Positions 1-64,000 of a stretch of DNA of 64,000 bases are shown here, one piece after another. A program made the position numbers and the translations under genes. The stretch covers positions 64,253 through 128,252 of the forward strand of contig DUEE01000002.1 in assembly GCA_011170285.1 (NCBI GenBank). The letters are read 5' to 3'. How positions within the stretch are numbered: position 1 is the first letter of the stretch; each line of letters starts with the position of its first letter. This stretch comes from Dehalococcoidia bacterium. GTDB lineage: Bacteria > Chloroflexota > Dehalococcoidia > Dehalococcoidales > W498. Under the pieces are notes generated by a model. It was not told where the DNA came from and ran no database searches. It saw nothing but the letters and a program-made list of their open reading frames with translations.

Positions 1-110
1 TGAGGTAAGATTCCCAGTTGACCTTCAATACCTGGGGCAACGACTACATCTACCTCATCAGAGTAAACCACTCCCTCAGCAGTAACAATATCAAGCCTTA
101 TACTAGACAC
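1..110 (-). CDS. atpC: ATP synthase F1 epsilon subunit, N-terminal part (runs off window)
   Basis: Minus-strand frame from GTG at 110 reads [36 protein letters not shown], a typical epsilon N-terminus. Lies directly downstream of atpD. Not in the ORF track because it is truncated. Confidence 0.75.
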
Positions 111-121
111 TTACTCGTCAC

Positions 122-1528
<1,407 letters not shown>

Positions 1529-2386
1529 CTACTCCAGAGCCGCAGCGCCGCCAGTAATGTCAAGAAGTTCTTTAGTAATTGCCTCCTGTCTGGCTTTATT
1601 ATACATCAGGGTTAAATCTTGAATTATTTCATTAGCATTGTCAGTGGCATTTCTCATCGCCACCATTCTAGCTGACTGCTCACTGGCAATGGACTCTAAT
1701 ATGGCATGATAAACCTGTATCTCCACAAATCGTGGCAAAAGCTCACCTAACACCACATTAGGGCTTGGTTCATATATATAGTCCACATTTTGCGCTGCGG
1801 GTATTACTGCCGGCTCCACAGGAAGTATCTGCCGCAAAATTGGTCTCTGGAGCATTGTGGAAATAAATTGAGCATAGACTAAATAGACCAAATCTATAAC
1901 ACCATTAGTGTAATCATCAGTAATAATACGGGATATGGGTAAGGTATCAAGTAAGCTTGGTTGGTCACCAAGCCGGGTAAACTCAGCCCGAATATCCCGA
2001 GCATGCCGTCTCATAAAATCAATCCCCTTGCGACCAACCATAATCAGGGTAACCGGCACACTTTGCCCCAATATGAAGCTTGCTGCCTTCCGATTAATAC
2101 TAGAATGAAGCCCGCCACACAAACCGCGGTCAGGGGTGATATGCAATAAAGCGATTTTAGTCAGCGGTCGGTGCTGGAGCAAGGGATGTGACAGCCTACC
2201 TTCCTGAGGTAGAGCAGCTAGGTTGGCTATTACCTGATATATCTTCTCTGAATAAGGTCGCCCCGCCAAGCCTCGCTCCTGCGCCCGCCTCATCTTTGAG
2301 GTGGCAATCATCTCCATAGCCCTGGTAATCTTGGCTGTGCTCTGTATACTACGTATTCGGCGGCGAATTAAGCGAATATTAGCCAT
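1529..2386 (-). CDS. atpG: ATP synthase F1 gamma subunit
   Basis: 285 aa with N-terminal IRRRIRSIQSTAKITRAMEMIA and C-terminal ITKELLDI..GA, both gamma hallmarks. Lies between atpA and atpD. Confidence 0.95.
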   Translation of the reverse strand: MANIRLIRRRIRSIQSTAKITRAMEMIATSKMRRAQERGLAGRPYSEKIYQVIANLAALPQEGRLSHPLLQHRPLTKIALLHITPDRGLCGGLHSSINRKAASFILGQSVPVTLIMVGRKGIDFMRRHARDIRAEFTRLGDQPSLLDTLPISRIITDDYTNGVIDLVYLVYAQFISTMLQRPILRQILPVEPAVIPAAQNVDYIYEPSPNVVLGELLPRFVEIQVYHAILESIASEQSARMVAMRNATDNANEIIQDLTLMYNKARQEAITKELLDITGGAAALE

Positions 2387-2395
2387 TTATTAAGC

Positions 2396-3907
2396 CTAAG
2401 ATGTCATACCTTGTTTAAACTCCGTAATAGCCGTCTTTAAAGACTCGTCAATCTCAGCCGTAATCTCTTTTTCCCTAGCAATAGCCCCGCCTATCTCAGG
2501 GTGATTTGCCTCCATAAACCTATGGAAATCAGTTTCAAAGGCAGTAACTTTATCTACAGCTACATCATCAAGATAACCGTTAATAGCCGCATACAGAATC
2601 ATAACCTGTTTTTCCAATGTCACAGGGACATACTGAGGTTGCTTTAAGATTTCAGTAAGTCGCTGACCACGCTCCAACTGAGCCCTAGTTGCTTTATCCA
2701 GTTCAGTAGTGCCAAATTGAGCAAAGGCAGCTAGCTCCCGATACTGAGCCAACTCCAACCTAAGTCTACCCGCTACTTTCTTCATTGCCTTAGTTTGGGC
2801 GGCACTTCCTACCCGAGATACTGATAAACCAACATTCAATGCTGGTCTGATGCCGGTATTAAACAGGTCTGTTTCCACATAAATCTGACCATCAGTAATA
2901 GAGATAACATTAGTTGGGATATAGGCAGCTAAATCGCCAGCCTGAGTTTCAATAATAGGTAGAGCAGTGAGAGAACCACCGCCATGTTCAGGGTCATACT
3001 TAGCTGCCCTCTCAAGTAAGCGACTATGTAAATAAAAAACATCACCTGGGTAAGCTTCTCGCCCTGGCGGACGACGCAGTAATAACGAAAGTTGCCGGTA
3101 AGCCCAGGCATGCTTGGAAAGGTCATCGTAGACAATTAAAACATCCCTTCCCTCCTCCATAAACTCCTCGCCCATAGCACAACCAGCATAAGGTGCAAGA
3201 TATTGTAACGCAACCGAATCAGAAGCATCAGCAGTAACGACAATAGTATGCTCCATAGCTCCATAGGTTTCTAAACCAGCTACCACTCGTGCTACCTTGG
3301 ATGTTTTCTGCCCAATGGCAACATAGATGCAGATTAAATCACCACCCTTCTGATTGATAATAGTATCAAGAGCAATAGCTGTCTTTCCTGTTGAGCGGTC
3401 ACCAATAATAAGTTCCCTCTGTCCCCGACCTAAAGGAATCATACTATCTATAGCCTTAATCCCCGTTTGCACCGGGGTATCTACCGACTTACGCATCGTA
3501 ACATTGGGGGCAACACGTTCCATAGGTCGAGTCTTATCAGTCTTAATCGTGCCTTTACCATCTAGAGGTCTTCCCTGGGGATTAACTACCCGCCCAATAA
3601 GGGCGTCACCTACAGGCACCTCAGCAATCCGACCTGTGCTCTGCACCTCATCCCCCTCCTTAATCCCACTATAATCACCAAGGATAACGGCAGCCACTGT
3701 ATCTTCCTCCAGGTTCATGGCAATCCCCATAACCTCATTAGGAAACTGAAGTAGCTCATTATACTTAGCCCCAGCCAGTCCATGAATCCGGGCAATACCA
3801 TCACCAACCTCAATCACCGTGCCCACATCCACCATTGTTACTGCCCTACCAAACTGCTCAATCTGTTGCTTCAAGACAGAAACAATATCTTGCCCTCTTA
3901 TTGTCAT
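2396..3907 (-). CDS. atpA: ATP synthase F1 alpha subunit
   Basis: 503 aa with Walker A GDRSTGKT and alpha signature regions. Confidence 0.97.
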
Positions 3908-3929
3908 CTAAGTTACCTCCCTCCAGCTT

Positions 3930-4472
3930 CTATCTCTTACTTACCCCAGCCAACTCCTCCTTTAAAGCTGTTAATTTACTGAGAGTACTGCCGTCTAGTA
4001 GCTTGCCACCAACCCTGGCTACAATCCCGCCGATTAAGCTGGAATCTACTTTGAGCTTAAGCACTACCTTCTTACCGACTACAGCACTAAGACGCTCTGC
4101 CAATCTAATCTTATCTTCATCATCAAGGGGAATGGCAGTAGCAACCACAACCCGCTCTATACCACGGTAGCTATCCAAAAGACACTGATATTCGTCAGCA
4201 ATATCACTTACCATAGCTAGTCTACCCCTACTTACTAGCAAATAAACCAGGTTTAGCGCTAGAGGCTTTATGTCACTTAATCGTTCAGATAGCAGCCTGG
4301 TTTTAGTATCAAAATGAAACTTGGGACTCTCAAGGACAGCAATAAATACGGTATCATCAGCCAGGCTGGCAATCTTTCTCAGGTCAGACTGCCATCTATC
4401 TAATTCATTTGTCTCTAGGGCAATATTAAACACTGCCTGTGAATAACGCCTAGCATAAACTCCTCTGGTCAC
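3930..4472 (-). CDS. atpH: ATP synthase F1 delta (OSCP) subunit
   Basis: 180 aa in the position between atpF and atpA, with an OSCP-like C-terminus (GGIVARVGGKLLDGS). Confidence 0.85.
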   Translation of the reverse strand: MTRGVYARRYSQAVFNIALETNELDRWQSDLRKIASLADDTVFIAVLESPKFHFDTKTRLLSERLSDIKPLALNLVYLLVSRGRLAMVSDIADEYQCLLDSYRGIERVVVATAIPLDDEDKIRLAERLSAVVGKKVVLKLKVDSSLIGGIVARVGGKLLDGSTLSKLTALKEELAGVSKR

Positions 4473-4495
4473 GCTAACTCCCTTAATTAAGTAGG

Positions 4496-5005
4496 CTAGC
4501 CCTTCTTCGGAGGTGTGCTCTCCTCCAACACCTTGTCAATAATCTCACGGTGGGCTTCCTTATCTAAAGACCGGTCAATCACCTTCCCTGCCGCCAGTAT
4601 GGTTAGGTCAGCAAACTCCTTACGCAACTCATCAATCGCCTCATCCCGCTCTCGCTGAATTTCCATACGCGCTCTAGTGATAAGGGATTCGGTATCCTGT
4701 CTAGCTTCTTGCTCTGCCTTTTGTCTAACTTCTCCCCCTGTCCTTACTGCTCGGTCTATTACTTCTTGCCCTTCTTTACTAGCTGTCTCCAGCCGCTTTT
4801 TAACCTCCTCCTCAGCCCGGGCTGCCTGCTCCTTAATATATTCAGTCTGCTCCATACTATCCTTAACCTTCTTGGAGCGCTCATCAAGCATTCTCATCAG
4901 GGGCTTATAAGCCACCAGATACAGAAGCCCAAACAGCACAGCAAAATTTATAACCTGAGCCAGCAGTGTCGGCAGATTTATACCAAGACTAGCCAGACCT
5001 CCCAT
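4496..5005 (-). CDS. atpF: ATP synthase Fo subunit b
   Basis: 169 aa with one N-terminal TM helix followed by a long charged helix, at the expected operon position. Confidence 0.85.
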   Translation of the reverse strand: MGGLASLGINLPTLLAQVINFAVLFGLLYLVAYKPLMRMLDERSKKVKDSMEQTEYIKEQAARAEEEVKKRLETASKEGQEVIDRAVRTGGEVRQKAEQEARQDTESLITRARMEIQRERDEAIDELRKEFADLTILAAGKVIDRSLDKEAHREIIDKVLEESTPPKKG

Positions 5006-5152
5006 TATGCACCCCCTTCACTGCATTATGATGCGAAAAACATCGCCGCAATTATGATTCCAACAAAAAACATTGTGCCCACAATTGCTGCTGAAAAAAT
5101 GACGGCTATAGACATAGGTATTCCATTCTGTCCCATGATAACCCCCTTTTTG

Positions 5153-5383
5153 CTATACAATCATAGCCAAGATAATAGCTATAATCAAGACATAAATCCC
5201 GATAGCCTCGGCGAAAGCGGTAACTAATATCATATTGGTCATTATTGGACCACTCGCCTCAGGGTTACGCCCTATTGACTGCAATGCTGAGTAGCCAATA
5301 AGTCCAATAGCCATCGCTGGCCCTAACATTCCCAGACCAGCCGCTATCCCCACTGCCAACATCTTCATTACTTCTGGTGTCAT
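5153..5383 (-). CDS. atpE: ATP synthase Fo subunit c
   Basis: 76 aa two-helix hairpin with a GxGxGxG-rich helix 1 and the carboxylate in FAEAIGIY. Confidence 0.9.
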   Translation of the reverse strand: MTPEVMKMLAVGIAAGLGMLGPAMAIGLIGYSALQSIGRNPEASGPIMTNMILVTAFAEAIGIYVLIIAIILAMIV

Positions 5384-5415
5384 TTCTACCTCCCTTTTAT
5401 AAATTTTACCCTATC

Positions 5416-6375
5416 TTAAGTCGCCTCTGCGCTATGAGAAGCCACTGCAAGTGTAAGAAACACTAGTGTTAACCCACCAAAGATAAGAGCCTGGACGAAG
5501 CCGACAAGCAACTCCAGCCCATAAAACGGTAACGCAAATACCCACGGGATGAGAAAAGCGGCTATTAATATCAGTATTTCACCAGCCGTCATATTGCCAA
5601 AGAGACGGAAGGTGAAGCTAACGATACGCACCAGTTCACTTAATCCTTCCAGAAGACCAACAAAAATATGAATAAACCCAGTCATTAATCCGCCTAACCC
5701 AGCACGAACCTTTCCCTTAAATATCTTACCAACACTGTTAATAAACTGCCCTACATTGAAAAATTTTCCAAGGTAGCGAATCCCGAGTGACTTGAAACCA
5801 AAGTATTCAACAAAGACAAAGGACATCAGCGCTATAGCCAAGGGCATATTAATATCAGTATTGGCTGCCCGAATCAGATGCGCCTCGCCTTCGGCTGTAG
5901 TAACAGTTATTGAGCCAAAACCAGGCAACAAACCAAACCAAGCATTAAAGGCAACAAAGAGAAAGATAGTTGCCACTACCGGAAAGAACCGACGCCCATT
6001 TTTCTCACCGGCAACATTCTGACAAAATCTAAGCAGCGCTCCGAGAGCAAATTCCAATACACTTTGTAACTTCCCTGGGATAAGCTTCAACCTCCGAGTA
6101 ACGGCATAGGAAAATCCCACTAACAAAATAATAGTAATCCAAGCACCAATAATGCTGTTAGTTATGGGAAAACCAAATAAGTGAAAAACCACCTCAGGGG
6201 GAAGTTGGGGATCCGGTTGAGGAATACTAAGCCAGCTAGGTAATCCCAAATCACCAATCATGCTCTTGCCCAATGGACCGCTAACAAAGGCAACTACAAA
6301 GAGAGTAAGGAAGACAACTAAAATCCCAATTATAAGAGGGAATGAACAACCTAGACAACCCCGCCGTTTAGGCAC
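5416..6375 (-). CDS. atpB: ATP synthase Fo subunit a
   Basis: 319 aa polytopic membrane protein carrying the conserved Arg region (FTFRLFGNMTAGE). Confidence 0.9.
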   Translation of the reverse strand: MPKRRGCLGCSFPLIIGILVVFLTLFVVAFVSGPLGKSMIGDLGLPSWLSIPQPDPQLPPEVVFHLFGFPITNSIIGAWITIILLVGFSYAVTRRLKLIPGKLQSVLEFALGALLRFCQNVAGEKNGRRFFPVVATIFLFVAFNAWFGLLPGFGSITVTTAEGEAHLIRAANTDINMPLAIALMSFVFVEYFGFKSLGIRYLGKFFNVGQFINSVGKIFKGKVRAGLGGLMTGFIHIFVGLLEGLSELVRIVSFTFRLFGNMTAGEILILIAAFLIPWVFALPFYGLELLVGFVQALIFGGLTLVFLTLAVASHSAEAT

Positions 6376-6632
6376 TAGCTATTCTCCTTATCTCCCTTAT
6401 TTCTCAGGATGGGCAGAAGCATTTGATAGACGCCATAAAAAGCAACAGCAATTCCGATAAACAGCCCTACTATTACCCAAATAGGCTCAGTATGGAATCT
6501 TCTATCCAACCACAAGCCAGCAAAAACACCACCGAGAATTGAACCGCCAATAAAAAACCCCACCCCTACCAGCCTCATTGCCGCTACCCACCTACTCATA
6601 CCAGCCTCAATATTCCTAACCGCAGGTAGCAT
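6375..6632 (-). CDS. AtpZ/AtpI-like small membrane protein at the head of the atp operon
   Basis: 85 aa with two TM helices and a GLWLDRRF motif. Its end overlaps the atpB start by 1 nt. Confidence 0.65.
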   Translation of the reverse strand: MLPAVRNIEAGMSRWVAAMRLVGVGFFIGGSILGGVFAGLWLDRRFHTEPIWVIVGLFIGIAVAFYGVYQMLLPILRNKGDKENS

Positions 6633-6698
6633 ATCAAATCTGTCCGTCCTGGGTCAAGGTCATCTTGCGAGGCTATTTATTAACCCTTTTTGGTCATT

Positions 6699-6729
6699 AA
6701 AAAGCCCAGACCTTTTTCAATCTAGGGCT
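6699..6729 (-). terminator. Candidate rho-independent terminator after the 6774-7109 gene
   Basis: Minus-strand stem GCCCTAGA/TCTGGGC (imperfect) followed by a U5 run (A-run 6699-6703 on the plus strand). Confidence 0.45.
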
Positions 6730-6773
6730 CTTTACTATCTTAAGAAGAATAATCGCGTCCAATTCTCATTCCG

Positions 6774-7109
6774 TCAAGCCTGCTTCTGGTTAAAAATCCG
6801 AGTAAAGTTTCCATCAAAGCCTTTCAAGAAGTTGTGCATATCCAGCACCTCATCAGCGGTTAGTCCCTCTATTTTCCTAAATTTATCCAGTTCTGCCTCA
6901 GTAAGATCAGTAATAATCTCAGGCATCTTGCCATCCTTAATTACTGCCGCCGCTAAATACTGAGTCTGACAAGCTACACACACCACCCTTAAGAACCACA
7001 AGTTTTCCTCATGCCCAAGGATTTCAATATTATCTATCTCATATTGCTGTCCACAAACACCACACTTAATTGAAGCCATCAGCTTTTTAATGAGTTTCTC
7101 TTCCACCAA
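6774..7109 (-). CDS. Hypothetical zinc-ribbon protein
   Basis: 111 aa with CGVCG...CVAC (two CxxC pairs). No recognisable enzymatic motif. Confidence 0.6.
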   Translation of the reverse strand: MVEEKLIKKLMASIKCGVCGQQYEIDNIEILGHEENLWFLRVVCVACQTQYLAAAVIKDGKMPEIITDLTEAELDKFRKIEGLTADEVLDMHNFLKGFDGNFTRIFNQKQA

Positions 7110-7120
7110 TTCAGCCTCTA

Positions 7121-7663
7121 TTATGATTTATGCTTATCAAAGTCCTCCAAATCAAGGGTGTTAATGAAATCATAGAAAGCCGACATCTTCTTCAAATCTT
7201 CCTCACTAACGTCCTTTCCCTCAGACCCTTCACTTTCTTGAGCAACAGGTTTACCTGTCTCCTTATCTAGCAGGATACCTGCCTTGTCTAAAACAATCTC
7301 TTCAGCATAAATAGGTGTCTCAACCCTTACCGCAAGGGCAAGAGCATCACTAGGACGAGAATCAACCTCCATTTGCTCACCGCCTACATTAAGAATAATC
7401 TTGGCATAAAATGTATCACTTTTAAGGTCGCTGACGATTATAGAGTTGACCGTAGCTCCTAAAGCATCGATCATTATGCGCAACAAATCATGAGTTAATG
7501 GTCTGGGCACAGCAACACCCTGGAGCTTTACAGCTATGGCATCTGCCTCAGCCGGACCAATCCAAATAGGCAGATAGCGCTCTGACAGCTTCTCTTTCAA
7601 AATCACCACCCGCTGATAATTCATCAGACTAACTCGGATGCTGTCAATAGTCATCTCAATCAT
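7121..7663 (-). CDS. Bifunctional nuclease family (DUF151-like) protein
   Basis: 180 aa. The motifs RVVILKEK..LPIWIGPAEADAIA...RPLTHDL..DSRPSDALALAVR match the BFN/DUF151 pattern. Confidence 0.8.
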   Translation of the reverse strand: MIEMTIDSIRVSLMNYQRVVILKEKLSERYLPIWIGPAEADAIAVKLQGVAVPRPLTHDLLRIMIDALGATVNSIIVSDLKSDTFYAKIILNVGGEQMEVDSRPSDALALAVRVETPIYAEEIVLDKAGILLDKETGKPVAQESEGSEGKDVSEEDLKKMSAFYDFINTLDLEDFDKHKS

Positions 7664-7796
7664 AATTAAACCTCCTCTATTTCGTCGGCAACATATTCAG
7701 ATTTTACCCCACATCACCCCCACTGTCAACTAGAAATAATGGGAGAACTAGTCATCCAACCTACTCTTCTCAGCATTTAGCTAAATTGCCTCATTA

Positions 7797-7805
7797 TGGT
7801 ATAAT
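7797..7805 (+). promoter_or_regulatory. Candidate extended -10 element (TGgTATAAT) upstream of ppsA
   Basis: TGGTATAAT lies about 50 nt upstream of the ppsA ATG. The -35 element is weak (TTAGCT at 17-nt spacing). Confidence 0.35.
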
Positions 7806-7853
7806 ATTAACAAGTGATACCTTACAAATTTCCAATTAAGAGGAGAGTTAACT

Positions 7854-10118
7854 ATGGCTGAAGGCAAGGCTATTGTCTGGTTTAATGAGGTCACCAAAAA
7901 AGACATACCCCTGGTTGGTGGTAAAGGAGCAAATCTAGGTGAAATGACCAACACCCAAATACCCGTTCCCCCAGGCTTCATAATAACCGCTAATGCCTAC
8001 TATGACTTTCTACAAAAGTCCAAGGTTACCAATAAAATTCGTAATCTACTAAAACCACTGGACTACAACAATAGTAAACAATTGCAACGGGTGGCTGAGG
8101 AAATCAATCAATTAATTCTAATCGCCCAAATACCGCCAGTATTATCTGAAGAGATTAAGCAAGCTTATATAAAAATGGGTGGAGGCTTGGTTGCGGTTCG
8201 CTCCTCATCTACTGCTGAGGACCTGCCTGAAGCTTCCTTTGCGGGGCAGCAAAGCACATTCCTTAATGTCCAGGGTGAGAAAGAGGTGATAACTGCTGTT
8301 CAGAAGTGCTGGGCATCCCTATTTAAACCGCGGGCTATCTTCTACAGGCATCAACAGGGTTTTGACCACCTCAAAGTTGGTATTGCTGTCCCAATTCAGA
8401 AAATGGTACAGTCTCAGGCTTCTGGAGTCATGTTTACTATAGAACCGATGACTAGCGACAAAAGTAAGATTATTATTGAGGCTATCTATGGGCTTGGTGA
8501 AGCCATGGTCTCAGGAGAAGTAATCCCTGACCTCTATACTATAGATAAGGAAGTATTAAAAATTAGCGATAAGATGATTGGCAGACAGGAGTGGCAACTG
8601 ATTAGGAATCTAGCCGACGGTGACGGCGACACCAATATTAAAGTTCCGCTCCAACCTTCAAGGCAAACTCATCAAAAGTTGGCTGATGAAGACATAATTA
8701 GCCTGGCTAATCTGGGAAAATACATTGAGTATTTATACCAATTCCCCCAAGATATTGAATGGGCGCAAGAAGATAAGAAAATATTTATCGTCCAAACTCG
8801 CCCGGTAACTACTATTAAGGCAGAGGCTATGGCTGAGGTCATCCCTGAAATCAATGCCACTGTGCTTCTATCTGGGGTGCCGGCCAGCCCGGGTATGGCA
8901 TCAGGTCCAGTCAGGATAGTATACGATGCCTCTGAAATAGATAAGGTGGAAAGCGGTGACATTCTGGTTTCTGAAATGACTACCCCTGACTTTGTGCCAG
9001 CTATGAAGCGGGCAGTGGCTATTGTGACTGAGCGTGGGGGAAGAACCTCGCATGCCGCTATTGTGAGCCGAGAGCTAGGTGTCCCCTGTATTGTCGGCGC
9101 AGAGCGAGCGTTAGCTATCCTGACCAATAGGCAGGTAATCACCGTAGACGGCTCACAGGGCAAGATATATGATGATAGAGTGGCTGAGAAAATATCTACT
9201 ACCTCTACTCCTAGAAAGAAAATTAAGACCAGGACTAAGCTTTATGTAAATCTGGCTCAGCCTGAGCTGGCTAGCAGGGTGGCGGCTTATGATGTAGATG
9301 GTGTGGGCTTACTCCGAGCCGAGTTCATGATTTCTCAGATTGGTGAGCACCCCCGCTATATGATTAGCCATAATAGAGGCAATGATTTTGTAAACAAGCT
9401 CGCCGATGGTATAAATACCTTTGCCAAATCCTTCAACCCACGCCCGGTAGTTTACCGAACCACTGACTTTAAGACCAATGAGTATCGGGAACTCACTGGC
9501 GGTCAGGAGTATGAAGACATTGAGGAAAATCCTATGCTTGGTTATAGAGGGTGTTCTCGTTACATCAGAGACCTTGATGTGTTTAAGTTGGAGATAGAAG
9601 CCATAAAGAGAGTGAGGCAGGATTACAAGAATCTGTGGGTTATGATTCCCTTTGTCCGCACTATTGAAGAAATGGCTAAAACAAAGGACTTCTTGGAGTC
9701 TCAAGGGCTAAAGCGTTCCGCTGACTTCAAACTGTGGATGATGGTTGAGGTCCCGTCTAACATCTTTCTTATGGAGAAATTCCTTGAGATTGGCATTGAT
9801 GGCATATCTATCGGCTCAAACGACCTAACACAGCTTATCCTGGGCATTGATAGGGATAGCGAAAAGCTAGCCGAGACATTTGACGAACGAAACGAAGCTG
9901 TACTTATAGCTCTGGAAAGGGCTATCAAAGTAGCTAAAAGTATGGGTGTTACCTGCTCTATCTGTGGGCAGGCACCATCGGTATACCCCGAGCTTACTGT
10001 AAAACTGGTGGACTGGGGTATTACTTCAGTTTCAGTAAGCCCTGATATGATTGACAAAACCAGGGATATAATTGCCGAGGCAGAAGAGAGATTGAAGCCT
10101 AGTGATCAGTCAGCTTAA
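7854..10118 (+). CDS. ppsA: Phosphoenolpyruvate synthase (pyruvate, water dikinase)
   Basis: 754 aa with an N-terminal PPDK_N ATP-grasp, the phospho-His swivel GGRTSHAAIVSRELGVPCIVG and a C-terminal PEP-utilising TIM domain (ISIGSNDLTQL). Confidence 0.9.
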   Translation: MAEGKAIVWFNEVTKKDIPLVGGKGANLGEMTNTQIPVPPGFIITANAYYDFLQKSKVTNKIRNLLKPLDYNNSKQLQRVAEEINQLILIAQIPPVLSEEIKQAYIKMGGGLVAVRSSSTAEDLPEASFAGQQSTFLNVQGEKEVITAVQKCWASLFKPRAIFYRHQQGFDHLKVGIAVPIQKMVQSQASGVMFTIEPMTSDKSKIIIEAIYGLGEAMVSGEVIPDLYTIDKEVLKISDKMIGRQEWQLIRNLADGDGDTNIKVPLQPSRQTHQKLADEDIISLANLGKYIEYLYQFPQDIEWAQEDKKIFIVQTRPVTTIKAEAMAEVIPEINATVLLSGVPASPGMASGPVRIVYDASEIDKVESGDILVSEMTTPDFVPAMKRAVAIVTERGGRTSHAAIVSRELGVPCIVGAERALAILTNRQVITVDGSQGKIYDDRVAEKISTTSTPRKKIKTRTKLYVNLAQPELASRVAAYDVDGVGLLRAEFMISQIGEHPRYMISHNRGNDFVNKLADGINTFAKSFNPRPVVYRTTDFKTNEYRELTGGQEYEDIEENPMLGYRGCSRYIRDLDVFKLEIEAIKRVRQDYKNLWVMIPFVRTIEEMAKTKDFLESQGLKRSADFKLWMMVEVPSNIFLMEKFLEIGIDGISIGSNDLTQLILGIDRDSEKLAETFDERNEAVLIALERAIKVAKSMGVTCSICGQAPSVYPELTVKLVDWGITSVSVSPDMIDKTRDIIAEAEERLKPSDQSA

Positions 10119-11157
10119 CATTCGTCAAATAATTGAAAACAAGGAAGAAAGCCTTTCTCCTTACGCGGTTAGAAGTAAGCTGTCACAGGGTAGGCTCAAG
10201 TCAGAAGAGCCCTGCCTAGTACGTACTGCATTCCAGCGTGACCGAGACCGCATTATCCATTCCAAGTCTTTCCGCCGCCTTAAACATAAGACACAGGTTT
10301 TCATTGCTCCCTTAGGGGACCATTATGTTACCCGGCTCACTCATACCTTGGAGGTTTCTCAAATAGCTCGAACCATAAGCCGTGCCCTAAACCTTAATGA
10401 GGATTTGACTGAGGCAATTGCCCTGGGTCATGACTTAGGTCATACCCCTTTCGGTCATACCGGTGAGGATGTTCTAAATGAGCTCTGTCATCAGGGATTT
10501 AGGCATAATGAGCAAAGCCTGCGAGTCGTTGACCTTTTAGAAAATAATGGTCAGGGTCTCAATCTTAACTGGGAAGTGAGAGACGGAATTGTTAATCACT
10601 CCAAGACAAGGGCAGATGTATTGGGACAAGGCTGGGGAAAGGTAGGCACGCTTGAGGGTGAAGTATGTAAGATTGCCGATATTGTTGCTTATATCAACCA
10701 TGATATTGGGGATGCCATAAGAGCTGGTGTCATCACCGAGGATGCTCTACCTCATTCAACCATTATTGTGTTAGGTCATTGTCACCGAGAACGCGTCAAT
10801 AGTATGGTCTGCGATATTATCAACTACTCTTGGGCAGCAAGGGGTGATGATACTAAACACCGGCCCATCATAGGTATGACTTCCCGGATTTTAGAGGCAA
10901 CTAATACCTTGCGTGAATTTCTTTTTGACCAAGTATATAATGTGCGCGCTACCTTAGCTGAAACAGAAAAGGCGAGAGAGGTAATTCGCCTATTATATAA
11001 ATACTTCAATGAGCATGAAGACAGACTACCACCAGAGTATAGTTATTACAGTGATGACACGGAACGGAGAGTAGTGGATTACATAGCCGGTATGACTGAC
11101 CAATACGCCCTAAGGACTGCTGAAGAGCTGTCGCTAATCAAAGGCAGAGCTAAATAA
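10102..11157 (+). CDS. dgt: dGTP triphosphohydrolase-like HD-domain protein
   Basis: 351 aa with HD motifs THTLEVSQIAR and GHDLGHTPFGH and a C-terminal DYIAGMTD. GTG start overlaps the ppsA end by 17 nt. Confidence 0.85.
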   Translation: MISQLNIRQIIENKEESLSPYAVRSKLSQGRLKSEEPCLVRTAFQRDRDRIIHSKSFRRLKHKTQVFIAPLGDHYVTRLTHTLEVSQIARTISRALNLNEDLTEAIALGHDLGHTPFGHTGEDVLNELCHQGFRHNEQSLRVVDLLENNGQGLNLNWEVRDGIVNHSKTRADVLGQGWGKVGTLEGEVCKIADIVAYINHDIGDAIRAGVITEDALPHSTIIVLGHCHRERVNSMVCDIINYSWAARGDDTKHRPIIGMTSRILEATNTLREFLFDQVYNVRATLAETEKAREVIRLLYKYFNEHEDRLPPEYSYYSDDTERRVVDYIAGMTDQYALRTAEELSLIKGRAK

Positions 11158-11179
11158 GAAAGTTATTAAAGGGTAGATT

Positions 11180-11276
11180 GAAGGGGCTTCGCCCCTTCAT
11201 AACCAATCCTTTCCTCTCTCCTCTAAAGGAGAGGTCAGAGACTCGACTCGGAGAGGGGATAACGGGGAATAGGTAG
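11180..11276 (+). repeat. Composite intergenic repeat 'B' copy 1 (GC hairpin plus CCTCT..AAGGAGAGG palindrome plus GGGGAATAGGTAG tail)
   Basis: Contains the hairpin GAAGGGGCttcGCCCCTTC, then CCTCTCTCCTCTAAAGGAGAGG...GGAGAGGGGATAACGGGGAATAGGTAG. Related copies lie at 15521-15595 and, inverted, at 63696-63776. Confidence 0.7.
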
Positions 11277-11288
11277 CATAAAACTAAT

Positions 11289-13052
11289 ATGAGCGTTATA
11301 GACGAGGTAAAACAAAGAACAGATATTGTAGAGGTTGTTAGCCAGTACACCACTTTAACTAAAGCTGGACGCACCTTCAGGGCTCTATGCCCATTTCATA
11401 GTGAGAAACATCCTTCCTTCTTTGTCTATCCTGAGCAGCAGAGCTGGCATTGTTTTGGTGCCTGTAATACCGGCGGTGATATCTTTTCCTTTATTATGAA
11501 AAAAGAGAGCATTGACTTTGGGGATGCCCTGCGCCTTCTTGCCCAAAGGGCAGGGGTTAAAATACCGTCAAGGTTTGAGTCGGAAGCCGGTAAAGATGAG
11601 AAGGAAAGGCTATATCAGGTTAACCAAGCGGCAGCCCAATACTTCCAAAATTTACTCCTCAACTCTCCGTCTGGAGAAAAGGCAAGAGAATACTTAGCCA
11701 AGCGGGGTCTGTCACAAAAAACCATCATTGACTTTCAATTGGGCTTTAGCCCCAATAGCTGGAATAATCTAAAGCAGTATCTAATAGAGAGAGGCTATGT
11801 CCAGAGTGAACTGCTGACCGCTGGCTTAGTAATAGAGGCAAAGGGTGAAGAAACTCACGACCGTTTTCGGAATAAGTTGATGTTTCCCATATTTGATATA
11901 AGGGGACGGATTACCGGTTTTGGGGCAAGGGTTCTTGATGATTCCTTACCCAAATACCTCAACTCGCCACAGACGCTAATCTTCGATAAGAGTGGTAGCC
12001 TGTATGGCATAAACCTTGCCCAGGCGGCTATCAAGCAGCAAGACCTGGCAGTTATTGTTGAAGGCTATATGGATGTTATCACTGCTCACCAGAATGGTTT
12101 CAACAATGTAGTTGCCTCTATGGGAACCTCAGTTACCCCCAAGCAAGTCAGTGCTTTAAAGAAGCTAACCAAGAATATGGCTCTAGCCCTTGATGCCGAT
12201 GCTGCCGGAGAGGAAGCAATGCTACGGGGTGTTAGTTATGAAAATACCCTTGATGCTGAGGTAATGGTTATCATCCTGCCCAGAGGTAAAGACCCTGACG
12301 ATATTATTAAACAAGATGCAAAAATTTGGCGGCACTTATTAGAAGAATCTTTACCTGTAGTTGACTACACCTTCAATATGGTTATCTCTAATCTTGACCT
12401 GACTACAGCTAAGGATAAGGCTGTAGCCGCAGACAAGCTTCTGCCTATCATCGCTGAAATAAAAGAACCTGTGCGCCAAGCTCACTACCTGCAAAAACTC
12501 GCTCGTCTGGTCAAGGTTAGTGAGAGAAGTATTGAAGTTGCTCTAAGCAGAGTTAAACCCAGCCAAGGTAGACCCAAGACCAAAGAGTCTGCTACTCTGT
12601 ATCCACTTTTAACCAACCGCCTTGAGGAATATTGCCTTGCCCTGCTGTTACAGCATCCAGAGCTTAAACAAAGCTACCAGGGTCCTTCACCCGAATATTT
12701 CCAAAATACTGAAAACCGTGAAATCTTTATTACCTGGCAGCAAGTTAATGACCTACCATCCCTTATGGAGGAACTTGATCCTGCAATTCGGGAGAATCTT
12801 CATTCTCTAATAGCTAAGAACTTACCCTCTAATCAAATAGAGCAAAAATATGCTAATTGTGCCCTCCGTCTGCGAGAGGAATTCCTCAGAAGTTTGGAGA
12901 TAAAAAGAGGGGAGGTATTAGCTTTAGTCGCTGAGGCAGGTGGTATTGATGCCGAACTGGCTAAGCTTCAGGAGCAAGGGATAGAAGTCAGTATTCAACT
13001 GGGAGAAGTTTTTATTCAAAAAGCCAGAAGAGGTCAGCATCAAAGGAGGTAA
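11289..13052 (+). CDS. dnaG: DNA primase
   Basis: 587 aa with the zinc finger CPFHSEKHPSF..WHCFGC and a TOPRIM domain (EGYMDVI, DADAAG). Confidence 0.95.
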   Translation: MSVIDEVKQRTDIVEVVSQYTTLTKAGRTFRALCPFHSEKHPSFFVYPEQQSWHCFGACNTGGDIFSFIMKKESIDFGDALRLLAQRAGVKIPSRFESEAGKDEKERLYQVNQAAAQYFQNLLLNSPSGEKAREYLAKRGLSQKTIIDFQLGFSPNSWNNLKQYLIERGYVQSELLTAGLVIEAKGEETHDRFRNKLMFPIFDIRGRITGFGARVLDDSLPKYLNSPQTLIFDKSGSLYGINLAQAAIKQQDLAVIVEGYMDVITAHQNGFNNVVASMGTSVTPKQVSALKKLTKNMALALDADAAGEEAMLRGVSYENTLDAEVMVIILPRGKDPDDIIKQDAKIWRHLLEESLPVVDYTFNMVISNLDLTTAKDKAVAADKLLPIIAEIKEPVRQAHYLQKLARLVKVSERSIEVALSRVKPSQGRPKTKESATLYPLLTNRLEEYCLALLLQHPELKQSYQGPSPEYFQNTENREIFITWQQVNDLPSLMEELDPAIRENLHSLIAKNLPSNQIEQKYANCALRLREEFLRSLEIKRGEVLALVAEAGGIDAELAKLQEQGIEVSIQLGEVFIQKARRGQHQRR

Positions 13053-13061
13053 GATATAGAT

Positions 13062-14609
13062 TTGGAAAGCAATAGGAACCCGGCACAGTTCCCACCCCGA
13101 AATAGGGATGAGGAGCTGCCTCCAGATGAAACGCCGAATACCGAGTCTGAATCAGAAGGGCCAAATGCCTTACATGCCCCCTCTCCTGAACCTGAGGTGG
13201 AAATAGAGGCTGAAGACACAACTGAGCCAAAGGAACTATGGACTGAGGTTAGATATCTTGAGATTGAGAAACCTGAATCCCGAGCAGATTTGGGTATAGA
13301 AATGCCACTAGAACAACTGGAGGAGCAAGAAGTAGCCGATGACCCGGTTCGTGTTTATCTCCATGAAATTGGTAGAGTGCACCTTCTCACCGCTGAGGGT
13401 GAAAAGGCACTAGCCAAAAAGATGGAAGATGGCAAGCACATCAGTGACATAAAACAAGACTGGCGACAGAAATATGGAAGAAACCCTTCTGCTACCGAAA
13501 TAGTAATTATTATACTCCAAGAGTTAAGTCAGGCTTCTACCATTTTCCGTCTCCTTCAAGAACAGCTTAATTTAACACCCCCAGCTAGCTTTTTAGACAC
13601 CATCTCTGAGGCTAAATTGCGGGATAGCATTAATGGCGAGATAAATCAGCAACTAATCCAGGCTATTGCTAGCCATTTAGATAAGTCCATTCCCAAAACA
13701 GAACAGCTTATTATTAGTCTGTTACTAAATAGCAAATTGTTGCCACAGGAAGTCATTAATGTTATTGGAAATAGCTCTTCTCTAGCTGATATAGAGAGTC
13801 TGGTAACTAATACTGCTTTCATTAATTCCATCCAAGCTTATGAAAATCAACTTAAGATTTACCTAGACAATATTGAGAGTGATGCTGAAAAAGCAGAAGG
13901 ACGCCTCACTGAAGCTAACCTGCGCTTGGTAGTAAGTGTAGCCAAGAAACATATCGGACGAGGCATGTCACTCCTTGATCTCATTCAGGAGGGAAATATT
14001 GGACTCATCAGAGCCGTGGAGAAATTCGATTACCACAAAGGTTATAAATTCAGCACCTACGCTACTTGGTGGATTCGCCAGGCTATTACCCGAGCTATAG
14101 CCGACCAAGCTCGCACTATTCGTATTCCAGTTCATATGGTTGAGACCATTAATAAACTTCTACGAGTAAGTCGCCGTCTAGCCCAAGAATATGGGCGAGA
14201 ACCTACCGCCAAGGAAATCGGTACGGAAATGGATATGCCTCCAGAAAAGGTTAGGGAGATAGGCAAAATATCACAGTTGCCAATATCACTAGAGTCACCT
14301 ATTGGTGAAGATGAAAACAGTCACCTGGGTGACTTTATAGAAGACAATACTGCTTTACCACCAGTTGATGCTGCCTCAAGACAACTCTTGAAGGAGCAAA
14401 TTGATGATGTGCTATACAGCCTTACTCCTCGGGAGCAGCGGGTACTCCAACTTAGATTTGGTCTTGAGGATGGACGAAGCCGGACTCTAGAGGAAGTGGG
14501 GAAGGAATTCGGTGTAACCAGGGAGCGAATTCGCCAAATTGAAGCCAAGGCACTTCGCAAACTACGCCACCCCAGCCGCAGCCGCAAACTAAAGGACTAC
14601 CTAGAGTGA
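13062..14609 (+). CDS. rpoD: Primary RNA polymerase sigma factor
   Basis: 515 aa with region 2 ([19 protein letters not shown]) and region 4.2 ([30 protein letters not shown]). TTG start follows AAGGAGG. Confidence 0.95.
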
Positions 14610-14631
14610 GAACCCTACTCTGATTTCCATC

Positions 14632-15468
14632 ATGGATACATATACTCTTCAGTACAAAGCCAAGATATCCAAAAAACAGGCCATATCCAAGATCAGCGCC
14701 CACGCTATGTTCGGTAACCATGGCAATAGTTTCAGACCTAGTTCAATACAAGAGGTGCAAAAATACTTCCTGCAGAAAGGTGTTAATACTGATGAGCTTG
14801 CTGAGCGTTTTCGCAATCCTCATAATTTCGTTCCTGACTTTGAAAATCTTATAAGATCAACATGGCATACAAGCGGCGGTGTGGGTGTGAGCCTGGTTGA
14901 TAGTGACGGAGAAGTAATTCATGAGATGAAGGAACCTGGATTATTCATCTGGTCCAGCTACGAGGCACACTTTGAAGCAGCTTGTGCTGCAAGAGATAGA
15001 GCGGTAAGCGAAGATTCCTATCCTGCTTTCCAAGAGTGCTTGTCTCAAGGATTTGCAAGTATAGAGGCGTTTTTTAACACGCGAGCGAAATCTTGGAATA
15101 AGCAGAATCCTGAGTATAAACTCGTTGACTCAGGAACCCAGAAGGTGAGTCTTGAAGATAAGATAGACGAATGGGTGCCCAAAATATCTGGCGGTGGAAA
15201 GATAGACAAAACTGGTCAGGTTTGGAACGACTTTAAGACTCTTAAGAAAGTGAGGGACGATAATGCTATCCACCCCAAGTTGCCAGGACATGGCATCTCC
15301 TACAAGGATTTTGCGAACCAAATCAACGCTTTCAGACTTGGAATAGCGCAATTACTCGGCAATATTCATCGCCTGTTAGGCATAGCTGTTCCGGGCGTAA
15401 TAATAAATGTCATTTATATGCCAGATGTTGAAGTTATTAGATTGTCCGATAATGGACACTCTAAGTAG
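14632..15468 (+). CDS. Hypothetical protein with a possible HEPN-like R-x5-H motif
   Basis: 278-aa ORF with no recognised family. Contains LKKVRDDNAIHPK (aa 205-217). No clear SD precedes the ATG. Confidence 0.5.
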   Translation: MDTYTLQYKAKISKKQAISKISAHAMFGNHGNSFRPSSIQEVQKYFLQKGVNTDELAERFRNPHNFVPDFENLIRSTWHTSGGVGVSLVDSDGEVIHEMKEPGLFIWSSYEAHFEAACAARDRAVSEDSYPAFQECLSQGFASIEAFFNTRAKSWNKQNPEYKLVDSGTQKVSLEDKIDEWVPKISGGGKIDKTGQVWNDFKTLKKVRDDNAIHPKLPGHGISYKDFANQINAFRLGIAQLLGNIHRLLGIAVPGVIINVIYMPDVEVIRLSDNGHSK

Positions 15469-15520
15469 CTGAGTTGCCTTTGTCAAGAGCTTATTAGAAA
15501 AATGCCAGAAGCGGTGTCTA

Positions 15521-15543
15521 AGAGGGGCGTAGCCCCTCTTTTT
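15521..15543 (+). terminator. Candidate rho-independent terminator (also the hairpin part of repeat B copy 2)
   Basis: AGAGGGGCgtaGCCCCTCT followed by TTTTTAT, about 50 nt after the 14632-15468 stop. Confidence 0.55.
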
Positions 15544-15549
15544 ATTATT

Positions 15550-15595
15550 CTTCCCCCTCTACTTTGAAGGAGAGGGGATAAAGGGGGTTAGGTAG
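15550..15595 (+). repeat. Repeat 'B' copy 2 core
   Basis: CTTCCCCCTCTACTTTGAAGGAGAGGGGATAAAGGGGGTTAGGTAG, a palindromic CCCTCT/AGAGGG core plus the GGTTAGGTAG tail. Confidence 0.7.
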
Positions 15596-15655
15596 ACCCC
15601 GAAACAAGCCATTTCGGTGTAGATAAATAATCCCCTTATTATGCTAAAATAAGCT

Positions 15656-15777
15656 GTCATTCTGAATGTAACGAAGTGGAATGAAGAATCTGGATTCTTC
15701 GCGGAGTTTACCCTGAGCGAGATTCTTCGGTCGCTTTGCTCCCTCAGAATGACAAGAAGCGAAGGGCTCAGAATGAC
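15656..15777. repeat. MITE/REP-like nested palindrome (GTCATTCTGA...TCAGAATGAC variant of family 'A')
   Basis: GTCATTCTGAA...GAAGAATCTGGATTCTTC...GAGATTCTTCGG...CTCAGAATGAC...CTCAGAATGAC. The 77-aa ORF here (15559-15792) is only its translation. Confidence 0.7.
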
Positions 15778-15843
15778 ACAGGAGATAGACATTATTTCTA
15801 TTACTAAAAAGTGGGCAAGTATACTATCTGAGGAGATTTACCA

Positions 15844-18414
15844 ATGATTCCGGTCAAGTTAGCATTGCGCAATTTTATGTGCTACCGGGATAATGTGCCT
15901 CCACTCTCTTTTGAAGGTATCCACACCGCCTGCATCAGCGGCGATAATGGCAATGGTAAATCGGCTCTGATTGATGCCATAACCTGGGCACTATGGGGAC
16001 GAAGCAGAGCCAGGAGTGATGATGACCTCATGCACTCAAGTCAGAATGAAATGGAGGTAGAACTCGACTTTACCGTAAGTCAACAAACATATCGTGTCAT
16101 ACGTAAGCACTCTAAACTTAAACGGCGAGGGCGTTCAGGACAAACTATCCTAGAATTTCAGATAGCTATTGAAGATGGCTTTAAGTCAATCACAGGTAAT
16201 AGTATGACCCAGACACAGCATAAAATTATCAATGTTTTACATATGGACTACCATACTTTCATTAACAGTGCTTTCCTGCTACAGGGTCATGCTGATGAGT
16301 TCACTGTCAAGCGTCCAACCGAGCGCAAGCAAGTTCTAGCTGATATTCTCGGTCTTGACATCTATGACGAACTTGAGGGGCAGGCTAAGGAACTGGCTAA
16401 TCAGCACCAAACGCAAAAGGCACAACTTCAGAGTGCTCTCAAAGATATTAGTGATGAACTAGTCCAAAAGCCAGCCTATGAAGCTGAGTTTGAACAAGCA
16501 CAGAGTGAACTATCTCACATAGAGAAGGTAACAAAGGAGAAAGAAGCCAGACTTAATAACCTCCGTCAGGAAAAGGAATCCCTGGAAAATAAGAGGCGGC
16601 AATTAATTGAGCTAGAGGAGCGCTTAACAAAAATAGTGAGAGACCTGGAGCGCTGGGACGACCAACTTAAACAACATCATTCTAAGCTTAAAGAATATGA
16701 AGAGATAATAGCCCAGCGTTCCACTATAGACAAAGGCTATGCTCAGTTTATTGAAGCTAAAGAATCGTGTGATGAGCTTAACCAAAAATTAGGGATGCTG
16801 GTCAAACTAAATGAACGCAAAGGTCAACTAGAGAAGAGTATTGAACATGCAGGAGCAGCCCTACTCACTAACCATGCCGTAGCTCAAAGCAGAATCACAG
16901 AACTAGAAATCAAGTCACAAAAGCTACTCGAGCTTAAAAATGACTTACAGCAAATACAGATTCAACTAAACCGATTAGCTGAAGAAGATGAAATACTAAA
17001 CAGGAAAAGACAAAAAAACCAAGAACTCCGAATCCAAGTTCACTATCTGGAATCTACTCAAACTCAGATAGAACAGGAAATAGAGGCGATAGAAGACAAG
17101 CTCAACCTCCTGTTAATCCAGAGTGATGCTAAATGCCCATTATGCGAGACAGAGTTGGGCATAGAAGGACGACAGCAAATTGAAACAAAATATGCTACCG
17201 ATAAGCAGTGCAAATTTGACTCCCTAAAGTCAAATCAAGGCGAGCTATCTCACAACAAAGCGGAGCTTGGGGTAATGGAAAGTGAGGTATTCCAGCTAGA
17301 AGCAAGGCTTAATCTGGATAGAGCTTCAGCACAGAGCAAAGCCAGCGTCCTCAGCCAACAGATTGCCGAAGCCGAAGAGGCGGCTAACCATCTAAAAGAG
17401 GAAAGAAAAACATTGGCTGAGATTGAACAGTACCTGTCTAGGAAGGATTTTGCTATTGCCGAGCAAGAGGCACTAAGGGAGCTTGAAGGGGAGATGGCTA
17501 AACTTGACTATGATTCACAGCAGCACGAACATGCTCGACAGTGCCTGGTTGAGCTAGAACAGTATGAAGGTTCAAAGCGAAAGTTAGAAGAAGCCGACAG
17601 GCTCATTATTCAGGAAAAAGAGGCTACTTCTAGAGCTGAAGAAGCCATTCAAGAACTGCACTACAATCTGGAGACTGATAATCAAAAAAGTCAAGACCTG
17701 AACCGGAAACTCCATTTACTGCCCCAACTACTTAGTGTCTTAACTCAGGCTGAAACTGACCATGAGGCGTTATCGGCACAACAAAAGCAAGCCCAGCAGG
17801 TAAGTTGGAGTGCAAAGGAAAGACTACAGCACTGCTCTGAGCTGGAGATAAAAAAGAAGGAAAAGGAAAGGCTATTGGCTCAAGCATCAAAGCAGGAGAA
17901 AATCTATAGAGACCTAGCTCAAACCTTCGGCAAAAAGGGTATACAGGCTTGGCTTATTGAAATGGCACTCCCCGAGATTGAAGCTGAAGCCAATAGGCTG
18001 CTAAGCAGGATGACTGATAATAGAATGCATGTAAAAATTGAAACACAGCGGGAAACAAAGAAGGGAGATTTACTAGAAACCCTAGATATCAATATCTCTG
18101 ACGAGCTAGGAACGCGAAAATATGAAATGTTTAGTGGTGGTGAAGCCTTCCGCATTAACTTTGCCATCCGTATTTCCCTATCCAAGCTATTAGCTAGGCG
18201 CGCCGGGGCCCCACTACCAACTTTATTCATTGATGAGGGCTTTGGTACCCAAGATAGTTTCGGAATAGAGAAACTTAAAGAGGCGATAAACTCTATTCAA
18301 GATGACTTTGACAAGATACTGGTTATCACCCACATTGAGGAGTTTAGAGATGCTTTTCCCACTCGTATTGATGTTATCAAAACCGCCGAAGGCTCAACGG
18401 TTGAAGTTAGCTAA
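15844..18414 (+). CDS. sbcC: SbcC/Rad50-family SMC-like ATPase
   Basis: 856 aa with Walker A GDNGNGKS, a long coiled coil with a central CPLC zinc hook, the signature FSGGEAFRINFAIRISL and the D-loop LFIDEGFGTQD. Confidence 0.85.
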   Translation: MIPVKLALRNFMCYRDNVPPLSFEGIHTACISGDNGNGKSALIDAITWALWGRSRARSDDDLMHSSQNEMEVELDFTVSQQTYRVIRKHSKLKRRGRSGQTILEFQIAIEDGFKSITGNSMTQTQHKIINVLHMDYHTFINSAFLLQGHADEFTVKRPTERKQVLADILGLDIYDELEGQAKELANQHQTQKAQLQSALKDISDELVQKPAYEAEFEQAQSELSHIEKVTKEKEARLNNLRQEKESLENKRRQLIELEERLTKIVRDLERWDDQLKQHHSKLKEYEEIIAQRSTIDKGYAQFIEAKESCDELNQKLGMLVKLNERKGQLEKSIEHAGAALLTNHAVAQSRITELEIKSQKLLELKNDLQQIQIQLNRLAEEDEILNRKRQKNQELRIQVHYLESTQTQIEQEIEAIEDKLNLLLIQSDAKCPLCETELGIEGRQQIETKYATDKQCKFDSLKSNQGELSHNKAELGVMESEVFQLEARLNLDRASAQSKASVLSQQIAEAEEAANHLKEERKTLAEIEQYLSRKDFAIAEQEALRELEGEMAKLDYDSQQHEHARQCLVELEQYEGSKRKLEEADRLIIQEKEATSRAEEAIQELHYNLETDNQKSQDLNRKLHLLPQLLSVLTQAETDHEALSAQQKQAQQVSWSAKERLQHCSELEIKKKEKERLLAQASKQEKIYRDLAQTFGKKGIQAWLIEMALPEIEAEANRLLSRMTDNRMHVKIETQRETKKGDLLETLDINISDELGTRKYEMFSGGEAFRINFAIRISLSKLLARRAGAPLPTLFIDEGFGTQDSFGIEKLKEAINSIQDDFDKILVITHIEEFRDAFPTRIDVIKTAEGSTVEVS

Positions 18415-18415
18415 T

Positions 18416-18967
18416 TCATAGACCGAGAGCGGCGTCAATCTCTTGCATTGCCACTAATCCCAACTCGATAAACTCACCAACCTCAAGTCCAATTTCACTA
18501 CACAGGGAGATTTGCTCCCTACTGACCCCGGCGGCAAAGCTCTTTTGCTTGATTTTTTTGATTACTGAACTAGCCTCAAGACCTGCCAATTTCTTATCAG
18601 GGCGAACCAAGGCAGCAGCAGTAATTAAACCAGTTAGTGGATCAGCACAAAATAGAGCCTTGTCCAGCTTCGTCTCCCGGGAAATACCATGCCTGTCATT
18701 ATGGCATAAAATAGCATGAGCCATAGCTTCACTAGCTCCCAGATCCCTAGCCAAGTCCGCTCCCAGCTTACTATGTATGTTCATATCTCCCTCGGTAAGT
18801 TCCATATCGATATCATGCAATAGCCCGGTAAGCCCCCACTCCTCCTCATCCTCACCAAGGCGCCTGGCTAGAGCCCGCATAATGGCTTCAGTAGCTAGCA
18901 TGTGCTTTATCAGATTTTCATTCTCTATATTAGCTTTAATAGAGTCAAGCGCTTCTTTTCGGTTCAT
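18416..18967 (-). CDS. HD-domain metal-dependent phosphohydrolase
   Basis: 183 aa with H...LLHDID and later His residues. Confidence 0.8.
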   Translation of the reverse strand: MNRKEALDSIKANIENENLIKHMLATEAIMRALARRLGEDEEEWGLTGLLHDIDMELTEGDMNIHSKLGADLARDLGASEAMAHAILCHNDRHGISRETKLDKALFCADPLTGLITAAALVRPDKKLAGLEASSVIKKIKQKSFAAGVSREQISLCSEIGLEVGEFIELGLVAMQEIDAALGL

Positions 18968-18998
18968 TTTCTTCTCCTTTACGGATGAACACAGACGG

Positions 18999-21851
18999 TC
19001 AACCAGTCAAAGCATACTCCATATCTTTATCTTTTTGCAACACCCTGCCTAAATACTGACCAGTTGCTGAAGACCTCTTCCTAGCTACTTCCTCAGGTAT
19101 GCCTGTGGCTACAATATAGCCACCGTGTTCACCAGCTCCTGGTCCAAGGTCAATAATCCAGTCAGCATTCTTTATAACATCCAGGTGGTGCTCTATAACA
19201 ATCACCGTATTGCCAGCATCAACCAGACGCTGTAGCACCCGCAGTAGTGCCGCTACATCATCAAAGGAGAGACCGGTAGTCGGTTCATCAAGAATATATA
19301 ATGTCCTGCCTGTAGACCGCCGTGACAGCTCAGTAGCCAGCTTTACCCTCTGCGCTTCTCCCCCGGAAAGGGTAGGTGCCGGCTGACCTAAACGAATGTA
19401 GCCAAGCCCCACATCTCGCAATGTTTCCAGCCTACCTCTTACCCTGGGGAAATGCTCAAAGAAAACCAGAGCTTGCTCCACAGTCATATCTAATACCTCA
19501 GCTATATTCTTGCCCTTAAATCTAATCTCAAGTGCCTCACGATTATAGCGCTTCCCCTTGCACACCTCACAGGCAACGGTTACATCAGGCAAGAATTGCA
19601 TCTCAATCTGAATAAATCCCTCACCACGACAGGCTTCACAACGCCCTCCCTTAACATTAAACGAGAACCGACCTGGAGCGTAACCTCTCATTTTAGCTTC
19701 AGGAACAGTAGCTAAAAGCTCACGAATAGGGGTAAAGGTGCCAGTGTAGGTGGCTGGATTACTGCGAGGAGTGCGCCCAATGGGTGACTGGTCAATATTG
19801 ATTACCTTATCTATATACTCCACACCAATGATGCCATCACAGTCGCCAGGTCTCTCCCGTGACCGATTGAATATTTTTGCCAGTTTCTTATACATAATCT
19901 CATCGATAAGGGTGCTCTTACCACTACCGGAAACGCCGGTAATACAAACAAACTTACCCAGAGGAATATGTACATTTATGTCCTTCAGGTTGTTCTGTCT
20001 AGCCCCCTTTATTATTATCTCCTCGCCTGAGCCAGGGCGGCGCTTCTGTGGTAAAGGAATCTGCTTCACTCCACTAAGATACTGACCTGTTATCGACTCC
20101 TGGCAATTAACAATGTCAGTCAGAGCCCCAGTGGTGACAATCCAGCCGCCATGCTCCCCAGCTCCGGGACCCATATCAATAATGTGGTCAGCAGCCCGCA
20201 TCATGGCTTCATCATGCTCTACTACAAGTATGGTGTTCCCCAAATCCCTAAGCCTCTTCAGCGTCTCAATCAAACGAAAGTCATCGGCGGCGTGCAAACC
20301 CACTGTCGGCTCGTCACAAATATAAAGCACTCCCATAAGCCCACTGCCAATCTGGGTCGCCAGGCGAATTCGCTGTGCCTCGCCGCCAGAAAGAGTAGCT
20401 GATGGACGCTCAATGGTAATATAGTCTAGACCAACATCCTTTAGGAATCCTAATCGGGCTTGAATCTCCTTAAGGATTTCTCGGGCTATTACCTGCTCAC
20501 GCTCAGTAAGTATATTGTCACCAATGGTCGCTACCCAGTCCAGGGCTTGGGTTATTGACATTGAACTAATGTCAATAATACTTCTACCAGCAATGGTCAC
20601 CGATAACGACTCTGGTTTAAGCCGCTTGCCCTCACAAACGGGACAAGCTCTGGACATTATGTAGCGCTCAATCTCAGCCCGGGAGTGCTCAGACTCCGTA
20701 TCTCGGTACAGTCGCTCCATACGTGTAATCACTCCCTCAAAACCGTCATAGTATTCTCTAATCCGTCCGAAGCGGTTTCGGTATCTCAATGGCTCTCCTC
20801 CCTCCCCATAGAGTATCAGTTCAAGGTGGTCCTCGCTCAGTTCTTTTACTGGGGTATTCAGGGAAAAGCCATAACGGCGAGCTAAAGACTCCAACTGGTC
20901 GAAGTACCAAGCCGAATACCAACTAGGACGAATCGCTCCTTGAGCTATGGAGAGATCTTTATTGGGAATAACCAACTCAGGGTCTATCTCCAACTTAACC
21001 CCTAATCCCGTGCAGGCAGGGCAGGCACCGTGGGGGCTATTAAAGCTAAATGTTCTCGGCGCAATCTCACCCAGACTAATCCCACAATGGACACAAGCAA
21101 AATGCTCCGAGAACAGTAATTCCTCATCATCAACAATAGACACCAGAACCACTCCCGCTCCAAGTTTAAGGGCAGTTTCTACTGAATCGGCGATGCGGCT
21201 TGAGCTACCGCCTTGCCCAACTAATAATCTATCCACTACCACCTCAATATAGTGCTTCTTGTACTTATCCAGTTGAAACTCCTCGGACAGGTCATAAATT
21301 CGCCCATCAACCCGAACCCTGACATATCCTGCCTTACGCAAATCATCAAACACCGCCTGATACTCACCCTTGCGGTCTCTAATCAACGGTGCCAGAATCA
21401 TGATACGACTACCACTGGGTATATTATGAATAGCATCCACAATCTGCTGCACCGTCTGCATAGAAATCTCTCGTCCACATTTGGGGCAATGAGGGTGACC
21501 ACACCGGGCAAAAAACAGCCTAAGGTAATCATAGACCTCGGTTACAGTACCCACTGTAGACCGCGGGTTCTTACTCGAACCCTTCTGGTCAATTGAGATG
21601 GCTGGGCTCAACCCTTCTATATAATCAACATCTGGCTTTTCCATCCTAGCCAGAAACTGGCGAGCATAAGCCGACAGAGATACCATATAGCGGCGCTGTC
21701 CCTCAGCATAGATGGTATCAAATGCCAGGGAACTCTTGCCTGAGCCAGAGACACCAGTAATAACCACCAGTTTATCACGAGGGATAGTTACATCTATATT
21801 TTTGAGGTTATGCTCCCTAGCCCCTTTAACAAATATGCTATCTAATGGCAT
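18999..21851 (-). CDS. uvrA: Excinuclease ABC subunit A
   Basis: 950 aa with two ABC ATPase halves ([18 protein letters not shown]), zinc modules and LSGGEAQR twice. Confidence 0.97.
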
Positions 21852-22209
21852 GCCTTCCTCCTACTGAATTTAATTGTAGCACTAGACTTAAATGACAACA
21901 AGAGCGCACTTCGTTAATGGTCTGAATCCGCAAATACATCCGGTACGTACAGTAGAACATCTCTATTTTTGGTGTATTGACAGATTATAGAAAAAGGACT
22001 ACATTAAAGACCAAACATATGAACTAACATAAAAAATAGTAAAAATTGGGTGCCTTGGAGAATATGAAGGGATTGAAATAAGGGCACTGGAATCGCCAGG
22101 TAATATGGCGGTGGCCGATGCTCTTTTTATGTTTAAGCAGATTGAAAGATAACCTATATCATATGTGGCATTTATCTGCCTATTCGTAGTTAGGGAAGGA
22201 GTAATAAAA

Positions 22210-22668
22210 ATGAGCAAATTCACCGACATACTGGAAGTATCCCCTCTCGCCGATGGTAAAACATGGGTTCTTCGAAAAGGGTTTGGATATGATATTGGTA
22301 AAGAAGGCAGTGGCGATTCAGTTGATGTGCCTCCGAAATTCATGACTGATTTTGCCAGTGTACCCAGGCTCTTTCGAATACTTGTTTCAAAATGGGGAAA
22401 ACATGGAAACGCTACGGTAATTCACGACTATTGCTATTGGACACAGGAGCGTTGCCGAAAGGAGTCAGACGAGATATTCCGAGAAGCTATGGAAGTTTTT
22501 GGTGTACCGGCTTGGAAAGTCTTTCTTATTTACTGGGCTGTCAGACTGTGTGGCTGGGGTGCCTGGCGGGGAAATATAAGAAAAAAGCAGGCAGGCTGGA
22601 ATAGGGTGGCGGCTAGATTTCCGACGAAAGCTACTGATACGCCCGATTCACTTCAGAGCGAACAGTAA
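22210..22668 (+). CDS. DUF1353-like protein
   Basis: The motifs VPPKFMTDFASVPR...HDYCYW are characteristic. ATG at 22210 is preferred because it follows GGAAGGAG; the track ORF starts at 22165. Confidence 0.7.
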   Translation: MSKFTDILEVSPLADGKTWVLRKGFGYDIGKEGSGDSVDVPPKFMTDFASVPRLFRILVSKWGKHGNATVIHDYCYWTQERCRKESDEIFREAMEVFGVPAWKVFLIYWAVRLCGWGAWRGNIRKKQAGWNRVAARFPTKATDTPDSLQSEQ

Positions 22669-22853
22669 CACACGCTCAGTTCTAATTTTATAGTTGCATT
22701 CCGTACGACAGGGGTTCATTGCCTATTCTACAACATTGACAACCACACTATTGGGGCTTAGCATAAAACCACACTAGCCAATATCAGGAATTTTAGCTCA
22801 TTGTAAGAAGGCAGCCAATATCAGCCAGTAACCGATATTATCTAGCGAAACGA

Positions 22854-23192
22854 ATGCGATGGACAGCACGAGTAATCGAGTCAATTGCCGCCGTATTCTT
22901 TGTAGGCATGTTGATTGCTTCAGCTGTGTCTGAAGGTATCGAACCAATAACTACAGAAAGCAGCACACTGGTCTTACTTAGAGCACTTGCGGCAGCCAGT
23001 TGTATTGCATCCTGGTGGCGAGATATAACTGCTGGTACACTTCTGGTTTTAACCTCTATCGGATTGGGTATACATATAGGGTATTTCGCTGGGTACAATC
23101 ATGTCGTGGCTTGGTCAATAATCGGTTTGCCTTATCTGGTTGCTGGTATAATAATCCTCAGCTCTTGGCGGCTTTCAAGGAGGGCTCTCTAA
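22854..23192 (+). CDS. Hypothetical 4-TM membrane protein
   Basis: 112 aa and strongly hydrophobic. The antisense ORF 22838-23098 is judged spurious. Confidence 0.5.
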   Translation: MRWTARVIESIAAVFFVGMLIASAVSEGIEPITTESSTLVLLRALAAASCIASWWRDITAGTLLVLTSIGLGIHIGYFAGYNHVVAWSIIGLPYLVAGIIILSSWRLSRRAL

Positions 23193-23410
23193 TACACCTA
23201 TCTAGTAATTCCTCCAGATGATTTATTCTTTACACCTCGTGCTGTTTGGGATTATTGTAACTTTTCGTACTTCCTCTATTTGGCAGTGCTCTACAACCTT
23301 ATGTGAATGATAAAGAAATGATTTATATCCACTTAGTTGACAGCCAATAAACAGAGTAATAAACTATTTAAAGTAGCTGGCTTGGGAATATTTTACCATT
23401 AAGAGAAATA

Positions 23411-23593
23411 GTGGCTGACGAAAAACACAAATCCGATAAAGCTGGCTTAGGTAGTTTTATATTTGTTGGGTGTCTTATCATTGGCTTAGGCGTTGGTATA
23501 GGTTTTAATCTTACGCCAGCAGCACTTTTCATTGGCTTCGGTGTAGGTTTTATCGCTATGGGAATATGCCGTTATAAGACTGGCAAATGGTAA
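23411..23593 (+). CDS. Hypothetical small 2-TM membrane protein
   Basis: 60 aa with a GTG start and Gly-rich TM helices. Confidence 0.45.
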   Translation: MADEKHKSDKAGLGSFIFVGCLIIGLGVGIGFNLTPAALFIGFGVGFIAMGICRYKTGKW

Positions 23594-23895
23594 GTGATCC
23601 TCTATATAATTTACTCCTTATCCAGCAATCTATTCTTCACGCCTCGTGCTGTTTAGTATTTTTTAGGTTTTCCGTTCCTTCTGGTTGAGAGTGTTGTATA
23701 ATAACCAAGGCAATAAGTTTCTAGGAGACACTAACACAGAGTTTTACAGTATACTAGTAGAGAACATTACTCCAGACGAAATCAAATTGCGAGTATGATA
23801 AGAATTAGTTAACACCTAAGTTATCAAATAGATTAAATTTTACCACTGCTTTGACACCTGGCGAGTGGGGTATTAGTATAGCCATAGTAGTTGAT

Positions 23896-24123
23896 ATGGG
23901 AATTTCGAATTCAGACTTCGTGGTAATTGATAAAGTGCAGGGTGAATTAACTGCTAATATTATTAAGTCTCATTTGGAAAGTGAAGGAATCCCTGTTCTA
24001 TTGCAGTACGAAAGTGCCGGTGCAATATTTGGACTGACTCTGGATGGTCTAGGAGAAGTGAGAGTATTGGTACCACAGGACCTTGTTGAAGAAGCAAAGC
24101 ACATAATTAAGCTAAGCGAGTAA
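23896..24123 (+). CDS. DUF2007-like small protein
   Basis: Contains ...VIDKVQGELTANIIKSHLESEGIPV...VLVPQDLVEEAKHII. ATG 23896 is preferred; the track starts at 23851 (TTG). Confidence 0.55.
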   Translation: MGISNSDFVVIDKVQGELTANIIKSHLESEGIPVLLQYESAGAIFGLTLDGLGEVRVLVPQDLVEEAKHIIKLSE

Positions 24124-24316
24124 TCTTTACCTTCACTACCCAACTAACTATAATTTTGTGTCTAATGTGTACATATTATGAACAGAACACATTTCCTCTG
24201 ACTTGAAAGCAAAAACACCGAAGACATTTCTAACCTTCAGCAGTTTTACCATCAACTCTAATTTTATAATATCATTCCGCAGGCACACTTGTTTATGATA
24301 TAGTATAAAATTAATT

Positions 24317-25837
24317 ATGCTAGCTAAGGTAATAAGCTGCGCCATCGTAGGCTTAGACGGGGCTATCGTTGAAGTTGAGGTAGATATATCGCCTGGTCTA
24401 CCCTCTTTTACTATCGTTGGCTTACCTGACACCGCCGTCCAGGAGGCAAGAGAGCGAGTTCGAGCCGCTATCAGAAACTCCGCTTGCTCTTTCCCAATGA
24501 GGCGTATTGTTGTTAATCTTGCCCCGGCTAATCTAAAGAAAGCCGGTCCAGCTTATGATTTACCTATCGCCGTTGGTATCCTTCTCAGCTCAGAGCAAGT
24601 ATATGCTGATGTTTCTCAAACCGTCCTCCTCGGTGAGCTGTCCCTGGATGGCAGTTTACGCCACACCAATGGTATCCTGCCTATGATTGCTTTGGCTCAT
24701 GAGGAAGGGTTATCCACCACTATTGTGCCTGATACCGATGCTAAAGAGGCATCTTTAATAGAAGGTGCTAAAATCATTCCCATCACTTCATTATCCCAGT
24801 TAGTTAGCTATTTTCGGGGAGAAATACCAGCCCCAGAATACAAACCCGAAGAGGTTGAGGAATACATCCCTCCTACCACCTCAACCACTGACCTCGCCTA
24901 TGTTAAAGGGCAAGAGCATGTCAAGCGAGCCTTAGAGGTAGCTGCCGCTGGAGGGCATAATGTAATAATGATGGGACCCCCCGGAAGTGGTAAAACACTA
25001 TTGGCACGCTCATTACCGTCAATACTACCGCCAATGACCACTGAGGAAGCCCTGGAGGTTACCAAGATTTATAGTGTGAGCGGTCTATTACCATCGGATA
25101 CCCCTCTGATTAAACGAAGACCCTTCCGCTCCCCCCACTACTCTATTTCAAATGCGGGGCTGGTAGGTGGCGGTCATTGGCCAAGACCTGGTGAAATAAG
25201 CCTTAGCCATCGGGGGGTTCTCTTCCTTGATGAACTCCCCGAATTTGGACATGCCGTGCTTGAGCTACTGCGCCAGCCCCTGGAAGATAAAGTAATCACT
25301 ATTAGTCGGGCTCAAGGTAGTGTAACCTTCCCTGCAAACTTTATGCTGGTCGGGGCAATGAACCCCTGCCCCTGCGGTTACTATGGTGACCCTTTCCGAC
25401 AATGCACCTGCCCTCCCAGTCTGGTTTCCCGATACCAAAAACGTATCAGCGGACCATTTCTTGACCGGGTTGATATATTCACTGAAGTGCCCCATATTGA
25501 CTACGAGAAGTTGGCTGATAACAGGCTAGGCGAACTTTCAGAAAGAGTTCAAACCCGGGTTGAAGCTGCCCGCACCACACAACGTCAACGCTTCCAAGGA
25601 ACAAATCTAGCCTGTAATGCTGAAATGACGCCAACGGAAGTAAGAGAGTTTTGTCAAGTTGAAGAATCAGCCCAAAGCCTGCTCAAGGCAGCAATGAAGC
25701 AACTCTACCTTTCCGCCCGCGCCTTCCACCGCATACTCAAAATAGCTCGCACTATCGCCGACCTGGAAAATACCGATATAATCAAAGCCCATCACCTGGC
25801 TGAAGCCATCCAGTACAGACCCAGAAGCCTGGTGTAA
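24317..25837 (+). CDS. comM: YifB/ComM family Mg-chelatase-like ATPase
   Basis: 506 aa with an N-terminal Lon-like domain, Walker A GPPGSGKT, a Cys cluster NPCPCGY and a C-terminal ChlI-like helix. Confidence 0.93.
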   Translation: MLAKVISCAIVGLDGAIVEVEVDISPGLPSFTIVGLPDTAVQEARERVRAAIRNSACSFPMRRIVVNLAPANLKKAGPAYDLPIAVGILLSSEQVYADVSQTVLLGELSLDGSLRHTNGILPMIALAHEEGLSTTIVPDTDAKEASLIEGAKIIPITSLSQLVSYFRGEIPAPEYKPEEVEEYIPPTTSTTDLAYVKGQEHVKRALEVAAAGGHNVIMMGPPGSGKTLLARSLPSILPPMTTEEALEVTKIYSVSGLLPSDTPLIKRRPFRSPHYSISNAGLVGGGHWPRPGEISLSHRGVLFLDELPEFGHAVLELLRQPLEDKVITISRAQGSVTFPANFMLVGAMNPCPCGYYGDPFRQCTCPPSLVSRYQKRISGPFLDRVDIFTEVPHIDYEKLADNRLGELSERVQTRVEAARTTQRQRFQGTNLACNAEMTPTEVREFCQVEESAQSLLKAAMKQLYLSARAFHRILKIARTIADLENTDIIKAHHLAEAIQYRPRSLV

Positions 25838-25878
25838 TTCAGACAAATAATATCGATAGATAATAAAATAAGCTCAAA

Positions 25879-26151
25879 ATGGAGGTATCAACCTTGCTTT
25901 TAGGAGAATGGCTTGGCTTTGTAGGTGGAGCACTTGTCACCTGTAGTCTTATTCCGCAGCTCATTCGTATTTTTAAACTTAAAAGCGCCCACGAAATAAG
26001 CCTGCTCTTTAACACCTTACTTTTGCTAGGTATTATCAGTTGGTTAGCTTACGGTATTTCTTTTGGGCTTCCCCCGGTCATCATCTGGAACGCAATTGGC
26101 ACAGCTCTTGTCTCTGTGCTTCTCTATGCCAAATTAAAGTATGGAAGATAG
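25879..26151 (+). CDS. SemiSWEET / PQ-loop family transporter
   Basis: 90 aa with 3 TM helices and the PQ motif SLIPQLIRIFK. An alternative TTG start at 25894 lies behind GGAGGT. Confidence 0.8.
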   Translation: MEVSTLLLGEWLGFVGGALVTCSLIPQLIRIFKLKSAHEISLLFNTLLLLGIISWLAYGISFGLPPVIIWNAIGTALVSVLLYAKLKYGR

Positions 26152-26204
26152 GGAGAGAAGCTTCACCACATCTGCCAGTCTCCGCCTAGTATGGATAAAC
26201 AATC

Positions 26205-26462
26205 TTAGCCCCAAAGCCAGAAGGCGCCACCCATAACCGCCATAAGCAAGCCGATAATAATTGCAATCCGACCGCCTATTTTTAATGCCCCAGGTTCAGG
26301 ACGTTCTGGCAAATGCTCTAAGAACTCTCTCGCATCATGATGAGTTGAAATCGAGTTATAATAGCCCTTCTCCTCTCTTTTACCCCAGAAGATTGTGGCT
26401 AGACCAAGAATGACAAACAAGCCACCCATGCCCATCAATATATAGCAATCTCTTTGAGGCAC
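26205..26462 (-). CDS. Hypothetical 2-TM membrane protein
   Basis: 85 aa with two hydrophobic helices flanking a charged loop. Confidence 0.5.
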   Translation of the reverse strand: MPQRDCYILMGMGGLFVILGLATIFWGKREEKGYYNSISTHHDAREFLEHLPERPEPGALKIGGRIAIIIGLLMAVMGGAFWLWG

Positions 26463-26554
26463 TTTCTACCTTCTCTGTAGGAGTGCTATCCGTGATAACT
26501 ATATGGTTTTTTGGCGCCGTTTTCAACCTGCCAATTAAATCGCCCATACAGGTA

Positions 26555-27070
26555 TCATTTAACTTCAACAGTAGCCCCAGCCGCTTCCATTTTCTGTTTC
26601 ATGGTAGCTGCCTCGTCCTTATTAACCCCTTCCTTCACTGGTGTCGGAGCACTCTCCACCAAATCCTTAGATTCCTTCAGCCCCAGTGTAGTTACCTCGC
26701 GTACCGCCTTAATCACACTAATCTTATTAGGCCCTATATCCTTAAGAATCACGGTGAATTCTGTTTGCTCTTCGGCTTCAGGAGCTGCGGCTTCGGTCGG
26801 CGCCGCCGTAGTTGCTGTCACTGCCGCCTGAGCCACGGCACTAACCCCAAATTCAGCCTGTAAAGCTTTTACCAGCTCTGACAGTTCAAGCACCGTCATA
26901 TTTTTTATACTAGCCATTATCTCATCAATGGCTGTTGCCTTTTTCCCTTTCTCTGCTGTGGCTTTTACTTTCTTTGGCTTTTTCACTTCTTCTGGCGCTG
27001 GTGTTTGCTGTTCGTCATTAGCTACTTCTTCACCAGTCTCTTGTACGATTTCTACTTCATTTTCTGGCAT
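26555..27070 (-). CDS. rplL: 50S ribosomal protein L7/L12 with an N-terminal charged extension
   Basis: The core [29 protein letters not shown]...C-terminal domain is canonical. The ORF is 171 aa, compared with about 125 aa as I recall for canonical L7/L12. ATG lies 1 nt after the rplJ stop, behind GGAGGGAG. Confidence 0.9.
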
Positions 27071-27071
27071 C

Positions 27072-27596
27072 TTATTCTCCCTCCAAATGTTGAATCCTAG
27101 CTTGTAGCGCTCCTATAACGCCCTTTATAGGGATAGTGAGATAGTTAACTAACATAACGATAGGGCTTTGCATCTCACCCAGAACCCTAGCTAGCAATAT
27201 CTCTCTTGACGGCAATAACGACAGAGTTTCCACCTCTGCTAAAGTGAGTAGTCTATCACCCAAAAAGCCTCCCTTAATACTTAAGCCGGCTTTGGAGTTG
27301 CGAATATAGTCAGTCAATACTCTAGCTGGCTCAGTAATATCACCATAACCAAAGGCAATAGCTACTGGACCTTCAAGGAGGCTAACCAATTCATCCTTGC
27401 CGACTCTTTCCGCAGCAAATCGAGCCAGGGTATTCTTCACCACTTTATAACCAATACCTGACTCCCTCAGTCTACGGCGTAAAACATTCATTTCTGAAGC
27501 TGACAATCCACGATAGTCGGTTAAAATACCGATGTTACATTTGGAAAGATCCCCCTGTAAACTATCAATAATCTGTGCTTTATTATCTCTAGACAT
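27072..27596 (-). CDS. rplJ: 50S ribosomal protein L10
   Basis: 174 aa with a conserved L10 fold pattern, directly upstream of rplL. Confidence 0.93.
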
Positions 27597-27775
27597 CTTC
27601 CTTGGCTCCTAACCAGCACTGATAAGTATCTATTTAAAAACAAGCCCTTATGCCTACCGCACAAGGACTTATCAAAATCTCATTAGTCCAAGATTTTGTC
27701 GACCTCGGCAGGCACACTATTTTAAGCCTAAATCGGCACCCGCTATCTTAGGACGATTACTAAATTACCATACAA
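27597..27775 (-). promoter_or_regulatory. Possible L10 (rplJ) autoregulatory leader
   Basis: A 179-nt untranslated gap separates rplA and rplJ, the position of L10 leaders in many bacteria. The structure was not verified. Confidence 0.3.
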
Positions 27776-28489
27776 TTAACTGGAAGTCAAAGACAGGGTT
27801 GGTATAAGGTCAAGCTTGATACTGGGTCCCATAGTAGTAGCTATAAAGGCAGTTCTCACATACTGTCCCTTGGCACCACTAGGTTTAGCCTTCACCACTG
27901 CCTCGACTACTGCTGTCAGGTTATCCATCAACTTATCAACTTCAAAACTAATCTTTCCCAAAGGTACATGAATGATAGCTGTCCTATCAAGCTTAAATTC
28001 TACTCGCCCTTTACTGGCATCACCTATTACTCTAGGCAACTCAGTAGCAGCCACCACAGTTCCTGATTTAGGGTTAGGCATCAATCCCCGCCTCCCCAAA
28101 ATTTTCCCTAGTTTACCTACCTTACCCATCATTTCAGGAGTAGCAATAGCCATATCGAAGTCCAACCAACCATCCCCAATCTTCTTAATCAACTCATCCC
28201 CACCAACAACATCTGCTCCGGCTGTTTTAGCAATCCTCTCATCTTCACCCTGAGCAAAAACCAGAACACGCACCTTCCTCCCCAACCCATGAGGCAAAAG
28301 AGCAACACCACGCACTTGCTGACTAGCATTTCTAGGGTCAACGCCCATCCGAAGGTGGAGCTCAACCGTCTCATCAAACCGGGCACGAGTCATCTTCTTA
28401 GCTAGCTCAATAGCCTCCCGAGGCTGATAATCCTCGGTCTTGTCCACCAGTTTAACTGCTTCTTGGTAGTTTTTTCCGTTTTTTACCAT
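27776..28489 (-). CDS. rplA: 50S ribosomal protein L1
   Basis: 237 aa with a typical L1 sequence (GLMPNPKSGTV). Confidence 0.95.
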   Translation of the reverse strand: MVKNGKNYQEAVKLVDKTEDYQPREAIELAKKMTRARFDETVELHLRMGVDPRNASQQVRGVALLPHGLGRKVRVLVFAQGEDERIAKTAGADVVGGDELIKKIGDGWLDFDMAIATPEMMGKVGKLGKILGRRGLMPNPKSGTVVAATELPRVIGDASKGRVEFKLDRTAIIHVPLGKISFEVDKLMDNLTAVVEAVVKAKPSGAKGQYVRTAFIATTMGPSIKLDLIPTLSLTSS

Positions 28490-28494
28490 TGTTC

Positions 28495-28917
28495 CTATCC
28501 TACTTCAATTCCCATACTTCGAGCTGTACCCTCAATAATTCGCTCTGCTCCCTCAATACTAGTAGCATTTAAGTCTTTAGCCTTCAACTCAGCTATCTCA
28601 CGAATTTTATTTCGGGATAAGTTCCCTACCTTTTCATGGCCGGAAGTGCTAGCCCCCTTTTCCACACCTACCGCCTTCTTCAGCAAATCAGTAGCTGGTG
28701 GCGTTTTAGTAATAAAATTAAATGACCTATCCTCATAGACAGTTATTTCCACTGGAATAATAGACCCAGCCTGAGCAGAAGTGCGCTCATTATACTCCTT
28801 ACAAAAGGACATAATGTTAATCCCGTGTTGTCCTAAAGCCGGACCTACTGGAGGCGCTGGATTTGCCTTTCCCGCTTCAATCTGTAGTTTAATCACTGTT
28901 CTAATCTTTTTCGCCAC
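28495..28917 (-). CDS. rplK: 50S ribosomal protein L11
   Basis: 140 aa with [24 protein letters not shown]. Confidence 0.95.
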
Positions 28918-28947
28918 TCCTGCCTCCTAACCGAAAATTAAAAGTAT

Positions 28948-29493
28948 TCAGAGTTTTTCCACCTGCAAAAAGTCAAGTTCAACCGGTGTTTCACGCCCAA
29001 AAAGGAAGAGAAGCACCTTGACTTTGCCCTTTGCTTCATTTATATCATCCACAACTCCTACAAAATCGATAAACGGACCATCAGTCACTCGTATACTCTG
29101 TCCCTTACGAAAGCCAACTTTGACCTTTGGGGCCTCATCCGACATCTGCTTCAAAATCTGATTAACCTCTTCCTCTGGCAGCGGACAAGGCTTATTCTCA
29201 CTGCCAACAAAACCAGTAACACCAGGAGTATTGCGCACTACAATCCAGCTTTGGTCACTCATCTTCATTTGAACCAGGACATAACCAGGTAATATCTTCC
29301 TGGTCACGCTGTACCTCTGCCCATTTTTAACCTGAACTTCCTCCTCAGTAGGTATAACTATCTGAGAAATCTCACCTTCCGTATCCATAAACTTAATACG
29401 CTGCTCCAGATTTTTCTTAACTCGCTGTTCATATCCTGAGTAGGTATGAACTACAAACCAATGTTGCTGATTCTCCTCCACAGCTAACCTCAC
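28948..29493 (-). CDS. nusG: Transcription termination/antitermination factor NusG
   Basis: 181 aa with WFVVHTYSGYE (NGN) and a C-terminal KOW domain. Confidence 0.93.
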   Translation of the reverse strand: MRLAVEENQQHWFVVHTYSGYEQRVKKNLEQRIKFMDTEGEISQIVIPTEEEVQVKNGQRYSVTRKILPGYVLVQMKMSDQSWIVVRNTPGVTGFVGSENKPCPLPEEEVNQILKQMSDEAPKVKVGFRKGQSIRVTDGPFIDFVGVVDDINEAKGKVKVLLFLFGRETPVELDFLQVEKL

Positions 29494-29550
29494 TCAGCTA
29501 AAGCCTATTTAAAGCTATCTCTCCCGTCAGTGTAAAAGTCACCCGGGCTT

Positions 29551-29763
29551 TTATCTACCCAGTAAAAGCTTATCAATGAGGCGACTAAAGCCATAATCCG
29601 TTGCTCCCAGAATTACGCTCGCAGTAATGGTAATAACCAGTACTAGAAATGTTAAATAAATAGCTTCTCTTCGGGTAAGCCAAACTACCTTCCTCAACTC
29701 ACCTATAGTTTCGCCAATAAATCTAAATCTTGAACGCTTTGGATTAGCAACACGATGTGGCAT
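29551..29763 (-). CDS. secE: Preprotein translocase subunit SecE
   Basis: 70 aa with ELRKVVW followed by a single TM helix. Lies between rpmG and nusG. Confidence 0.8.
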   Translation of the reverse strand: MPHRVANPKRSRFRFIGETIGELRKVVWLTRREAIYLTFLVLVITITASVILGATDYGFSRLIDKLLLGR

Positions 29764-29793
29764 AGAAGAAACCCCACCTACCCCCTGATAGCA

Positions 29794-29961
29794 CTACTTG
29801 ACCTCCTTATGGAGTCTGTGAGTGCGACAACGGGGACAATATTTTCTAACTTCTAATCGCTGGGGGTCATTTTTCCTATTCTTGGTAGTAGTATATGTCC
29901 TCTCCTTACACTCAGTGCAGGCAAGATGTATAATAACCCTGGCTTCAGCTTTCTTAGCCAT
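29794..29961 (-). CDS. rpmG: 50S ribosomal protein L33
   Basis: Hand translation gives [55 protein letters not shown] (55 aa, two CxxC pairs). It is below the ORF-track size cutoff and ends with TAG. Confidence 0.9.
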
Positions 29962-29963
29962 AT

Positions 29964-31166
29964 CTACTCTATGATGCCGGTAATGGTACCAGCACCTACT
30001 GTTTTACCCCCCTCCCGAATAGCAAATCGTAGACCTTTCTCTAAAGCTACTGGATAGATAAGTTTTATTTTCATCTTTATATTATCACCGGGCATAACCA
30101 TCTCCACCCCTTCTGGAAGCTCAATGCTTCCAGTAACATCTGTGGTCCTAATATAAAATTGAGGCTTATACCCGTTAAAGAAAGGAGTATGCCTGCCTCC
30201 CTCCTCTTTGCTCAAAACATACACCTGACCTTCAGCATAGGTATGCGGTTTAATTGAACCCGGGGCAGCCAGTACCTGCCCCCGCTCCACCTCTTCTCGG
30301 TCTATACCCCTAAGCAATATACCAACGGCATCTCCCGGCTCAGCCTCATCTAGGATCTTATGAAACATTTCCAGACTGGTAGCTACCGTCCTGTGGGGCT
30401 CATGATGTAAGCCAACAATCTCAATTTCCTCCCCAGGCTTAATTACTCCCCTCTCTACCCTTCCTGTGGGCACGGTACCCCGCCCCTTGATGCTAAACAC
30501 ATCTTCCACTGACATCAAGAAGGGCTGGTCTTTAGGTCGGACCGGAATGGGAATATAGCTATCTATTGCATCCATTAGATTCCAGATAGCACCACACCAC
30601 TGGCATTCCCGTTTACCACAACCACACTCGCCAGCTTTGAGACTACTCGCCCTTACTATTGGTACCTCATCACCAGGGAAACCATACTTACTAAGCAGTT
30701 CCCTCATCTCCATCTCCACTAGTTCTAGAAGCTCTTCATCTTCCATCAGATCTACCTTATTCAGGCAAACGACAATGGCTGGAACCTCTACCTGGCGGGC
30801 TAACAGAAGATGTTCTCTGGTCTGGGGCATAGGACCATCCGGAGCACTAACCACCAATATAGCCCCATCCATTTGAGCCGCCCCAGTTATCATATTCTTA
30901 ATATAGTCAGCGTGCCCCGGGCAATCAATATGAGCATAGTGCCGTTTTTCGGTTTCATACTCAATATGGGCAATAGCGATGGTTAATCCTCGTGATTTCT
31001 CTTCTGGTGCATTATCAATACTATCAAATGAGCGATACCCTGTGGAACCTACTGTTGCTAACACCTTGGTTATCGCTGAGGTTAATGTTGTTTTCCCGTG
31101 GTCAACATGACCGACAGTACCTACATTGCAATGTGGTTTAGTTCTCTCAAATTTCTTTTTAGCCAT
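29964..31166 (-). CDS. tuf: Elongation factor Tu
   Basis: 400 aa with [14 protein letters not shown] and NKVD. Carries an unusual [11 protein letters not shown] loop (see findings). Confidence 0.98.
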
Positions 31167-31185
31167 TCTTAACCCCCTTTATTTA

Positions 31186-31258
31186 AGCCCACAACCAGAC
31201 TCGAACTGGTGACCCCGTTCTTACCAAGAACGTGCTCTACCTGCTGAGCTATGTGGGC
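31186..31258 (-). tRNA. tRNA-Thr (anticodon GGT)
   Basis: Reverse complement GCCCACATAGCTCAGCAGGTAGAGCACGTTCTTGGTAAGAACGGGGTCACCAGTTCGAGTCTGGTTGTGGGCT folds as a cloverleaf with anticodon loop TTGGTAA. Confidence 0.85.
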
Positions 31259-31319
31259 ACTAATCCCATTATATAAGTTATTAGACTATGCTGTCTAGTC
31301 CAACCATATACTTGAACTA

Positions 31320-31407
31320 TGGTGGAGGGGGTAGGATTCGAACCTACGTAGCCATTTCAGGCGGCAGATTTACAGTCTGCTCCGATTAACCACTCCGGCA
31401 CCCCTCC
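31320..31407 (-). tRNA. tRNA-Tyr (anticodon GTA), CCA encoded
   Basis: GGAGGGGTGCCGGAGTGG...GCAGACTGTAAATCTGC...long variable arm...GTAGGTTCGAATCCTACCCCCTCCACCA. Confidence 0.85.
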
Positions 31408-31428
31408 CGGTATCACCACTAAATACCC

Positions 31429-31501
31429 AGCCCGAGAGGGGATTCGAACCCACTAACCTACCGATTACAAGTCGGTTGCGCTACCATTGCGCTACTCGGG
31501 C
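31429..31501 (-). tRNA. tRNA-Thr (anticodon TGT)
   Basis: GCCCGAGTAGCGCAATGGTAGCGCAACCGACTTGTAATCGGTAGGTTAGTGGGTTCGAATCCCCTCTCGGGCT. My hand fold leaves one T-stem mismatch. Confidence 0.75.
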
Positions 31502-31577
31502 ATTAGCCTGCAAGATTTAATAGCCAGTACTTATTAGCGTGAACATTATAAAAATGAATGACATTAAAAGTCAAGAT

Positions 31578-31654
31578 TGGTAGCGCATACCGGATTCGAA
31601 CCGGTGATCTCCTCCTTGAGAGGGAGGTGTCCTCAACCCCTAGACGAATGCGCC
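31578..31654 (-). tRNA. tRNA-Glu (anticodon CTC), CCA encoded
   Basis: GGCGCATTCGTCTAGGGGTTGAGGACACCTCCCTCTCAAGGAGGAGATCACCGGTTCGAATCCGGTATGCGCTACCA, with a Glu-type D-arm (TTCGTCTAG..AGGACA). Confidence 0.8.
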
Positions 31655-31753
31655 ATTTAAAAAGCTTCAGTGATTACTTACTAAATGAGCTTAATAAAAT
31701 CGCCAACTATAATACCCTTACCACCTCTTCAAGTCAGGCTAAACTAGGCTAAT

Positions 31754-31975
31754 TCAGGGCAACTGTCTGCCCCTCACTAAAGTAATTCCTGTAGGAACAG
31801 GCACCCCTAATGACTGACGAGCTTCTACATGTGACTTGTTAGCATCTTTGACATTCTCCAAAACTTCCTCATAGGTTTCACCCTGCGTATAGCAACCTTG
31901 AAAAAGTGGAATAGATGCTATATTAAGCCCATCTTCATACTATCCCACTATCACCGTAAACCGATAATCGGGTAT
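31754..31975 (-). pseudogene. Decayed hicB-family antitoxin gene (no ATG/GTG/TTG start, in-frame TAG)
   Basis: Minus-strand frame reads IPDYRFTVIVG*YEDGLNIASIPLFQGCYTQGETYEEVLENVKDANKSHVEA..., a HicB/UPF0150 pattern. Confidence 0.55.
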
Positions 31976-32005
31976 GCTTAATTTAACCTCTCTTAGTAAT
32001 ATAAC

Positions 32006-32185
32006 TTATATCGAGGCAGGAAATCCATCTGCAAGAAGTATTTTAATGTAAGCTTCCGTTGCCTTCGTTATACTCTTTAAAGCTTCTTCACTGGTCTCAC
32101 TCTATGAGACACACCCCTTTAACGCAGGGACATAAGCAACATAGTCCGATTCACTATCCTACTCAGTTATCACCGTGTATGTCAC
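32006..32185 (-). pseudogene. Decayed hicB-family antitoxin gene (two in-frame TAG codons)
   Basis: A GTG start behind AGAGG gives VTYTVITE*DSESDYVAYVPALKGCVS*SETSEEALKSITKATEAYIKILLADGFPASI*. The second TAG sits where intact copies have Q (PGCVSQG). Confidence 0.6.
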
Positions 32186-32208
32186 TTATACCTCTTGCTT
32201 TATATATC

Positions 32209-32282
32209 TGGCTGGGGAAGTAGGATTCGAACCTACCCTGACGGATCCAGAATCCGCTGTCCTACCACTAGACTATTCCCCA
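32209..32282 (-). tRNA. tRNA-Gln (anticodon CTG), CCA encoded
   Basis: TGGGGAATAGTCTAGTGGTAGGACAGCGGATTCTGGATCCGTCAGGGTAGGTTCGAATCCTACTTCCCCAGCCA. It has the U1-A72 pair and G73 discriminator typical of tRNA-Gln. Confidence 0.85.
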
Positions 32283-32412
32283 GCACCCCAAAATTATAGC
32301 ACGGAGCTATACCAATGGCAACAAGAGGGTAATTTAAAACCCCCTACATGGTTTGACATGCTTAGCTTAGATGTTTATGTTAGAATTATGTTGAGAAAGT
32401 GGGGATTACATT

Positions 32413-33111
32413 TTGGCTGATTTAGCTGCTCTACAACAAATTATGGGACTCTCCTTTAATAACACATCCCTGCTGGAGCAATCTCTAGTTCACAGCTCTT
32501 ATATTAACGAGAATCCTGGCTTTGCTCCATTTTCCAATGAAAGGCTAGAATTTTTAGGCGATGCTGTTTTGGGCTTTGTCATTACTGAAAAGTTATACCA
32601 GGACTTCCCTCACTTCACTGAGGGAGAAATGACAAGAGTACGCGCAACTCTAGTGCGTGGCGATACTCTAGCTGGTATAGCAACAACCTTTGGACTCGGT
32701 GATTATCTCTATCTGGGAAAGGGGGAGGAGGCAAGTGGTGGACGGCAGAAACCGACTAACCTTGCAGGAACCTTAGAAGCATTGATAGCTGTCATCTTCC
32801 TTGACCAGGGATTGGTTGCTGCCGGGGATTTCATCCTGAGTTTACTCGATAAAGAGCTACGGAAGATTGTAAGCCAAGGTGTAGAGGTTGATTATAAAAC
32901 ACAACTTCAGGAGCTCATCCAGTCAAGGCAGCAACCGACGCCTTTCTACTATGTAGTAGAAGCAACCGGACCAGACCACGACAGAAGGTTTACTGTTGAG
33001 GTAAGAGTGGGTGATGCTGTATTAAGCAAGGGGACAGGCAAGAGTAAAAGGCTGGCAGAAACTGAAGCTGCCCGCTTAGCATTAGAGCAACTTTCAACTT
33101 ACTTTACATAG
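32413..33111 (+). CDS. rnc: Ribonuclease III
   Basis: 232 aa with the signature ERLEFLGDAVL and a C-terminal dsRBD (GKSKRLAETEAAR). Confidence 0.93.
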   Translation: MADLAALQQIMGLSFNNTSLLEQSLVHSSYINENPGFAPFSNERLEFLGDAVLGFVITEKLYQDFPHFTEGEMTRVRATLVRGDTLAGIATTFGLGDYLYLGKGEEASGGRQKPTNLAGTLEALIAVIFLDQGLVAAGDFILSLLDKELRKIVSQGVEVDYKTQLQELIQSRQQPTPFYYVVEATGPDHDRRFTVEVRVGDAVLSKGTGKSKRLAETEAARLALEQLSTYFT

Positions 33112-33177
33112 TGGCATTTCTTTGCTAAACTTAAATTTATAGTCCTTATCGTCTATTACCCAAATAGAGGTGTCGTT

Positions 33178-33324
33178 ATGGGAAGGCGAGATTTCAGACA
33201 TAGAGAACCAAAGAAACCCAAAAAGAGCACCAAGAAGGTAACGGTGACTAGCATCCTGCCATCTCCAACCACTGTAGAAGTAGTTAAGAAGGGAAAGAAG
33301 GAAAGAAAAGTAGAGGAGGAATAA
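33178..33324 (+). CDS. Candidate 48-aa Lys-rich small protein
   Basis: ATG 33178 behind AGAGGTG gives MGRRDFRHREPKKPKKSTKKVTVTSILPSPTTVEVVKKGKKERKVEEE*. Below the ORF-track cutoff. Confidence 0.4.
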   Translation: MGRRDFRHREPKKPKKSTKKVTVTSILPSPTTVEVVKKGKKERKVEEE

Positions 33325-33329
33325 GACAG

Positions 33330-34265
33330 ATAGCAGCTTATCAGCAGCTTTATGGCACTGGGGAGTTAAAGGCTCGCCTTGAGAAAGCCAAATCAATACT
33401 TGAAGAATGCTGCTTATGCCCTCGCCACTGCGGTGTTAATCGCCTAGCTGGTGAAAGCGGAAAGTGCCAGGTTACTGACCAAGTGGTAGTTTCCAGCTAT
33501 GGTCCTCACTTCGGGGAAGAGGCGCCTTTAGTCGGTAGGCATGGCTCTGGAACCATCTTTTTCACCTATTGTAATCTACGCTGTGTCTTCTGCCAGAATT
33601 ACACTATAAGCCAGTTAGGTGAAGGGTGTGTTATTGACAAGGAAGAACTGGCAAGAATGATGCTCTCCCTTCAGGCTAGTGGCTGCCACAACATAAATCT
33701 AGTGAGTCCAACCCATATAGTGCCTCACATCCTGGAGGCTTTATATCTGGCAGTGAGCATGGGTCTCCATTTACCCTTGGTCTATAACTCTGGTGGCTAT
33801 GATTCTGTAGACACCCTGGAGCTATTGGACGGGATTGTTGACATCTATATGCCTGATATGAAGTATTCTGATGCTAAAATTGCTGAGCAGCTATCCGGGA
33901 TAGAAGACTACCCCAAGATAAATAAAGCAGCCATTAAGGAAATGTACCGCCAGGTGGGTGACCTCCAGATAGATGAACAGGGGATAGCTCAGCGCGGTCT
34001 TCTGGTACGCCATCTGGTGCTGCCTCACCATTTGGCTGGAACTCAGGAGATAGTGCGTTTCCTTGCCAGAGAGGTCTCCACCAATACCTACCTGAACATT
34101 ATGGCTCAGTATCATCCCTGCTATAAAGCCTTTGATATACCATTACTGTCCCGTCCGGTGAATAAACAGGAATTCTATGAAGCCATAGACCTGGCTCATC
34201 AGCAGGGTTTATACCGCCTAGATAAATATCACTTTCCGCTACCATTAAGGTTTATTGTAGGATAA
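33330..34265 (+). CDS. PflX-like (COG1313-type) radical SAM protein; start codon unresolved
   Basis: Contains CNLRCVFCQN (CxxxCxxC). The reading frame and family-typical N-terminal segment (YQQLYGTGELKARLEKAKSILEECCLCPRHCGVNRLAGESGKCQV) extend upstream of the track's GTG 33483. The only candidate start is ATA 33330, 9 nt after AGGAGGA. Confidence 0.8.
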   Translation: MAAYQQLYGTGELKARLEKAKSILEECCLCPRHCGVNRLAGESGKCQVTDQVVVSSYGPHFGEEAPLVGRHGSGTIFFTYCNLRCVFCQNYTISQLGEGCVIDKEELARMMLSLQASGCHNINLVSPTHIVPHILEALYLAVSMGLHLPLVYNSGGYDSVDTLELLDGIVDIYMPDMKYSDAKIAEQLSGIEDYPKINKAAIKEMYRQVGDLQIDEQGIAQRGLLVRHLVLPHHLAGTQEIVRFLAREVSTNTYLNIMAQYHPCYKAFDIPLLSRPVNKQEFYEAIDLAHQQGLYRLDKYHFPLPLRFIVG

Positions 34266-34276
34266 AGTGATTCGTA

Positions 34277-34558
34277 ATGACTGACTTAGTCTCAGTGCAG
34301 GCAATAGTATATGGTTATGTTCAGGGTGTTCTCTTCCGCGACTTTATATCCAAGCGAGCCAAAGAGTTGGGTCTGGTTGGCTATGTACGCAACCTACCTG
34401 AGGGAAATGTAGAAGTAAACGCTGAAGGGAGAAGAAAGCAGTTAGTAAAGCTAATTGGCTACTGTAAAGTAGGACCGCCTATGGCTGAAGTAGACAAAGT
34501 AGTAGTAAACTGGTCAGAATATAGCGGAAAGTTCTCCCATTTTTCTATAAGTTATTAG
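34277..34558 (+). CDS. acyP: Acylphosphatase
   Basis: 93 aa with VYGYVQGVLFRDF...GYVRNLPEGNVEV. Confidence 0.9.
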   Translation: MTDLVSVQAIVYGYVQGVLFRDFISKRAKELGLVGYVRNLPEGNVEVNAEGRRKQLVKLIGYCKVGPPMAEVDKVVVNWSEYSGKFSHFSISY

Positions 34559-34565
34559 CTAGGAT

Positions 34566-34979
34566 TTAGGTTTGCACCTGTCTCAAGCCATAATATTGGT
34601 CACTATTAAGTAGATGCGGTAGAATCTCATCCGAGGTACGGTAGGTATCTCTACCACGCCACTCACTTAGTCGCTTGCCTAGTTCCTCCACATCAACGGG
34701 CTCATTGCCATTCCCTAAGAAAAAGCGAAATACACTCTCTAATATGGGTAATTCACCGCTAATAAAATTTGTTGCTTGAGAACAGCAGTTTTTAATATTA
34801 GCTAAAATGTCAGACGGCGAAACCTCTCCTTCTCCTACCATCAACCGCTCCTGGCACTTGGGACACATACGGCTCCGCGCCAAGATAATAAATGAGCGAT
34901 TATTCTTCTGATACCAATCTAAATCAATAAACCAGCGCTGTCGATGTTGGTCAAAACTCATGTTTTCTTTATTCACCAA
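34566..34979 (-). CDS. Hypothetical protein
   Basis: 137-aa ORF with a single CPKC pair and no recognised family. Confidence 0.5.
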   Translation of the reverse strand: MVNKENMSFDQHRQRWFIDLDWYQKNNRSFIILARSRMCPKCQERLMVGEGEVSPSDILANIKNCCSQATNFISGELPILESVFRFFLGNGNEPVDVEELGKRLSEWRGRDTYRTSDEILPHLLNSDQYYGLRQVQT

Positions 34980-34999
34980 ACTATTTACAATAGAGACCT

Positions 35000-35731
35000 T
35001 TAAGCCTCAAATTCTGCTTTGGCTATCTTAATCAAGTCAAGATACTCTGTCTCAAGCCCTAGTAATTCCGAGACTTCACAATCTACCTCATAAGGCTCAC
35101 CGATAAACACCTTGCCATACTCCTCAATCTCACCCTGAGTAGGGTCATCGTGGTAAATAAACTTCTGGCGAGCCTCTATAATCCCCAGGTCAAAGGGTAA
35201 AGTAAAATAGAGGTCAGCTATCACCCTATCTATCCCCAGACTATATAAGGCTTCCCATCCATTTAACTGTTCACTACTATACTTGCTGCCTGGGAGCAGG
35301 GTAAGCAGGTTCATTATGCTAAGTCTACCTCTACCATCAGAAATCCTTAATGGAGCTACATTTATTAAGTAGTCGCTAGACAAGATAACATTAGGCACCC
35401 AGAAGGTCGGTATAGCCAAAGGCTTAGATAGAGGATTATCTACCTCTACCCAGATACAACCCTTTACATCCAGAGTTAATACCCGCGGGAAATCATAACC
35501 TAATGCCTGGTAGATGGGGCGGATTGGTTCCCCTCCGGGAGTGCCCTCAAGTAAAAGAATATCGGCATCACTGACTTGTCTGATACCCTCTATTATTGCC
35601 GATAACATATCCGGGCTAGTGGTTACCGGATATGGTACCGGACAAGAGGCACTGGGTTTAATCAAAACACGTCGTGCTCTGGATATTACTGGTGGCGGTT
35701 CAAAAACAAAATCTGAAGCCTCAAATATCAA
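35000..35731 (-). CDS. DUF362-like protein
   Basis: 243 aa. RVLIKPSAS...VTTSPDMLSAIIEGI...ILLLEG resembles the DUF362 N-terminal pattern. Confidence 0.6.
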   Translation of the reverse strand: MIFEASDFVFEPPPVISRARRVLIKPSASCPVPYPVTTSPDMLSAIIEGIRQVSDADILLLEGTPGGEPIRPIYQALGYDFPRVLTLDVKGCIWVEVDNPLSKPLAIPTFWVPNVILSSDYLINVAPLRISDGRGRLSIMNLLTLLPGSKYSSEQLNGWEALYSLGIDRVIADLYFTLPFDLGIIEARQKFIYHDDPTQGEIEEYGKVFIGEPYEVDCEVSELLGLETEYLDLIKIAKAEFEA

Positions 35732-36072
35732 GACTTCCTCCTGAAGTTTATCCTACCAACTTTTACTTTTTCTATAATACTCCAATCTATCCTTATCACT
35801 AGCCCTGTCTCCCTTTGCCACCCCAATCTTATCCTCGGGAATAAGCATCCGCCTATTAATTCAGGTCATAGAGAAGGAGGCTAATAAGCAATTCCATCCT
35901 TGTCCTTATAGTGCTGTGTACGGGACTATGGTTAAAGTTGTGGCTGGGAGCTCTCCCTGCCTGAATTTCACCTGGCTAGTATCCAACTTGCTTATACCTT
36001 TTTCCCGGAAGAAATTCATCTACACCATTATTAGGTATTAAATCCTTATAATTTAAAGCCTCCCTGTCTCGT

Positions 36073-37575
36073 CTAGGATTTGGCAAGAGAAAGGACGAGA
36101 TTTACCAATGTCCTTACTGGCACCCCGGTAGCCCCTTTTACTAGATAGGCTCGCTCTTTTTCACTTTCACTGGTACCGGCAATATCCAAATGAACCCACG
36201 GGGTATCGCCAACAAATTCAGCTAGAAACTGAGCCGCGGTGATAGCACCCGCGGATCTACCACCAACATTTTTAATATCAGCAACATCACTCTTATTCTG
36301 CTCTTTATATTCCTCATACATCGGCATCTGCCAGATAGGTTCGCCAGCTTCATTACCAGCCGCAATTACCTTATTTATCAGCTCCTGATTATTACCAAAA
36401 GCACCAGTACATAAAGTACCCAGAGCTATCTGGCAGGCTCCAGTTAAAGTAGCTACATCAATTATATGCTTGGCATCAAGCTTATTGGTATAGCTCAAAG
36501 CATCAGCTAAAATAAGCCTCCCTTCGGCATCTGTGGAGATAATCTCAATCGTCTTACCATTCATTGCGGTCAGGACATCACCCGGCTTCAGAGCGTTACC
36601 ATCAGGCAGGTTCTCTGTAGCCGGGATAATAGCGGCAACATTAATCTTGGGCTTAAGCCGAGCAATAGCACTTATCGCTGCCATGACAGCAGCACCTCCA
36701 GCCATGTCTCCTTTCATCTCTCCCATCCTCTCCGATGGTTTTATAGAGATACCCCCGGAATCAAAGGTTACCCCTTTGCCGACTAACGCCACATTAAGCT
36801 GTGTAGAGTCATCCCCTTTATAGTGGAGGATAATGAGTTTCGGTAATTGCCGACTTCCCTGGCTTACGCCAAGCAGTCCTCCCATGCCTAATTCCTGCAT
36901 TTTCTCTTGCTCAAAGATGCTAAGCTCAAGCCTGTAACTCTCAGCCAGATTAGCTGCTATCTCAGCCATATTACTGGGGGTCATATGGTTAGCTGGCTCA
37001 TTGACCATATCACGAGCCAGGTTAGTTGCCTCGGCTAGAACTTTGCCCTCATAACAAGCCTGCTCCAAACGAGGAAGTTTAGTTCCGTCAGTCCCCACTA
37101 TAGCAAGCTCCTTAATCTCACCATATTCAGCCTCTTTGGTTATATGTCTGCGAAACGAATAGACACCAAGCAGAGCACCCTCGGTTACTGCTCGAACAGC
37201 ACTCTCCAGGTTTATTCCGGATATTCCTGCTCCTTGGGCAACAGTAGCGATGCTATTGACACCCTTCTGCCGTAGAAACCGACAAGCCTCAGCCACTACC
37301 CCACTAACCTTATCCTGAGATAGCGACTGCTGCTTACCCAGTCCAACAACTACTACCCGAGCTGCTGGAAGCTTACCCAGGCTATGGATAATAGTAATCT
37401 CATTGAGTTTACCCTTAATCTCGTCCTGGCTAATAAGCTGAGAGATGGCGCCATCTAAAGCCTTATCTATAGCAGCCGTATCACCTTCTGGGTGTTCCAT
37501 CCCTTCAAAAAAGGGCACAATAATTGCGTCAGCTTTGGTCTTAATAATATCACCAACTATAACCTTAATCTCCAT
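36073..37575 (-). CDS. pepA: Leucyl aminopeptidase (M17)
   Basis: Contains VGKGVTFDSGGISIKP and STDAEGRLILAD. ATG 37575 is preferred because it follows AAGGGAG; the track start 37611 would overlap the upstream gene. Confidence 0.93.
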   Translation of the reverse strand: MEIKVIVGDIIKTKADAIIVPFFEGMEHPEGDTAAIDKALDGAISQLISQDEIKGKLNEITIIHSLGKLPAARVVVVGLGKQQSLSQDKVSGVVAEACRFLRQKGVNSIATVAQGAGISGINLESAVRAVTEGALLGVYSFRRHITKEAEYGEIKELAIVGTDGTKLPRLEQACYEGKVLAEATNLARDMVNEPANHMTPSNMAEIAANLAESYRLELSIFEQEKMQELGMGGLLGVSQGSRQLPKLIILHYKGDDSTQLNVALVGKGVTFDSGGISIKPSERMGEMKGDMAGGAAVMAAISAIARLKPKINVAAIIPATENLPDGNALKPGDVLTAMNGKTIEIISTDAEGRLILADALSYTNKLDAKHIIDVATLTGACQIALGTLCTGAFGNNQELINKVIAAGNEAGEPIWQMPMYEEYKEQNKSDVADIKNVGGRSAGAITAAQFLAEFVGDTPWVHLDIAGTSESEKERAYLVKGATGVPVRTLVNLVLSLAKS

Positions 37576-37588
37576 CACAAATCTCCCT

Positions 37589-38170
37589 TTACTTATTAAT
37601 TTCTCTAACAATCTTATTGAGGACGAGAGTAATATCTCTGGATGTATCTACGGCATAGTAGTTACGACCAATTTCCTCAACTGTAGACCTCATCCTCTTA
37701 TATACCGTCCAGTCGGCATCTGATTTACCCTCCGAATTTTCCAGCCTAGCCTTAAGCCGTTCATGCACTACCTGGAGCGGGGCTCCAACACGGACCAATA
37801 TTAGCTTAACATTCAAACGATCAGCAATATTATATAGACGCTCACGGTGTCGCTCCGACAGATTTGTAGCATCCAGAATAAGTGGTATTCCTCCCTTCAG
37901 TAGCCTCTCAATGAGAAGATTACAGGCGCGAAAAAGGCGATAGCTCTCCTGTAAACCATAATTTGGGGATGAGAAGAGAACCTTACGCAAGGCATCACTT
38001 TCCAGAATAACAAACGGTAACCTCTCAACTAACTTACTACAGAAGTAAGATTTCCCTACCCCGGGCAAGCCGCTCACTGCAATAAAAGCAGGCTCTATCA
38101 TCGGTTCAGGAAGCTCCCCTAAAGTCTCACTCAATCGTTCAACATCCGAAACAAGCTCAGTATATTCCAT
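37589..38170 (-). CDS. P-loop kinase-like ATP-binding protein (AAA_33/zeta-like)
   Basis: 193 aa with Walker A GLPGVGKS and a small-kinase layout. Confidence 0.65.
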   Translation of the reverse strand: MEYTELVSDVERLSETLGELPEPMIEPAFIAVSGLPGVGKSYFCSKLVERLPFVILESDALRKVLFSSPNYGLQESYRLFRACNLLIERLLKGGIPLILDATNLSERHRERLYNIADRLNVKLILVRVGAPLQVVHERLKARLENSEGKSDADWTVYKRMRSTVEEIGRNYYAVDTSRDITLVLNKIVREINK

Positions 38171-38492
38171 TCTATTGATTATAGAATATTTTTACCTTTT
38201 TGGCTAGGTAGTTTGGTAAAAATCTGGTTAATTAATTAAAGTAGCGGGAGGCTTCTTTGCCGGCCTAAGAGGGGCATAAAACTGGGCGGGATTTATGCCT
38301 ATCACATCCTGATAGACCTTATCGTTAAAATGATGTGCAATCGCACCAAGGCAATGCTATAATTCGCCACCTGCTCTTAAGGGATATGGGCTGTAGTATC
38401 AGTTGCAATAGCCATCTTATTAACTCTAAAAATCCAATTTCTCCTTATAGTTGCCAAATAAAGTAAGGATTATAAGAGCCAAAGCGGTGGCG

Positions 38493-39146
38493 CTATTTTG
38501 TCTCTTCTCTTTTATCTTCAGGCCGTTGCCTGTCACCAAAGATAAACTCCTTTTTAGTCTCGCTCTTAGTCCAAACTGCCCTAGCTGTTGGTAAAAATTT
38601 TACGCCGATTAATACCCCTAGGATAATGACCAGGGTAACAGCCAATTTTGATTGCGTTAGTAACCAGATAATAAGAGGTAGAAACAGGATACCAATGGCC
38701 ATAGACAAGGCTACATTACGGGTAATTACGAAGGGGATAATGATTACAGCCAGGAAGATTAGAAATCCATACCAATATCCATAGATAGGCATCAGGACAG
38801 CTAGAGCACCAAAGGTAGTCCCCATGCCTTTGCCCCCGCTGAATTTCAGAAAGACCATCCACATATGTCCAATCACGGCAGCTAATCCGGCGAGCATAAC
38901 AAATAGCTGGGGCACATCCAATAGCCAGTAGGCTATGGCTACTGCTGCCGCCCCCTTACTCAGGTCAACTATACCCACGGCTAGGGCAGGTTTAGCCCCT
39001 ACTTCTAGGTAGGTATTTAAGCCACCTACATTGCCACCGCCCATCTGGCGTATATCCTTACTGGCGGCTATCCGGGTGGCAATATAGGCTGAAGGAATAG
39101 AGCCTAATAAATAGCCAAGTATCACGGCTACAATCTCATTGACCAC
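38493..39146 (-). CDS. plsY: Glycerol-3-phosphate acyltransferase PlsY
   Basis: 217 aa polytopic protein with GYLLGSIPSAYI, GGNVGGLN and SGGKGM motifs. Confidence 0.85.
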   Translation of the reverse strand: MVNEIVAVILGYLLGSIPSAYIATRIAASKDIRQMGGGNVGGLNTYLEVGAKPALAVGIVDLSKGAAAVAIAYWLLDVPQLFVMLAGLAAVIGHMWMVFLKFSGGKGMGTTFGALAVLMPIYGYWYGFLIFLAVIIIPFVITRNVALSMAIGILFLPLIIWLLTQSKLAVTLVIILGVLIGVKFLPTARAVWTKSETKKEFIFGDRQRPEDKREETK

Positions 39147-39187
39147 CTTTAACCCTCATGAGAGAATACTTGTAACCCGACAACAAC

Positions 39188-40042
39188 TTATTCCTTGTAA
39201 TAAGCAAAACCCAAGGTTCCAGTGCCAGTGGCATAGCCCATTACCGGGCTAAACTCGGTAAGCCAGAGCTCGGCACAATTAAATTCAGATGATATCCGCG
39301 CCGTCAGCCTCTCGGCTTCTTCCTGGGCATAGGCATGCATCACGGCAACATGCACTGGGTTTTGTCCTACTTTGTCTCCCATCATTTTAAGGACACGATT
39401 TATGCCACGCTCTTTGCTTCTCACCGCCCCAGCAAAACGCACCAGCCCCGAGGAACTGGTAAGTATTGGTTTGATTTTAAGCACTGAACCTACCTGGGCA
39501 GCCACTTTAGGTACGCGCCCTGTTCGGTAAACATGACGGATTGTATCCACAAAGAGAAGAAAAGTCACCCTGTCTCTCACTTCCTCAGCGGCTTGGACCA
39601 CCTCAGCCAAGTTCTCCCCCTCGGCGGCTGCTCTAGCCCCAGCCAGGGCAACAAAGCCCTGGGCGGCGGTAACAGTCTGGGAATCCAATACCTCAATGGA
39701 TGTCTGGGGAAGTTCAGACTTGGCTTGTTCCCTGGCAACACAAGCCATTTCATACCCGGTACTTAGCTTAGATGAAAGAGTAACACAAAGAATGTGCTTG
39801 GTTTGCTCGCTTGCCTTATGGTAGGCTTCGAGATAGTGCCCGGGTGATGCTGGCGATGTAGTAAACCTTTCGGGATCCTGTAAAAATAACTCATAAGCCT
39901 CAGTGGGAGTTATATCCACCCAATCCCGATAGACCTCGTTGCGAAAGCAAATGCTAATGGGCACAATCTCAATCCCATATTGCTCCACCAACCCCCTGGG
40001 GAGGCAAGCTATGCTATCAGTTACGATGATTACCCCTGGCAT
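39188..40042 (-). CDS. DegV family fatty-acid-binding protein
   Basis: DegV pattern (IIVTDSIACLP...). ATG 40042 behind GAGG is preferred over the track's GTG 40054. Confidence 0.85.
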   Translation of the reverse strand: MPGVIIVTDSIACLPRGLVEQYGIEIVPISICFRNEVYRDWVDITPTEAYELFLQDPERFTTSPASPGHYLEAYHKASEQTKHILCVTLSSKLSTGYEMACVAREQAKSELPQTSIEVLDSQTVTAAQGFVALAGARAAAEGENLAEVVQAAEEVRDRVTFLLFVDTIRHVYRTGRVPKVAAQVGSVLKIKPILTSSSGLVRFAGAVRSKERGINRVLKMMGDKVGQNPVHVAVMHAYAQEEAERLTARISSEFNCAELWLTEFSPVMGYATGTGTLGFAYYKE

Positions 40043-40068
40043 AATAAACCTCACAATGAGACAACCGC

Positions 40069-41001
40069 CTAAACTATCGGCTGTTGCCTACCATGCTTTA
40101 GCCAATGTTCCAGCAATGCTGGGATCAAGACAAGTCCCAACATAACCACAATTAGAACTAGAAGAGCAAATAGCCCAAGCTTTCCCTCAGCATAACAGGC
40201 GACCATAATTAAAGTTAGAAGTCCCGATATAACTAGTACCGATACCTTTAGCCACCGTTGTCTCAGCCGGATGAATAAGGCTACAGCTACCGCTAAAGCT
40301 AAAAAGCTCAGTCCAATCCAAGTAGCAAAATTTTGGATTCGCTCAAGCCAATACTCAGGGTATCTACCCATTGGCTCCACAACTAAAAACCACGCAATAA
40401 TAGTTGGCACCGGAAGCAGCATTAGGGAGCAATACAGCCAATCTCTTTTTATGGTCTGAAGTGTAATAGAGTAAAGTAACCATAAAGCCAGTGGGATATA
40501 AAGGAGTATAGCTAACCACGACCATCCTTTAGGTAAATAAAGTAAGGAGAGACCAGCCGCTACTACCGGCAGTAAGGAATAACCCAGCCAAGAGAAAAGC
40601 CATGTTGGTTTACCATGCCACCAACCATATACAGCCATAGTCAGGACGGAGACAAGCATAATTAATAGCCAACCACTACCTCGCCACCAATTGAGGACAA
40701 AAAGTGAGGCAAAAAGAAAGTGTGGCATTGAAGCTAATAGTGTTTGCCTCCAGGTACCCTGGCTATGAGCCTCATATAACTGACAAGCTACTAACTTAGC
40801 CGAGCCCAAGAGACTGACACAAGTGTTAGCTGCTTCCTCTTCAGATAATCCGGACTCCTTCAGTTCTCTGAGTTTATCATCAATATGCGTTTGTAACTCA
40901 TCGATAACTTCCTCCTCAGACGAAGGCTCAAGTCTCAGATTATCTCGAATACAGTTGAGATAAGAACTCAGTGAAGTTGTCATTTCTCTACTCCACATCA
41001 A
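40069..41001 (-). CDS. PadR-associated polytopic membrane protein (permease-prefix / HAAS-like N-terminal helices)
   Basis: 310 aa. An N-terminal soluble helix bundle (IDELQTHIDDKLRELKESGLSEEEA) is followed by about 6 TM helices. Overlaps the padR stop by 4 nt. Confidence 0.6.
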   Translation of the reverse strand: MMWSREMTTSLSSYLNCIRDNLRLEPSSEEEVIDELQTHIDDKLRELKESGLSEEEAANTCVSLLGSAKLVACQLYEAHSQGTWRQTLLASMPHFLFASLFVLNWWRGSGWLLIMLVSVLTMAVYGWWHGKPTWLFSWLGYSLLPVVAAGLSLLYLPKGWSWLAILLYIPLALWLLYSITLQTIKRDWLYCSLMLLPVPTIIAWFLVVEPMGRYPEYWLERIQNFATWIGLSFLALAVAVALFIRLRQRWLKVSVLVISGLLTLIMVACYAEGKLGLFALLVLIVVMLGLVLIPALLEHWLKHGRQQPIV

Positions 41002-41333
41002 GTACTTAGTGGCTCAATAATCAGGTTCATGGCAGCTAAAAAATCCCGCCACTGATCCATTTTAGCTACCAATATTTGGTTGCCTTTATTGGTAATGTAA
41101 TAGTATCTCCTCTGCCGTCCACCGGCTAAAGTCTGCCACTTGCCCAAGATTAAGCCCGCCCTTTCCAAACGGTGAAGAGCTGGATAAAGAGTCCCCTCCT
41201 TAAATTTGAAGTAGCCCCGACTTTTTCTCTCAAGCTCTTTAATTATCTGGTAACCATACATTGGTTGCCGACTTATTAGGTGCAGAAGTAAAGAATCGGT
41301 GCTACCTTTCATTAATTTACGCCTTGGCACCAT
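40998..41333 (-). CDS. PadR family transcriptional regulator
   Basis: 111 aa winged helix with MYGYQIIKELE...GTLYPALHRLERAGLI. Confidence 0.88.
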   Translation of the reverse strand: MVPRRKLMKGSTDSLLLHLISRQPMYGYQIIKELERKSRGYFKFKEGTLYPALHRLERAGLILGKWQTLAGGRQRRYYYITNKGNQILVAKMDQWRDFLAAMNLIIEPLST

Positions 41334-41354
41334 TCACATTACCTCCTTAATTTA

Positions 41355-41375
41355 ATACCTAGCATTACTAGGTAT
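41355..41375. promoter_or_regulatory. Candidate PadR operator palindrome
   Basis: ATACCTAGcattaCTAGGTAT (8-bp perfect arms) lies 22 nt upstream of the padR ATG, between a TATATT/TATTAT -10-like box and the AAGGAGG SD on the minus strand. Confidence 0.4.
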
Positions 41376-41442
41376 AATATAACATATATTACTAACCTTT
41401 TGCAACTAGGCTGAATTCAGATGTCAGATTAAATAAATGCTT

Positions 41443-42687
41443 TTACTGTGGGGGGAACTGGCTAAAAACTAAGACAGCGTTAATACCGCCAAAAGCAAAG
41501 GAGTTGGAAAGGACTACCCTTACCTTGGCCTTTTTAGCTACATTAGGCACATAACCAAGGTCACACTCCGGGTCCGGAGTCTCGTAATTGATGGTTGGTG
41601 GGATAATACCCTGGGTAATAGTCAAGATGCCAAATACTGCCTCCACTGCCCCAGCCGCACCCCACAGGTGACCTATCATTGATTTATTAGCACTTATAGG
41701 TATGTTACTGGCACGCTCTCGAAAAACCCTCTTTATAGCTCGGGTTTCAGATAAGTCGCCTAGATATGTTGATGTGCCATGGGCATTAATATAATCAATA
41801 TTATCGGCAGAAATGTTAGCATCATTGAGCGCCATTCTGATGCAACCAGACACACCTTTTCCTTCAAGGTCTGGAGAAGTTATGTGGTAGGCATCACTGT
41901 TCAAGCCATAGCCCAATACCTCAGCAAATATTTTAGCTCCCCTACTTAATGCGAATTCTAACTCTTCCAAAATGATAACTCCGCTGCCCTCACTAATAAC
42001 AAAGCCATCACGGTCTTTATCAAAGGGGCGGCTCGCCTTCTCCGGCTTCTCATTCCTAGTTGACATCACCCTCAATGCATCCAATCCAGCCAAGATAATA
42101 GGGGTAATGTCTGCCTCTGTCCCGCCAGTAATCATAGCCTCAGCCTCGCCCCTCTGGATAATCCTAAAGGCATCACCAATAGCCTGCGTTCCAGCCGCGC
42201 AGGCAGTCACCGGGCAGATATTCGGTCCCTTGGCGCCAAACTGCATGGCAACCTGGCATGACGCCATATTAGCCAAAAAACAAGGTATAAAAAACGGGGA
42301 AATTTGATGGCGAGCGCCCTCCAACAGCAACCGATGATTCTTTCCCAAACTTTCTATCCCGCCCAAGGCTGTTCCTATGGCTACGCCAACCCTGTCAGTA
42401 TTGCTTGGATTGGTGGTTAACCCAGAATCATCCAGTGCTATCTGAGTTGCAGCTAGAGCAAACTGGATGAAACGATCTGTCCTCTGCACCAACTTCCTGC
42501 CCATAAAATCCTGCGGATTAAAGTCCTTCACTTCACCAGCAATCCGGGTCCCAAAATCAGTAGCATCAAACCTGGTAATCATACTAATACCCGATTTCCC
42601 CTGACACAAAGATTGCCAGTTTTTCTCCACGCCTATGCCTAGGGGAGTTATTGCCCCTAAGCCGGTTACTACTACCCTTCTTTTCAT
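41443..42687 (-). CDS. fabF: 3-oxoacyl-ACP synthase II
   Basis: 414 aa with the active-site Cys in TACAAG plus HGTST and GHLWGAAG motifs. Confidence 0.95.
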   Translation of the reverse strand: MKRRVVVTGLGAITPLGIGVEKNWQSLCQGKSGISMITRFDATDFGTRIAGEVKDFNPQDFMGRKLVQRTDRFIQFALAATQIALDDSGLTTNPSNTDRVGVAIGTALGGIESLGKNHRLLLEGARHQISPFFIPCFLANMASCQVAMQFGAKGPNICPVTACAAGTQAIGDAFRIIQRGEAEAMITGGTEADITPIILAGLDALRVMSTRNEKPEKASRPFDKDRDGFVISEGSGVIILEELEFALSRGAKIFAEVLGYGLNSDAYHITSPDLEGKGVSGCIRMALNDANISADNIDYINAHGTSTYLGDLSETRAIKRVFRERASNIPISANKSMIGHLWGAAGAVEAVFGILTITQGIIPPTINYETPDPECDLGYVPNVAKKAKVRVVLSNSFAFGGINAVLVFSQFPPQ

Positions 42688-42829
42688 ATCTAAATTCTCA
42701 GATTAGAAACTGAACTTAGTGTAACAGATTTCACTATCCTTGCAAACAGATCGTACCCATCCGGTAATCTGGTAAGACACTTCTCTTCTTTTATGTTTCT
42801 AGAAGGTAGTGAATGTTTCTCACTATTTC

Positions 42830-43017
42830 GTCATTGCGATGCACTTACCCCCTCGTCATTGCGATGAGTCCTTCCCAGAAGGACGACGAAGCAATCTCAA
42901 GCAAACGATATAATCTTTTAGATTGTTTCGCTTCGCTCACAATGACATACTGAGAGATTGCTTCGCCCTTTATCCTTCAGCAAAGGGTGAAGGATGAACC
43001 GAAGGACTCACAATGAC
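42830..43017. repeat. MITE/REP-like nested palindrome, family 'A' subfamily 1
   Basis: GTCATTGCGATG...CTCGTCATTGCGATGAGTCCTTCCCAGAAGGACGACGAAGCAATCTC...GAGATTGCTTCG...GAAGGACTCACAATGAC. Nearly the same as 55779-55941. Confidence 0.75.
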
Positions 43018-43157
43018 CGAAAATAGCCTGACATTGATAAAAAAAGAGAGTAATAACATTGGGGTGAGCATAAGGTTGGGTTGCCCGCATTCTGGAGAAC
43101 ATAGTCTCCCCCAGTATATCTGAACTAAATCACAGAAAAACCTAAACGGCATAACCA

Positions 43158-43181
43158 ATACATTTGACGAGTCAAATGTAT
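43158..43181. repeat. Perfect 24-bp palindrome
   Basis: ATACATTTGACGAGTCAAATGTAT has 11-bp arms and a 2-nt centre. It is intergenic. Confidence 0.8.
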
Positions 43182-43347
43182 GTTAAATATTCCAATTCAG
43201 TGCTAGAATAGATAAAGGATGGCAACATTTTCTCATCCTACAGAAAGGCTGACGGCCACCACCTTTACCGGTATTTTTACAGCGGAGTCTTACTAGTGCT
43301 CCTAATACCTCATAGCGATTATACTATTTGATGAGTTGTTAGTTCAG

Positions 43348-44265
43348 TTAAATTTTTGGCTTTAGCGTAACCTGAATTTCCTTATCAGTCTTAACTACCT
43401 GCTCTACAGATGGCATTTCTCTCAAGATGCTAATTAAAGGAATTGATTTGTCTGCGGATACAACAATCTTGGCACCTTCCTCAACTGAGCCTCCAACTAA
43501 TACCAGGTGTAGATTTTGAACCTGACGCAAATATTCCTCCAATCTCCCCATCTGCTCATAATCTACTGGTGATGCTATCGTCATTTTCACCAATCCCTCA
43601 TAAAGTTCAGCGCTTAACTTTTCTTCGTCTTCCCTTTTTGCCGTCTCCTCGGCTTTCCTAGCTTCCTCAGCTTCCCCCTTAGCTTTCTCCTTAGCTGCCT
43701 CTTCGGCTTCCCGCTTAGCTTTCTCCTTGGCCGCCTGCTCAGCCTCTATCTTGGCTTCCTTCTCGGCTTCCTCAGCTTTCCTGGCTTCCTCATCTTCCCG
43801 CTTAGCTCTCTCCTTAGCCTCTTCGGCTTCCCGCTCAGCTCTCTCCTTGGCTGCCTGCTCAGCCTCTATCTTGGCTTCCTTCTCGGCTTCCGCAGCTTTC
43901 CTGGCTTCCTCATCTTGCCGCTTGGCTCTCTCCTTAGCCTCTTCGGCTTCCCGCTTAGCTTTCTCTCTGGCTGCTTGCTCAGCTTCCTTCTTTGCCTTCC
44001 TCTCGACTTCCTCGGCTTTCCTAGCTTCCTCAGCTGCCCGCTTGGCTCTCTCCTTAGCCTCTTCGGCTTCCCTTTTTGCCGTCTCCTCAGCCTTCCTAGC
44101 TTCCTCAGCTTCCCTCTTGGCTTCCTTCTCGGCTTGTTTATCGTATTTCATTTCTTTTGCGTCCCCCCTTACTTGCCTGCTATAATTATTTTTAGTATAA
44201 GCACAGTTAACAGCACTGTCAATAATGGTCAAGACTCGTCCCCGCTTAATGTCAGAAATTGACAT
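43348..44265 (-). CDS. Glu/Lys/Ala-rich tandem-repeat coiled-coil protein with a small C-terminal globular domain
   Basis: 305 aa. Residues ~45-215 are EAEEAKERAKR-type repeats. Residues 220-305 (LYEGLVKMTIASPVDYEQMGRLEEYL...IQVTLKPKI) are non-repetitive. The start is uncertain; M39 at 44151 lies behind AAGGGGGG. Confidence 0.6.
   Translation of the reverse strand: MSISDIKRGRVLTIIDSAVNCAYTKNNYSRQVRGDAKEMKYDKQAEKEAKREAEEARKAEETAKREAEEAKERAKRAAEEARKAEEVERKAKKEAEQAAREKAKREAEEAKERAKRQDEEARKAAEAEKEAKIEAEQAAKERAEREAEEAKERAKREDEEARKAEEAEKEAKIEAEQAAKEKAKREAEEAAKEKAKGEAEEARKAEETAKREDEEKLSAELYEGLVKMTIASPVDYEQMGRLEEYLRQVQNLHLVLVGGSVEEGAKIVVSADKSIPLISILREMPSVEQVVKTDKEIQVTLKPKI
43711..44070 (-). repeat. 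Three tandem 120-bp (40-aa) coding repeats
   Basis: The unit REAEEAKERAKR..EEARKAEE.EKEAK.EAEQAAKEKAK occurs 3 times with partial units on both sides. The antisense ORFs 43727-44185 and 43915-44262 are artefacts of the repeat. Confidence 0.85.
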
Positions 44266-44339
44266 AATTCATATTGAAGCTTATTATTGTTTACAATAAA
44301 TAAAGTGTTTAATATAAGATATTAAGGGGAAACAGTAGA

Positions 44340-45986
44340 GTGAGAGGCAGTAAAATTTTCCGTATCCTGGTATCAGGCATTATCCTTGTCCTGCTGGTGG
44401 TAGCATTCCCTGCTATTCCTATCCACGCCACGGGTGAGAATATTACTATCGACCCCGATGAGGGTGAAATCGGTGACAATATTGAGATTCTTGGCTACGA
44501 TTTCGATGCTAATTACAGGGTATATATCTACTTTTCTAGTTATAAAGCCGATGTCGGTGACAACATTGATGGGCTTGATGCCTATGAGGAGGTGGAAAGA
44601 GCCTTCACCACAGTCGATGGTACTTTTAATACTAATTTTGTCGTACCTTATACACTTACCGATGGGTATCATACAGAAGATGTGCACGGCGGCTACTATT
44701 ATGTATATATCACCTATCGCAACAGCGTCCGCATAGAAGCCACTGCCAAGTTTAGTATAATCAAAGGTGAAATTGAGCTAGACCCTGAAAAGGGTCTAGT
44801 GGGTAGTGAGGTCACGATTAGCGGTGAGGAGCTCCGCCAGGGTCAAATAATTACCATTGAATATGATTATGATGTTGTTGATATAGTTAGTGGGGATAAG
44901 GCAACCGATAGCGAAGGCAAATTCAACTGCACCATTATCGTCCCTGAGAGCATTACTGGCAACCATACTATAACCGTTACCGATGAATCTGGTAATAAGC
45001 CTGAGGCTGAGTTCATCGTGAAACCTAAAATAACTGTATCCCCAACCTCATCGTCTGGAGGAAACACGGTAGAGGTTAGCGGCGCCGGTTTTGCAAAAAA
45101 GGAATACATAACCGTTACCTTTGATGGTAACAGGGTTTCCACTAATCCCATAGCAATAAAAACTAATCATAAGGGCAGCTTCACTGGCAGCTTCCTTGTG
45201 CCTTCCAACACCACCAGCGGCATCAGTGAGGTAAGAGCCAGAGACCGTAGCGCCAATAAGGCTAATGTAGATTTGACTATTTCGGCTGGCATCAGTCTCA
45301 GTCCAACGACAAGTCAGACATTGCCTGGTTATGTCGGCATAGAGCTTACCATTTACGGCAGCGGATTCATTAACAACACCCTGGTTACCATCACCTATAG
45401 TAACAGTGAGGTCATCACTGTAGCTAAAGCACCTACTGATGTTTACGGTAATTTCTTGGCGACCTTTACTGTCCCGCCCAGCGTGGCTGGCAACCATCTT
45501 GTAACTGCCACTGATGTTACCAACACGGTAATATCAATCTTTACTATGGAAGCACAAGCACCGCCAATACCAGTGCCACGGTTACCAAAAGTTGCCGGTA
45601 TGTCAAATGCAGAAGCATATTTTGACTGGGAGGATGTTGAGGATGCCAGCGGCGTAACTTATGCTCTCCAGGTTGCCACTGATGCTGATTTTGCAATCAT
45701 AGTGCTGGAAAAGAAGGGATTAACTCACTCGGAACACACTATCGCTAAAGAGGAGAGGCTAGAACCAACCAAGAAGAAAACCCCCTACTACTGGAGGGTG
45801 AAGGCAGTAGATAGTGCCTCCAACGAGAGTGATTGGACACACCCGGTGTTATTCTATGTTGGCTCTTCTTGGACTTCAGTCTCAAGCTGGCCCATCTATA
45901 TATGGATAGGTCTTGGTGTGGTGTTACTCACTATTCTTGGCTTCTGGTTGCGAAGAAGACTCACCCAGCATCGAGATATTGGGTAA
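44340..45986 (+). CDS. Membrane-anchored surface protein with four Ig-like (IPT/TIG-type) repeats and an FN3-like domain
   Basis: 548 aa with an N-terminal signal/TM. Repeats start ITIDPDEGEIGD.., IELDPEKGLVGS.., ITVSPTSSSGGN.. and ISLSPTTSQTLPG... They are followed by YYWRVKAVDSASNESDW and a C-terminal TM plus RRRL. Confidence 0.7.
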   Translation: MRGSKIFRILVSGIILVLLVVAFPAIPIHATGENITIDPDEGEIGDNIEILGYDFDANYRVYIYFSSYKADVGDNIDGLDAYEEVERAFTTVDGTFNTNFVVPYTLTDGYHTEDVHGGYYYVYITYRNSVRIEATAKFSIIKGEIELDPEKGLVGSEVTISGEELRQGQIITIEYDYDVVDIVSGDKATDSEGKFNCTIIVPESITGNHTITVTDESGNKPEAEFIVKPKITVSPTSSSGGNTVEVSGAGFAKKEYITVTFDGNRVSTNPIAIKTNHKGSFTGSFLVPSNTTSGISEVRARDRSANKANVDLTISAGISLSPTTSQTLPGYVGIELTIYGSGFINNTLVTITYSNSEVITVAKAPTDVYGNFLATFTVPPSVAGNHLVTATDVTNTVISIFTMEAQAPPIPVPRLPKVAGMSNAEAYFDWEDVEDASGVTYALQVATDADFAIIVLEKKGLTHSEHTIAKEERLEPTKKKTPYYWRVKAVDSASNESDWTHPVLFYVGSSWTSVSSWPIYIWIGLGVVLLTILGFWLRRRLTQHRDIG

Positions 45987-46179
45987 TCTCGCCTCTACAA
46001 TAGGAAACCGGGCGATAACCACTAACAAACCTGAACCCAAGACACCCTCTATATGACCCTATATTCCTATTACTATTTCCTATGGTCTATAGCCCATTTG
46101 GGTCATTGCATTTAGGAAGTAAGATAAACTATAGTAGTAATAGTTAAGTTTAAGTTATTTTTAGGGAGGAAAACGAAGC

Positions 46180-46383
46180 ATGGCAAGTCCTAATGAGACG
46201 AACATAATGCTGACAATAAGCGACGTAGCTCGCCTTCTCAATGTGCATATTAATACAGTAAGGCGGTGGAGTAATCAGGGAATACTAAAGGCATACCGAA
46301 TCGGCTCACGAGGTGATAGAAGATTTCACCAGGAGGATATCGACAGCTTCCTTTCCCAGCAGACCGAAAATAGCCAGCAGTGA
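46180..46383 (+). CDS. Excisionase/MerR-type helix-turn-helix DNA-binding protein
   Basis: 67 aa. LTISDVARLLNVHINTVRRWSNQGILKAYRIGSRGDRRFHQEDIDSFL matches the Xis-family HTH_17 pattern. Confidence 0.75.
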   Translation: MASPNETNIMLTISDVARLLNVHINTVRRWSNQGILKAYRIGSRGDRRFHQEDIDSFLSQQTENSQQ

Positions 46384-46473
46384 TAGGAAGTCACTAATTT
46401 AACAAATAGGCTCTAGGAGCAATAATAGGAAACCTAGTCAGAATAATAACAAAAATGTTCTAGTGAGGTAGCA

Positions 46474-47157
46474 GTGAACGGAATCACAGTAATGATAATT
46501 GATAAGCAAGCGTTTTTCCGGGCTGGTATGTGCCAGGCACTATCTCGGCAATCTGATTTCAAAATAGTAGACTGTGACCCATCTCAAGAGCCATTGGAGT
46601 TAATTGAAGCCAATTCTCCAGATGTTGTCCTGCTGGACATTGACTTTCCTGTTCTCAGCGGGCTTGAACTAGGTAGAAATATCGTACGACGCTACCCAAG
46701 TACTAAAGTGGTGCTACTAAGTTCCAACCATAATGATGACGAGCTTTTTGAAGTTATCAAAACTGGAGCAGTAGCTTACCTCAGAAAGAACACCACTGCT
46801 GAAGAGCTAGTTAGCATTATACACCGAGCTTGTAATGGTGAATACCCTATAAATAACAGCCTTATAGCTAGACCAAAGGTCGCTGAACATGTATTAAAGC
46901 AATTTCAAGAAACAGTATCAATGGGAAAAAAGATCGACAGTCTAATTGCCCACCTTACCCATAGGGAGTCGCAGATTCTAAACTACATTGCTAATGGCAA
47001 CTCAAATAAACAAATCGCCCGTATATTAGAAATCAGTGAGCAAACAATTAAGAATCATGTTAGCTCCATCCTTCGCAAGCTAAATGCTAATGATAGAGCC
47101 CATGCCGTTGCCTTAGCCATGCGCAACGGCTGGATTTCAGCGGAAGTAAAACCATAA
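46474..47157 (+). CDS. NarL/LuxR-family response regulator (REC plus HTH)
   Basis: 227 aa with receiver Asp in VVLLDIDFP, the S and K positions present, and a C-terminal LTHRESQIL..NKQIA..ISEQTIKNHVSSILRKL. No adjacent kinase. Confidence 0.88.
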   Translation: MNGITVMIIDKQAFFRAGMCQALSRQSDFKIVDCDPSQEPLELIEANSPDVVLLDIDFPVLSGLELGRNIVRRYPSTKVVLLSSNHNDDELFEVIKTGAVAYLRKNTTAEELVSIIHRACNGEYPINNSLIARPKVAEHVLKQFQETVSMGKKIDSLIAHLTHRESQILNYIANGNSNKQIARILEISEQTIKNHVSSILRKLNANDRAHAVALAMRNGWISAEVKP

Positions 47158-47279
47158 TAGGCATATAATAGGATTTTAATGAAATTTAAGAGTCAGTTTT
47201 ATGAGCAATTTACTCTAGTAGCCTAAAATGTGGGCAGACGACTTGCCTCAAGGAAATATTGGGAATAAGGGTGAAAGTA

Positions 47280-47308
47280 TTGACTTTTGGCAATTGGCAG
47301 ACTAGACT
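47280..47308 (+). promoter_or_regulatory. Candidate sigma-70 promoter for the pilB operon
   Basis: TTGACT-17 nt-TAGACT, about 40 nt upstream of the pilB start region. Confidence 0.4.
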
Positions 47309-47346
47309 TTGTCTTATTTGTTGATAGAGGAGGTTAGGCATATCAA

Positions 47347-49662
47347 TTGGAAACCGATATGGAGCTAAGAGCCCAGATTAGAGAGTATCTGCAAAATCAG
47401 GGCTATGAAATAACCGAGGGGGCTAAGCTCCCCGGGAAATCAGGTGTTGAGCATATGTTTGACATACTGGCTCAAAGAGACGATGGTTTTACCAACCACA
47501 CCGTTGCCGTCTATATTGCTGCCGGGGGTGATAGGGAAATGGAGGTAGACACTATTTTCAGCTTTGCCAACAAAGCCTATGATGCTGGCATTCATGACCG
47601 AATCCTTGTTGCCACCCCTGAACTTAGTCAGGAGGCGAAACAGTTGGCTCACAAGCAGCGGATAAAGATTATGGATGGAGAACGAATAAAGTCATTATTA
47701 GATTTAGAGCCTGCGCCACCGGTTAAACCAAAGGAGCCCCTTAAGTTTGAAACAAACGAGCAATTAGTGATATCTTTAGCCAATCTGGGCTATAGAGTTG
47801 AGGAGAAAGCCAGAGTTCGAGGCCGGTCAGGAGTTGAATATACCTTTGATATATTGGCTTATATTGACATTGACCAGGTTAGTCACGGGCTAGGTATAGA
47901 TTTCCTGAACGGGGAGAAGGAAGTGAGTCTGGAGCAGATATCATTATTTGATACTAAAGCCTACGATGCCGGCATTGATGATAAAATCATTGTGGTATCA
48001 GCAGGGCTTAGCCCTGAAGCGCGGCAATTTGCCCAGCTACAGCAGATAAAAGTCCTTGAGGCAAACAAAAAAAACCCTTCTCAACCCACGGTGACTGAAG
48101 AAAAACCTGCCCCACCCAAGGAGAACCCGGCTAAGTTAGACGAGTTAGTAGCCCCAGCGGCTAAGTCTATGGTCAAATCTTTGAGGCATGCACCTCAGAC
48201 TGAAACATTGCAATTGATTCCTGAAGTGATGGCGCGAAGATATAATGCCATACCCTTGACTATATCTGATAACACATTAGAGGTGGCTATGGCAGACCCA
48301 ACCGACATCTTTGCCCTGGAGGCTTTCTCTGCCCTGAGCCAGATGATGATTAAGCCTATAGCCGCCAGTGCCAAGGCAGTCAGGGAGGCTATTGACTTTA
48401 ATTATAAAGGCTATGGCGCAATTGAACAGCAGCTTTCTCGTATCTCTACCCCCAGTGACGCAGTTGAAGACAGATTTGACATCAGGGTTGATACTGATGC
48501 CCCTCTGGCTCAGGCTCTTACCCTTATTATTGAAGAGGCAATCAAAGCCCGCTCATCTGACATTCACATTGAGCCTGAAGAGGATAGGTTGAGGATACGC
48601 TATCGTATTGATGGCACTCTTCAGGATATGATGTCTCTGCCTATGACCATACATCCGGCTCTCATTTCTCGAATCAAAATCCTGTCCGATATGAATATTG
48701 CTGACCGTCATCGTCCACAAGATGGTCAGTTTTCTACCGAGGTAAAAGGGCGACAGATAGATGTGCGAGTAGCTACTGCTCCCATTGTTAATGGTGAGAT
48801 GGCCGATTTGCGACTTCTGGACAAGTCAATGGCTACTCTAGGATTATCCGAACTTGGTATGTTACCTTATAGCCTGGAAAAGTATGAGAATGTACTCAAG
48901 ATTCCCTATGGCATGATTCTGATTAGCGGTCCTACCGGAGCCGGTAAGACCACTACCCTATATGCTTCAATCAATTCCCTTGACTGCCTGGGGAGAAACA
49001 TAATTACCATTGAAGACCCGGCAGAGTATCGGTTTAAGGATATCAATCAGATTCAGGTCAATCCTCAAGCTGGCATTACCTTCGCTACTGGCTTGAGGTC
49101 TATACTTCGTCTTGACCCCGATGTAATAATGGTCGGTGAGATACGCGATACCGAAACAGCTAACATATCGGTTCAGGCAGCCTTAACCGGGCATCTGATG
49201 TTATCCTCGGTCCATGCCAACGATGCGGCTGGTGTGCTATCCCGTCTCCTTGACCTGGACATAGAGCCTTTTCTAGTCGCGTCAGCAGTTATTGGTGTTG
49301 TCGCTCAGCGGATGGTGCGCCGCATTTGCCCTGATTGCAGCCGTCCTATAGAAGCGCCGTCAATAGAGAGGATGGCTTATGAAAGAGAAATCGGGGAGAA
49401 ACGGACTGAATTCCTGTATGGCACCGGTTGTCAGTCATGTGCTTATACCGGTTATCTGGGTCGAACGGGAATCTTTGAAATTCTAACTATGAGTGATACT
49501 ATAAGAACAATGCTTCCCAGCCAACCCAGTAGTAGCCAGATTCGTACTCAGGCACTTAAAGAAGGGATGGTAACGATTATGAACGATGGTATGCGTAAGG
49601 TAAAGGCTGATATCACTACCCCGTCTGAAGTGCTGCGTAATGCCTACTCTGGTGACTACTAA
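47347..49662 (+). CDS. pilB: Type IV pilus assembly ATPase (GspE/PilB family) with a novel duplicated N-terminal module
   Basis: 771 aa with T2SSE_N (LQLIPEVMARRYNAIPL..), Walker A GPTGAGKT, DPDVIMVGEIRD, GHLMLSSVHAN and the tetracysteine CPDC..CQSC. Residues 7-240 are two copies of an unassigned module. Confidence 0.9.
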   Translation: METDMELRAQIREYLQNQGYEITEGAKLPGKSGVEHMFDILAQRDDGFTNHTVAVYIAAGGDREMEVDTIFSFANKAYDAGIHDRILVATPELSQEAKQLAHKQRIKIMDGERIKSLLDLEPAPPVKPKEPLKFETNEQLVISLANLGYRVEEKARVRGRSGVEYTFDILAYIDIDQVSHGLGIDFLNGEKEVSLEQISLFDTKAYDAGIDDKIIVVSAGLSPEARQFAQLQQIKVLEANKKNPSQPTVTEEKPAPPKENPAKLDELVAPAAKSMVKSLRHAPQTETLQLIPEVMARRYNAIPLTISDNTLEVAMADPTDIFALEAFSALSQMMIKPIAASAKAVREAIDFNYKGYGAIEQQLSRISTPSDAVEDRFDIRVDTDAPLAQALTLIIEEAIKARSSDIHIEPEEDRLRIRYRIDGTLQDMMSLPMTIHPALISRIKILSDMNIADRHRPQDGQFSTEVKGRQIDVRVATAPIVNGEMADLRLLDKSMATLGLSELGMLPYSLEKYENVLKIPYGMILISGPTGAGKTTTLYASINSLDCLGRNIITIEDPAEYRFKDINQIQVNPQAGITFATGLRSILRLDPDVIMVGEIRDTETANISVQAALTGHLMLSSVHANDAAGVLSRLLDLDIEPFLVASAVIGVVAQRMVRRICPDCSRPIEAPSIERMAYEREIGEKRTEFLYGTGCQSCAYTGYLGRTGIFEILTMSDTIRTMLPSQPSSSQIRTQALKEGMVTIMNDGMRKVKADITTPSEVLRNAYSGDY

Positions 49663-49674
49663 CTTGGAGGTTTA

Positions 49675-50886
49675 ATGGAATTCAATTATGTAGCTTATAC
49701 TGAAGACAAAAGATTGGTCAAAGGTAAACTTTCGGCTACCAGTGAGGAAGCGGCCATCAATCTACTCAGTTATGGTGGCTATCAGGTGGTTAACCTGAAA
49801 TCGTTCACTCCCTTTTTCAATACAGAAAAGCTGGCAGCCTACTTTTCCCGGATACAGCCAAGGGAAATTATAATGTTCTCCCGTCAGTTGGCGTTACTCC
49901 TTGAAACAGGTACTGATATTGTCGCCTCTTTAGAGCTATTACAAAGCCAGGTAACCAATCGCAGCCTAAAAAAGGTAATTGGCGAGGTTGCCTCTGACAT
50001 TCGCGGTGGCAGTTCGTTATCAGCCGCTCTAAGTAAACACCCTCGGGCTTTCCCTGAAATCTACCATCGGACAATAGCTGCTGGTGAGCAGGGCGGCAAT
50101 CTAGACATAGTGCTAAGACAAATGGCTGATCATTTTGAGAGGGGAGTTACCACGGAAAAGAAGATTAAGAATGCCCTGACCTATCCCTTTATTGTTGCCT
50201 TTGTAGCCGTTATAGTGATAGGTATATTGGTTACCTTTGTTTTGCCCACCTTTACTAGCTTATACACTGCATTTGGGTCTGACTTACCCCCGGCAACGCA
50301 GATACTTATTAGTGTGTCTGATTGGTTTAGCCATTACGGGCTTTATATGCTGCTAGCACTACTGGCGGTTGCTGTCTTAGGCTTTGCCTACATCAAAACC
50401 CCAGCCGGTAAATATCAGTGGGACAGTATAATGCTCAGACTACCCGTATTGGGGCGCATTAACCTCCTTGGCGAGCTTTCCCGCTGTTGCCGAATCATAT
50501 CTCTACTATTCAGGGTTGGCTTGCCCTTACCTGAAATCATGACTATGTCTATTCAAGGCAGCAATAATAAGGTTGTGGCTGAGGCTCTAACTGGAATTCA
50601 GCAGGAGTTAGTGAGGGGCGAAGGCTTATCCAAACCTATGGCAAGGAGTAAGCTCTTCCTCCCCTTAATGGTGCAGATGACTGGAGTCGGTGAGGAAACC
50701 GGTAACCTTGACAACACACTAGCCACTGTAGCTGATAGCTATGAGATGGAGGCTGATGATAGGACTAGCTCGGCGGTGGCACTTATTCAACCAGCTATGA
50801 TTTTAATTATCGCCTTGGTAGTTGGTTTTATTGCTGTGTCTATGGTTTCAGCTATGTATTCCATCTATGGGCAGATGGGTGTCTAG
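49675..50886 (+). CDS. pilC: Type IV pilus platform protein (GspF/PilC family)
   Basis: 403 aa with two T2SSF repeats and 3 TM segments. Confidence 0.9.
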   Translation: MEFNYVAYTEDKRLVKGKLSATSEEAAINLLSYGGYQVVNLKSFTPFFNTEKLAAYFSRIQPREIIMFSRQLALLLETGTDIVASLELLQSQVTNRSLKKVIGEVASDIRGGSSLSAALSKHPRAFPEIYHRTIAAGEQGGNLDIVLRQMADHFERGVTTEKKIKNALTYPFIVAFVAVIVIGILVTFVLPTFTSLYTAFGSDLPPATQILISVSDWFSHYGLYMLLALLAVAVLGFAYIKTPAGKYQWDSIMLRLPVLGRINLLGELSRCCRIISLLFRVGLPLPEIMTMSIQGSNNKVVAEALTGIQQELVRGEGLSKPMARSKLFLPLMVQMTGVGEETGNLDNTLATVADSYEMEADDRTSSAVALIQPAMILIIALVVGFIAVSMVSAMYSIYGQMGV

Positions 50887-50898
50887 GAGACGAGACTT

Positions 50899-51321
50899 AT
50901 GAAAAATGAAAAGGGATTCAGCCTGATAGAGGTGCTGGTAGCCCTGGCTTTGCTGGGCATAATTGCGGCTGCCTTTCTCGGTGGTATAGCTACTGCCTCT
51001 AAAGCTGCCCTTATTGCCGATAAGCGAACCAATGCTGAAAGCCTGGCCCGAACTCAGATGGAATATGTCAGGGAGCAGGCTTATAGTATTGCTCCTTGGG
51101 ATTACACGGTCACTTCTTCACAACGTAGTTCAACAGACCAACCATCTTGGTGGAATAATGATAACCCGCCATTGCTTTCTAATAATTATGATGGCTATAC
51201 CGCTAATGTCATCGCCGAGCTTTTACATGATACTGACGATGGCATCCAGCAAATAACTGTAACCGTTAGTCATGGTGGGGAAGCGGTAATTACATTAAAG
51301 AGTTATAGATCAGTGCGATGA
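50899..51321 (+). CDS. Prepilin-type N-terminal cleavage/methylation domain protein (minor pilin)
   Basis: Class III signal MKNEKG/FSLIEVLVALALLGI. Confidence 0.8.
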   Translation: MKNEKGFSLIEVLVALALLGIIAAAFLGGIATASKAALIADKRTNAESLARTQMEYVREQAYSIAPWDYTVTSSQRSSTDQPSWWNNDNPPLLSNNYDGYTANVIAELLHDTDDGIQQITVTVSHGGEAVITLKSYRSVR

Positions 51322-51881
51322 TATTTCACAGGCTAAGGTTGATAAACAAAAACCAGAGGGGCTTTACCTTAATAGAGATATTAGTAGCCCTGGCTATTAC
51401 CGGTCTCATTACCGGGGGTATTACTGGGACTATTTTCCAGGTGATTACCATAGAGGCCCGCACCTCCAATCATATGACCGCAGTCAGACAGGTGCAGAAT
51501 GCTGGCTTCTGGGTCAGTCGCGACGCTACTATGGCTCAGACTGTGGATCTTGAGTGGCAAGGAGAAACCCCGTCAGGTTCAAAGTTTCCTCTTAAATTAA
51601 CCTGGACCGAATGGGATAATAATGAGAAGTATGAGGTTATTTATACCCTGCAAAATATGATTGGCGGACCCAAGCAGCTCCAGAGACAGCATTTGACTTA
51701 CGATGCTGACGGCTATGAAATAGGGAATGAGACGACCATTTTGGCCCAATATATTATCCCTGGCGTAGGCCAGACTCGTCTTGATTTTACCGATGGCAAG
51801 CTTACTCTAACGGTAACTGCCACCGTGGAGAGACAAAGTGAGACCAGAACATATGAGGTTATCCCCAGACCCGGCATGTAA
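51318..51881 (+). CDS. Prepilin-type N-terminal cleavage/methylation domain protein (minor pilin)
   Basis: NQRG/FTLIEILVALAITGL. ATGA overlap with the upstream gene. Confidence 0.75.
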   Translation: MIFHRLRLINKNQRGFTLIEILVALAITGLITGGITGTIFQVITIEARTSNHMTAVRQVQNAGFWVSRDATMAQTVDLEWQGETPSGSKFPLKLTWTEWDNNEKYEVIYTLQNMIGGPKQLQRQHLTYDADGYEIGNETTILAQYIIPGVGQTRLDFTDGKLTLTVTATVERQSETRTYEVIPRPGM

Positions 51882-51906
51882 GGTACAAAGGGAGTATGGT
51901 AGTAAG

Positions 51907-54312
51907 ATGAAAAAAATGTCATTGGAAAAAATAATCAAAAACGAGACGGGACAGGTGATGATTATGGTCCTGATTCTGCTGGTGGTAGGCAGTCTTATCA
52001 TTACCCCGCTCCTGGCTTATGTGAGCACCGGGCTTAATGTTGGACGAGAAGTCTATGAAGAAAAGATGGATAGTTTTTATGCCGCTGACTCTGGGGTTGA
52101 GGACGCCTTATGGCAAATAAAGTATGACAAGCTAACCGAGTTATTCGAATATGATACTCCCGCGTATGACCCGTATGCCTATTATGAATACAGCTCTTCA
52201 AACCAATGGGATTATTACCTATCCGAGCCGATAAATGGCGATAGCGTAAATGTTACCATAGGAAATAGCTGGATTCCTCAGATAACACCAATCCCAGATG
52301 AGGACGAGGCGAGGCTAATTATTGAGGGTATCGACAACGAGCCTCCCAAGCTGATAATAGTTGGTAGTGTCTCAGGGACTTCAGAATATCAAATCAAGAT
52401 ATACTATTACAAAGAGGATACAGATGACCCTTTGGAAGTAGAATCGCTAGGCATATGGCTACCACCCGGCTTCAACTATGATGTAGATGGACAGGAAGAG
52501 GATGACTTTGAGGCTTACCTAGAGGCCAATTTCCCAGGGGATTATTCTAGGAAAATCACCACTCACAATGGTGGTGAAGCTGTAGTCTGGACTTTCAGTC
52601 CCGCTGTTCTCTTTACTGACTTACCAGAGGTTAACCCACAGGACCAGCCAATGGAGAGCATTATCACCTTCCAATTTACTGGTCCATTGGGGCAGAGTCC
52701 CGGAGCCGTTTCCTGGATAGATACCAACTTGGACTTAAGTGGCGGTGCCGATATTACCTATACCTGGGATGCCGATATTAAAGTCTATAAGATTACCTCC
52801 ACGGCTACTGATACTACTACCGATAAGCAAACTATTGTTGAAGCTTATACTGCCAAATGTGAGCTGCGGAAACTGGGCTCAGCCATAGGCGGAGAATACC
52901 GGGCTGCAGGCGCTACCTTAATGATAGACGAGAATCCTTGGCATAAGCCGCCGATAAGAGATACCTTGCTTGGTGCGAGCAGTGTCGAGGTTGACGATAT
53001 CCCGGTTGATGCCGAAGTGGAAAAAGCTTATCTTTACTGGTCAGCCTGGCTAGCGGATACTGGCGAGGAAATACTATTCTGGGACTATTGTACAGACCTT
53101 GATAACGGGAATTGGGATTACGGTAGTGATTGGCACGAATCTGGGTCTTCTACTGCGTTTTACGCGCATCATGATGGTGGTGGCAGAGAACTTAAAATGG
53201 AAAATACGCTGGATTTACACGCTTACGAACCTGAAACGGTTACCGCTTCCTGGCGAAATTGGACATACCGTAGCTGGCCGCAAGGAAGTGATGATTGTCT
53301 TCAATATGGCTTCTATGATAACGGTAGCAGCAGTTGGGACTGGTATAGTGACCTTGGGATCTGCGGAAACATTGGTACGTCTCCAGTAAATTACACTGTT
53401 ACTGTTCCTGATACGTATTTGACCAGTACCTTTAAGATAGGGTTTAGGATACAAAGCTACAGTGATGATAACGAGTATATCTACATAGATAATGTCAAAA
53501 TCTCTGTGCAGACAGGGACGATAGCCGATACCTCAGCTATTTTTAAGATAGATGGTGACCAGGTTTACTTTGATGAAGGTGGTGTTCCCACTAAAGGTGC
53601 TGAGGAGATAACCGCTTCTGAATGGTCACTCCTGGAGAATGAACCTGGTGAGTATTCCTATTCTTGCTATCTGGATGTAACCCAATTGGTCAGGACATTT
53701 TCTGACGAGGGCGATAACGGTAATTACCCCGGTAATGCTACCTACATCGTTGGTGGCGTAGATGGGGACACGGGTAACGAATGGTCCTACGCTGCTTGGT
53801 CGCTGATAATCATCTACTCCAGCCCTGAGACGCACGGGCACCAGCTCTATCTGTATGATGACTTTATCTACTCTGGTATGAACTGCAATGTTGATTTTGA
53901 TGGCGATGGCGAAGAAGGGGGCACGATTAGTGGCTTCTTGGTTCCAGAGCCTATTAGGGACCCTGATACCGGTGAAATCATCGAAGAGAACGCGGCTAAA
54001 CTGACCTGCTTTGTCGGCGAGGGGGATGATTACTATAACGATGATTATCTCAAATTTAATGGGACTCGTCTCTCTGATGGTAAAACCAAATGGGATGTGT
54101 GGAACTCGTGGTCTCTGGGGATGAGCGAGGATGGCATAGATATTGATACCTTTTATGTTACCTGGGCGAGTGACCTATTGAAGCCAGAGGATACATCAGC
54201 TCAGGTGGACTTACCTACGGAGACTGACTCCTGGAACTTAGTCTATATCATCCTCTCCTTCCGCAGTGCGACCACCACCGGTGGCACTATGACCTACCTG
54301 GTGAGGGGATAA
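51907..54312 (+). CDS. Large PilX/TadG-like pilus-associated protein (putative tip or adhesin)
   Basis: ATG 51907 (behind AGGGAG) gives about 801 aa. The N-terminus ETGQVMIMVLILLVVGSLIITPLLAY is a PilX_N-like hydrophobic helix without the GFTLxE signal. The remainder is acidic and Trp/Tyr/Asp-rich. Confidence 0.6.
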   Translation: MKKMSLEKIIKNETGQVMIMVLILLVVGSLIITPLLAYVSTGLNVGREVYEEKMDSFYAADSGVEDALWQIKYDKLTELFEYDTPAYDPYAYYEYSSSNQWDYYLSEPINGDSVNVTIGNSWIPQITPIPDEDEARLIIEGIDNEPPKLIIVGSVSGTSEYQIKIYYYKEDTDDPLEVESLGIWLPPGFNYDVDGQEEDDFEAYLEANFPGDYSRKITTHNGGEAVVWTFSPAVLFTDLPEVNPQDQPMESIITFQFTGPLGQSPGAVSWIDTNLDLSGGADITYTWDADIKVYKITSTATDTTTDKQTIVEAYTAKCELRKLGSAIGGEYRAAGATLMIDENPWHKPPIRDTLLGASSVEVDDIPVDAEVEKAYLYWSAWLADTGEEILFWDYCTDLDNGNWDYGSDWHESGSSTAFYAHHDGGGRELKMENTLDLHAYEPETVTASWRNWTYRSWPQGSDDCLQYGFYDNGSSSWDWYSDLGICGNIGTSPVNYTVTVPDTYLTSTFKIGFRIQSYSDDNEYIYIDNVKISVQTGTIADTSAIFKIDGDQVYFDEGGVPTKGAEEITASEWSLLENEPGEYSYSCYLDVTQLVRTFSDEGDNGNYPGNATYIVGGVDGDTGNEWSYAAWSLIIIYSSPETHGHQLYLYDDFIYSGMNCNVDFDGDGEEGGTISGFLVPEPIRDPDTGEIIEENAAKLTCFVGEGDDYYNDDYLKFNGTRLSDGKTKWDVWNSWSLGMSEDGIDIDTFYVTWASDLLKPEDTSAQVDLPTETDSWNLVYIILSFRSATTTGGTMTYLVRG

Positions 54313-54340
54313 AGGCTTTGTTTATCAATTTAATGTAGCA

Positions 54341-54520
54341 AGGAAAATTTAAAAGTTAAAAGATTAAAAGTTAAAAATAAAAATGAATAAATTTAAAGAC
54401 TTGACCGTTGATGAATTGGAGTATTTAATAGGTAGAAAATGTAAAAGTTGAAAATAAAAATGGGGGAAGATAAAAGATTAAGGGTTAAAATGTAAAAATG
54501 GATAAAAGGGAAAGTAGGAA
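54341..54520 (+). repeat. AT-rich repeat leader copy 1 (TTAAAAG-type short tandem units plus GGAAATGTAAAAGTTAAAAATAAAAATG plus AAAGACTTGACCGTTGATGAATTGGAGTATTTAATAG)
   Basis: Shares blocks with 55031-55163, 55674-55736 and 61543-61612. Ends in TAGGAAATG, whose ATG is the hicB start. Confidence 0.75.
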
Positions 54521-54736
54521 ATGAAGCATATTACCATTACTGCTGAATTGATAAAAGAGGAAGAAGGAGGCTATACCGTTTACTGCCCGGAACTGGATGT
54601 TTATACTCAGGGAGATGACATAGAAGACGCTATCAAAAACCTTAAAGAGGCTGCCGAACTCCACATAGAGGAGTTAGGAATAGAGAACATCAAGCTGAAA
54701 GAAATACAGCGGAGACAGATAGAAATGGTAGTTTAA
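54521..54736 (+). CDS. hicB: HicB-family antitoxin (pair 1)
   Basis: 71 aa with EEEGGYTVYCPELDVYTQGDDIEDAIKNLKEAAELHIE (UPF0150 pattern). Confidence 0.85.
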   Translation: MKHITITAELIKEEEGGYTVYCPELDVYTQGDDIEDAIKNLKEAAELHIEELGIENIKLKEIQRRQIEMVV

Positions 54737-54737
54737 C

Positions 54738-54974
54738 ATGCCTAGACTGCCGAGGATAACAGGAAAGGAATTAGTGAAGGCATTGCAAAAGGAAGGTTTT
54801 GAAATTACACGGCAAAAGGGAAGCCATGTGCAGATGACAAAGTATATTGTTGGTGATAAATTAACCTTTCCTGTTCCCGTTCATGCTGGCAAAATCGTTA
54901 AACAAGGGACTTTAAAGGGGATACTGAGAAAGGCAAACATTCCTGTGGAGCGACTGGATAGACTCCTTAAATGA
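54738..54974 (+). CDS. hicA: HicA-family mRNA interferase toxin (pair 1)
   Basis: 78 aa with ITGKELVKALQKEGFEITRQKGSHVQM. Confidence 0.88.
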   Translation: MPRLPRITGKELVKALQKEGFEITRQKGSHVQMTKYIVGDKLTFPVPVHAGKIVKQGTLKGILRKANIPVERLDRLLK

Positions 54975-55030
54975 TGGGAGATTAACTAGCAATAGGAATA
55001 GTAGATTAGGTTAAGTAAAATAGCCAGGCT

Positions 55031-55163
55031 AGGAAATGTAAAAGCTAAAAATAAAAATGAAAAAATTAGAGTGTTTAATAGAGTAGGAAATGTATAGGAA
55101 ATGTAAAAGTTAAAAATTTATAGACTTAACCATTGATGAATTGGAGTATTTAATAGATAGGAA
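55031..55163 (+). repeat. AT-rich repeat leader copy 2
   Basis: AGGAAATGTAAAAGCTAAAAATAAAAATG...AGGAAATGTAAAAGTTAAAAAT..TAGACTTAACCATTGATGAATTGGAGTATTTAATAGATAGGAAATG (hicB start). Confidence 0.75.
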
Positions 55164-55409
55164 ATGAAGACTTATGTTTTTAGAGTAGTGCTTGAACCTG
55201 ATGAAGGTCGCTGGTTTGCTTATTGCCCAGTCCTTGAAGAAAAGGGTGGAGCTACCTGGGGATATACCAGAGAAGAGGCCTTAAGGAATATAAGGGAGGT
55301 GATTGAAATGACAATCGAAGGCCTCATCGAGCGCGGGGAACCAATCCCTGAGCAACCAGAAATGGAAGTAAGGATTTCCCCTGAGCCCCTGGTGGTTGTT
55401 AATGTATGA
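55164..55409 (+). CDS. hicB: HicB-family antitoxin (pair 2)
   Basis: 81 aa with FRVVLEPDEGRWFAYCPVL...YTREEALRNIREVIEMTIEGL. Confidence 0.85.
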   Translation: MKTYVFRVVLEPDEGRWFAYCPVLEEKGGATWGYTREEALRNIREVIEMTIEGLIERGEPIPEQPEMEVRISPEPLVVVNV

Positions 55410-55663
55410 ATGGACTCGATTACTCCAGGCTCCGTTCTATAACTGCCAGGGAGATAATATCAGCTTTAATTAAAGATGGCTTTTACTTCGAACGACAGTC
55501 AGGTAGTCATCAACAATACTATCACCAGGATGGTAGGAGGGTGACGGTTTCTTTTCACCATCCAGGTGACACCTTCACTCCAAAGATTTTGAAGAGCATG
55601 ATTGAAAAGCAGTCCAAGTGGACATACGAAGACCTTAAGAGGTTGAAACTAATAGAACTTTAA
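55406..55663 (+). CDS. hicA: HicA-family toxin (pair 2)
   Basis: 85 aa with ITAREIISALIKDGFYFERQSGSHQQYYH. ATGA overlap with hicB. Confidence 0.85.
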   Translation: MNGLDYSRLRSITAREIISALIKDGFYFERQSGSHQQYYHQDGRRVTVSFHHPGDTFTPKILKSMIEKQSKWTYEDLKRLKLIEL

Positions 55664-55673
55664 GATGAAATGC

Positions 55674-55736
55674 GGGAAATGTAAAGGTTAAAAATAAAAA
55701 TGACAAAAGTTAAAGACTTAACCATTGATGAGTTGG
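55674..55736 (+). repeat. AT-rich repeat copy 3 (no gene attached)
   Basis: GGGAAATGTAAAGGTTAAAAATAAAAATGACAAAAGTTAAAGACTTAACCATTGATGAGTTGG. Confidence 0.7.
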
Positions 55737-55778
55737 GAATAAAGTTTAAGTTGGGAGCAAGCCCGATTAGTTCTTTGT

Positions 55779-55941
55779 GTAATTGCGAAGCACTAACCCT
55801 CTCGTCATTGCGAGGAGTTCTTCCCAGAAGGACGACGAGGCAATCTCGGAGGGGAGGAAACGGAGTGAGATTACAATGAGATTGCTTCGTCCTTTATCCT
55901 TCACCAAAGGGTGAAGGATGAACCGAAGGACTTGCAATGAC
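55779..55941. repeat. MITE/REP-like nested palindrome, family 'A' subfamily 1 (second copy)
   Basis: Near-identical blocks to 42830-43017 (CTCGTCATTGCGAGGAGTTCTTCCCAGAAGGACGACGAGGCAATCTC ... GAGATTGCTTCGTCCTTTATCCTTCACCAAAGGGTGAAGGATGAACCGAAGGACTTGCAATGAC). Confidence 0.75.
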
Positions 55942-55994
55942 ATTCCTTCTATTGAGAAGGAGCTTTGGAAAACCTTTATGGATGGAGTTAAATA

Positions 55995-56582
55995 ATGAGG
56001 ATAAGTAAAACAGCTAAATTAATTCTGGGTATTGGCGTTTTTATCATCGCCGTGGGCGTGCTGGGTTGGGTCTATCTTGAACAGAGGGGTGAGCAGCAGC
56101 GGCTAGATAATAGCCTATCGTTGGCTCAATCTACCCTGCCTACCGTTACTTCACAAAGGGAGGGTCTGGAAAGCCGACTGACCGAAGTGGATACCAAACT
56201 AGCTGAAGCTGAATTATTGCTTGATGGGACAAAGGCAAGTTTCCCTGAATCGGTGGAGAGCATTGAATACGATGAGACAATATTTGACATTGCTGATGAT
56301 TGTAACCTAAAGATAATCAATCTCACTGCGTCAGAGCCACGCGACAAAGAGGATGAGGATATTACCTACTACATTACCTCGTTTGAAGTAGAAGTGGAGG
56401 GCACGGTGGCTCATATCCTTAATTTCATAGAAACCATAGCTACCAGCGACTTCTCACCCGGTGAAACTAGCTTCGTCAACGCCTATATTGAGGCAGTGAG
56501 TATGTCAATTCCTGAACCTGGAGAAGACGAGCAACCGTCAGCTAATATCAGTCTGGCTATATATGGCTATCGAGGTGAATAA
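55995..56582 (+). CDS. pilO: PilO-like pilus assembly protein
   Basis: 195 aa with an N-terminal TM, a coiled coil and a C-terminal alpha/beta domain, adjacent to pilMN. Assigned from architecture only. Confidence 0.6.
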   Translation: MRISKTAKLILGIGVFIIAVGVLGWVYLEQRGEQQRLDNSLSLAQSTLPTVTSQREGLESRLTEVDTKLAEAELLLDGTKASFPESVESIEYDETIFDIADDCNLKIINLTASEPRDKEDEDITYYITSFEVEVEGTVAHILNFIETIATSDFSPGETSFVNAYIEAVSMSIPEPGEDEQPSANISLAIYGYRGE

Positions 56583-56584
56583 CT

Positions 56585-58045
56585 ATGGCAAAGACAGTTA
56601 CTACACTATTTATTAGAGATGATATCATTAACCTGCTGGTAGTTGAGGGCAAGCAGATAAAGCAGTGGGCTAGACTACCACTGGAGCCGGGTCTGGTTAG
56701 GCAAGGGCTTGTTCTTGATGAAGAACAGGTAGCAGATAAGCTCAAAGAGCTATTCAAGCTGGAGAAGGTAAGCACTGATAAGGTCATCGTTGGTTTGAGC
56801 GGGCACAATTCCCTGTATCGCTTGCTAACTCTGCCTGACTTGCCTGAGGCAGTAGTCGCCGAGGCAGTAAGGCATGAAGCCAGAAGAGTGATTCCAGTGC
56901 CTATGGACGAGGTTTACCTTTCATACCAGCTTGTTCCTGCCCCCGAGAAGGAAAGACATGTTTTCCTGGCTGCTTTCCCCCGCAATTTGGTTGATGCCTT
57001 AATCAGGACGCTAAAGCAGGCAGGCATTGAGCCCTATATTATGGACTTGTCCCCGCTAGCCCTGTGCCGAACCCTGTTTGAGCCCAGAGGTATCATTGTC
57101 AATGCCAAGTTAGACCATCTTAACATTATGGTTATGGAAGATAGGCTGCCCGAAGTAATCCGCAGGCTCACCCTACCCGGCGAGGCTAAATCCTTATCGG
57201 AAAAACTGCCCACTATTATTGAAGAGCTTAATAGAACTGTTGCCTTCTATAATTCTAGCCATCAGGATAAGCCTATAGATTCAACCATGCCTGTATTTGT
57301 CTGCGGTGACTTAGCCGAGACACCGGAGAGCTGGCAACCACTGGTTAGTCAGTTGAGCTATTCATTCTCAGCATTACCATCGCCTCTGGAATCCCCTGAA
57401 GGCTTCAATGCCAACGAGTTTATGGTCAATATCGGACTGGCTCTGAAGGAGCTATCACCTGAGAAGTGGGGGATAAACCTCTCATTGGTCAATTTTAATA
57501 CCTTACCTGATGTTTACCTGTCCAAGCCCCTGCGTGTGTCACAAATCCTTATCCCGGCTGGTATCACCGTCGGCATAGGCTTAGTTATCTTTTTGGCATT
57601 TTTTACTTGGAACGGTATGGCTCATAATAAGGTATTGCGCTCCCAACTGGCACCTATTGAGAGCCAAATTAGCCTTGAGCGCGCAGAAATAGCGACCTTG
57701 CAGGAGCAGATAGGACTGATACAAGCCCAGATTGAGCCAGTAGAAACCACCTACAGTATTCTTAATACTACACTTACCTATCTGGGAGAAAGTCGTGAAG
57801 TTGTTGATGGAGATTTAAGTGAGATTGACCGCTTAAAGCCAACCACAGTAGACTTTACTGAGGTTAATCATACCGGTGATACGGTAACTGTCAGTGGCGT
57901 AGCGCCCGATGAGAAAAAGATTTTTAAATATGCTGCGGATTTAAGAAGCTGTGATAGAAACTTTACAGTTATTATATCATCTATTACTGCGATGAGTGAC
58001 GATGAAGGGTTTTATTTCGATTTTCTCCTGAAACACGACGGGTAG
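56585..58045 (+). CDS. pilM: PilM-PilN fusion protein
   Basis: 486 aa. Residues 1-~300 are an actin-like PilM. A TM helix follows (ILIPAGITVGIGLVIFLAFFTW), then a coiled coil and a PilN-like C-terminal domain. Confidence 0.78.
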   Translation: MAKTVTTLFIRDDIINLLVVEGKQIKQWARLPLEPGLVRQGLVLDEEQVADKLKELFKLEKVSTDKVIVGLSGHNSLYRLLTLPDLPEAVVAEAVRHEARRVIPVPMDEVYLSYQLVPAPEKERHVFLAAFPRNLVDALIRTLKQAGIEPYIMDLSPLALCRTLFEPRGIIVNAKLDHLNIMVMEDRLPEVIRRLTLPGEAKSLSEKLPTIIEELNRTVAFYNSSHQDKPIDSTMPVFVCGDLAETPESWQPLVSQLSYSFSALPSPLESPEGFNANEFMVNIGLALKELSPEKWGINLSLVNFNTLPDVYLSKPLRVSQILIPAGITVGIGLVIFLAFFTWNGMAHNKVLRSQLAPIESQISLERAEIATLQEQIGLIQAQIEPVETTYSILNTTLTYLGESREVVDGDLSEIDRLKPTTVDFTEVNHTGDTVTVSGVAPDEKKIFKYAADLRSCDRNFTVIISSITAMSDDEGFYFDFLLKHDG

Positions 58046-58056
58046 GAGGTTAAGAT

Positions 58057-59127
58057 ATGGATATTTTTTCATTGTTTAATTTAGCCAAATCCCAGGGCGC
58101 TTCTGATTTGCATATGGTTGTCTCCAGTCCGCCGCTACTGCGTATTAATGGCTTTCTACGGGTAGTGGATGGTGTGATGCCGCTAACCGCTGATGACATA
58201 AACCAGGCTTTTCTCCAGATAACCACCCCCGAGGAAAGGGAGGAATTCCAGCAGCATCTGGAGCTTGATTTCGGCTATAGCCTGCCTGAAGTTGGTCACC
58301 TCCGCTGTAACGCTGCCCAACAGCGTGGAGCTATCAGCCTGGCGGTGCGTCTGTTGCCGGCCAAAATACCCACCATAGATGAGCTGGAGTTACCCCAGTT
58401 ATGTAAGGAGTTTGCCTTAAAGCAGCGAGGACTGGCAATAGTTACCGGACCTACTGGCAGTGGTAAAAGCACTACCCTGGCAGCTATGGTAAACCACTTA
58501 AATATGAATGAGAGCCGCCATATAGTTACTATTGAGGATCCTATTGAATATGTCCACCCCACTATTAAATGTGCTGTAACCCAGCGCCAGTTAGGCTCTG
58601 ATACTCTATCTTTTGCCACCGCCCTGAGACATGTCTTAAGGCAGGACCCTGATGTCATTCTGGTGGGTGAGATGAGGGATTTAGATACTGCGGCGGCGGT
58701 GCTTACCATAGCTGAGACCGGGCACTTGATACTATCCACTGGTCATGCCCCCAGCGCGGCTCAATCAATGGAGAGAATAATAGATTTATTTCCACCCCAT
58801 GAGCGCCATCTAGCCCAGACACGGCTAGCTTCTTTACTTATTGGTGTGCTATGTCAGACGCTTGTTCCCCGAGTTGACGGCTCGGGGAGGATAGCTGCCG
58901 TTGAGGTTATGATAGCTAATCCAGCGGTGAAGAACCTCATCCGTGAGGGTAAAATCTACCAGTTACCTAATGTAATTCGCACTCATCGGGATATAGGCAT
59001 GATTTCACTAGACGAAGCCCTGGTTGACCTCTATCTTAAGCGGATAATCAATGGCGAAATCCTGCTTGCCTTCTGCAATGACCGCCAAGAGGTAGAAAAG
59101 CTTATCGGCAAGGTAGTGGTGGTGTAA
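58057..59127 (+). CDS. pilT: Type IV pilus retraction ATPase PilT
   Basis: 356 aa with GASDLHM, Walker A GPTGSGKST, DPDVILVGEMRD and GHLILSTGHA. Confidence 0.92.
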   Translation: MDIFSLFNLAKSQGASDLHMVVSSPPLLRINGFLRVVDGVMPLTADDINQAFLQITTPEEREEFQQHLELDFGYSLPEVGHLRCNAAQQRGAISLAVRLLPAKIPTIDELELPQLCKEFALKQRGLAIVTGPTGSGKSTTLAAMVNHLNMNESRHIVTIEDPIEYVHPTIKCAVTQRQLGSDTLSFATALRHVLRQDPDVILVGEMRDLDTAAAVLTIAETGHLILSTGHAPSAAQSMERIIDLFPPHERHLAQTRLASLLIGVLCQTLVPRVDGSGRIAAVEVMIANPAVKNLIREGKIYQLPNVIRTHRDIGMISLDEALVDLYLKRIINGEILLAFCNDRQEVEKLIGKVVVV

Positions 59128-59190
59128 GCTATCAGCTAATGGCTATTAGCTATCTGCTGACTGATGACTGCCGACTGCTAAAAGCTAATA
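59128..59190 (+). repeat. Heptanucleotide tract T1 (9 x GCTNNNN/GNNGACT)
   Basis: gctatca gctaatg gctatta gctatct gctgact gatgact gccgact gctaaaa gctaata. Begins at the nucleotide after the pilT stop. Confidence 0.85.
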
Positions 59191-59365
59191 TTCAGCGAAG
59201 GGGAAGGGTCTCTGAGATTCTTCGTCCTTCTACCGAAGGACTCAGAATGACAAAAACGGGCGGCACCCACCCTCTCGTCATTGCGAGCGAAGCGAAGCAA
59301 TCTCAATTAAAAAGGAAACCCTGAGATTGCCACGTCCTTCTAACGAAGGACTCGCAATGACATTC
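59166..59365 (+). repeat. Direct repeat, left copy (200 bp; contains a family 'A' subfamily 2 nested palindrome)
   Basis: About 95% identical to 60494-720 apart from a ~27-nt indel. Includes GTCATTGCGAG...GCAATCTC-N18-GAGATTGC...CTCGCAATGAC. ORF 59139-59324 is only its translation. Confidence 0.85.
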
Positions 59366-59374
59366 CGGTGAACG

Positions 59375-59486
59375 CTGACTGTTGATAGCTGACCGCTGAC
59401 TATTGACTAATGACTAATCACTATTGACTAATGACTATTGATTGCTGAAAGCTATTAGCTATAAGCTATTTGCTGGCTGCTTAGAT
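59375..59486 (+). repeat. Heptanucleotide tract T2 (16 degenerate units, consensus NTGACTA)
   Basis: ctgactg ttgatag ctgaccg ctgacta ttgacta atgacta atcacta ttgacta atgacta ttgattg ctgaaag ctattag ctataag ctatttg ctggctg cttagat. Confidence 0.85.
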
Positions 59487-59579
59487 ATAGCAAAGCCCAG
59501 TGGCGAGGTAGAAGTAAAACCAACTCCCTTATACTCTCCTTTACAATTTAATCACTCCCAGATATACTACCAGTGGAAA

Positions 59580-59807
59580 ATGGGAAGGAAACTTAGAGGC
59601 ATAAGTGGGCAAGAAGCTATCGAAGCTTTTAAGAAATTTGGCTATAGCCAGAGGAAGGGTAAAGGAAGCCATGTAAATCTGGTTAAGCCTGGAAGCAATA
59701 GGCTGACTATACCGCTCCATACTGAATTAAGCGTGGGGTTATTAGCCAATGAAATAAAAAAGGCTGGTTTAACCGTGGAAGAATTTCAAGAGCTTCTAGG
59801 GAGGTGA
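59580..59807 (+). CDS. hicA: HicA-family toxin (pair 3)
   Basis: From M47 of the track ORF: MGRKLRGISGQEAIEAFKKFGYSQRKGKGSHVNLVKPG... The upstream part of the track ORF is a translated heptamer tract. Confidence 0.85.
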   Translation: MGRKLRGISGQEAIEAFKKFGYSQRKGKGSHVNLVKPGSNRLTIPLHTELSVGLLANEIKKAGLTVEEFQELLGR

Positions 59808-59810
59808 CAA

Positions 59811-60035
59811 ATGGAGGCTATGGAATATACAGTGATTTTGCACTGGGATGAAGAATATAACGGTTACTGGATAGAAGTACCGGCATTACCTGGCTGTGTC
59901 TCCCAGGGTAAAAGCAAAGAGGAGGCGTTAGCTAATATCAAAGAAGCTATTGAACTACACCTTGAGTGTTTGGAAGAAGACGGCGAGGTCATACCCAAGG
60001 AAGAATCTTACCGAATAGCTGTAGCTGCCAAATAA
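59811..60035 (+). CDS. hicB: HicB-family antitoxin (pair 3)
   Basis: 74 aa with YTVILHWDEEYNGYWIEVPALPGCVSQGKSKEEALANIKEAIELHLE. Confidence 0.88.
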   Translation: MEAMEYTVILHWDEEYNGYWIEVPALPGCVSQGKSKEEALANIKEAIELHLECLEEDGEVIPKEESYRIAVAAK

Positions 60036-60049
60036 GCTCTCGGCAATTG

Positions 60050-60120
60050 GCTATCAGCTTTAAGCTTTAATGCTTTCAGCATTTAGCAGTCGGCAGTCAG
60101 CAGTCGGCAGTTAGCTCCAA
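60050..60120 (+). repeat. Heptanucleotide tract T3 (10 units; its GCAGTCG part is the reverse complement of the T4/T5 units)
   Basis: gctatca gctttaa gctttaa (t) gctttca gcattta gcagtcg gcagtca gcagtcg gcagtta gctccaa. Ends 1 nt before the four-helix-bundle GTG start. Confidence 0.85.
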
Positions 60121-60121
60121 A

Positions 60122-60481
60122 GTGAAAGATTTCAAAGAACTGGAAGTATGGGTTAAGGCTCATCAGTTGACTCTGGCGGTCTATGAGGCTACCCAGACGT
60201 TCCCCCGTTATGAATTTTATGGACTGACAAGTCAAATCAGGCGTTCATGTGCTTCCATACCAGCCAATATTGCGGAAGGTTGCGGCCGAAGTGGAGATGC
60301 CGAGCTGGCTCGCTTCCTCCAGATTGCGATGGGTTCGGCAAGCGAGCTTGAATATCACATTCTGCTGGCTCGTGACCTCAGCTTACTCAACAGCCTAGCC
60401 TATGACCACCTGGCTAGTGATGTGACCGTGGTAAAACGCATGCTGGCGTCATTTATCAAGAAGCTGAAAGCTGACTACTGA
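60122..60481 (+). CDS. Four-helix-bundle protein (23S rRNA IVS protein / Avd-like family)
   Basis: 119 aa. FKELEVWVKAHQLTLAVYEATQTFPRYEFYGLTSQIRRSCASIPANIAEGCGR matches the family pattern (TIGR02436-like). GTG start. Confidence 0.85.
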   Translation: MKDFKELEVWVKAHQLTLAVYEATQTFPRYEFYGLTSQIRRSCASIPANIAEGCGRSGDAELARFLQIAMGSASELEYHILLARDLSLLNSLAYDHLASDVTVVKRMLASFIKKLKADY

Positions 60482-60518
60482 CTGCCGACTGCCGACTGCC
60501 GACTGCTAAAAGCTATTA
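60463..60518 (+). repeat. Heptanucleotide tract T4 (8 units), overlapping the last codons of the four-helix-bundle ORF
   Basis: gctgaaa gctgact actgact gccgact gccgact gccgact gctaaaa gctatta. The stop TGA (60479-81) lies inside the tract. Confidence 0.85.
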
Positions 60519-60720
60519 TTCAGCGAAGGGGAAGCGTCTCTGAGATTCTTCGTCCTTCTACCGAAGGACTCAGAATGACAAAAATGGGCGGCACTCACCC
60601 TCTCGTCATTGCGATGAGCCGAAGCCCTGAGCGTAGCGAAGGGAAAGCGAAGCAATCTCAATTAAAAAGGAAACCATGAGATTGCCACGTCCTTCTAACG
60701 AAGGACTCGCAATGACATTC
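60494..60720 (+). repeat. Direct repeat, right copy (227 bp)
   Basis: Collinear with 59166-59365 and carries an extra GAGCCGAAGCCCTGAGCGTAGCGAAGGGAA-like insert. Confidence 0.85.
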
Positions 60721-60721
60721 G

Positions 60722-60819
60722 GCTGACTACTGACTCCCGACTGTTGACTGTTTACCGCTGACTGCCGACTGCCGACTGCTGACTGCCGACTGCCGACTGC
60801 CGACTGCTAAAAGCTAATA
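60722..60819 (+). repeat. Heptanucleotide tract T5 (14 units, mostly GCCGACT/GCTGACT)
   Basis: gctgact actgact cccgact gttgact gtttacc gctgact gccgact gccgact gctgact gccgact gccgact gccgact gctaaaa gctaata. Confidence 0.88.
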
Positions 60820-60823
60820 CATA

Positions 60824-60866
60824 GAAAAGCTCATCGGTAAATCGCTGCTAAACATTACCGATGAGC
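60824..60866 (-). terminator. Rho-independent terminator of pilA
   Basis: A 12-bp perfect stem GCTCATCGGTAA/TTACCGATGAGC with a 14-nt loop, followed on the minus strand by UUUUC. Lies 85 nt past the pilA stop. Confidence 0.6.
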
Positions 60867-60951
60867 CTTATCTAACCGATTCTTACTCCTGGCTACGCCT
60901 GCTTATTCCGGCACAACTCACTATAGCTGTAATCCAACTATTTTAAAGCTA

Positions 60952-61332
60952 TTAGGCTTTGGCGCCTTGAGTTGTCACGCCATCAATCAAAATAGTATAT
61001 GTGTATTCAGTCGGGTTTAGTAGGTACTTTTGCGGGTCATTAACAGCAGTAACACCAGTAGGGTCTAGCTGCGCGGCGGTATAAGTCACTATAACCGGAC
61101 TCATACCGGCAGCTGTCCCCTCAACCATTGCCGCCGTTACTGCTACCAGCACATTAGCCAGTTCCGTCTCAGCCGCCTCTGATTCACCACTGCCAATAAA
61201 CCGGGCGACGGCAGGGATGGCTACTGCTGCCAGGACACCCAGAATAGCTACTACCACCAGCAGCTCAATCAGTGTGAAACCCTTCTCACCATAACGAAAC
61301 GATTTCTTGAACTTACTTATAAACCTCCTCAT
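60952..61332 (-). CDS. pilA: Major type IV pilin candidate (prepilin-type N-terminal domain)
   Basis: 126 aa with leader ...RYGEKG/FTLIELLVVVAILGVLAAVAIP. Strong SD (AAGGAAGGAGG). Small size and a dedicated terminator suggest the major subunit. Confidence 0.82.
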   Translation of the reverse strand: MRRFISKFKKSFRYGEKGFTLIELLVVVAILGVLAAVAIPAVARFIGSGESEAAETELANVLVAVTAAMVEGTAAGMSPVIVTYTAAQLDPTGVTAVNDPQKYLLNPTEYTYTILIDGVTTQGAKA

Positions 61333-61542
61333 TTTTTTCGCCTCCTTCCTTCGTTATTTAAAAGTATTTCCAGTAACTTATTGTATTGTATAGCTCACTT
61401 TCTCTATATTATATTTCCCCCTTTCCTTGTTATTTTAATTTACTTTAGGCAAAGTATAGTTAGTTAAGTTTATGATATAACCTATACCTATTCTAAGTCA
61501 ATAGTCCATTAGTAATAGGTATATTGGTGCCAAACGTCCACA

Positions 61543-61612
61543 GGAAAGATTAAAAGTTAAAGACCAAGAACAAAAATAAAGGATTAAAAACTAAAAATAA
61601 AAATGTAAAATC
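61543..61612 (+). repeat. AT-rich repeat copy 4
   Basis: GGAAAGATTAAAAGTTAAAGACC...CTAAAAATAAAAATGTAAAATC. It has the same (+) polarity as copies 1-3, although the adjacent hicAB pair is on the minus strand. Confidence 0.6.
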
Positions 61613-61684
61613 TGAAGTAAATTTTAACATTTAGCTTTTGATATTTAATTTACCAAGCGGTTGGCTCCAGCATAATAAACCATC

Positions 61685-61909
61685 TTACCCTTTCACCAAC
61701 TGAATAAATTCATCAATACTTATATCAGCGGTGCGAAGTATGGCTCGCATAGTGCCCCTATCTAGCTTATTATGTTTGGGAACGGTGACTGGCCTCCTCC
61801 CGGGACATCTCATCCTGACATGACTTCCCCTGGTTCGAGCTACCCTGTAGCCAATTCGCTCAAGGGCTGAGATGCATTGGTCGCCCGAAACAATCGGTAG
61901 CTCTGGCAT
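61685..61909 (-). CDS. hicA: HicA-family toxin (pair 4)
   Basis: 74 aa with VSGDQCISALERIGYRVARTRGSHVRM. TGATG overlap with hicB. Confidence 0.85.
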   Translation of the reverse strand: MPELPIVSGDQCISALERIGYRVARTRGSHVRMRCPGRRPVTVPKHNKLDRGTMRAILRTADISIDEFIQLVKG

Positions 61910-62139
61910 CAGGTGCCAATCTCAACCTGATCAAGAACATATTCCATGGGTAGAGTCCAGCCTTCCTCTTCCATACTTTCCAGGCAGAGCTCAGCAGCTT
62001 CTTTAATGTTGACTAGAGCCTCCTCTTTAGTCCTCCCCTGTGAAATGCAGCCGGGGACTACTGGTATCTCGGCTACAAAATAACCATCTTCCCCCACTGT
62101 GATAACAACAGGCAGCTTCATTTCTCTTACCTCCCCCAT
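61909..62139 (-). CDS. hicB: HicB-family antitoxin (pair 4)
   Basis: 76 aa with VVITVGEDGYFVAEIPVVPGCISQGRTKEEALVNIKEAAELCLE. Confidence 0.85.
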   Translation of the reverse strand: MGEVREMKLPVVITVGEDGYFVAEIPVVPGCISQGRTKEEALVNIKEAAELCLESMEEEGWTLPMEYVLDQVEIGT

Positions 62140-62245
62140 ATAAATATTAATAATTAAAGACTAAAAACCAGAAACTTAAATTGTTTTAAACATTTGAGTT
62201 TTGAATTTGTTTAGAGTTTAGAAATTAGGATCTAGAATTTATGTC

Positions 62246-63613
62246 TTAGCTAGATGGCTCCAGATCGTTAACCTCAAAGACCTTGATTTTCTGCCTCTGG
62301 GCAAACTGGCGGGCTTCCTGGGTAAGCCCGGGAACGGCAATAAAGACCTTAGCTAGAATACCTATATCATAAGCCTTATCATCAAAATCAAATACCTTCT
62401 CTAATCCCACCGCCTCCTCAGCTAGCTCAATGCCGACAACAACACGATGAGTAATGATGGCGTCATCCCTGGTAGCCAGTATGTCTATACTGTGTTCTGC
62501 CCCTGACCTGCCTGTAACCTCAGTATTTTCCTCTATTTCGTAGTCTTGCTGCTTTAAGTATTCTATAAACTGTGACTTGGAGTTAAATTCAAAGGGCTCT
62601 CTTTTTACCCCCTCGCTGGGCTTGGGGACACCGCCAGCCAGCACCGTCTCCAAATCCTTAACTCCAAGTACATTTATTCTCTGCAGACTGGCATATTTCT
62701 CCGCCTCTTTGCCTAAAGCGGGGGCAACAACCAGAATTTTATCGTGAATACCTATATCATAGGCTATATCATCAAAGTTAAATATCTCTCCCAGCCCTAT
62801 CTCATCTCCAGCCACCTTAATCCCAATAGCGATATTACAAGTAATAACACCATCATCCCTGGTAGCCAGTATATCTATACTGTGTTTTGCCCCTGACCTG
62901 CCTTTAACCTCTGCATTTTCCTTTACTTCATAGCCGCGCTTTTTCAAAAATTCTATGAGTTGTGATTTGGGCTTAAGTTCAAATTCCAGCCAGCCTCTCT
63001 TTGCCTCATTGAAACGATAAGAATAGACATTTACCTCACTAACACCATCCTCAGCGGTAAGCGACGAGCATTTCAGGCAGCGCCATTTTATTATGGGTAT
63101 GTTGAATACCTCATCGCAATCGCGGCACTTGCGCAGCATCCCCAGGCTACGGTAGTCACTGCCAATAGTCCGTAGCTCCTGCCCACACTTGGGGCATATA
63201 TACCTACCTTTGTGGATAAACTCGGCTTCAAGCCCAACATATTTACAGACAAAGTGCTCAAATACCCTGCCCCGGGGAATATTCCCTGAGCCACACTTAG
63301 GACAACGGGTAGAGGGTCTCAAAACTACCGACAGACACTGGGGACAGTGAATGAACTTATCAAAGAACTCCCTTTTCACTATACCCTTATCAGCCAGTAA
63401 TTCTAAAGTTGATACCACTTCCCCTCCCTTAACGGCTAATACTTGCTCAACTGCTGGATAGATGAAGCCCAGTTCACTGGTGAAATCAAGCTCCGGTCTA
63501 ATATCAACAATCCTCCCCGCTAGCATTTCTGCCCCCAGTCTCATTGCCTTTTCATTCTGCTCAATTTGTGTGGCTGGGGTAGTATTATTTACAGGCTCAT
63601 TTACTTCAGCCAA
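62246..63613 (-). CDS. Multi-zinc-ribbon protein with two C-terminal copies of the PilB N-terminal module
   Basis: 455 aa. Residues ~30-85 are a possible winged-helix region. Residues 90-182 carry five CxxC pairs (C90/93, C104/107, C140/143, C163/166, C179/182). Residues 216-322 and 346-452 are the module GY/DYE[VI].EN.EV.GRSGA.HSIDILATRDD...AYDIGI..K[IV]...P.L..EA..[YF]A..Q.I.V. Confidence 0.7.
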   Translation of the reverse strand: MAEVNEPVNNTTPATQIEQNEKAMRLGAEMLAGRIVDIRPELDFTSELGFIYPAVEQVLAVKGGEVVSTLELLADKGIVKREFFDKFIHCPQCLSVVLRPSTRCPKCGSGNIPRGRVFEHFVCKYVGLEAEFIHKGRYICPKCGQELRTIGSDYRSLGMLRKCRDCDEVFNIPIIKWRCLKCSSLTAEDGVSEVNVYSYRFNEAKRGWLEFELKPKSQLIEFLKKRGYEVKENAEVKGRSGAKHSIDILATRDDGVITCNIAIGIKVAGDEIGLGEIFNFDDIAYDIGIHDKILVVAPALGKEAEKYASLQRINVLGVKDLETVLAGGVPKPSEGVKREPFEFNSKSQFIEYLKQQDYEIEENTEVTGRSGAEHSIDILATRDDAIITHRVVVGIELAEEAVGLEKVFDFDDKAYDIGILAKVFIAVPGLTQEARQFAQRQKIKVFEVNDLEPSS

Positions 63614-63695
63614 GCTCTTCCTCCATACAATTTATTACATAACTCATTAAAAGAAGTATAATTAGCCAAATAGTAAAAGTCAATAGGGTATTAGT

Positions 63696-63776
63696 CTACC
63701 TCTCACCCCCTAACCCCCTCTCTCCTTCAAAGGAAAGAGGGGGTATATTTTACAAAGAGGGGCTTACGCCCCTCTT
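63696..63776 (-). repeat. Composite repeat 'B' copy 3 (inverted orientation)
   Basis: CTACCTCTCACCCCCTAACCCCCTCTCTCCTTCAAAGGAAAGAGGGGG ... AAGAGGGGCttaCGCCCCTCTT is the reverse-oriented counterpart of 15521-15595. Confidence 0.7.
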
Positions 63777-63813
63777 GAACACCTCGTCAGTAAATAGCCT
63801 CTTATTGGCTGGA

Positions 63814-63842
63814 TTGACAAAAAGAGCCCAGCTATCTAAAAT
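63814..63842 (+). promoter_or_regulatory. Candidate sigma-70 promoter
   Basis: TTGACA-17 nt-TAAAAT, about 110 nt upstream of the ATG at 63955. Confidence 0.45.
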
Positions 63843-63954
63843 GCCCATCACTAACTTGTATGAACTAAGGGCTGAAGTGCTAGATATACGAGAACCGGAT
63901 GAATCAGTGTTGGTCAGAACTTAGTCAGCAAAACGATAAAGGAGAGTATTAAAA

Positions 63955-64000
63955 ATGTTAGAGTCATTAATGACGACAAATGTACTACTCGCTCTCATAG
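63955..64000 (+). CDS. Start of an unidentified gene (hydrophobic N-terminus), runs off the window
   Basis: AAAGGAGAG followed 8 nt later by ATG, giving MLESLMTTNVLLALI... Confidence 0.35.
   Translation, partial: MLESLMTTNVLLALI

What the first reader, a model, noticed from the sequence alone, without database searches (positions are those of the whole stretch)
59128..60819. Five tracts of strict 7-nt periodicity (STRR-like heptamers) bracket a hicAB pair and a four-helix-bundle gene
Seen: T1 59128-59190 (9 units), T2 59375-59486 (16 units), T3 60050-60120 (10 units), T4 60463-60518 (8 units) and T5 60722-60819 (14 units) are all tandem heptamers of the type GCNNNNN/GNCGACT. T1 starts at the first base after the pilT stop. 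T3 ends 1 nt before the four-helix-bundle start codon. T4 encodes that ORF's last six residues (KLKADY) and its stop. T3 contains CAGTCGGCAGTCAGCAGTCGGCAG (60087-60110), the perfect reverse complement of 60769-60792 in T5, so the four-helix-bundle gene lies inside a 24-bp perfect inverted repeat. Established: heptameric STRR arrays are known from cyanobacteria. As far as I recall, IVS-type four-helix-bundle genes are often embedded in inverted-repeat stems. Inference: this may be a mobile or recombinogenic cassette, or an RNA stem processed by RNase III.
Basis: partly seen in the sequence, partly recalled or inferred. Interest (0 to 1): 0.6.

Follow-up and report, generated by a model that had tools for sequence, protein, structure and literature searches.

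The report
Four-helix-bundle gene inside heptamer-repeat hairpin
A small, conserved gene of unknown function sits in the loop of a hairpin whose two arms are 7-base tandem repeats; this resembles the "intervening sequences" of ribosomal RNA genes, but it lies between ordinary genes, and I found the same layout in at least 14 phyla.

Summary
They are not one structure.

**The cassette.** T3 (reverse orientation) and T4 (forward) are the two arms of an IVS-type cassette. A 119-aa four-helix-bundle ORF (PF05635/TIGR02436, S23p) sits in the loop of a ~37-bp stem made of GCTGAnn-type heptamers.

**A family habit.** In 71 intact homologous loci from at least 14 phyla, 58 show inverted complementarity above the control 95th percentile. 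When the heptamer sequence differs, both arms differ together; the period stays 7.

**Neighbours and stability.**
- hicAB is a lineage-specific neighbour and is not part of the cassette.
- The protein is under strong purifying selection (dN/dS 0.09–0.14).
- A close relative has deleted most of the ORF and kept the arms.
- ORF-less heptamer hairpins are common in metagenomes.
- Copy number does not vary among strains.

**Not shown.** RNase III processing, as in 23S rRNA IVSs, is inferred and not shown. A G·U versus A·C test gave no RNA-strand signal. DNA-level mobility remains open.

**Verdict.** This is a new variant of a known kind.

The parts
59094..59110 (+). 17-nt motif AGAAAAGCTTATCGGCA inside the 3' end of pilT. 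It is the first of two copies that bound the whole inserted block.
   Evidence: exactly two copies in the window. Relatives with an empty gap also have two copies, and L235 has three (the extra one upstream of hicBA).
59128..59190 (+). T1: 9 forward-type heptamers (GCTAnnn/GCTGACT/GCCGACT). Left flank of composite repeat A.
   Evidence: The junction GCTAAAAGCTAWTA|TTCAGCGAAGGGG is shared with copy B and with a third copy in L001.
59191..59368 (.). Core A: a 176-178-nt hairpin-rich repeat. It holds two related hairpins (CGTCCTTCTAMCGAAGGACTC) and the outer helices GTCATTGCGA/TCGCAATGAC and GCAATCTC/GAGATTGC.
   Evidence: (fold z = -5.6 on + and -6.4 on -). No Rfam match. Terminator-like hairpin on the minus strand at 59272-59258.
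59375..59486 (+). T2: 16 forward-type heptamers (nTGACTA/GCTGAnn/GCTAnnn). Right flank of composite repeat A. Gene callers extend hicA into it.
59479..59522 (+). Degenerate copy of the pilT-3'-end motif, just upstream of the hicAB promoter.
   Evidence: family D4, 64%. Same relative position as the extra motif copy upstream of hicBA in L235.
59540..59568 (+). Promoter-like site TTTACA-17-TATACT in front of hicA.
   Evidence: 10 of 12. The sequence is conserved in L234 and L026. This is a consensus match only.
59580..59807 (+). hicA toxin gene. The likely true start is ATG at 59580; the mechanical ORF starts at 59442 inside T2.
   Evidence: PF07927, E = 2e-11.
59811..60035 (+). hicB antitoxin gene.
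   Evidence: PF15919, E = 1e-13.
60050..60120 (+). T3: the upstream arm. Its heptamers are in reverse orientation (nnTCAGC / AGTCGGC types) with one 1-nt phase slip. It ends 1 nt before the GTG start.
60122..60481 (+). 119-aa four-helix-bundle protein (23S_rRNA_IVP / TIGR02436 / S23p). Its last codons (KLKADY*) are the first heptamers of T4.
   Evidence: PF05635, E = 4e-36; TIGR02436; PDB 2GSC, 2e-24; 7999 homologues; dN/dS 0.088 against L026.
60463..60518 (+). T4: the downstream arm, with forward heptamers GCTGAAA GCTGACT ACTGACT GCCGACT x3 GCTAAAA GCTATTA. It is also the left flank of composite repeat B.
   Evidence: I4: 60078-60114 x 60478-60514, 37 nt, 92%; the minimum-free-energy fold pairs T3 with T4 around the ORF.
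60519..60721 (.). Core B: the same repeat as core A with a 27-nt insertion.
   Evidence: It is absent from one Logan contig, L003, where T4 is joined to the end of T5; this is either assembly collapse or a real deletion.
60722..60819 (+). T5: 14 forward heptamers. Right flank of composite repeat B, and an alternative partner of T3.
   Evidence: (I3, I7).
60823..60869 (.). Second copy of the 17-nt motif. It forms the left arm of a 15-bp hairpin (60826-60840 / 60855-60869) downstream of the convergent pilin gene.
   Evidence: (I14). The hairpin is conserved in relatives.

Best explanation
The five tracts belong to two superimposed repeat systems.

**(1) The cassette: T3 and T4.**
- T3 (reverse orientation) and T4 (forward) are the arms of an IVS-type cassette.
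- A 119-aa four-helix-bundle ORF (PF05635, 'S23p') lies in the loop of a ~37-bp stem built from inverted arrays of GCTGAnn-type heptamers.
- The ORF's last five or six codons are themselves the first heptamers of the downstream arm.

**(2) The composite repeats: T1+T2 and T4+T5.**
- These pairs are the heptamer flanks of two copies of a 176/203-nt hairpin-rich 'core' repeat, which is multi-copy in this Dehalococcoidales genome.
- Copy B is the cassette's downstream arm with a core in it.
- Copy A is a paralogue of B (by duplication or gene conversion) sitting where relatives have a core-like repeat without heptamers.
- hicAB is a separate toxin-antitoxin cassette that happens to lie upstream.

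**How it most likely works.**
- Shown: the architecture, its conservation, and purifying selection on the protein.
- Inferred: transcription from the hicAB promoter, or from host operons elsewhere, runs through arm-ORF-arm. The arms pair in the RNA and leave the ribosome-binding region and ORF in the loop. As shown experimentally for 23S rRNA intervening sequences, RNase III cuts the stem, so the ORF-bearing loop is released from the host transcript.
- The non-identical units (a constant 5-mer plus 2 variable bases) keep the arrays stable against slippage.
- In about 43% of loci the forward arm closes all three reading frames within 42 nt of the stop.
For: **Family identity.**

**The local stem.**
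- T3:T4 is 37 nt at 92% complementarity.
- The minimum-free-energy RNA fold of 60045-60525 closes the whole ORF with it, z = -5.4.
- The window's inverted score is 28, against a control 95th percentile of 10.

**Conservation.**
- Among 71 intact loci from at least 14 phyla, a strong period-7 tract is present upstream in 65% and downstream in 68%, against 1-2% of control positions.
- 58 of 71 exceed the control 95th percentile for inverted complementarity; only 11 of 71 do so for direct repeats.
- Among 63 loci with recurrent period-7 5-mers on both sides, 39 of 42 GCTGA-type loci and 15 of 21 loci with other heptamers (GCTAA, GCTAG, CTGAC, TGCCG, GCTCA, AACTG and others) carry the reverse complement of their own unit upstream.
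- More distant paralogues use quite different heptamers in the same layout: TTAGACn/GTCTAAn, GGGCAAT/TTGCCCC, GGGTTTG/CCAAACC.

**Placement.** The upstream arm ends a median 31 nt before the start codon. The downstream arm begins a median 11 nt before the end of the ORF (the last base of the stop codon).

**C-termini.** Almost all of the 120 best homologues listed end in ...KL[KN]AD[RS]*, which is two heptamers.

**Operon habit.** Both neighbours are co-oriented in 42 of 64 loci, with median gaps of 76 and 51 nt. A gene of this family was reported between cmr3 and cmr2 (PMC3936711).

**The protein is functional.** dN/dS is 0.088 against the nearest species and a median 0.14 family-wide.

**Precedent (PMC4990558).** The Coxiella 23S IVS has an S23p ORF inside a 28-bp terminal inverted-repeat stem cut by RNase III, with tandem GACAGAT heptamers at the cleavage site.

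**Second repeat system.**

**Ancestral gap.** Relatives have core-like repeats in the gap but no heptamers.
Against: - There is no expression or processing data.
- Mismatches in 63 arm pairs are G·U 50 against A·C 48. This gives no sign that pairing is maintained specifically in the sense RNA, so a DNA-level constraint fits equally well.
- Among GCTGA-type loci, the two arms of one locus are only marginally more complementary to each other than to arms of other loci (19.7 vs 17.4, p = 0.046). Most of the complementarity is therefore 'same motif, opposite orientation' and not fine co-evolution.
- A few loci have direct instead of inverted arrays (L030, L083, L100, L104).
- The window's ORF has a GTG start and no visible Shine-Dalgarno sequence.
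- The claim that copy A derives from copy B is inference from similarity only.
Confidence: 0.55

Rival explanations
1. It is a DNA-level selfish or mobile cassette. The inverted heptamer arrays act like terminal inverted repeats (or fold as hairpins in single-stranded DNA). The four-helix-bundle protein is the element's own factor. The many ORF-less heptamer hairpins are its non-autonomous or decayed derivatives, as MITEs are to transposons. This does not exclude an RNA stem as well.
For: - The same 119-aa gene sits in unrelated operon spacers in at least 14 phyla.
- In a metagenome sample of 5xGCTGAnn arrays, 38 of 147 arms lie in hairpins with 9-114-nt loops of unrelated sequence. The gap distribution is bimodal: up to 114 nt, or 362-544 nt.
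- Those hairpins share the cassette's polarity: TCAGC arm then GCTGA arm 31 times, the opposite 7 times.
- L234, a strain with 98%-identical PilT, has lost about 265 nt of the ORF's 5' part while keeping both arms. This is an intermediate on the way to a short-loop hairpin.
- There is no G·U excess.
- Most homologues sit on short contigs, as repeats do.
Against: - The protein or its ±10 kb neighbourhood has no nuclease, recombinase, transposase or reverse-transcriptase domain.
- No target-site duplication or clean empty site was found.
- Synonymous sites between homologues are saturated (pS 0.83), and pilT-hicB-4HB synteny is kept between species, so there is no recent transfer here.
- Arrays are identical among strains.
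- Only 9 relatives were found in 2.9 million viral contigs.
- Only 6 of 120 array loci carry the gene.
Confidence: 0.3
2. The arrays work as insulators. The outward-facing GCTGAnn units put a stop codon in all three frames on either strand, and the long stem blocks read-through. An inserted gene would then disturb its host operon as little as possible.
For: - All three frames are closed within 42 nt after the stop in 43% of loci, against 3% of random 42-mers.
- Most variant heptamers keep a stop triplet: GCTGA, GCTAG, GCTAA, ACTGA, GTCTAA.
- There is a polarity bias of 31:7.
- Insertion into operons is tight and co-directional.
Against: - Several heptamer types have no stop: GCCGACT here, and CCAAACC and TTGCCCC elsewhere.
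- 57% of loci do not close all frames.
- The idea does not explain why the period is always 7 or why the arms are inverted.
Confidence: 0.15
3. The tracts are neutral microsatellites made by replication slippage, seeded by the GCTGAAAGCTGAC at the gene's 3' end. The inverted arrangement has no function.
For: - Heptamer tracts of many sequences occur elsewhere in the same genomes, about 6.8 per 100 kb of flank.
- 69 of 147 arrays in the metagenome sample have no partner.
- Locus-specific complementarity is weak.
Against: - Slippage gives identical units and variable copy number. Here the units differ at 2 of 7 positions, and copy number is invariant among strains in three species.
- An upstream array in the opposite orientation is present in 58 of 71 loci and tracks the heptamer type.
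- The polarity bias is 31:7.
Confidence: 0.08
4. The block is an integron-like or att-site cassette array. Small cassettes (hicAB, 4HB) are inserted by site-specific recombination at a motif in the pilT 3' end, and the repeats are recombination sites.
For: - The 17-nt motif AGAAAAGCTNAYCGGYA bounds the whole block (59094-59110 and 60823-60839).
- L235 has an extra copy upstream of its hicBA cassette, while L236, with identical PilT, lacks the cassette.
- There are four hicAB pairs in 8 kb.
Against: - There is no integrase or recombinase within ±10 kb.
- The motif is already present twice in relatives with an empty gap (L236, L237), so the insertion did not create it.
- The L235/L236 breakpoints lie in another 16-nt repeat.
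- The idea says nothing about the heptamers, which accompany the 4HB gene in unrelated genomes.
Confidence: 0.1

Closest known systems
23S rRNA intervening sequences carrying an S23p ORF (Leptospira and Coxiella burnetii; the general IVS type is also known in Salmonella)
   Same: - The ORF belongs to the same protein family (PF05635/TIGR02436; PDB 2GSC matches at 2e-24).
- The ORF sits in the loop of a stem formed by terminal inverted repeats.
- In Coxiella the stem region contains tandem heptamers (GACAGAT x2-3), and RNase III cuts at the first of them (PMC4990558).
   Different: - The cassette is not in an rRNA gene. The window has no rRNA, and the cassette lies between hicB and a pilin gene in a type IV pilus cluster.
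- The arms are long arrays of 8-10 non-identical GCTGAnn-type units on both sides.
- The protein is under strong purifying selection (dN/dS 0.09), whereas the Coxiella ORF is decaying and apparently untranslated.
- Copy number does not vary among strains here, whereas it does in Coxiella.
- RNase III processing is untested.
Cyanobacterial STRR sequences (short tandemly repeated repetitive heptamers STRR1-3), recalled from my own knowledge (Mazel et al. 1990)
   Same: Both are intergenic tandem heptamers of unknown function. Cyanobacterial members of this 4HB subfamily (Moorena L008, Microcoleaceae L049) carry the same arrays.
   Different: - The organism is a Dehalococcoidales bacterium.
- The units are GCTGAnn/GCCGACT and not CCCCAGT, TTGGTCA or CAACAGT. 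Only two isolated CAACAGT units occur.
- The arrays come as inverted pairs around a gene or a short loop. To my knowledge that has not been described for STRRs, and I could not check the original papers.
Avd, the accessory four-helix-bundle protein of diversity-generating retroelements
   Same: It is a homologous small four-helix-bundle fold. A weak PF22296 bAvd hit was found (E = 0.009, below the cut-off), and precomputed bAvd hits are recorded on many homologues.
   Different: There is no reverse transcriptase and no template or variable repeat nearby. The Pfam score is far below the bAvd threshold.
REP/REPIN and MITE-type intergenic repeats
   Same: The 176/203-nt cores are multi-copy, hairpin-rich and intergenic, and some occur as inverted pairs (L001 14060-14440 and 15920-16260). 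The ORF-less heptamer hairpins resemble non-autonomous derivatives.
   Different: No RAYT or transposase was found. No GTAG-type REP signature or target-site duplication was identified. The cores are embedded in heptamer arrays, which REPs are not.
23S_rRNA_IVP genes reported inside CRISPR-cas loci (Zhang & Ye 2013, PMC3936711)
   Same: The same family is inserted tightly between co-directional operon genes, for example between cmr3 and cmr2. This matches the kdsA-msbA and hdrB-hdrA-like insertions seen here.
   Different: That paper read the genes as cas-associated functions and did not mention flanking repeats. Here the habit is general and not tied to cas genes.

Membership tests
IVS-type S23p cassette (23S rRNA intervening sequence) | The ORF belongs to the 23S_rRNA_IVP / four-helix-bundle family. 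| tested here: met
   PF05635 E = 4e-36 at 123.8 bits (cut-off 33.8). TIGR02436 at 126.8 bits (cut-off 24). PDB 2GSC at 2e-24.
IVS-type S23p cassette (23S rRNA intervening sequence) | The ORF is enclosed by terminal inverted repeats able to form a long stem. | tested here: met
   T3:T4 is 37 nt at 92%. The minimum-free-energy fold closes the ORF, z = -5.4. 58 of 71 homologous loci do likewise.
IVS-type S23p cassette (23S rRNA intervening sequence) | It is inserted in a helix (25 or 45) of a 23S rRNA gene. | tested here: not met
   The Rfam scan of the whole window finds only tRNAs and an L10 leader. The cassette lies between hicB and a pilin gene.
IVS-type S23p cassette (23S rRNA intervening sequence) | The stem is cleaved by RNase III, releasing the ORF-bearing loop. 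| not testable with these tools
   No transcript data are available. The indirect test for sense-strand RNA pairing was negative (G·U 50 vs A·C 48).
IVS-type S23p cassette (23S rRNA intervening sequence) | Tandem heptamers lie in the stem region (described for Coxiella). | tested here: met
   The comparison rests. The heptamer sequence differs: GCTGAnn/GCCGACT here, GACAGAT in Coxiella.
Cyanobacterial STRR | Tandem arrays of 7-nt units in intergenic DNA. | tested here: met
Cyanobacterial STRR | The unit sequences are STRR1 CCCCAGT, STRR2 TTGGTCA or STRR3 CAACAGT (from memory). | tested here: not met
   Only two single ACTGTTG units occur, at 59378 and 60740. The dominant units are GCTGAnn, GCCGACT and nTGACTA.
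Cyanobacterial STRR | The host is a (heterocystous) cyanobacterium and the repeats are dispersed genome-wide. | tested here: not met
   The nearest relatives of the 4HB and PilT proteins are Dehalococcoidia/Dehalococcoidales MAGs. In the 64 kb, these tracts occur only at 59.1-60.8 kb, with more just beyond the window.
DGR accessory protein Avd | The protein scores as bAvd. | tested here: not met
   PF22296 scores 16.9 bits against a cut-off of 40.
DGR accessory protein Avd | An adjacent reverse transcriptase and a template/variable repeat pair are present. | tested here: not met
   The gene table for ±10 kb lists pilus genes, hicAB pairs, TackOD1-Mrr, a prepilin peptidase, GH3 and a GGDEF protein. 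There is no RT.
HicAB toxin-antitoxin | Adjacent HicA (PF07927) and HicB (PF15919) genes. | tested here: met
   2e-11 and 1e-13. The genes are 3 nt apart (59807 and 59811).
MITE / transposon with terminal inverted repeats | Terminal inverted repeats plus a target-site duplication, and an autonomous partner encoding a transposase. | tested here: inconclusive
   Inverted arms are present, and ORF-less hairpins share their polarity. No target-site duplication or empty site was defined, and the protein or neighbourhood has no transposase-like domain.
Integron gene cassette | An integron integrase and attC sites bound each cassette. | tested here: not met
   No tyrosine recombinase lies within ±10 kb. 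The 17-nt bounding motif pre-exists in relatives with an empty gap. No attC model was run.

The most novel reading that the evidence does not exclude
PF05635 four-helix-bundle ORFs with inverted 7-nt-repeat arms form a pan-bacterial class of selfish cassette. On this reading, the 23S rRNA intervening sequences are only the rRNA-borne special case. The abundant ORF-less heptamer hairpins, and possibly the cyanobacterial STRRs, are its non-autonomous or decayed derivatives. The strictly conserved period of 7, despite unrelated unit sequences, would reflect the mechanism by which the protein or a host factor builds, recognises or moves the arms.
Probability: 0.22. Interest if true: 0.85.

Novelty: new variant of a known kind. 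Interest (0 to 1): 0.6.

Why it matters
It has been known since 1993 from rRNA intervening sequences and still has no function. Tandem heptamers such as the cyanobacterial STRRs have been unexplained for about 35 years.

This locus, with the comparative data gathered here, ties the two together. The gene is almost always framed by inverted period-7 arrays, whatever the unit sequence and whatever the host operon. The same arrays also occur as ORF-less hairpins with the same polarity.

That yields a concrete, testable model system: a conserved protein plus a defined RNA or DNA structure.

It also warns annotators of three things:
- 4HB genes found inside operons, including cas loci, may be passengers.
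- ORFs are routinely mis-extended through the arrays. The 121-aa hicA call here is an example.
- These repeats break short-read assemblies.

Tried and rejected
- **Rfam.** The gathering scan of the whole window and the permissive scan of 58900-61100 gave nothing for the tracts or the cores. The only hits were chance-level CRISPR-DR60 and TCL6 matches.
- **G·U versus A·C asymmetry** in 63 arm pairs, meant to decide between RNA- and DNA-level pairing: 50 vs 48, uninformative.
- **Same-locus versus cross-locus arm complementarity:** only marginal.
- **Covariation in the core repeat:** the copies are too similar, and RNAalifold found no compensatory pair. By eye there is one compensated change, GTCCTTC/GAAGGAC to GCCCTTC/GAAGGGC, in L001.
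- **Unit-number variation:** none in 5 assemblies of this locus, 10 Methylomirabilis contigs or 7 hdr-locus contigs.
- **Defence-system models (PADLOC):** no hit for 4HB, HicA, HicB or the TackOD1-Mrr protein.
- **Phage carriage:** 9 relatives in 2.9 million viral contigs.
- **Literature.** No paper in the library links PF05635 or 'four helix bundle protein' with heptamers or inverted repeats outside rRNA. Elhai et al. 2008 and Ralph & McClelland 1993 are not held.
- **Assembly artefact:** rejected.
- **Integron reading:** rejected for lack of an integrase, and because the bounding motif pre-exists.
- **Narrow HMM.** The 4HB profile used on the metagenome array loci is narrow, so '6 of 120' is a lower bound. 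Of the three ORF-sized loops without a hit, I read the loop ORFs only by eye and ran no family search on them; two carry ORFs of about 160 aa on the opposite strand, and none looked like a 4HB gene.

Full report
**1. The observation**

The five tracts exist as described. Tandem Repeats Finder reports period-7 arrays only in 59127-60808, plus one unrelated AT-rich tract at 54344.

A sliding lag-match scan with periods 5-11 finds tracts only for period 7, at 59125-59191, 59373-59481, 60056-60120, 60453-60524 and 60720-60829, plus the one at 54335-54392. Written in units of 7, the tracts hold 9, 16, 10 (with a 1-nt slip), 8 and 14 units.

T1 starts at the base after the pilT stop. T3 ends 1 nt before the GTG start. 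T4 encodes KLKADY*. The 24-mer at 60087-60110 is the perfect reverse complement of 60769-60792.

That 24-mer also matches T4 with 1 mismatch and T1 with 2, six registers in all. This is because T3 is the same heptamer family in the opposite orientation. The longest complementary stretches are T3:T4 (37 nt, 92%), T3:T5 (38 nt, 92%) and T3:T1 (39 nt, 90%).

The 1.8 kb from 59100 to 60900 is 100% identical in five independent assemblies from different samples, so it is not an artefact.

**2.

T1+T2 and T4+T5 are the flanks of two direct copies of a structured repeat: core A (59191-59368) and core B (60519-60721, with a 27-nt insertion). The left 133 nt are 95% identical, and the heptamers next to the junctions are conserved too.

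Each core holds two related hairpins (CGTCCTTCTAMCGAAGGACTC; 4 matches against 0.02 expected) and nested outer helices. It folds far better than shuffles on either strand (z = -5.6 and -6.4). It matches no Rfam family.

More copies lie just beyond the window end. Two of them are ~350-nt inverted composites around a pilin gene and a prepilin peptidase gene. Degenerate copies without heptamers lie at 55780-55945 and elsewhere.

**3. Genes**

- pilM-like: 56585-58045.
- pilT-like ATPase: 58057-59127.
- hicA (PF07927): 59580-59807. The mechanical ORF runs back into T2.
- hicB (PF15919): 59811-60035.
- 119-aa 23S_rRNA_IVP four-helix-bundle protein: 60122-60481. It matches PF05635 at 4e-36, TIGR02436, and PDB 2GSC at 2e-24.
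- Convergent pilin: 60952-61332 on the minus strand.
- A second hicAB pair and a TackOD1-Mrr protein lie further on.

The organism is a Dehalococcoidales bacterium, judged from the best relatives of both the 4HB and PilT proteins.

**4. The key comparative result**

The 4HB protein has thousands of close homologues. The best 120 listed are 74-97% identical, and most are exactly 119 aa. They come from Cyanobacteria, NC10, Nitrospirota, Deltaproteobacteria, Dehalococcoidia and other groups. Nearly all end in ...KL[KN]AD[RS]*, whose codons AAGCTGAAAGCTGAC are two GCTGAnn heptamers.

The DNA around homologues in Moorena, in Methylomirabilis and in an hdr-like operon shows the same layout. Reverse-orientation heptamers (nnTCAGC) lie upstream, and forward GCTGAnn units run from the last codons onward.

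I then fetched 80 loci from one genome per species. They represent at least 14 phyla, plus one Bathyarchaeia MAG contig. I measured the 71 with intact ORFs against control positions in the same loci:

| Measure | At the 4HB gene | Controls |
|---|---|---|
| Strong period-7 tract upstream | 65% of loci | 1% |
| Strong period-7 tract downstream | 68% of loci | 2% |
| Median ungapped inverted score | 15 | 7 |
| Loci above the control 95th percentile, inverted | 58 of 71 | n/a |
| Loci above the control 95th percentile, direct | 11 of 71 | n/a |

The unit differs between lineages (GCTGA, GCTAA, GCTAG, CTGAC, TGCCG, GCTCA, AACTG and others), and the upstream arm is the reverse complement of that locus's own unit. 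This holds for 39 of 42 GCTGA-type loci and 15 of 21 others.

More distant 4HB paralogues have unrelated heptamers in the same arrangement: TTAGACn/GTCTAAn, GGGCAAT/TTGCCCC and GGGTTTG/CCAAACC. The period of 7 and the inverted layout are therefore conserved while the sequence is not.

The upstream arm ends a median 31 nt before the start codon. The downstream arm begins a median 11 nt before the end of the ORF (the last base of the stop codon). The cassettes sit tightly in operon spacers, with median gaps of 76 and 51 nt, and both neighbours are co-oriented in 42 of 64 loci.

**5. The window's cassette**

T3 and T4 are the two arms. The minimum-free-energy RNA fold of 60045-60525 pairs them over about 38 bp and leaves the whole ORF in the loop (z = -5.4).

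A promoter-like site (59540-59568) in front of hicA is conserved in relatives. The cassette is therefore probably co-transcribed with hicAB; this step is inferred.

The protein is under strong purifying selection. dN/dS is 0.088 against the 92%-identical orthologue in another Dehalococcoidia MAG, and the median is 0.14 across the family, with synonymous sites saturated.

**6. History of the locus**

PilT orthologues at 83-85% identity have a 420-730-nt pilT→←pilin gap. That gap contains core-like hairpin repeats but no heptamers, no hicAB and no 4HB gene (L236, L237, L240).

The window, L026 and L234 carry hicB (with hicA in the window and L234) together with the 4HB cassette or, in L234, its remnant.

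L234 (PilT 98% identical) keeps hicAB and both arms but has lost about 265 nt of the ORF's 5' part. It has also lost the pilin gene. This shows the cassette decaying towards a short-loop heptamer hairpin.

Heptamers therefore arrived with the 4HB cassette. T4-coreB-T5 is the downstream arm merged with a core. T1-coreA-T2 is most simply a paralogous copy laid over the older core-like repeat behind pilT; this is inference from the similarity.

One Logan contig (L003) joins T4 directly to the end of T5. I cannot tell whether that is a real deletion or a de Bruijn collapse across the shared 38 nt.

**7. From the array side**

Only 6 carry a 4HB gene by my narrow profile.

The 147 arrays of at least 5 units break down as follows:
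- 38 arms lie in hairpins with a reverse arm up to 114 nt away. The loops are 9-114 nt of unrelated sequence.
- 9 arms have ORF-sized loops of 362-544 nt. Three of these six loci contain 4HB.
- 3 arms have a partner 121-300 nt away.
- 69 have no partner.
- 28 are too close to a contig end to judge.

The hairpins have the cassette's polarity, TCAGC arm first, 31 times against 7.

In the flanks of the 80 genome loci there are 33 further period-7 tracts of many sequences, often as inverted pairs.

The gene is very strongly associated with the arrays, but most arrays have no gene.

**8. Mechanism and its limits**

The closest documented system is the 23S rRNA intervening sequence. The Coxiella IVS has an S23p ORF inside a 28-bp terminal inverted-repeat stem. 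RNase III cuts that stem at the first of two or three tandem GACAGAT heptamers, whose number varies among strains (PMC4990558). By analogy I propose that the T3:T4 duplex is an RNase III substrate that releases the ORF-bearing loop from the host transcript.

Three results are against a purely RNA-level reading:
- Arm mismatches show no G·U excess over A·C (50 vs 48).
- Within the GCTGA type, the arms of one locus fit each other only slightly better than arms of other loci.
- Copy number is invariant among strains.

A DNA-level selfish-element reading is favoured by the cross-phylum spread into unrelated operons, by the ORF-less hairpins with the same polarity, and by the L234 intermediate. It lacks any recognisable catalytic domain, target duplication or recent transfer.

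In 43% of loci the forward arm closes all three reading frames within 42 nt, against 3% of random 42-mers. This suggests an insulating side-effect.

**9. Comparison and novelty**

The cassette meets the protein-family, inverted-repeat and heptamer features of S23p-type IVSs. It fails the defining location in 23S rRNA, since the window has no rRNA.

It is STRR-like in form, but not in unit sequence or host. It is not a DGR Avd, because the score is below the cut-off and there is no RT.

The library holds no paper that links this family with flanking heptamers outside rRNA. The one paper on non-rRNA copies read them as cas-associated.

I therefore rate this a new variant of a known kind. The family-wide regularity (period 7 conserved, sequence not) is the interesting and unexplained part.

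Noticed in passing
window 54330-54520, 55020-55165, 55670-55745: An AT-rich repeat of about 55-110 nt (TAAAAGTTAAAAATAAAAATGA...AGACTTRACCRTTGATGARTTGG) precedes each of two further hicBA pairs and follows the second. One copy contains its own period-7 run (AAAAGTT). It looks like a cassette-boundary repeat of a different kind.
   Followed up: partly
window 54523-54975, 55166-55663, 59580-60035, 61685-62139: Four HicA/HicB pairs lie within 8 kb, interleaved with type IV pilus genes (pilM, pilT, pilins). Relatives with 83-85% identical PilT have none, or one, at these places.
   Followed up: partly
window 59094-59110 and 60823-60839: The 17-nt motif AGAAAAGCTNAYCGGYA occurs exactly twice in 64 kb: inside the pilT 3' end and just after T5, where it forms the left arm of the hairpin behind the pilin gene. 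Relatives with an empty gap also have two copies. L235 has a third copy upstream of its hicBA cassette, and L236, with identical PilT, lacks that cassette.
   Followed up: partly
L001 14060-14440 (+) and 15920-16260 (-), equal to window coordinates about 64181-66381, just beyond the window end: Two inverted copies of a heptamer+core+heptamer+half-core composite, each about 350 nt, flank a pilin gene and the prepilin peptidase gene. This may be an invertible or recombining segment. One hairpin shows a compensated change (GTCCTTC/GAAGGAC to GCCCTTC/GAAGGGC).
   Followed up: no
window 55780-55945; also 42841-42868 and 42917-42946: Degenerate or partial copies of the core repeat (GTCATTGCGAG...GCAATCTC...GAGATTGC...GCAATGAC) occur without heptamers. 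Similar core-like repeats occur in other Dehalococcoidales (L235, L240). When translated they give the recurrent pseudo-peptides VIASEAKQS and LRFARNDE.
   Followed up: partly
L003 (Logan SRR3085435), equal to window 60478-60780: This contig joins T4 directly to the end of T5 and lacks core B. It is either a real deletion variant or an assembly collapse across the shared 38-nt heptamer stretch.
   Followed up: partly
L009 1676-2062 (Methylomirabilis, GCA_002632385.1): A second, different 4HB gene sits in the same operon (pyrG-4HB-kdsA-4HB-msbA). It has GGGTTTG heptamers upstream and CCAAACC-type heptamers forming its last codons (...PNPQPQPQPPNPSQ*). In L011 the array is shorter and the C-terminus differs.
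   Followed up: partly
L033 (contig CAYGWT010000140.1, labelled Bathyarchaeia archaeon): A complete cassette (69% identical protein, TCAGC/GCTGA arms) lies on a 2-kb contig binned as archaeal. This is either cross-domain presence or a binning error.
   Followed up: no
window 43646-44072: A tandem repeat with a 120-nt period (3.5 copies, 89% match) and 12- and 24-nt sub-periods (TCCTYAGCTTCC...). It is probably a repetitive coding region on the minus strand.
   Followed up: no
window 62246-63613 (-): A 455-aa protein with an N-terminal TackOD1 domain, a double zinc ribbon and two Mrr_cat restriction-endonuclease-like domains. It is conserved next to the pilin gene in relatives (L235, L240). PADLOC gives no hit.
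   Followed up: no
L001 13580-13660; L026 3400-3600; L235 2520-2660; L237 5590-5680: A third repeat type is made of short G/C-rich hairpins (ccccttcccctt...aaggggaagggg, gaggggctgacgcccctc). It recurs in these Dehalococcoidales intergenic regions. The L235/L236 presence/absence breakpoints lie in one of them.
   Followed up: no

Follow-up and report, generated by a model that had tools for sequence, protein, structure and literature searches.

Here we assign a 455-aa protein, encoded on a 64,000-nt stretch of Dehalococcoidia DNA (the window), to the Dehalococcoidia type IVa pilus (T4aP) system as one of its conserved cytoplasmic parts. The protein joins a TackOD1 domain to two degenerate REase-fold modules, whose sharing with the pilus ATPase PilB goes far beyond chance, and comparative genomics strongly supports a tie between its gene and that ATPase. 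TackOD1 was already known from the pilus loci of thaumarchaea; the present case differs in the bacterial T4aP setting, the presence of two modules and the recurrence of the module pair on PilB.

The TackOD1 gene and its surroundings

The window holds the following features.

62246-63613, (-): TackOD1-protein gene, 455 aa, TTG start, stop codon at 62246-62248; TackOD1 plus two degenerate REase-fold modules
63014-63556, (-): TackOD1 domain, aa 20-200 (Pfam PF18551, E=1.1e-39, model positions 7-187 of 188)
63068-63346, (-): Cys/His cluster, aa 90-182; five CxxC plus H120xxC123, 12 ligands
62633-62989, (-): module 1, aa 209-327; Mrr_cat-like PD-(D/E)xK fold without the catalytic Lys
62249-62599, (-): module 2, aa 339-455; fold as module 1, to which it is 53% identical
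63655-63683, (-): sigma70-like promoter match, TTGACT-17-TATACT, ~40 nt 5' of the TackOD1-protein start codon; a consensus match only
61685-62139, (-): HicA/HicB toxin-antitoxin pair (HicA 61685-61909, HicB 61909-62139)
60952-61332, (-): 126-aa prepilin (N_methyl), with a sigma70-like promoter match at 61472-61501
47347-49662, (+): pilB, 771 aa; module 1 aa 1-120 (nt 47347-47706), module 2 aa 130-246 (nt 47734-48084), MshEN/GSPII part aa 282-353, T2SSE ATPase aa 383-764
49675-59127, (+): rest of the pilus operon; pilC 49675-50886, two minor pilins 50899-51881, an 824-aa protein, a 195-aa protein, a pilM/N fusion 56585-58045 and pilT 58057-59127

An identical 455-aa protein call is found on six metagenome contigs. 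In the window the gene lies 13 kb from pilB, on the opposite strand, and adjoins a pilin gene, that of the 126-aa prepilin; in most relatives too this pilin gene lies 3' of the TackOD1 gene and is read in its direction. The HicA/HicB pair sits between the two in the window's genome only, and is missing at the corresponding position in locus L004 and in most other loci. This arrangement, away from pilB and beside a pilin gene, tells against a PilB adaptor; the adjacency to the pilin gene fits a transcription factor equally well. The earlier note had put the gene at the outermost end of the locus; it is rather the window that ends there, since on the source contig the TackOD1 gene is followed on its 5' side by another N_methyl pilin gene and then a prepilin peptidase gene, placing it mid-locus.

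A TackOD1 domain with twelve invariant zinc ligands

The Pfam model PF18551 matches the protein at 136.4 bits against a cut-off of 32, turning into an identification what had been a guess from Cys spacing. The domain is composed of an acidic winged-helix-like N-terminal part (~aa 13-89) and a triple Zn-ribbon region. All five of the noted CxxC pairs and H120/C123 are present (C90/C93, C104/C107, H120/C123, C140/C143, C163/C166 and C179/C182), and the 12 ligands are invariant among 35 homologues of 64-81% identity, remaining so once the set is widened by one archaeal and two remote bacterial TackOD1 proteins. Indeed, the cluster matches the published TackOD1 signature of 11 conserved Cys in five CXXC and one HXXC (PMC5847659). 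Twelve ligands would be enough for three Zn sites, that is three Zn per monomer, and it is from sequence that we infer their pairing into sites.

Modelled alone, TackOD1 gives a confident structure (AF2 pLDDT 88.8), and a Foldseek comparison of this model with PDB structures gave no match below E=0.085 and none that is significant; with the full-length model, all Foldseek matches were to the REase fold and fell on the modules, TackOD1 drawing none. The predicted N-terminal topology (helices 13-31, 53-59 and 64-75, then a beta hairpin at 79-103) is compatible with a wHTH, and Foldseek matches of this region to MarR-type wHTH and TFIIE-alpha are weak (probability <=0.35, E>0.5). The proposal that the N-terminal ~85 aa form a winged helix thus stands as a weak likeness of topology, and falls as regards a separate part, the region lying inside the Pfam TackOD1 model (aa 20-200). 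Helix 64-76 and the whole N-terminal region are acidic (aa 68-84 read STLELLADKGIVKREFF), with a mean net charge of -2.8 for the winged-helix-like part over the 35 homologues; both modules are likewise acidic, the pI of the whole protein is 5.4, and the Zn region carries a net charge of +4.6. A profile search against PDB gave marginal Zn-ribbon matches to the MCM N-terminal domain (E=0.02), PolD DP2 and S27e, which we treat as leads only. Pfam finds no REC receiver domain in the protein, and searches for PilZ, GGDEF/EAL and MshEN motifs were negative. Neither NCBIfam nor PADLOC has a family for it (PADLOC 0 families), and 2346 representative clusters match it.

Degenerate REase-fold modules shared with PilB

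The C-terminal half of the protein is colinear with the N-terminus of PilB: aa 209-454 align with PilB aa 1-245 at 41% identity (BLASTP, E=5e-55), as had been claimed of two PilB N-terminal modules in the 455-aa protein, and out-of-register alignment of the modules with PilB gives 29% identity. A module HMM run over the ORFs of the window finds exactly two copies in the TackOD1 protein, exactly two in PilB and none elsewhere. In the window's PilB the match to the canonical PilB model starts only at position 65, and the modules stand where the missing ~64 positions would be; the MshEN match is to the C-terminal part of MshEN only. Modules of PilB and of TackOD1 proteins are 39-48% identical, and because those of the same genome are no closer than those of different genomes, there is no sign of co-evolving PilB/TackOD1-protein module pairs, a point against an adaptor of PilB. 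A neighbour-joining tree of the modules, together with pairwise identities, did not tell one from several gains of the tandem by PilB.

The domain common to PilB and the Zn-ribbon protein had been taken to be private to the two. It is instead a degenerate Mrr_cat, which also stands regularly behind TackOD1 in thaumarchaeal proteins and in REC-TackOD1 response regulators. Pfam Mrr_cat (PF04471) matches over two stretches at 54.4 bits against a cut-off of 21, and with Foldseek, where the match to 1y88 has E=1.8e-5, the REase-fold proteins recovered include AF1548, NucS/EndoMS, MspJI and AspBHI, with Can2 and Cdn1 also among the top matches of the modules. The first catalytic Asp is kept (D247 in module 1, D377 in module 2), and the catalytic D...(D/E/Q)xK triad is incomplete: the (D/E)xK Lys position is occupied by K/E (module 1), E (module 2), A/Y/E/V (archaeal copies) or A/L (PilB copies), and the (D/E/Q) position before it is an invariant Gly. 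At the former active site a signature, G-[RK]-S-G-x-x-H-x-x-D ... K-x-x-D, is kept in all module classes, namely the TackOD1-fused tandem, the archaeal single copy and the PilB-fused modules. A further match, of one PilB module, is to NA-iREase1, an 'inactive REase' family. The module thus resembles Mrr_cat and inactive PD-(D/E)xK domains (NA-iREase1, the Rpb5 N-terminal domain, AF1548) in fold and in loss of the canonical catalytic Lys, and differs from them in its own signature, its tandem arrangement and its ties to TackOD1 and PilB.

A fixed place in the pilus cluster

Across 50 species-level loci, all from Dehalococcoidia/Chloroflexota, the usual place of the TackOD1 gene is between pilD and the major pilin gene: T4P genes are nearby in 44 of 47 loci, pilD lies at most 1.5 kb upstream in 26 of 41 and is divergent in every recorded case, and a pilin gene follows downstream on the same strand, 120-450 nt away, in 30 of 37. 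In ~8 lineages the gene stands directly upstream of pilB on the same strand, with a gap of 10-170 nt to a short PilB in ~6 of them and of 0.7-2.5 kb to a long PilB in two. These two observations, linkage to T4P genes and placement before pilB, strongly support the functional tie to the pilus ATPase that the earlier note had proposed. The pilB that accompanies the homologues does not always bear modules: the short PilB encoded directly after the TackOD1 gene in L039, L047, L048, L065, L073, L074 and L080 is 523-528 aa long with zero modules. A 790-aa PilB with modules is encoded downstream of the TackOD1 gene in L067 and L069-L071, and a long PilB is also present in the window, L004, L005, L025 and L063.

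We considered whether the in-frame TackOD1 and short pilB genes of L039 and L048 were one mis-called fusion gene, and rejected this, as the stop codons are real; in L048 two stop codons separate the TackOD1 and short pilB ORFs, and a Shine-Dalgarno-like motif precedes the pilB start at this junction. In three loci (L021, L044 and L045) the 10 kb around the gene are free of pilus genes, and these argue against an adaptor of PilB.

Other elements of the locus recur as well. A 7TM-GAF-GGDEF-HD(GYP) gene is kept a few genes away in most loci, and the locus encodes a conserved HTH_45 protein and a LuxR-type response regulator. A sigma70-like promoter belonging to the pilin gene itself is conserved, and so is a palindrome that comes after it in the position of an operator and keeps its symmetry while its sequence changes; a search upstream of the pilin genes turned up no sigma54-type promoter.

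TackOD1 relatives

TackOD1/arCOG06883 has been described as an uncharacterised Zn-ribbon protein found mostly in thaumarchaeal T4P loci (PMC4858521, PMC5847659), so that the family is not wholly undescribed. From this thaumarchaeal record it follows that the pilus link spans two domains of life whose ATPases are not orthologous. Thaumarchaeal TackOD1 proteins (Galperin et al., 2018; Makarova et al., 2016) carry the same Zn-ribbon domain with all five CXXC and the HXXC, share the association with T4P loci, and occur in stand-alone and REC-fused forms. They differ in that the archaeal proteins of ~320 aa have one REase-fold module after TackOD1 where the 455-aa protein has two, and in that their machine is FlaI-type, whereas here the host is bacterial (Dehalococcoidia), the machine is a T4aP with PilB/C/M/N/T and N_methyl pilins, and the module pair is also on the ATPase. 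The REase-fold module goes unmentioned in PMC4858521, PMC5847659 and the supplement searched. A word-indexed search with the archaeal homologue P0159 returned three proteins, and in the single archaeal locus examined (L056) the TackOD1 gene adjoins a GT2 gene, not pilus genes.

Within Dehalococcoidia, response regulators of REC-TackOD1-module architecture form 88 clusters, with 41-44% identity to the 455-aa protein. Their genes adjoin glycosyltransferase genes rather than pilus genes, and come after genes for a histidine kinase and for a distinct OmpR-type DNA-binding regulator; for this reason TackOD1 is an output domain, and probably not one that binds DNA as well. Elsewhere, TackOD1 genes stand just before genes for GT2 polysaccharide synthases, and we also found a UDP-glucose-dehydrogenase-TackOD1 fusion.

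A putative adaptor or regulator of PilB

The reading we favour, with somewhat less than even confidence, is that the TackOD1 protein is a cytoplasmic, post-translational adaptor or regulator of PilB. The tandem module would be its PilB-linked part. In lineages with a short PilB, the TackOD1 protein, encoded upstream in the same operon, would supply the module in trans; a long PilB, as in the window, would have its own module copy, and the two proteins may then make like-with-like module contacts, or compete for or share one partner or ligand. The Zn-ribbon TackOD1 domain would act as effector or as a second binding surface.

Proximity to the pilin gene (30 of 37 loci, same strand, 120-450 nt) raises the alternative of a pilin transcription factor, whose winged-helix-like part and basic Zn ribbons would bind the promoter or palindrome while the modules, as a sensor or a partner-binding domain, would report motor status. 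The pilin's own conserved sigma70-like promoter and operator-placed palindrome agree with it, as do the N-terminal topology with its weak MarR-type and TFIIE-alpha Foldseek matches, the +4.6 charge of the Zn region and the weak profile match to the DNA-binding MCM Zn/OB N-terminal domain (E=0.02). TFIIE-alpha/TFE, MarR-type wHTH and MCM indeed have in common with the protein a winged-helix-like topology followed by Zn ribbon(s), but every fold match is non-significant (E 0.02-1.5, probability <=0.35), and the DNA-facing, putative recognition helix GEVVSTLELLADK is acidic, as are the whole winged-helix-like part and, with its pI of 5.4, the protein. The palindrome, keeping symmetry and not sequence, is explained no less well by an mRNA hairpin than by an operator; the REC-fused relatives sit in operons beside a bona fide OmpR-type regulator; in ~8 lineages the TackOD1 gene comes first in a pilB-pilC operon with no pilin directly downstream; and the HTH_45 protein and LuxR-type regulator are more conventional candidates. 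We consider a transcription factor unlikely.

To a similar degree improbable, in our estimate, is that PilB and the TackOD1 protein make no contact and each carry a sensor, responding independently to one signal, with the degenerate REase pocket of the module binding either a phosphate-containing small molecule (a nucleotide second messenger) or a nucleic acid. The polar signature kept at the former active site in every module class, while the catalytic Lys is free to vary, is more in keeping with a pocket for a ligand than with an interface between proteins; most loci have a 7TM-GAF-GGDEF-HD(GYP) gene close by; and the PilB modules replace the first ~64 positions, the N-terminal region that binds c-di-GMP in MshE-type ATPases. 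Thaumarchaea, however, which have TackOD1-module proteins, are not known to use c-di-GMP, and the known signalling REase-fold domains (Can2, Cdn1) are effectors, not sensors; furthermore, physical cooperation better explains why short-PilB lineages keep the TackOD1 gene next to pilB. Far less probable still is an active nuclease or DNA-processing factor, serving restriction/defence or the handling of pilus-imported DNA. The above-threshold Mrr_cat match, the REase-fold matches to AF1548, NucS/EndoMS, MspJI and AspBHI, and the retained D247 and D377 are what such a role would predict, but the varied Lys position and the invariant Gly before it, the NA-iREase1 match of a PilB module, the absence of a PADLOC defence family match, and neighbours that are pilus or glycosyltransferase genes, with no methyltransferase or defence context, speak against it.

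Returning to regulation of PilB, the TackOD1-module family as a whole may be a signal-output device for membrane polymer-export machines, a reading suggested by relatives in which the unit is fused to REC or stands beside a GT2 synthase. Occurrence of the unit beside GT2 without PilB rules out a PilB-specific docking device. PilZ/FimX/MshEN-type proteins regulate PilB-family ATPases and processive GT2 synthases; they too are small cytoplasmic regulators or ATPase N-terminal extensions, and occur in parallel in pilus loci and beside exopolysaccharide synthase genes. The likeness is one of logic only, there being no sequence or fold relationship. Extending this, TackOD1 with degenerate REase modules could be an unrecognised class of output device in Thaumarchaeota and Chloroflexota that controls the PilB ATPase and processive GT2 synthases post-translationally, with phosphorylation of a fused receiver or a ligand in the ex-nuclease pocket as input, and with the N-terminal module pair of PilB as a captured copy of the regulator's sensor/docking unit. 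Taken together, these propositions remain doubtful, though conceivable.

TackOD1 is a widespread domain that no solved structure resembles, and the Dehalococcoidia locus, whose hosts are uncultured, is the clearest functional handle on it yet, with its fixed place in the pilus cluster and its module fused to PilB; the occurrence in nature of both split and fused forms suggests PilB as partner. As a fixed part of the Dehalococcoidia T4P cluster whose product has modules in common with PilB, the gene is a strong contender for a pilus-motor regulator of a new kind. If true, this would be a new type of such regulator in a monoderm, environmentally dominant phylum, and would suggest that archaea and Chloroflexota control their pili and exopolysaccharide synthases by one shared principle.

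TackOD1 anatomy and the shared module

The gene under study encodes a member of a known Pfam family without assigned function, and the window fragment is of Dehalococcoidia type (Chloroflexota) with a bacterial type IVa pilus locus. The relevant features are as follows.

62246..63613, minus strand: TackOD1 gene, an ORF with a TTG start, 455 aa
47347-48190: PilB aa 1-281, in which two REase-fold modules and a Pro/Lys-rich linker replace the usual extreme N-terminus
Plus strand, pilus genes: LuxR-type response regulator, PilB, PilC, two minor pilins, two large/unknown proteins, PilM/N fusion, PilT
Minus strand, pilus-locus genes: 126-aa prepilin, HicAB pair, TackOD1 gene

Bearing out a guess in the earlier note, the TackOD1 domain is full-length (Pfam, aa 20-200, 136 bits against a cut-off of 32, E=1e-39), and the C-terminal half holds two Mrr_cat stretches (54 bits against a cut-off of 21). 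The twelve Cys/His ligands (C90/C93, C104/C107, H120/C123, C140/C143, C163/C166, C179/C182) are exactly those listed before; they are invariant in 35/35 homologues, remain so (12/12) with one archaeal and two distant bacterial TackOD1 proteins in the comparison, and equal the published TackOD1 signature of 5 CXXC + HXXC (Galperin et al., 2018; PMC5847659). An identical 455-aa protein occurs on six metagenome contigs, the longest of 202 kb.

Modelled alone, TackOD1 gives a confident structure (pLDDT 88.8) with no significant structural neighbour in the PDB (best E=0.085); its weak matches are to MCM, TFIIE-alpha, a MarR-type wHTH and YfgJ, and an MCM N-terminal domain profile matches the protein at E=0.02. 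As to the winged helix suggested for the N-terminus, the order of elements at aa 13-103 is winged-helix-like, the structural matches are weak, and this region is acidic, its putative DNA-contacting helix included. Basic charge is confined to the Zn region, and the pI of the entire protein is 5.4.

Residues 209-454 of the TackOD1 protein align colinearly with PilB (47347..49662) aa 1-245 at 41% identity (E=5e-55), whereas a shifted, out-of-register alignment reaches only 29%, so the shared unit is a tandem pair. Each protein holds two copies by a module HMM, which detects zero further copies over the rest of the window. Together with the ligand and domain matches, this confirms as real the earlier observation of a zinc-ribbon-cluster protein that shares the PilB module. 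Its description as a "private domain" has to be given up: the module is a PD-(D/E)xK / Mrr_cat domain, no private fold, and occurs also in archaeal TackOD1 proteins and REC-fused relatives. The full-length AF2 model (pLDDT 82.6) matches REase-fold structures, among them AF1548 (E=1.8e-5), NucS/EndoMS, Cdn1/Can2, MspJI and the Rpb5 N-terminal domain, and the first module copy of PilB also touches NA-iREase1, an "inactive REase" family. The canonical catalytic motif has degenerated. Its first Asp is retained, the family studied here has an invariant Gly at the (D/E/Q) position, and the residues at the Lys position are K/E (module 1), E (module 2), A/Y/E/V (archaeal copies) and A/L (PilB copies). 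A G-[RK]-S-G-x-x-H-x-x-D ... K-x-x-D signature is conserved across every module class.

Linkage to type IVa pilus genes

Only 387 nt separate the TackOD1 gene from the upstream window end. The source contig continues with a further small pilin and a divergent pilD (prepilin peptidase), which places the gene mid-locus rather than at the far edge where it had been put. Past pilD lie genes for an HTH_45 protein, a GH3 enzyme and a 7TM-GAF-GGDEF-HD(GYP) protein. These three, the HTH_45 protein being of 89 aa, are conserved beside pilD (locus L001 1410-8658, outside the window, upstream of 64000), and the same neighbourhood recurs in L004, L005, L062, L063 and about 24 genome loci; in the archaeal locus L056, an HTH_45 gene sits two genes away from the TackOD1 gene.

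Within the window, four HicA/HicB-type toxin-antitoxin pairs occupy one pilus locus (61685-62139 (-), 59442-60035 (+), about 54521-54974 and 55164-55663). The pair at 61685-62139 (-) separates the TackOD1 gene from the pilin gene; the pairs look like recent insertions, since relatives such as L004 lack them there. A ribosomal protein L10 leader (27629-27770 (-)) and a cluster of five tRNA genes (31186-32282 (-)) are ordinary and bear no relation to the TackOD1 finding.

A word-indexed search matched 922 protein clusters, the best 120 of which have identical architecture (451-482 aa), the named ones coming from Dehalococcoidia/Chloroflexi MAGs. Scanning one genome per species gave 50 loci, all Dehalococcoidia/Chloroflexota (43-71% identity), which were scored by mapping the window pilus proteins. 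Of the 47 loci flanked by 3 kb or more, 44 have pilus genes, so the tie to pilus genes holds in the neighbourhood survey that the earlier note had proposed. A same-strand pilin gene lies downstream in 30 of the 37 loci with enough downstream sequence, mostly 150-450 nt away; pilD lies within 1.5 kb upstream in 26 of 41 with enough upstream sequence, divergent in every recorded case. In a second arrangement (L040-43 and L050), pilM/N, pilT, the TackOD1 gene and the pilin gene share one strand. The linkage is tight and ancient, and we hold with very high confidence that both it and the protein's anatomy are real.

A sigma70-like promoter, CTATTGAC-N17-TATAAT/TATCAT (window 61472-61501 (-); loci L006-L055), is common to the pilin genes 3' of the TackOD1 gene, 70-130 nt upstream of their start codons. 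The palindrome that follows keeps its symmetry while its sequence differs by lineage (ACCTAACAATAGTTAGGT; GTAACCTAAGGTTAC; AAGTGACAATAGTTACTT), and represents a 5'UTR hairpin or else an operator.

Most informative of the three arrangements is the last (L039, L047, L048). Here the TackOD1 gene precedes a same-strand pilB by 10-170 nt, and PilB is only 523-528 aa, with zero modules by HMM. The junctions have real stop codons, and that of L048 a Shine-Dalgarno-like motif. A metagenome scan with the L039 protein as query added further short-PilB loci with an adjoining TackOD1 gene (L065, L073, L074, L080); in close relatives (L067, L069-71), a 790-aa PilB with both modules is encoded 0.7-2.5 kb downstream of the TackOD1 gene, and long module-bearing PilB also occurs in the window, L004, L005, L025 and L063. 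The module pair is thus found either only on the pilB-adjoining TackOD1 protein or on both proteins. Such a split/fused ("Rosetta stone") distribution speaks for PilB as functional partner of the TackOD1 protein.

At two of the three short-PilB genome loci, the two genes are in frame, with only stop codon(s) and 9-18 nt between them (L039 11360-11374, L048 3339-3362). Stop loss there would yield a TackOD1-module-PilB fusion; the proteins that the searches listed include none. L044 and L048 are paralogues in one MAG (JBHOQK01): that of L048, directly upstream of pilB, appears N-terminally shortened (382 aa, GTG start), and that of L044 is full-length with no pilus gene within 10 kb.

The wider family

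Searched exhaustively, the 50%-identity representatives gave 2346 matches.

Classes of TackOD1- and module-bearing proteins
(i) REC-(Zn ribbon)-TackOD1 response regulators, 626-983 aa, two or three modules
(ii) TackOD1 plus one module, ~315-350 aa, Nitrososphaerales/Thaumarchaeota
(iii) PilB proteins with N-terminal module pair, ~790-800 aa
(iv) module pairs alone, ~250 aa, may be fragments
(v) TackOD1 without module

The TackOD1-module unit is thus used as a receiver output, and the REC-fused Dehalococcoidia relatives sit outside pilus loci. TackOD1 genes have a second association, with GT2 synthases. In three loci the REC-fused gene comes after genes for a GAF histidine kinase and OmpR-type regulator and before one for a processive, chitin/cellulose-synthase-like GT2 glycosyltransferase (L059-L061 10001-13900); a TackOD1 gene is also directly upstream of a GT2 gene in an archaeon (L056 5622-8073) and in another bacterium (L057/58; L057 7968-10730). 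One representative, P0190, is a UDP-glucose-dehydrogenase-TackOD1 fusion.

Possible functions

We tentatively favor, as a reading nearly as likely as not, that the TackOD1 protein is a post-translational adaptor or regulator of the PilB motor. Its relation to PilB would lie in the module pair, and the TackOD1 domain would offer a second binding surface. A transcription factor of the pilin gene would suit the usual position in front of that gene, with its conserved promoter and palindrome, but is unlikely: DNA contact by a winged helix would fall on an acidic part of the protein, REC-fused relatives have a distinct DNA-binding regulator next to them, some relatives are themselves fused or closely tied to enzymes, and the TackOD1 gene heads a pilB-pilC operon in several lineages. 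On each of these grounds, we prefer the adaptor.

It is similarly doubtful that the module is a sensor of a putative ligand, used in parallel by PilB and the TackOD1 protein. The polar signature kept in the former active site would favor this, and both the nearby 7TM-GAF-GGDEF-HD(GYP) gene and a window PilB that matches the canonical type IV-A model only from position 65 (aa 282 onward), and so is without its first ~64 positions, are compatible with it. That the protein is an active nuclease or serves in defence is very improbable, as the catalytic motif is degenerate in the modules and the protein matches no PADLOC family.

None of the papers searched describes the Dehalococcoidia TackOD1-module family, and the REase-fold module goes unmentioned in both Galperin et al. 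(2018; PMC5847659) and Makarova et al. (2016; PMC4858521) and in the searched supplement. New here are a bacterial, T4aP-embedded, two-module form of TackOD1; the recognition of a degenerate REase module as its regular companion in archaea and bacteria; the capture of the module pair by PilB, with natural split and fused states; and a TackOD1-GT2 linkage that parallels the linkage to the pilus.
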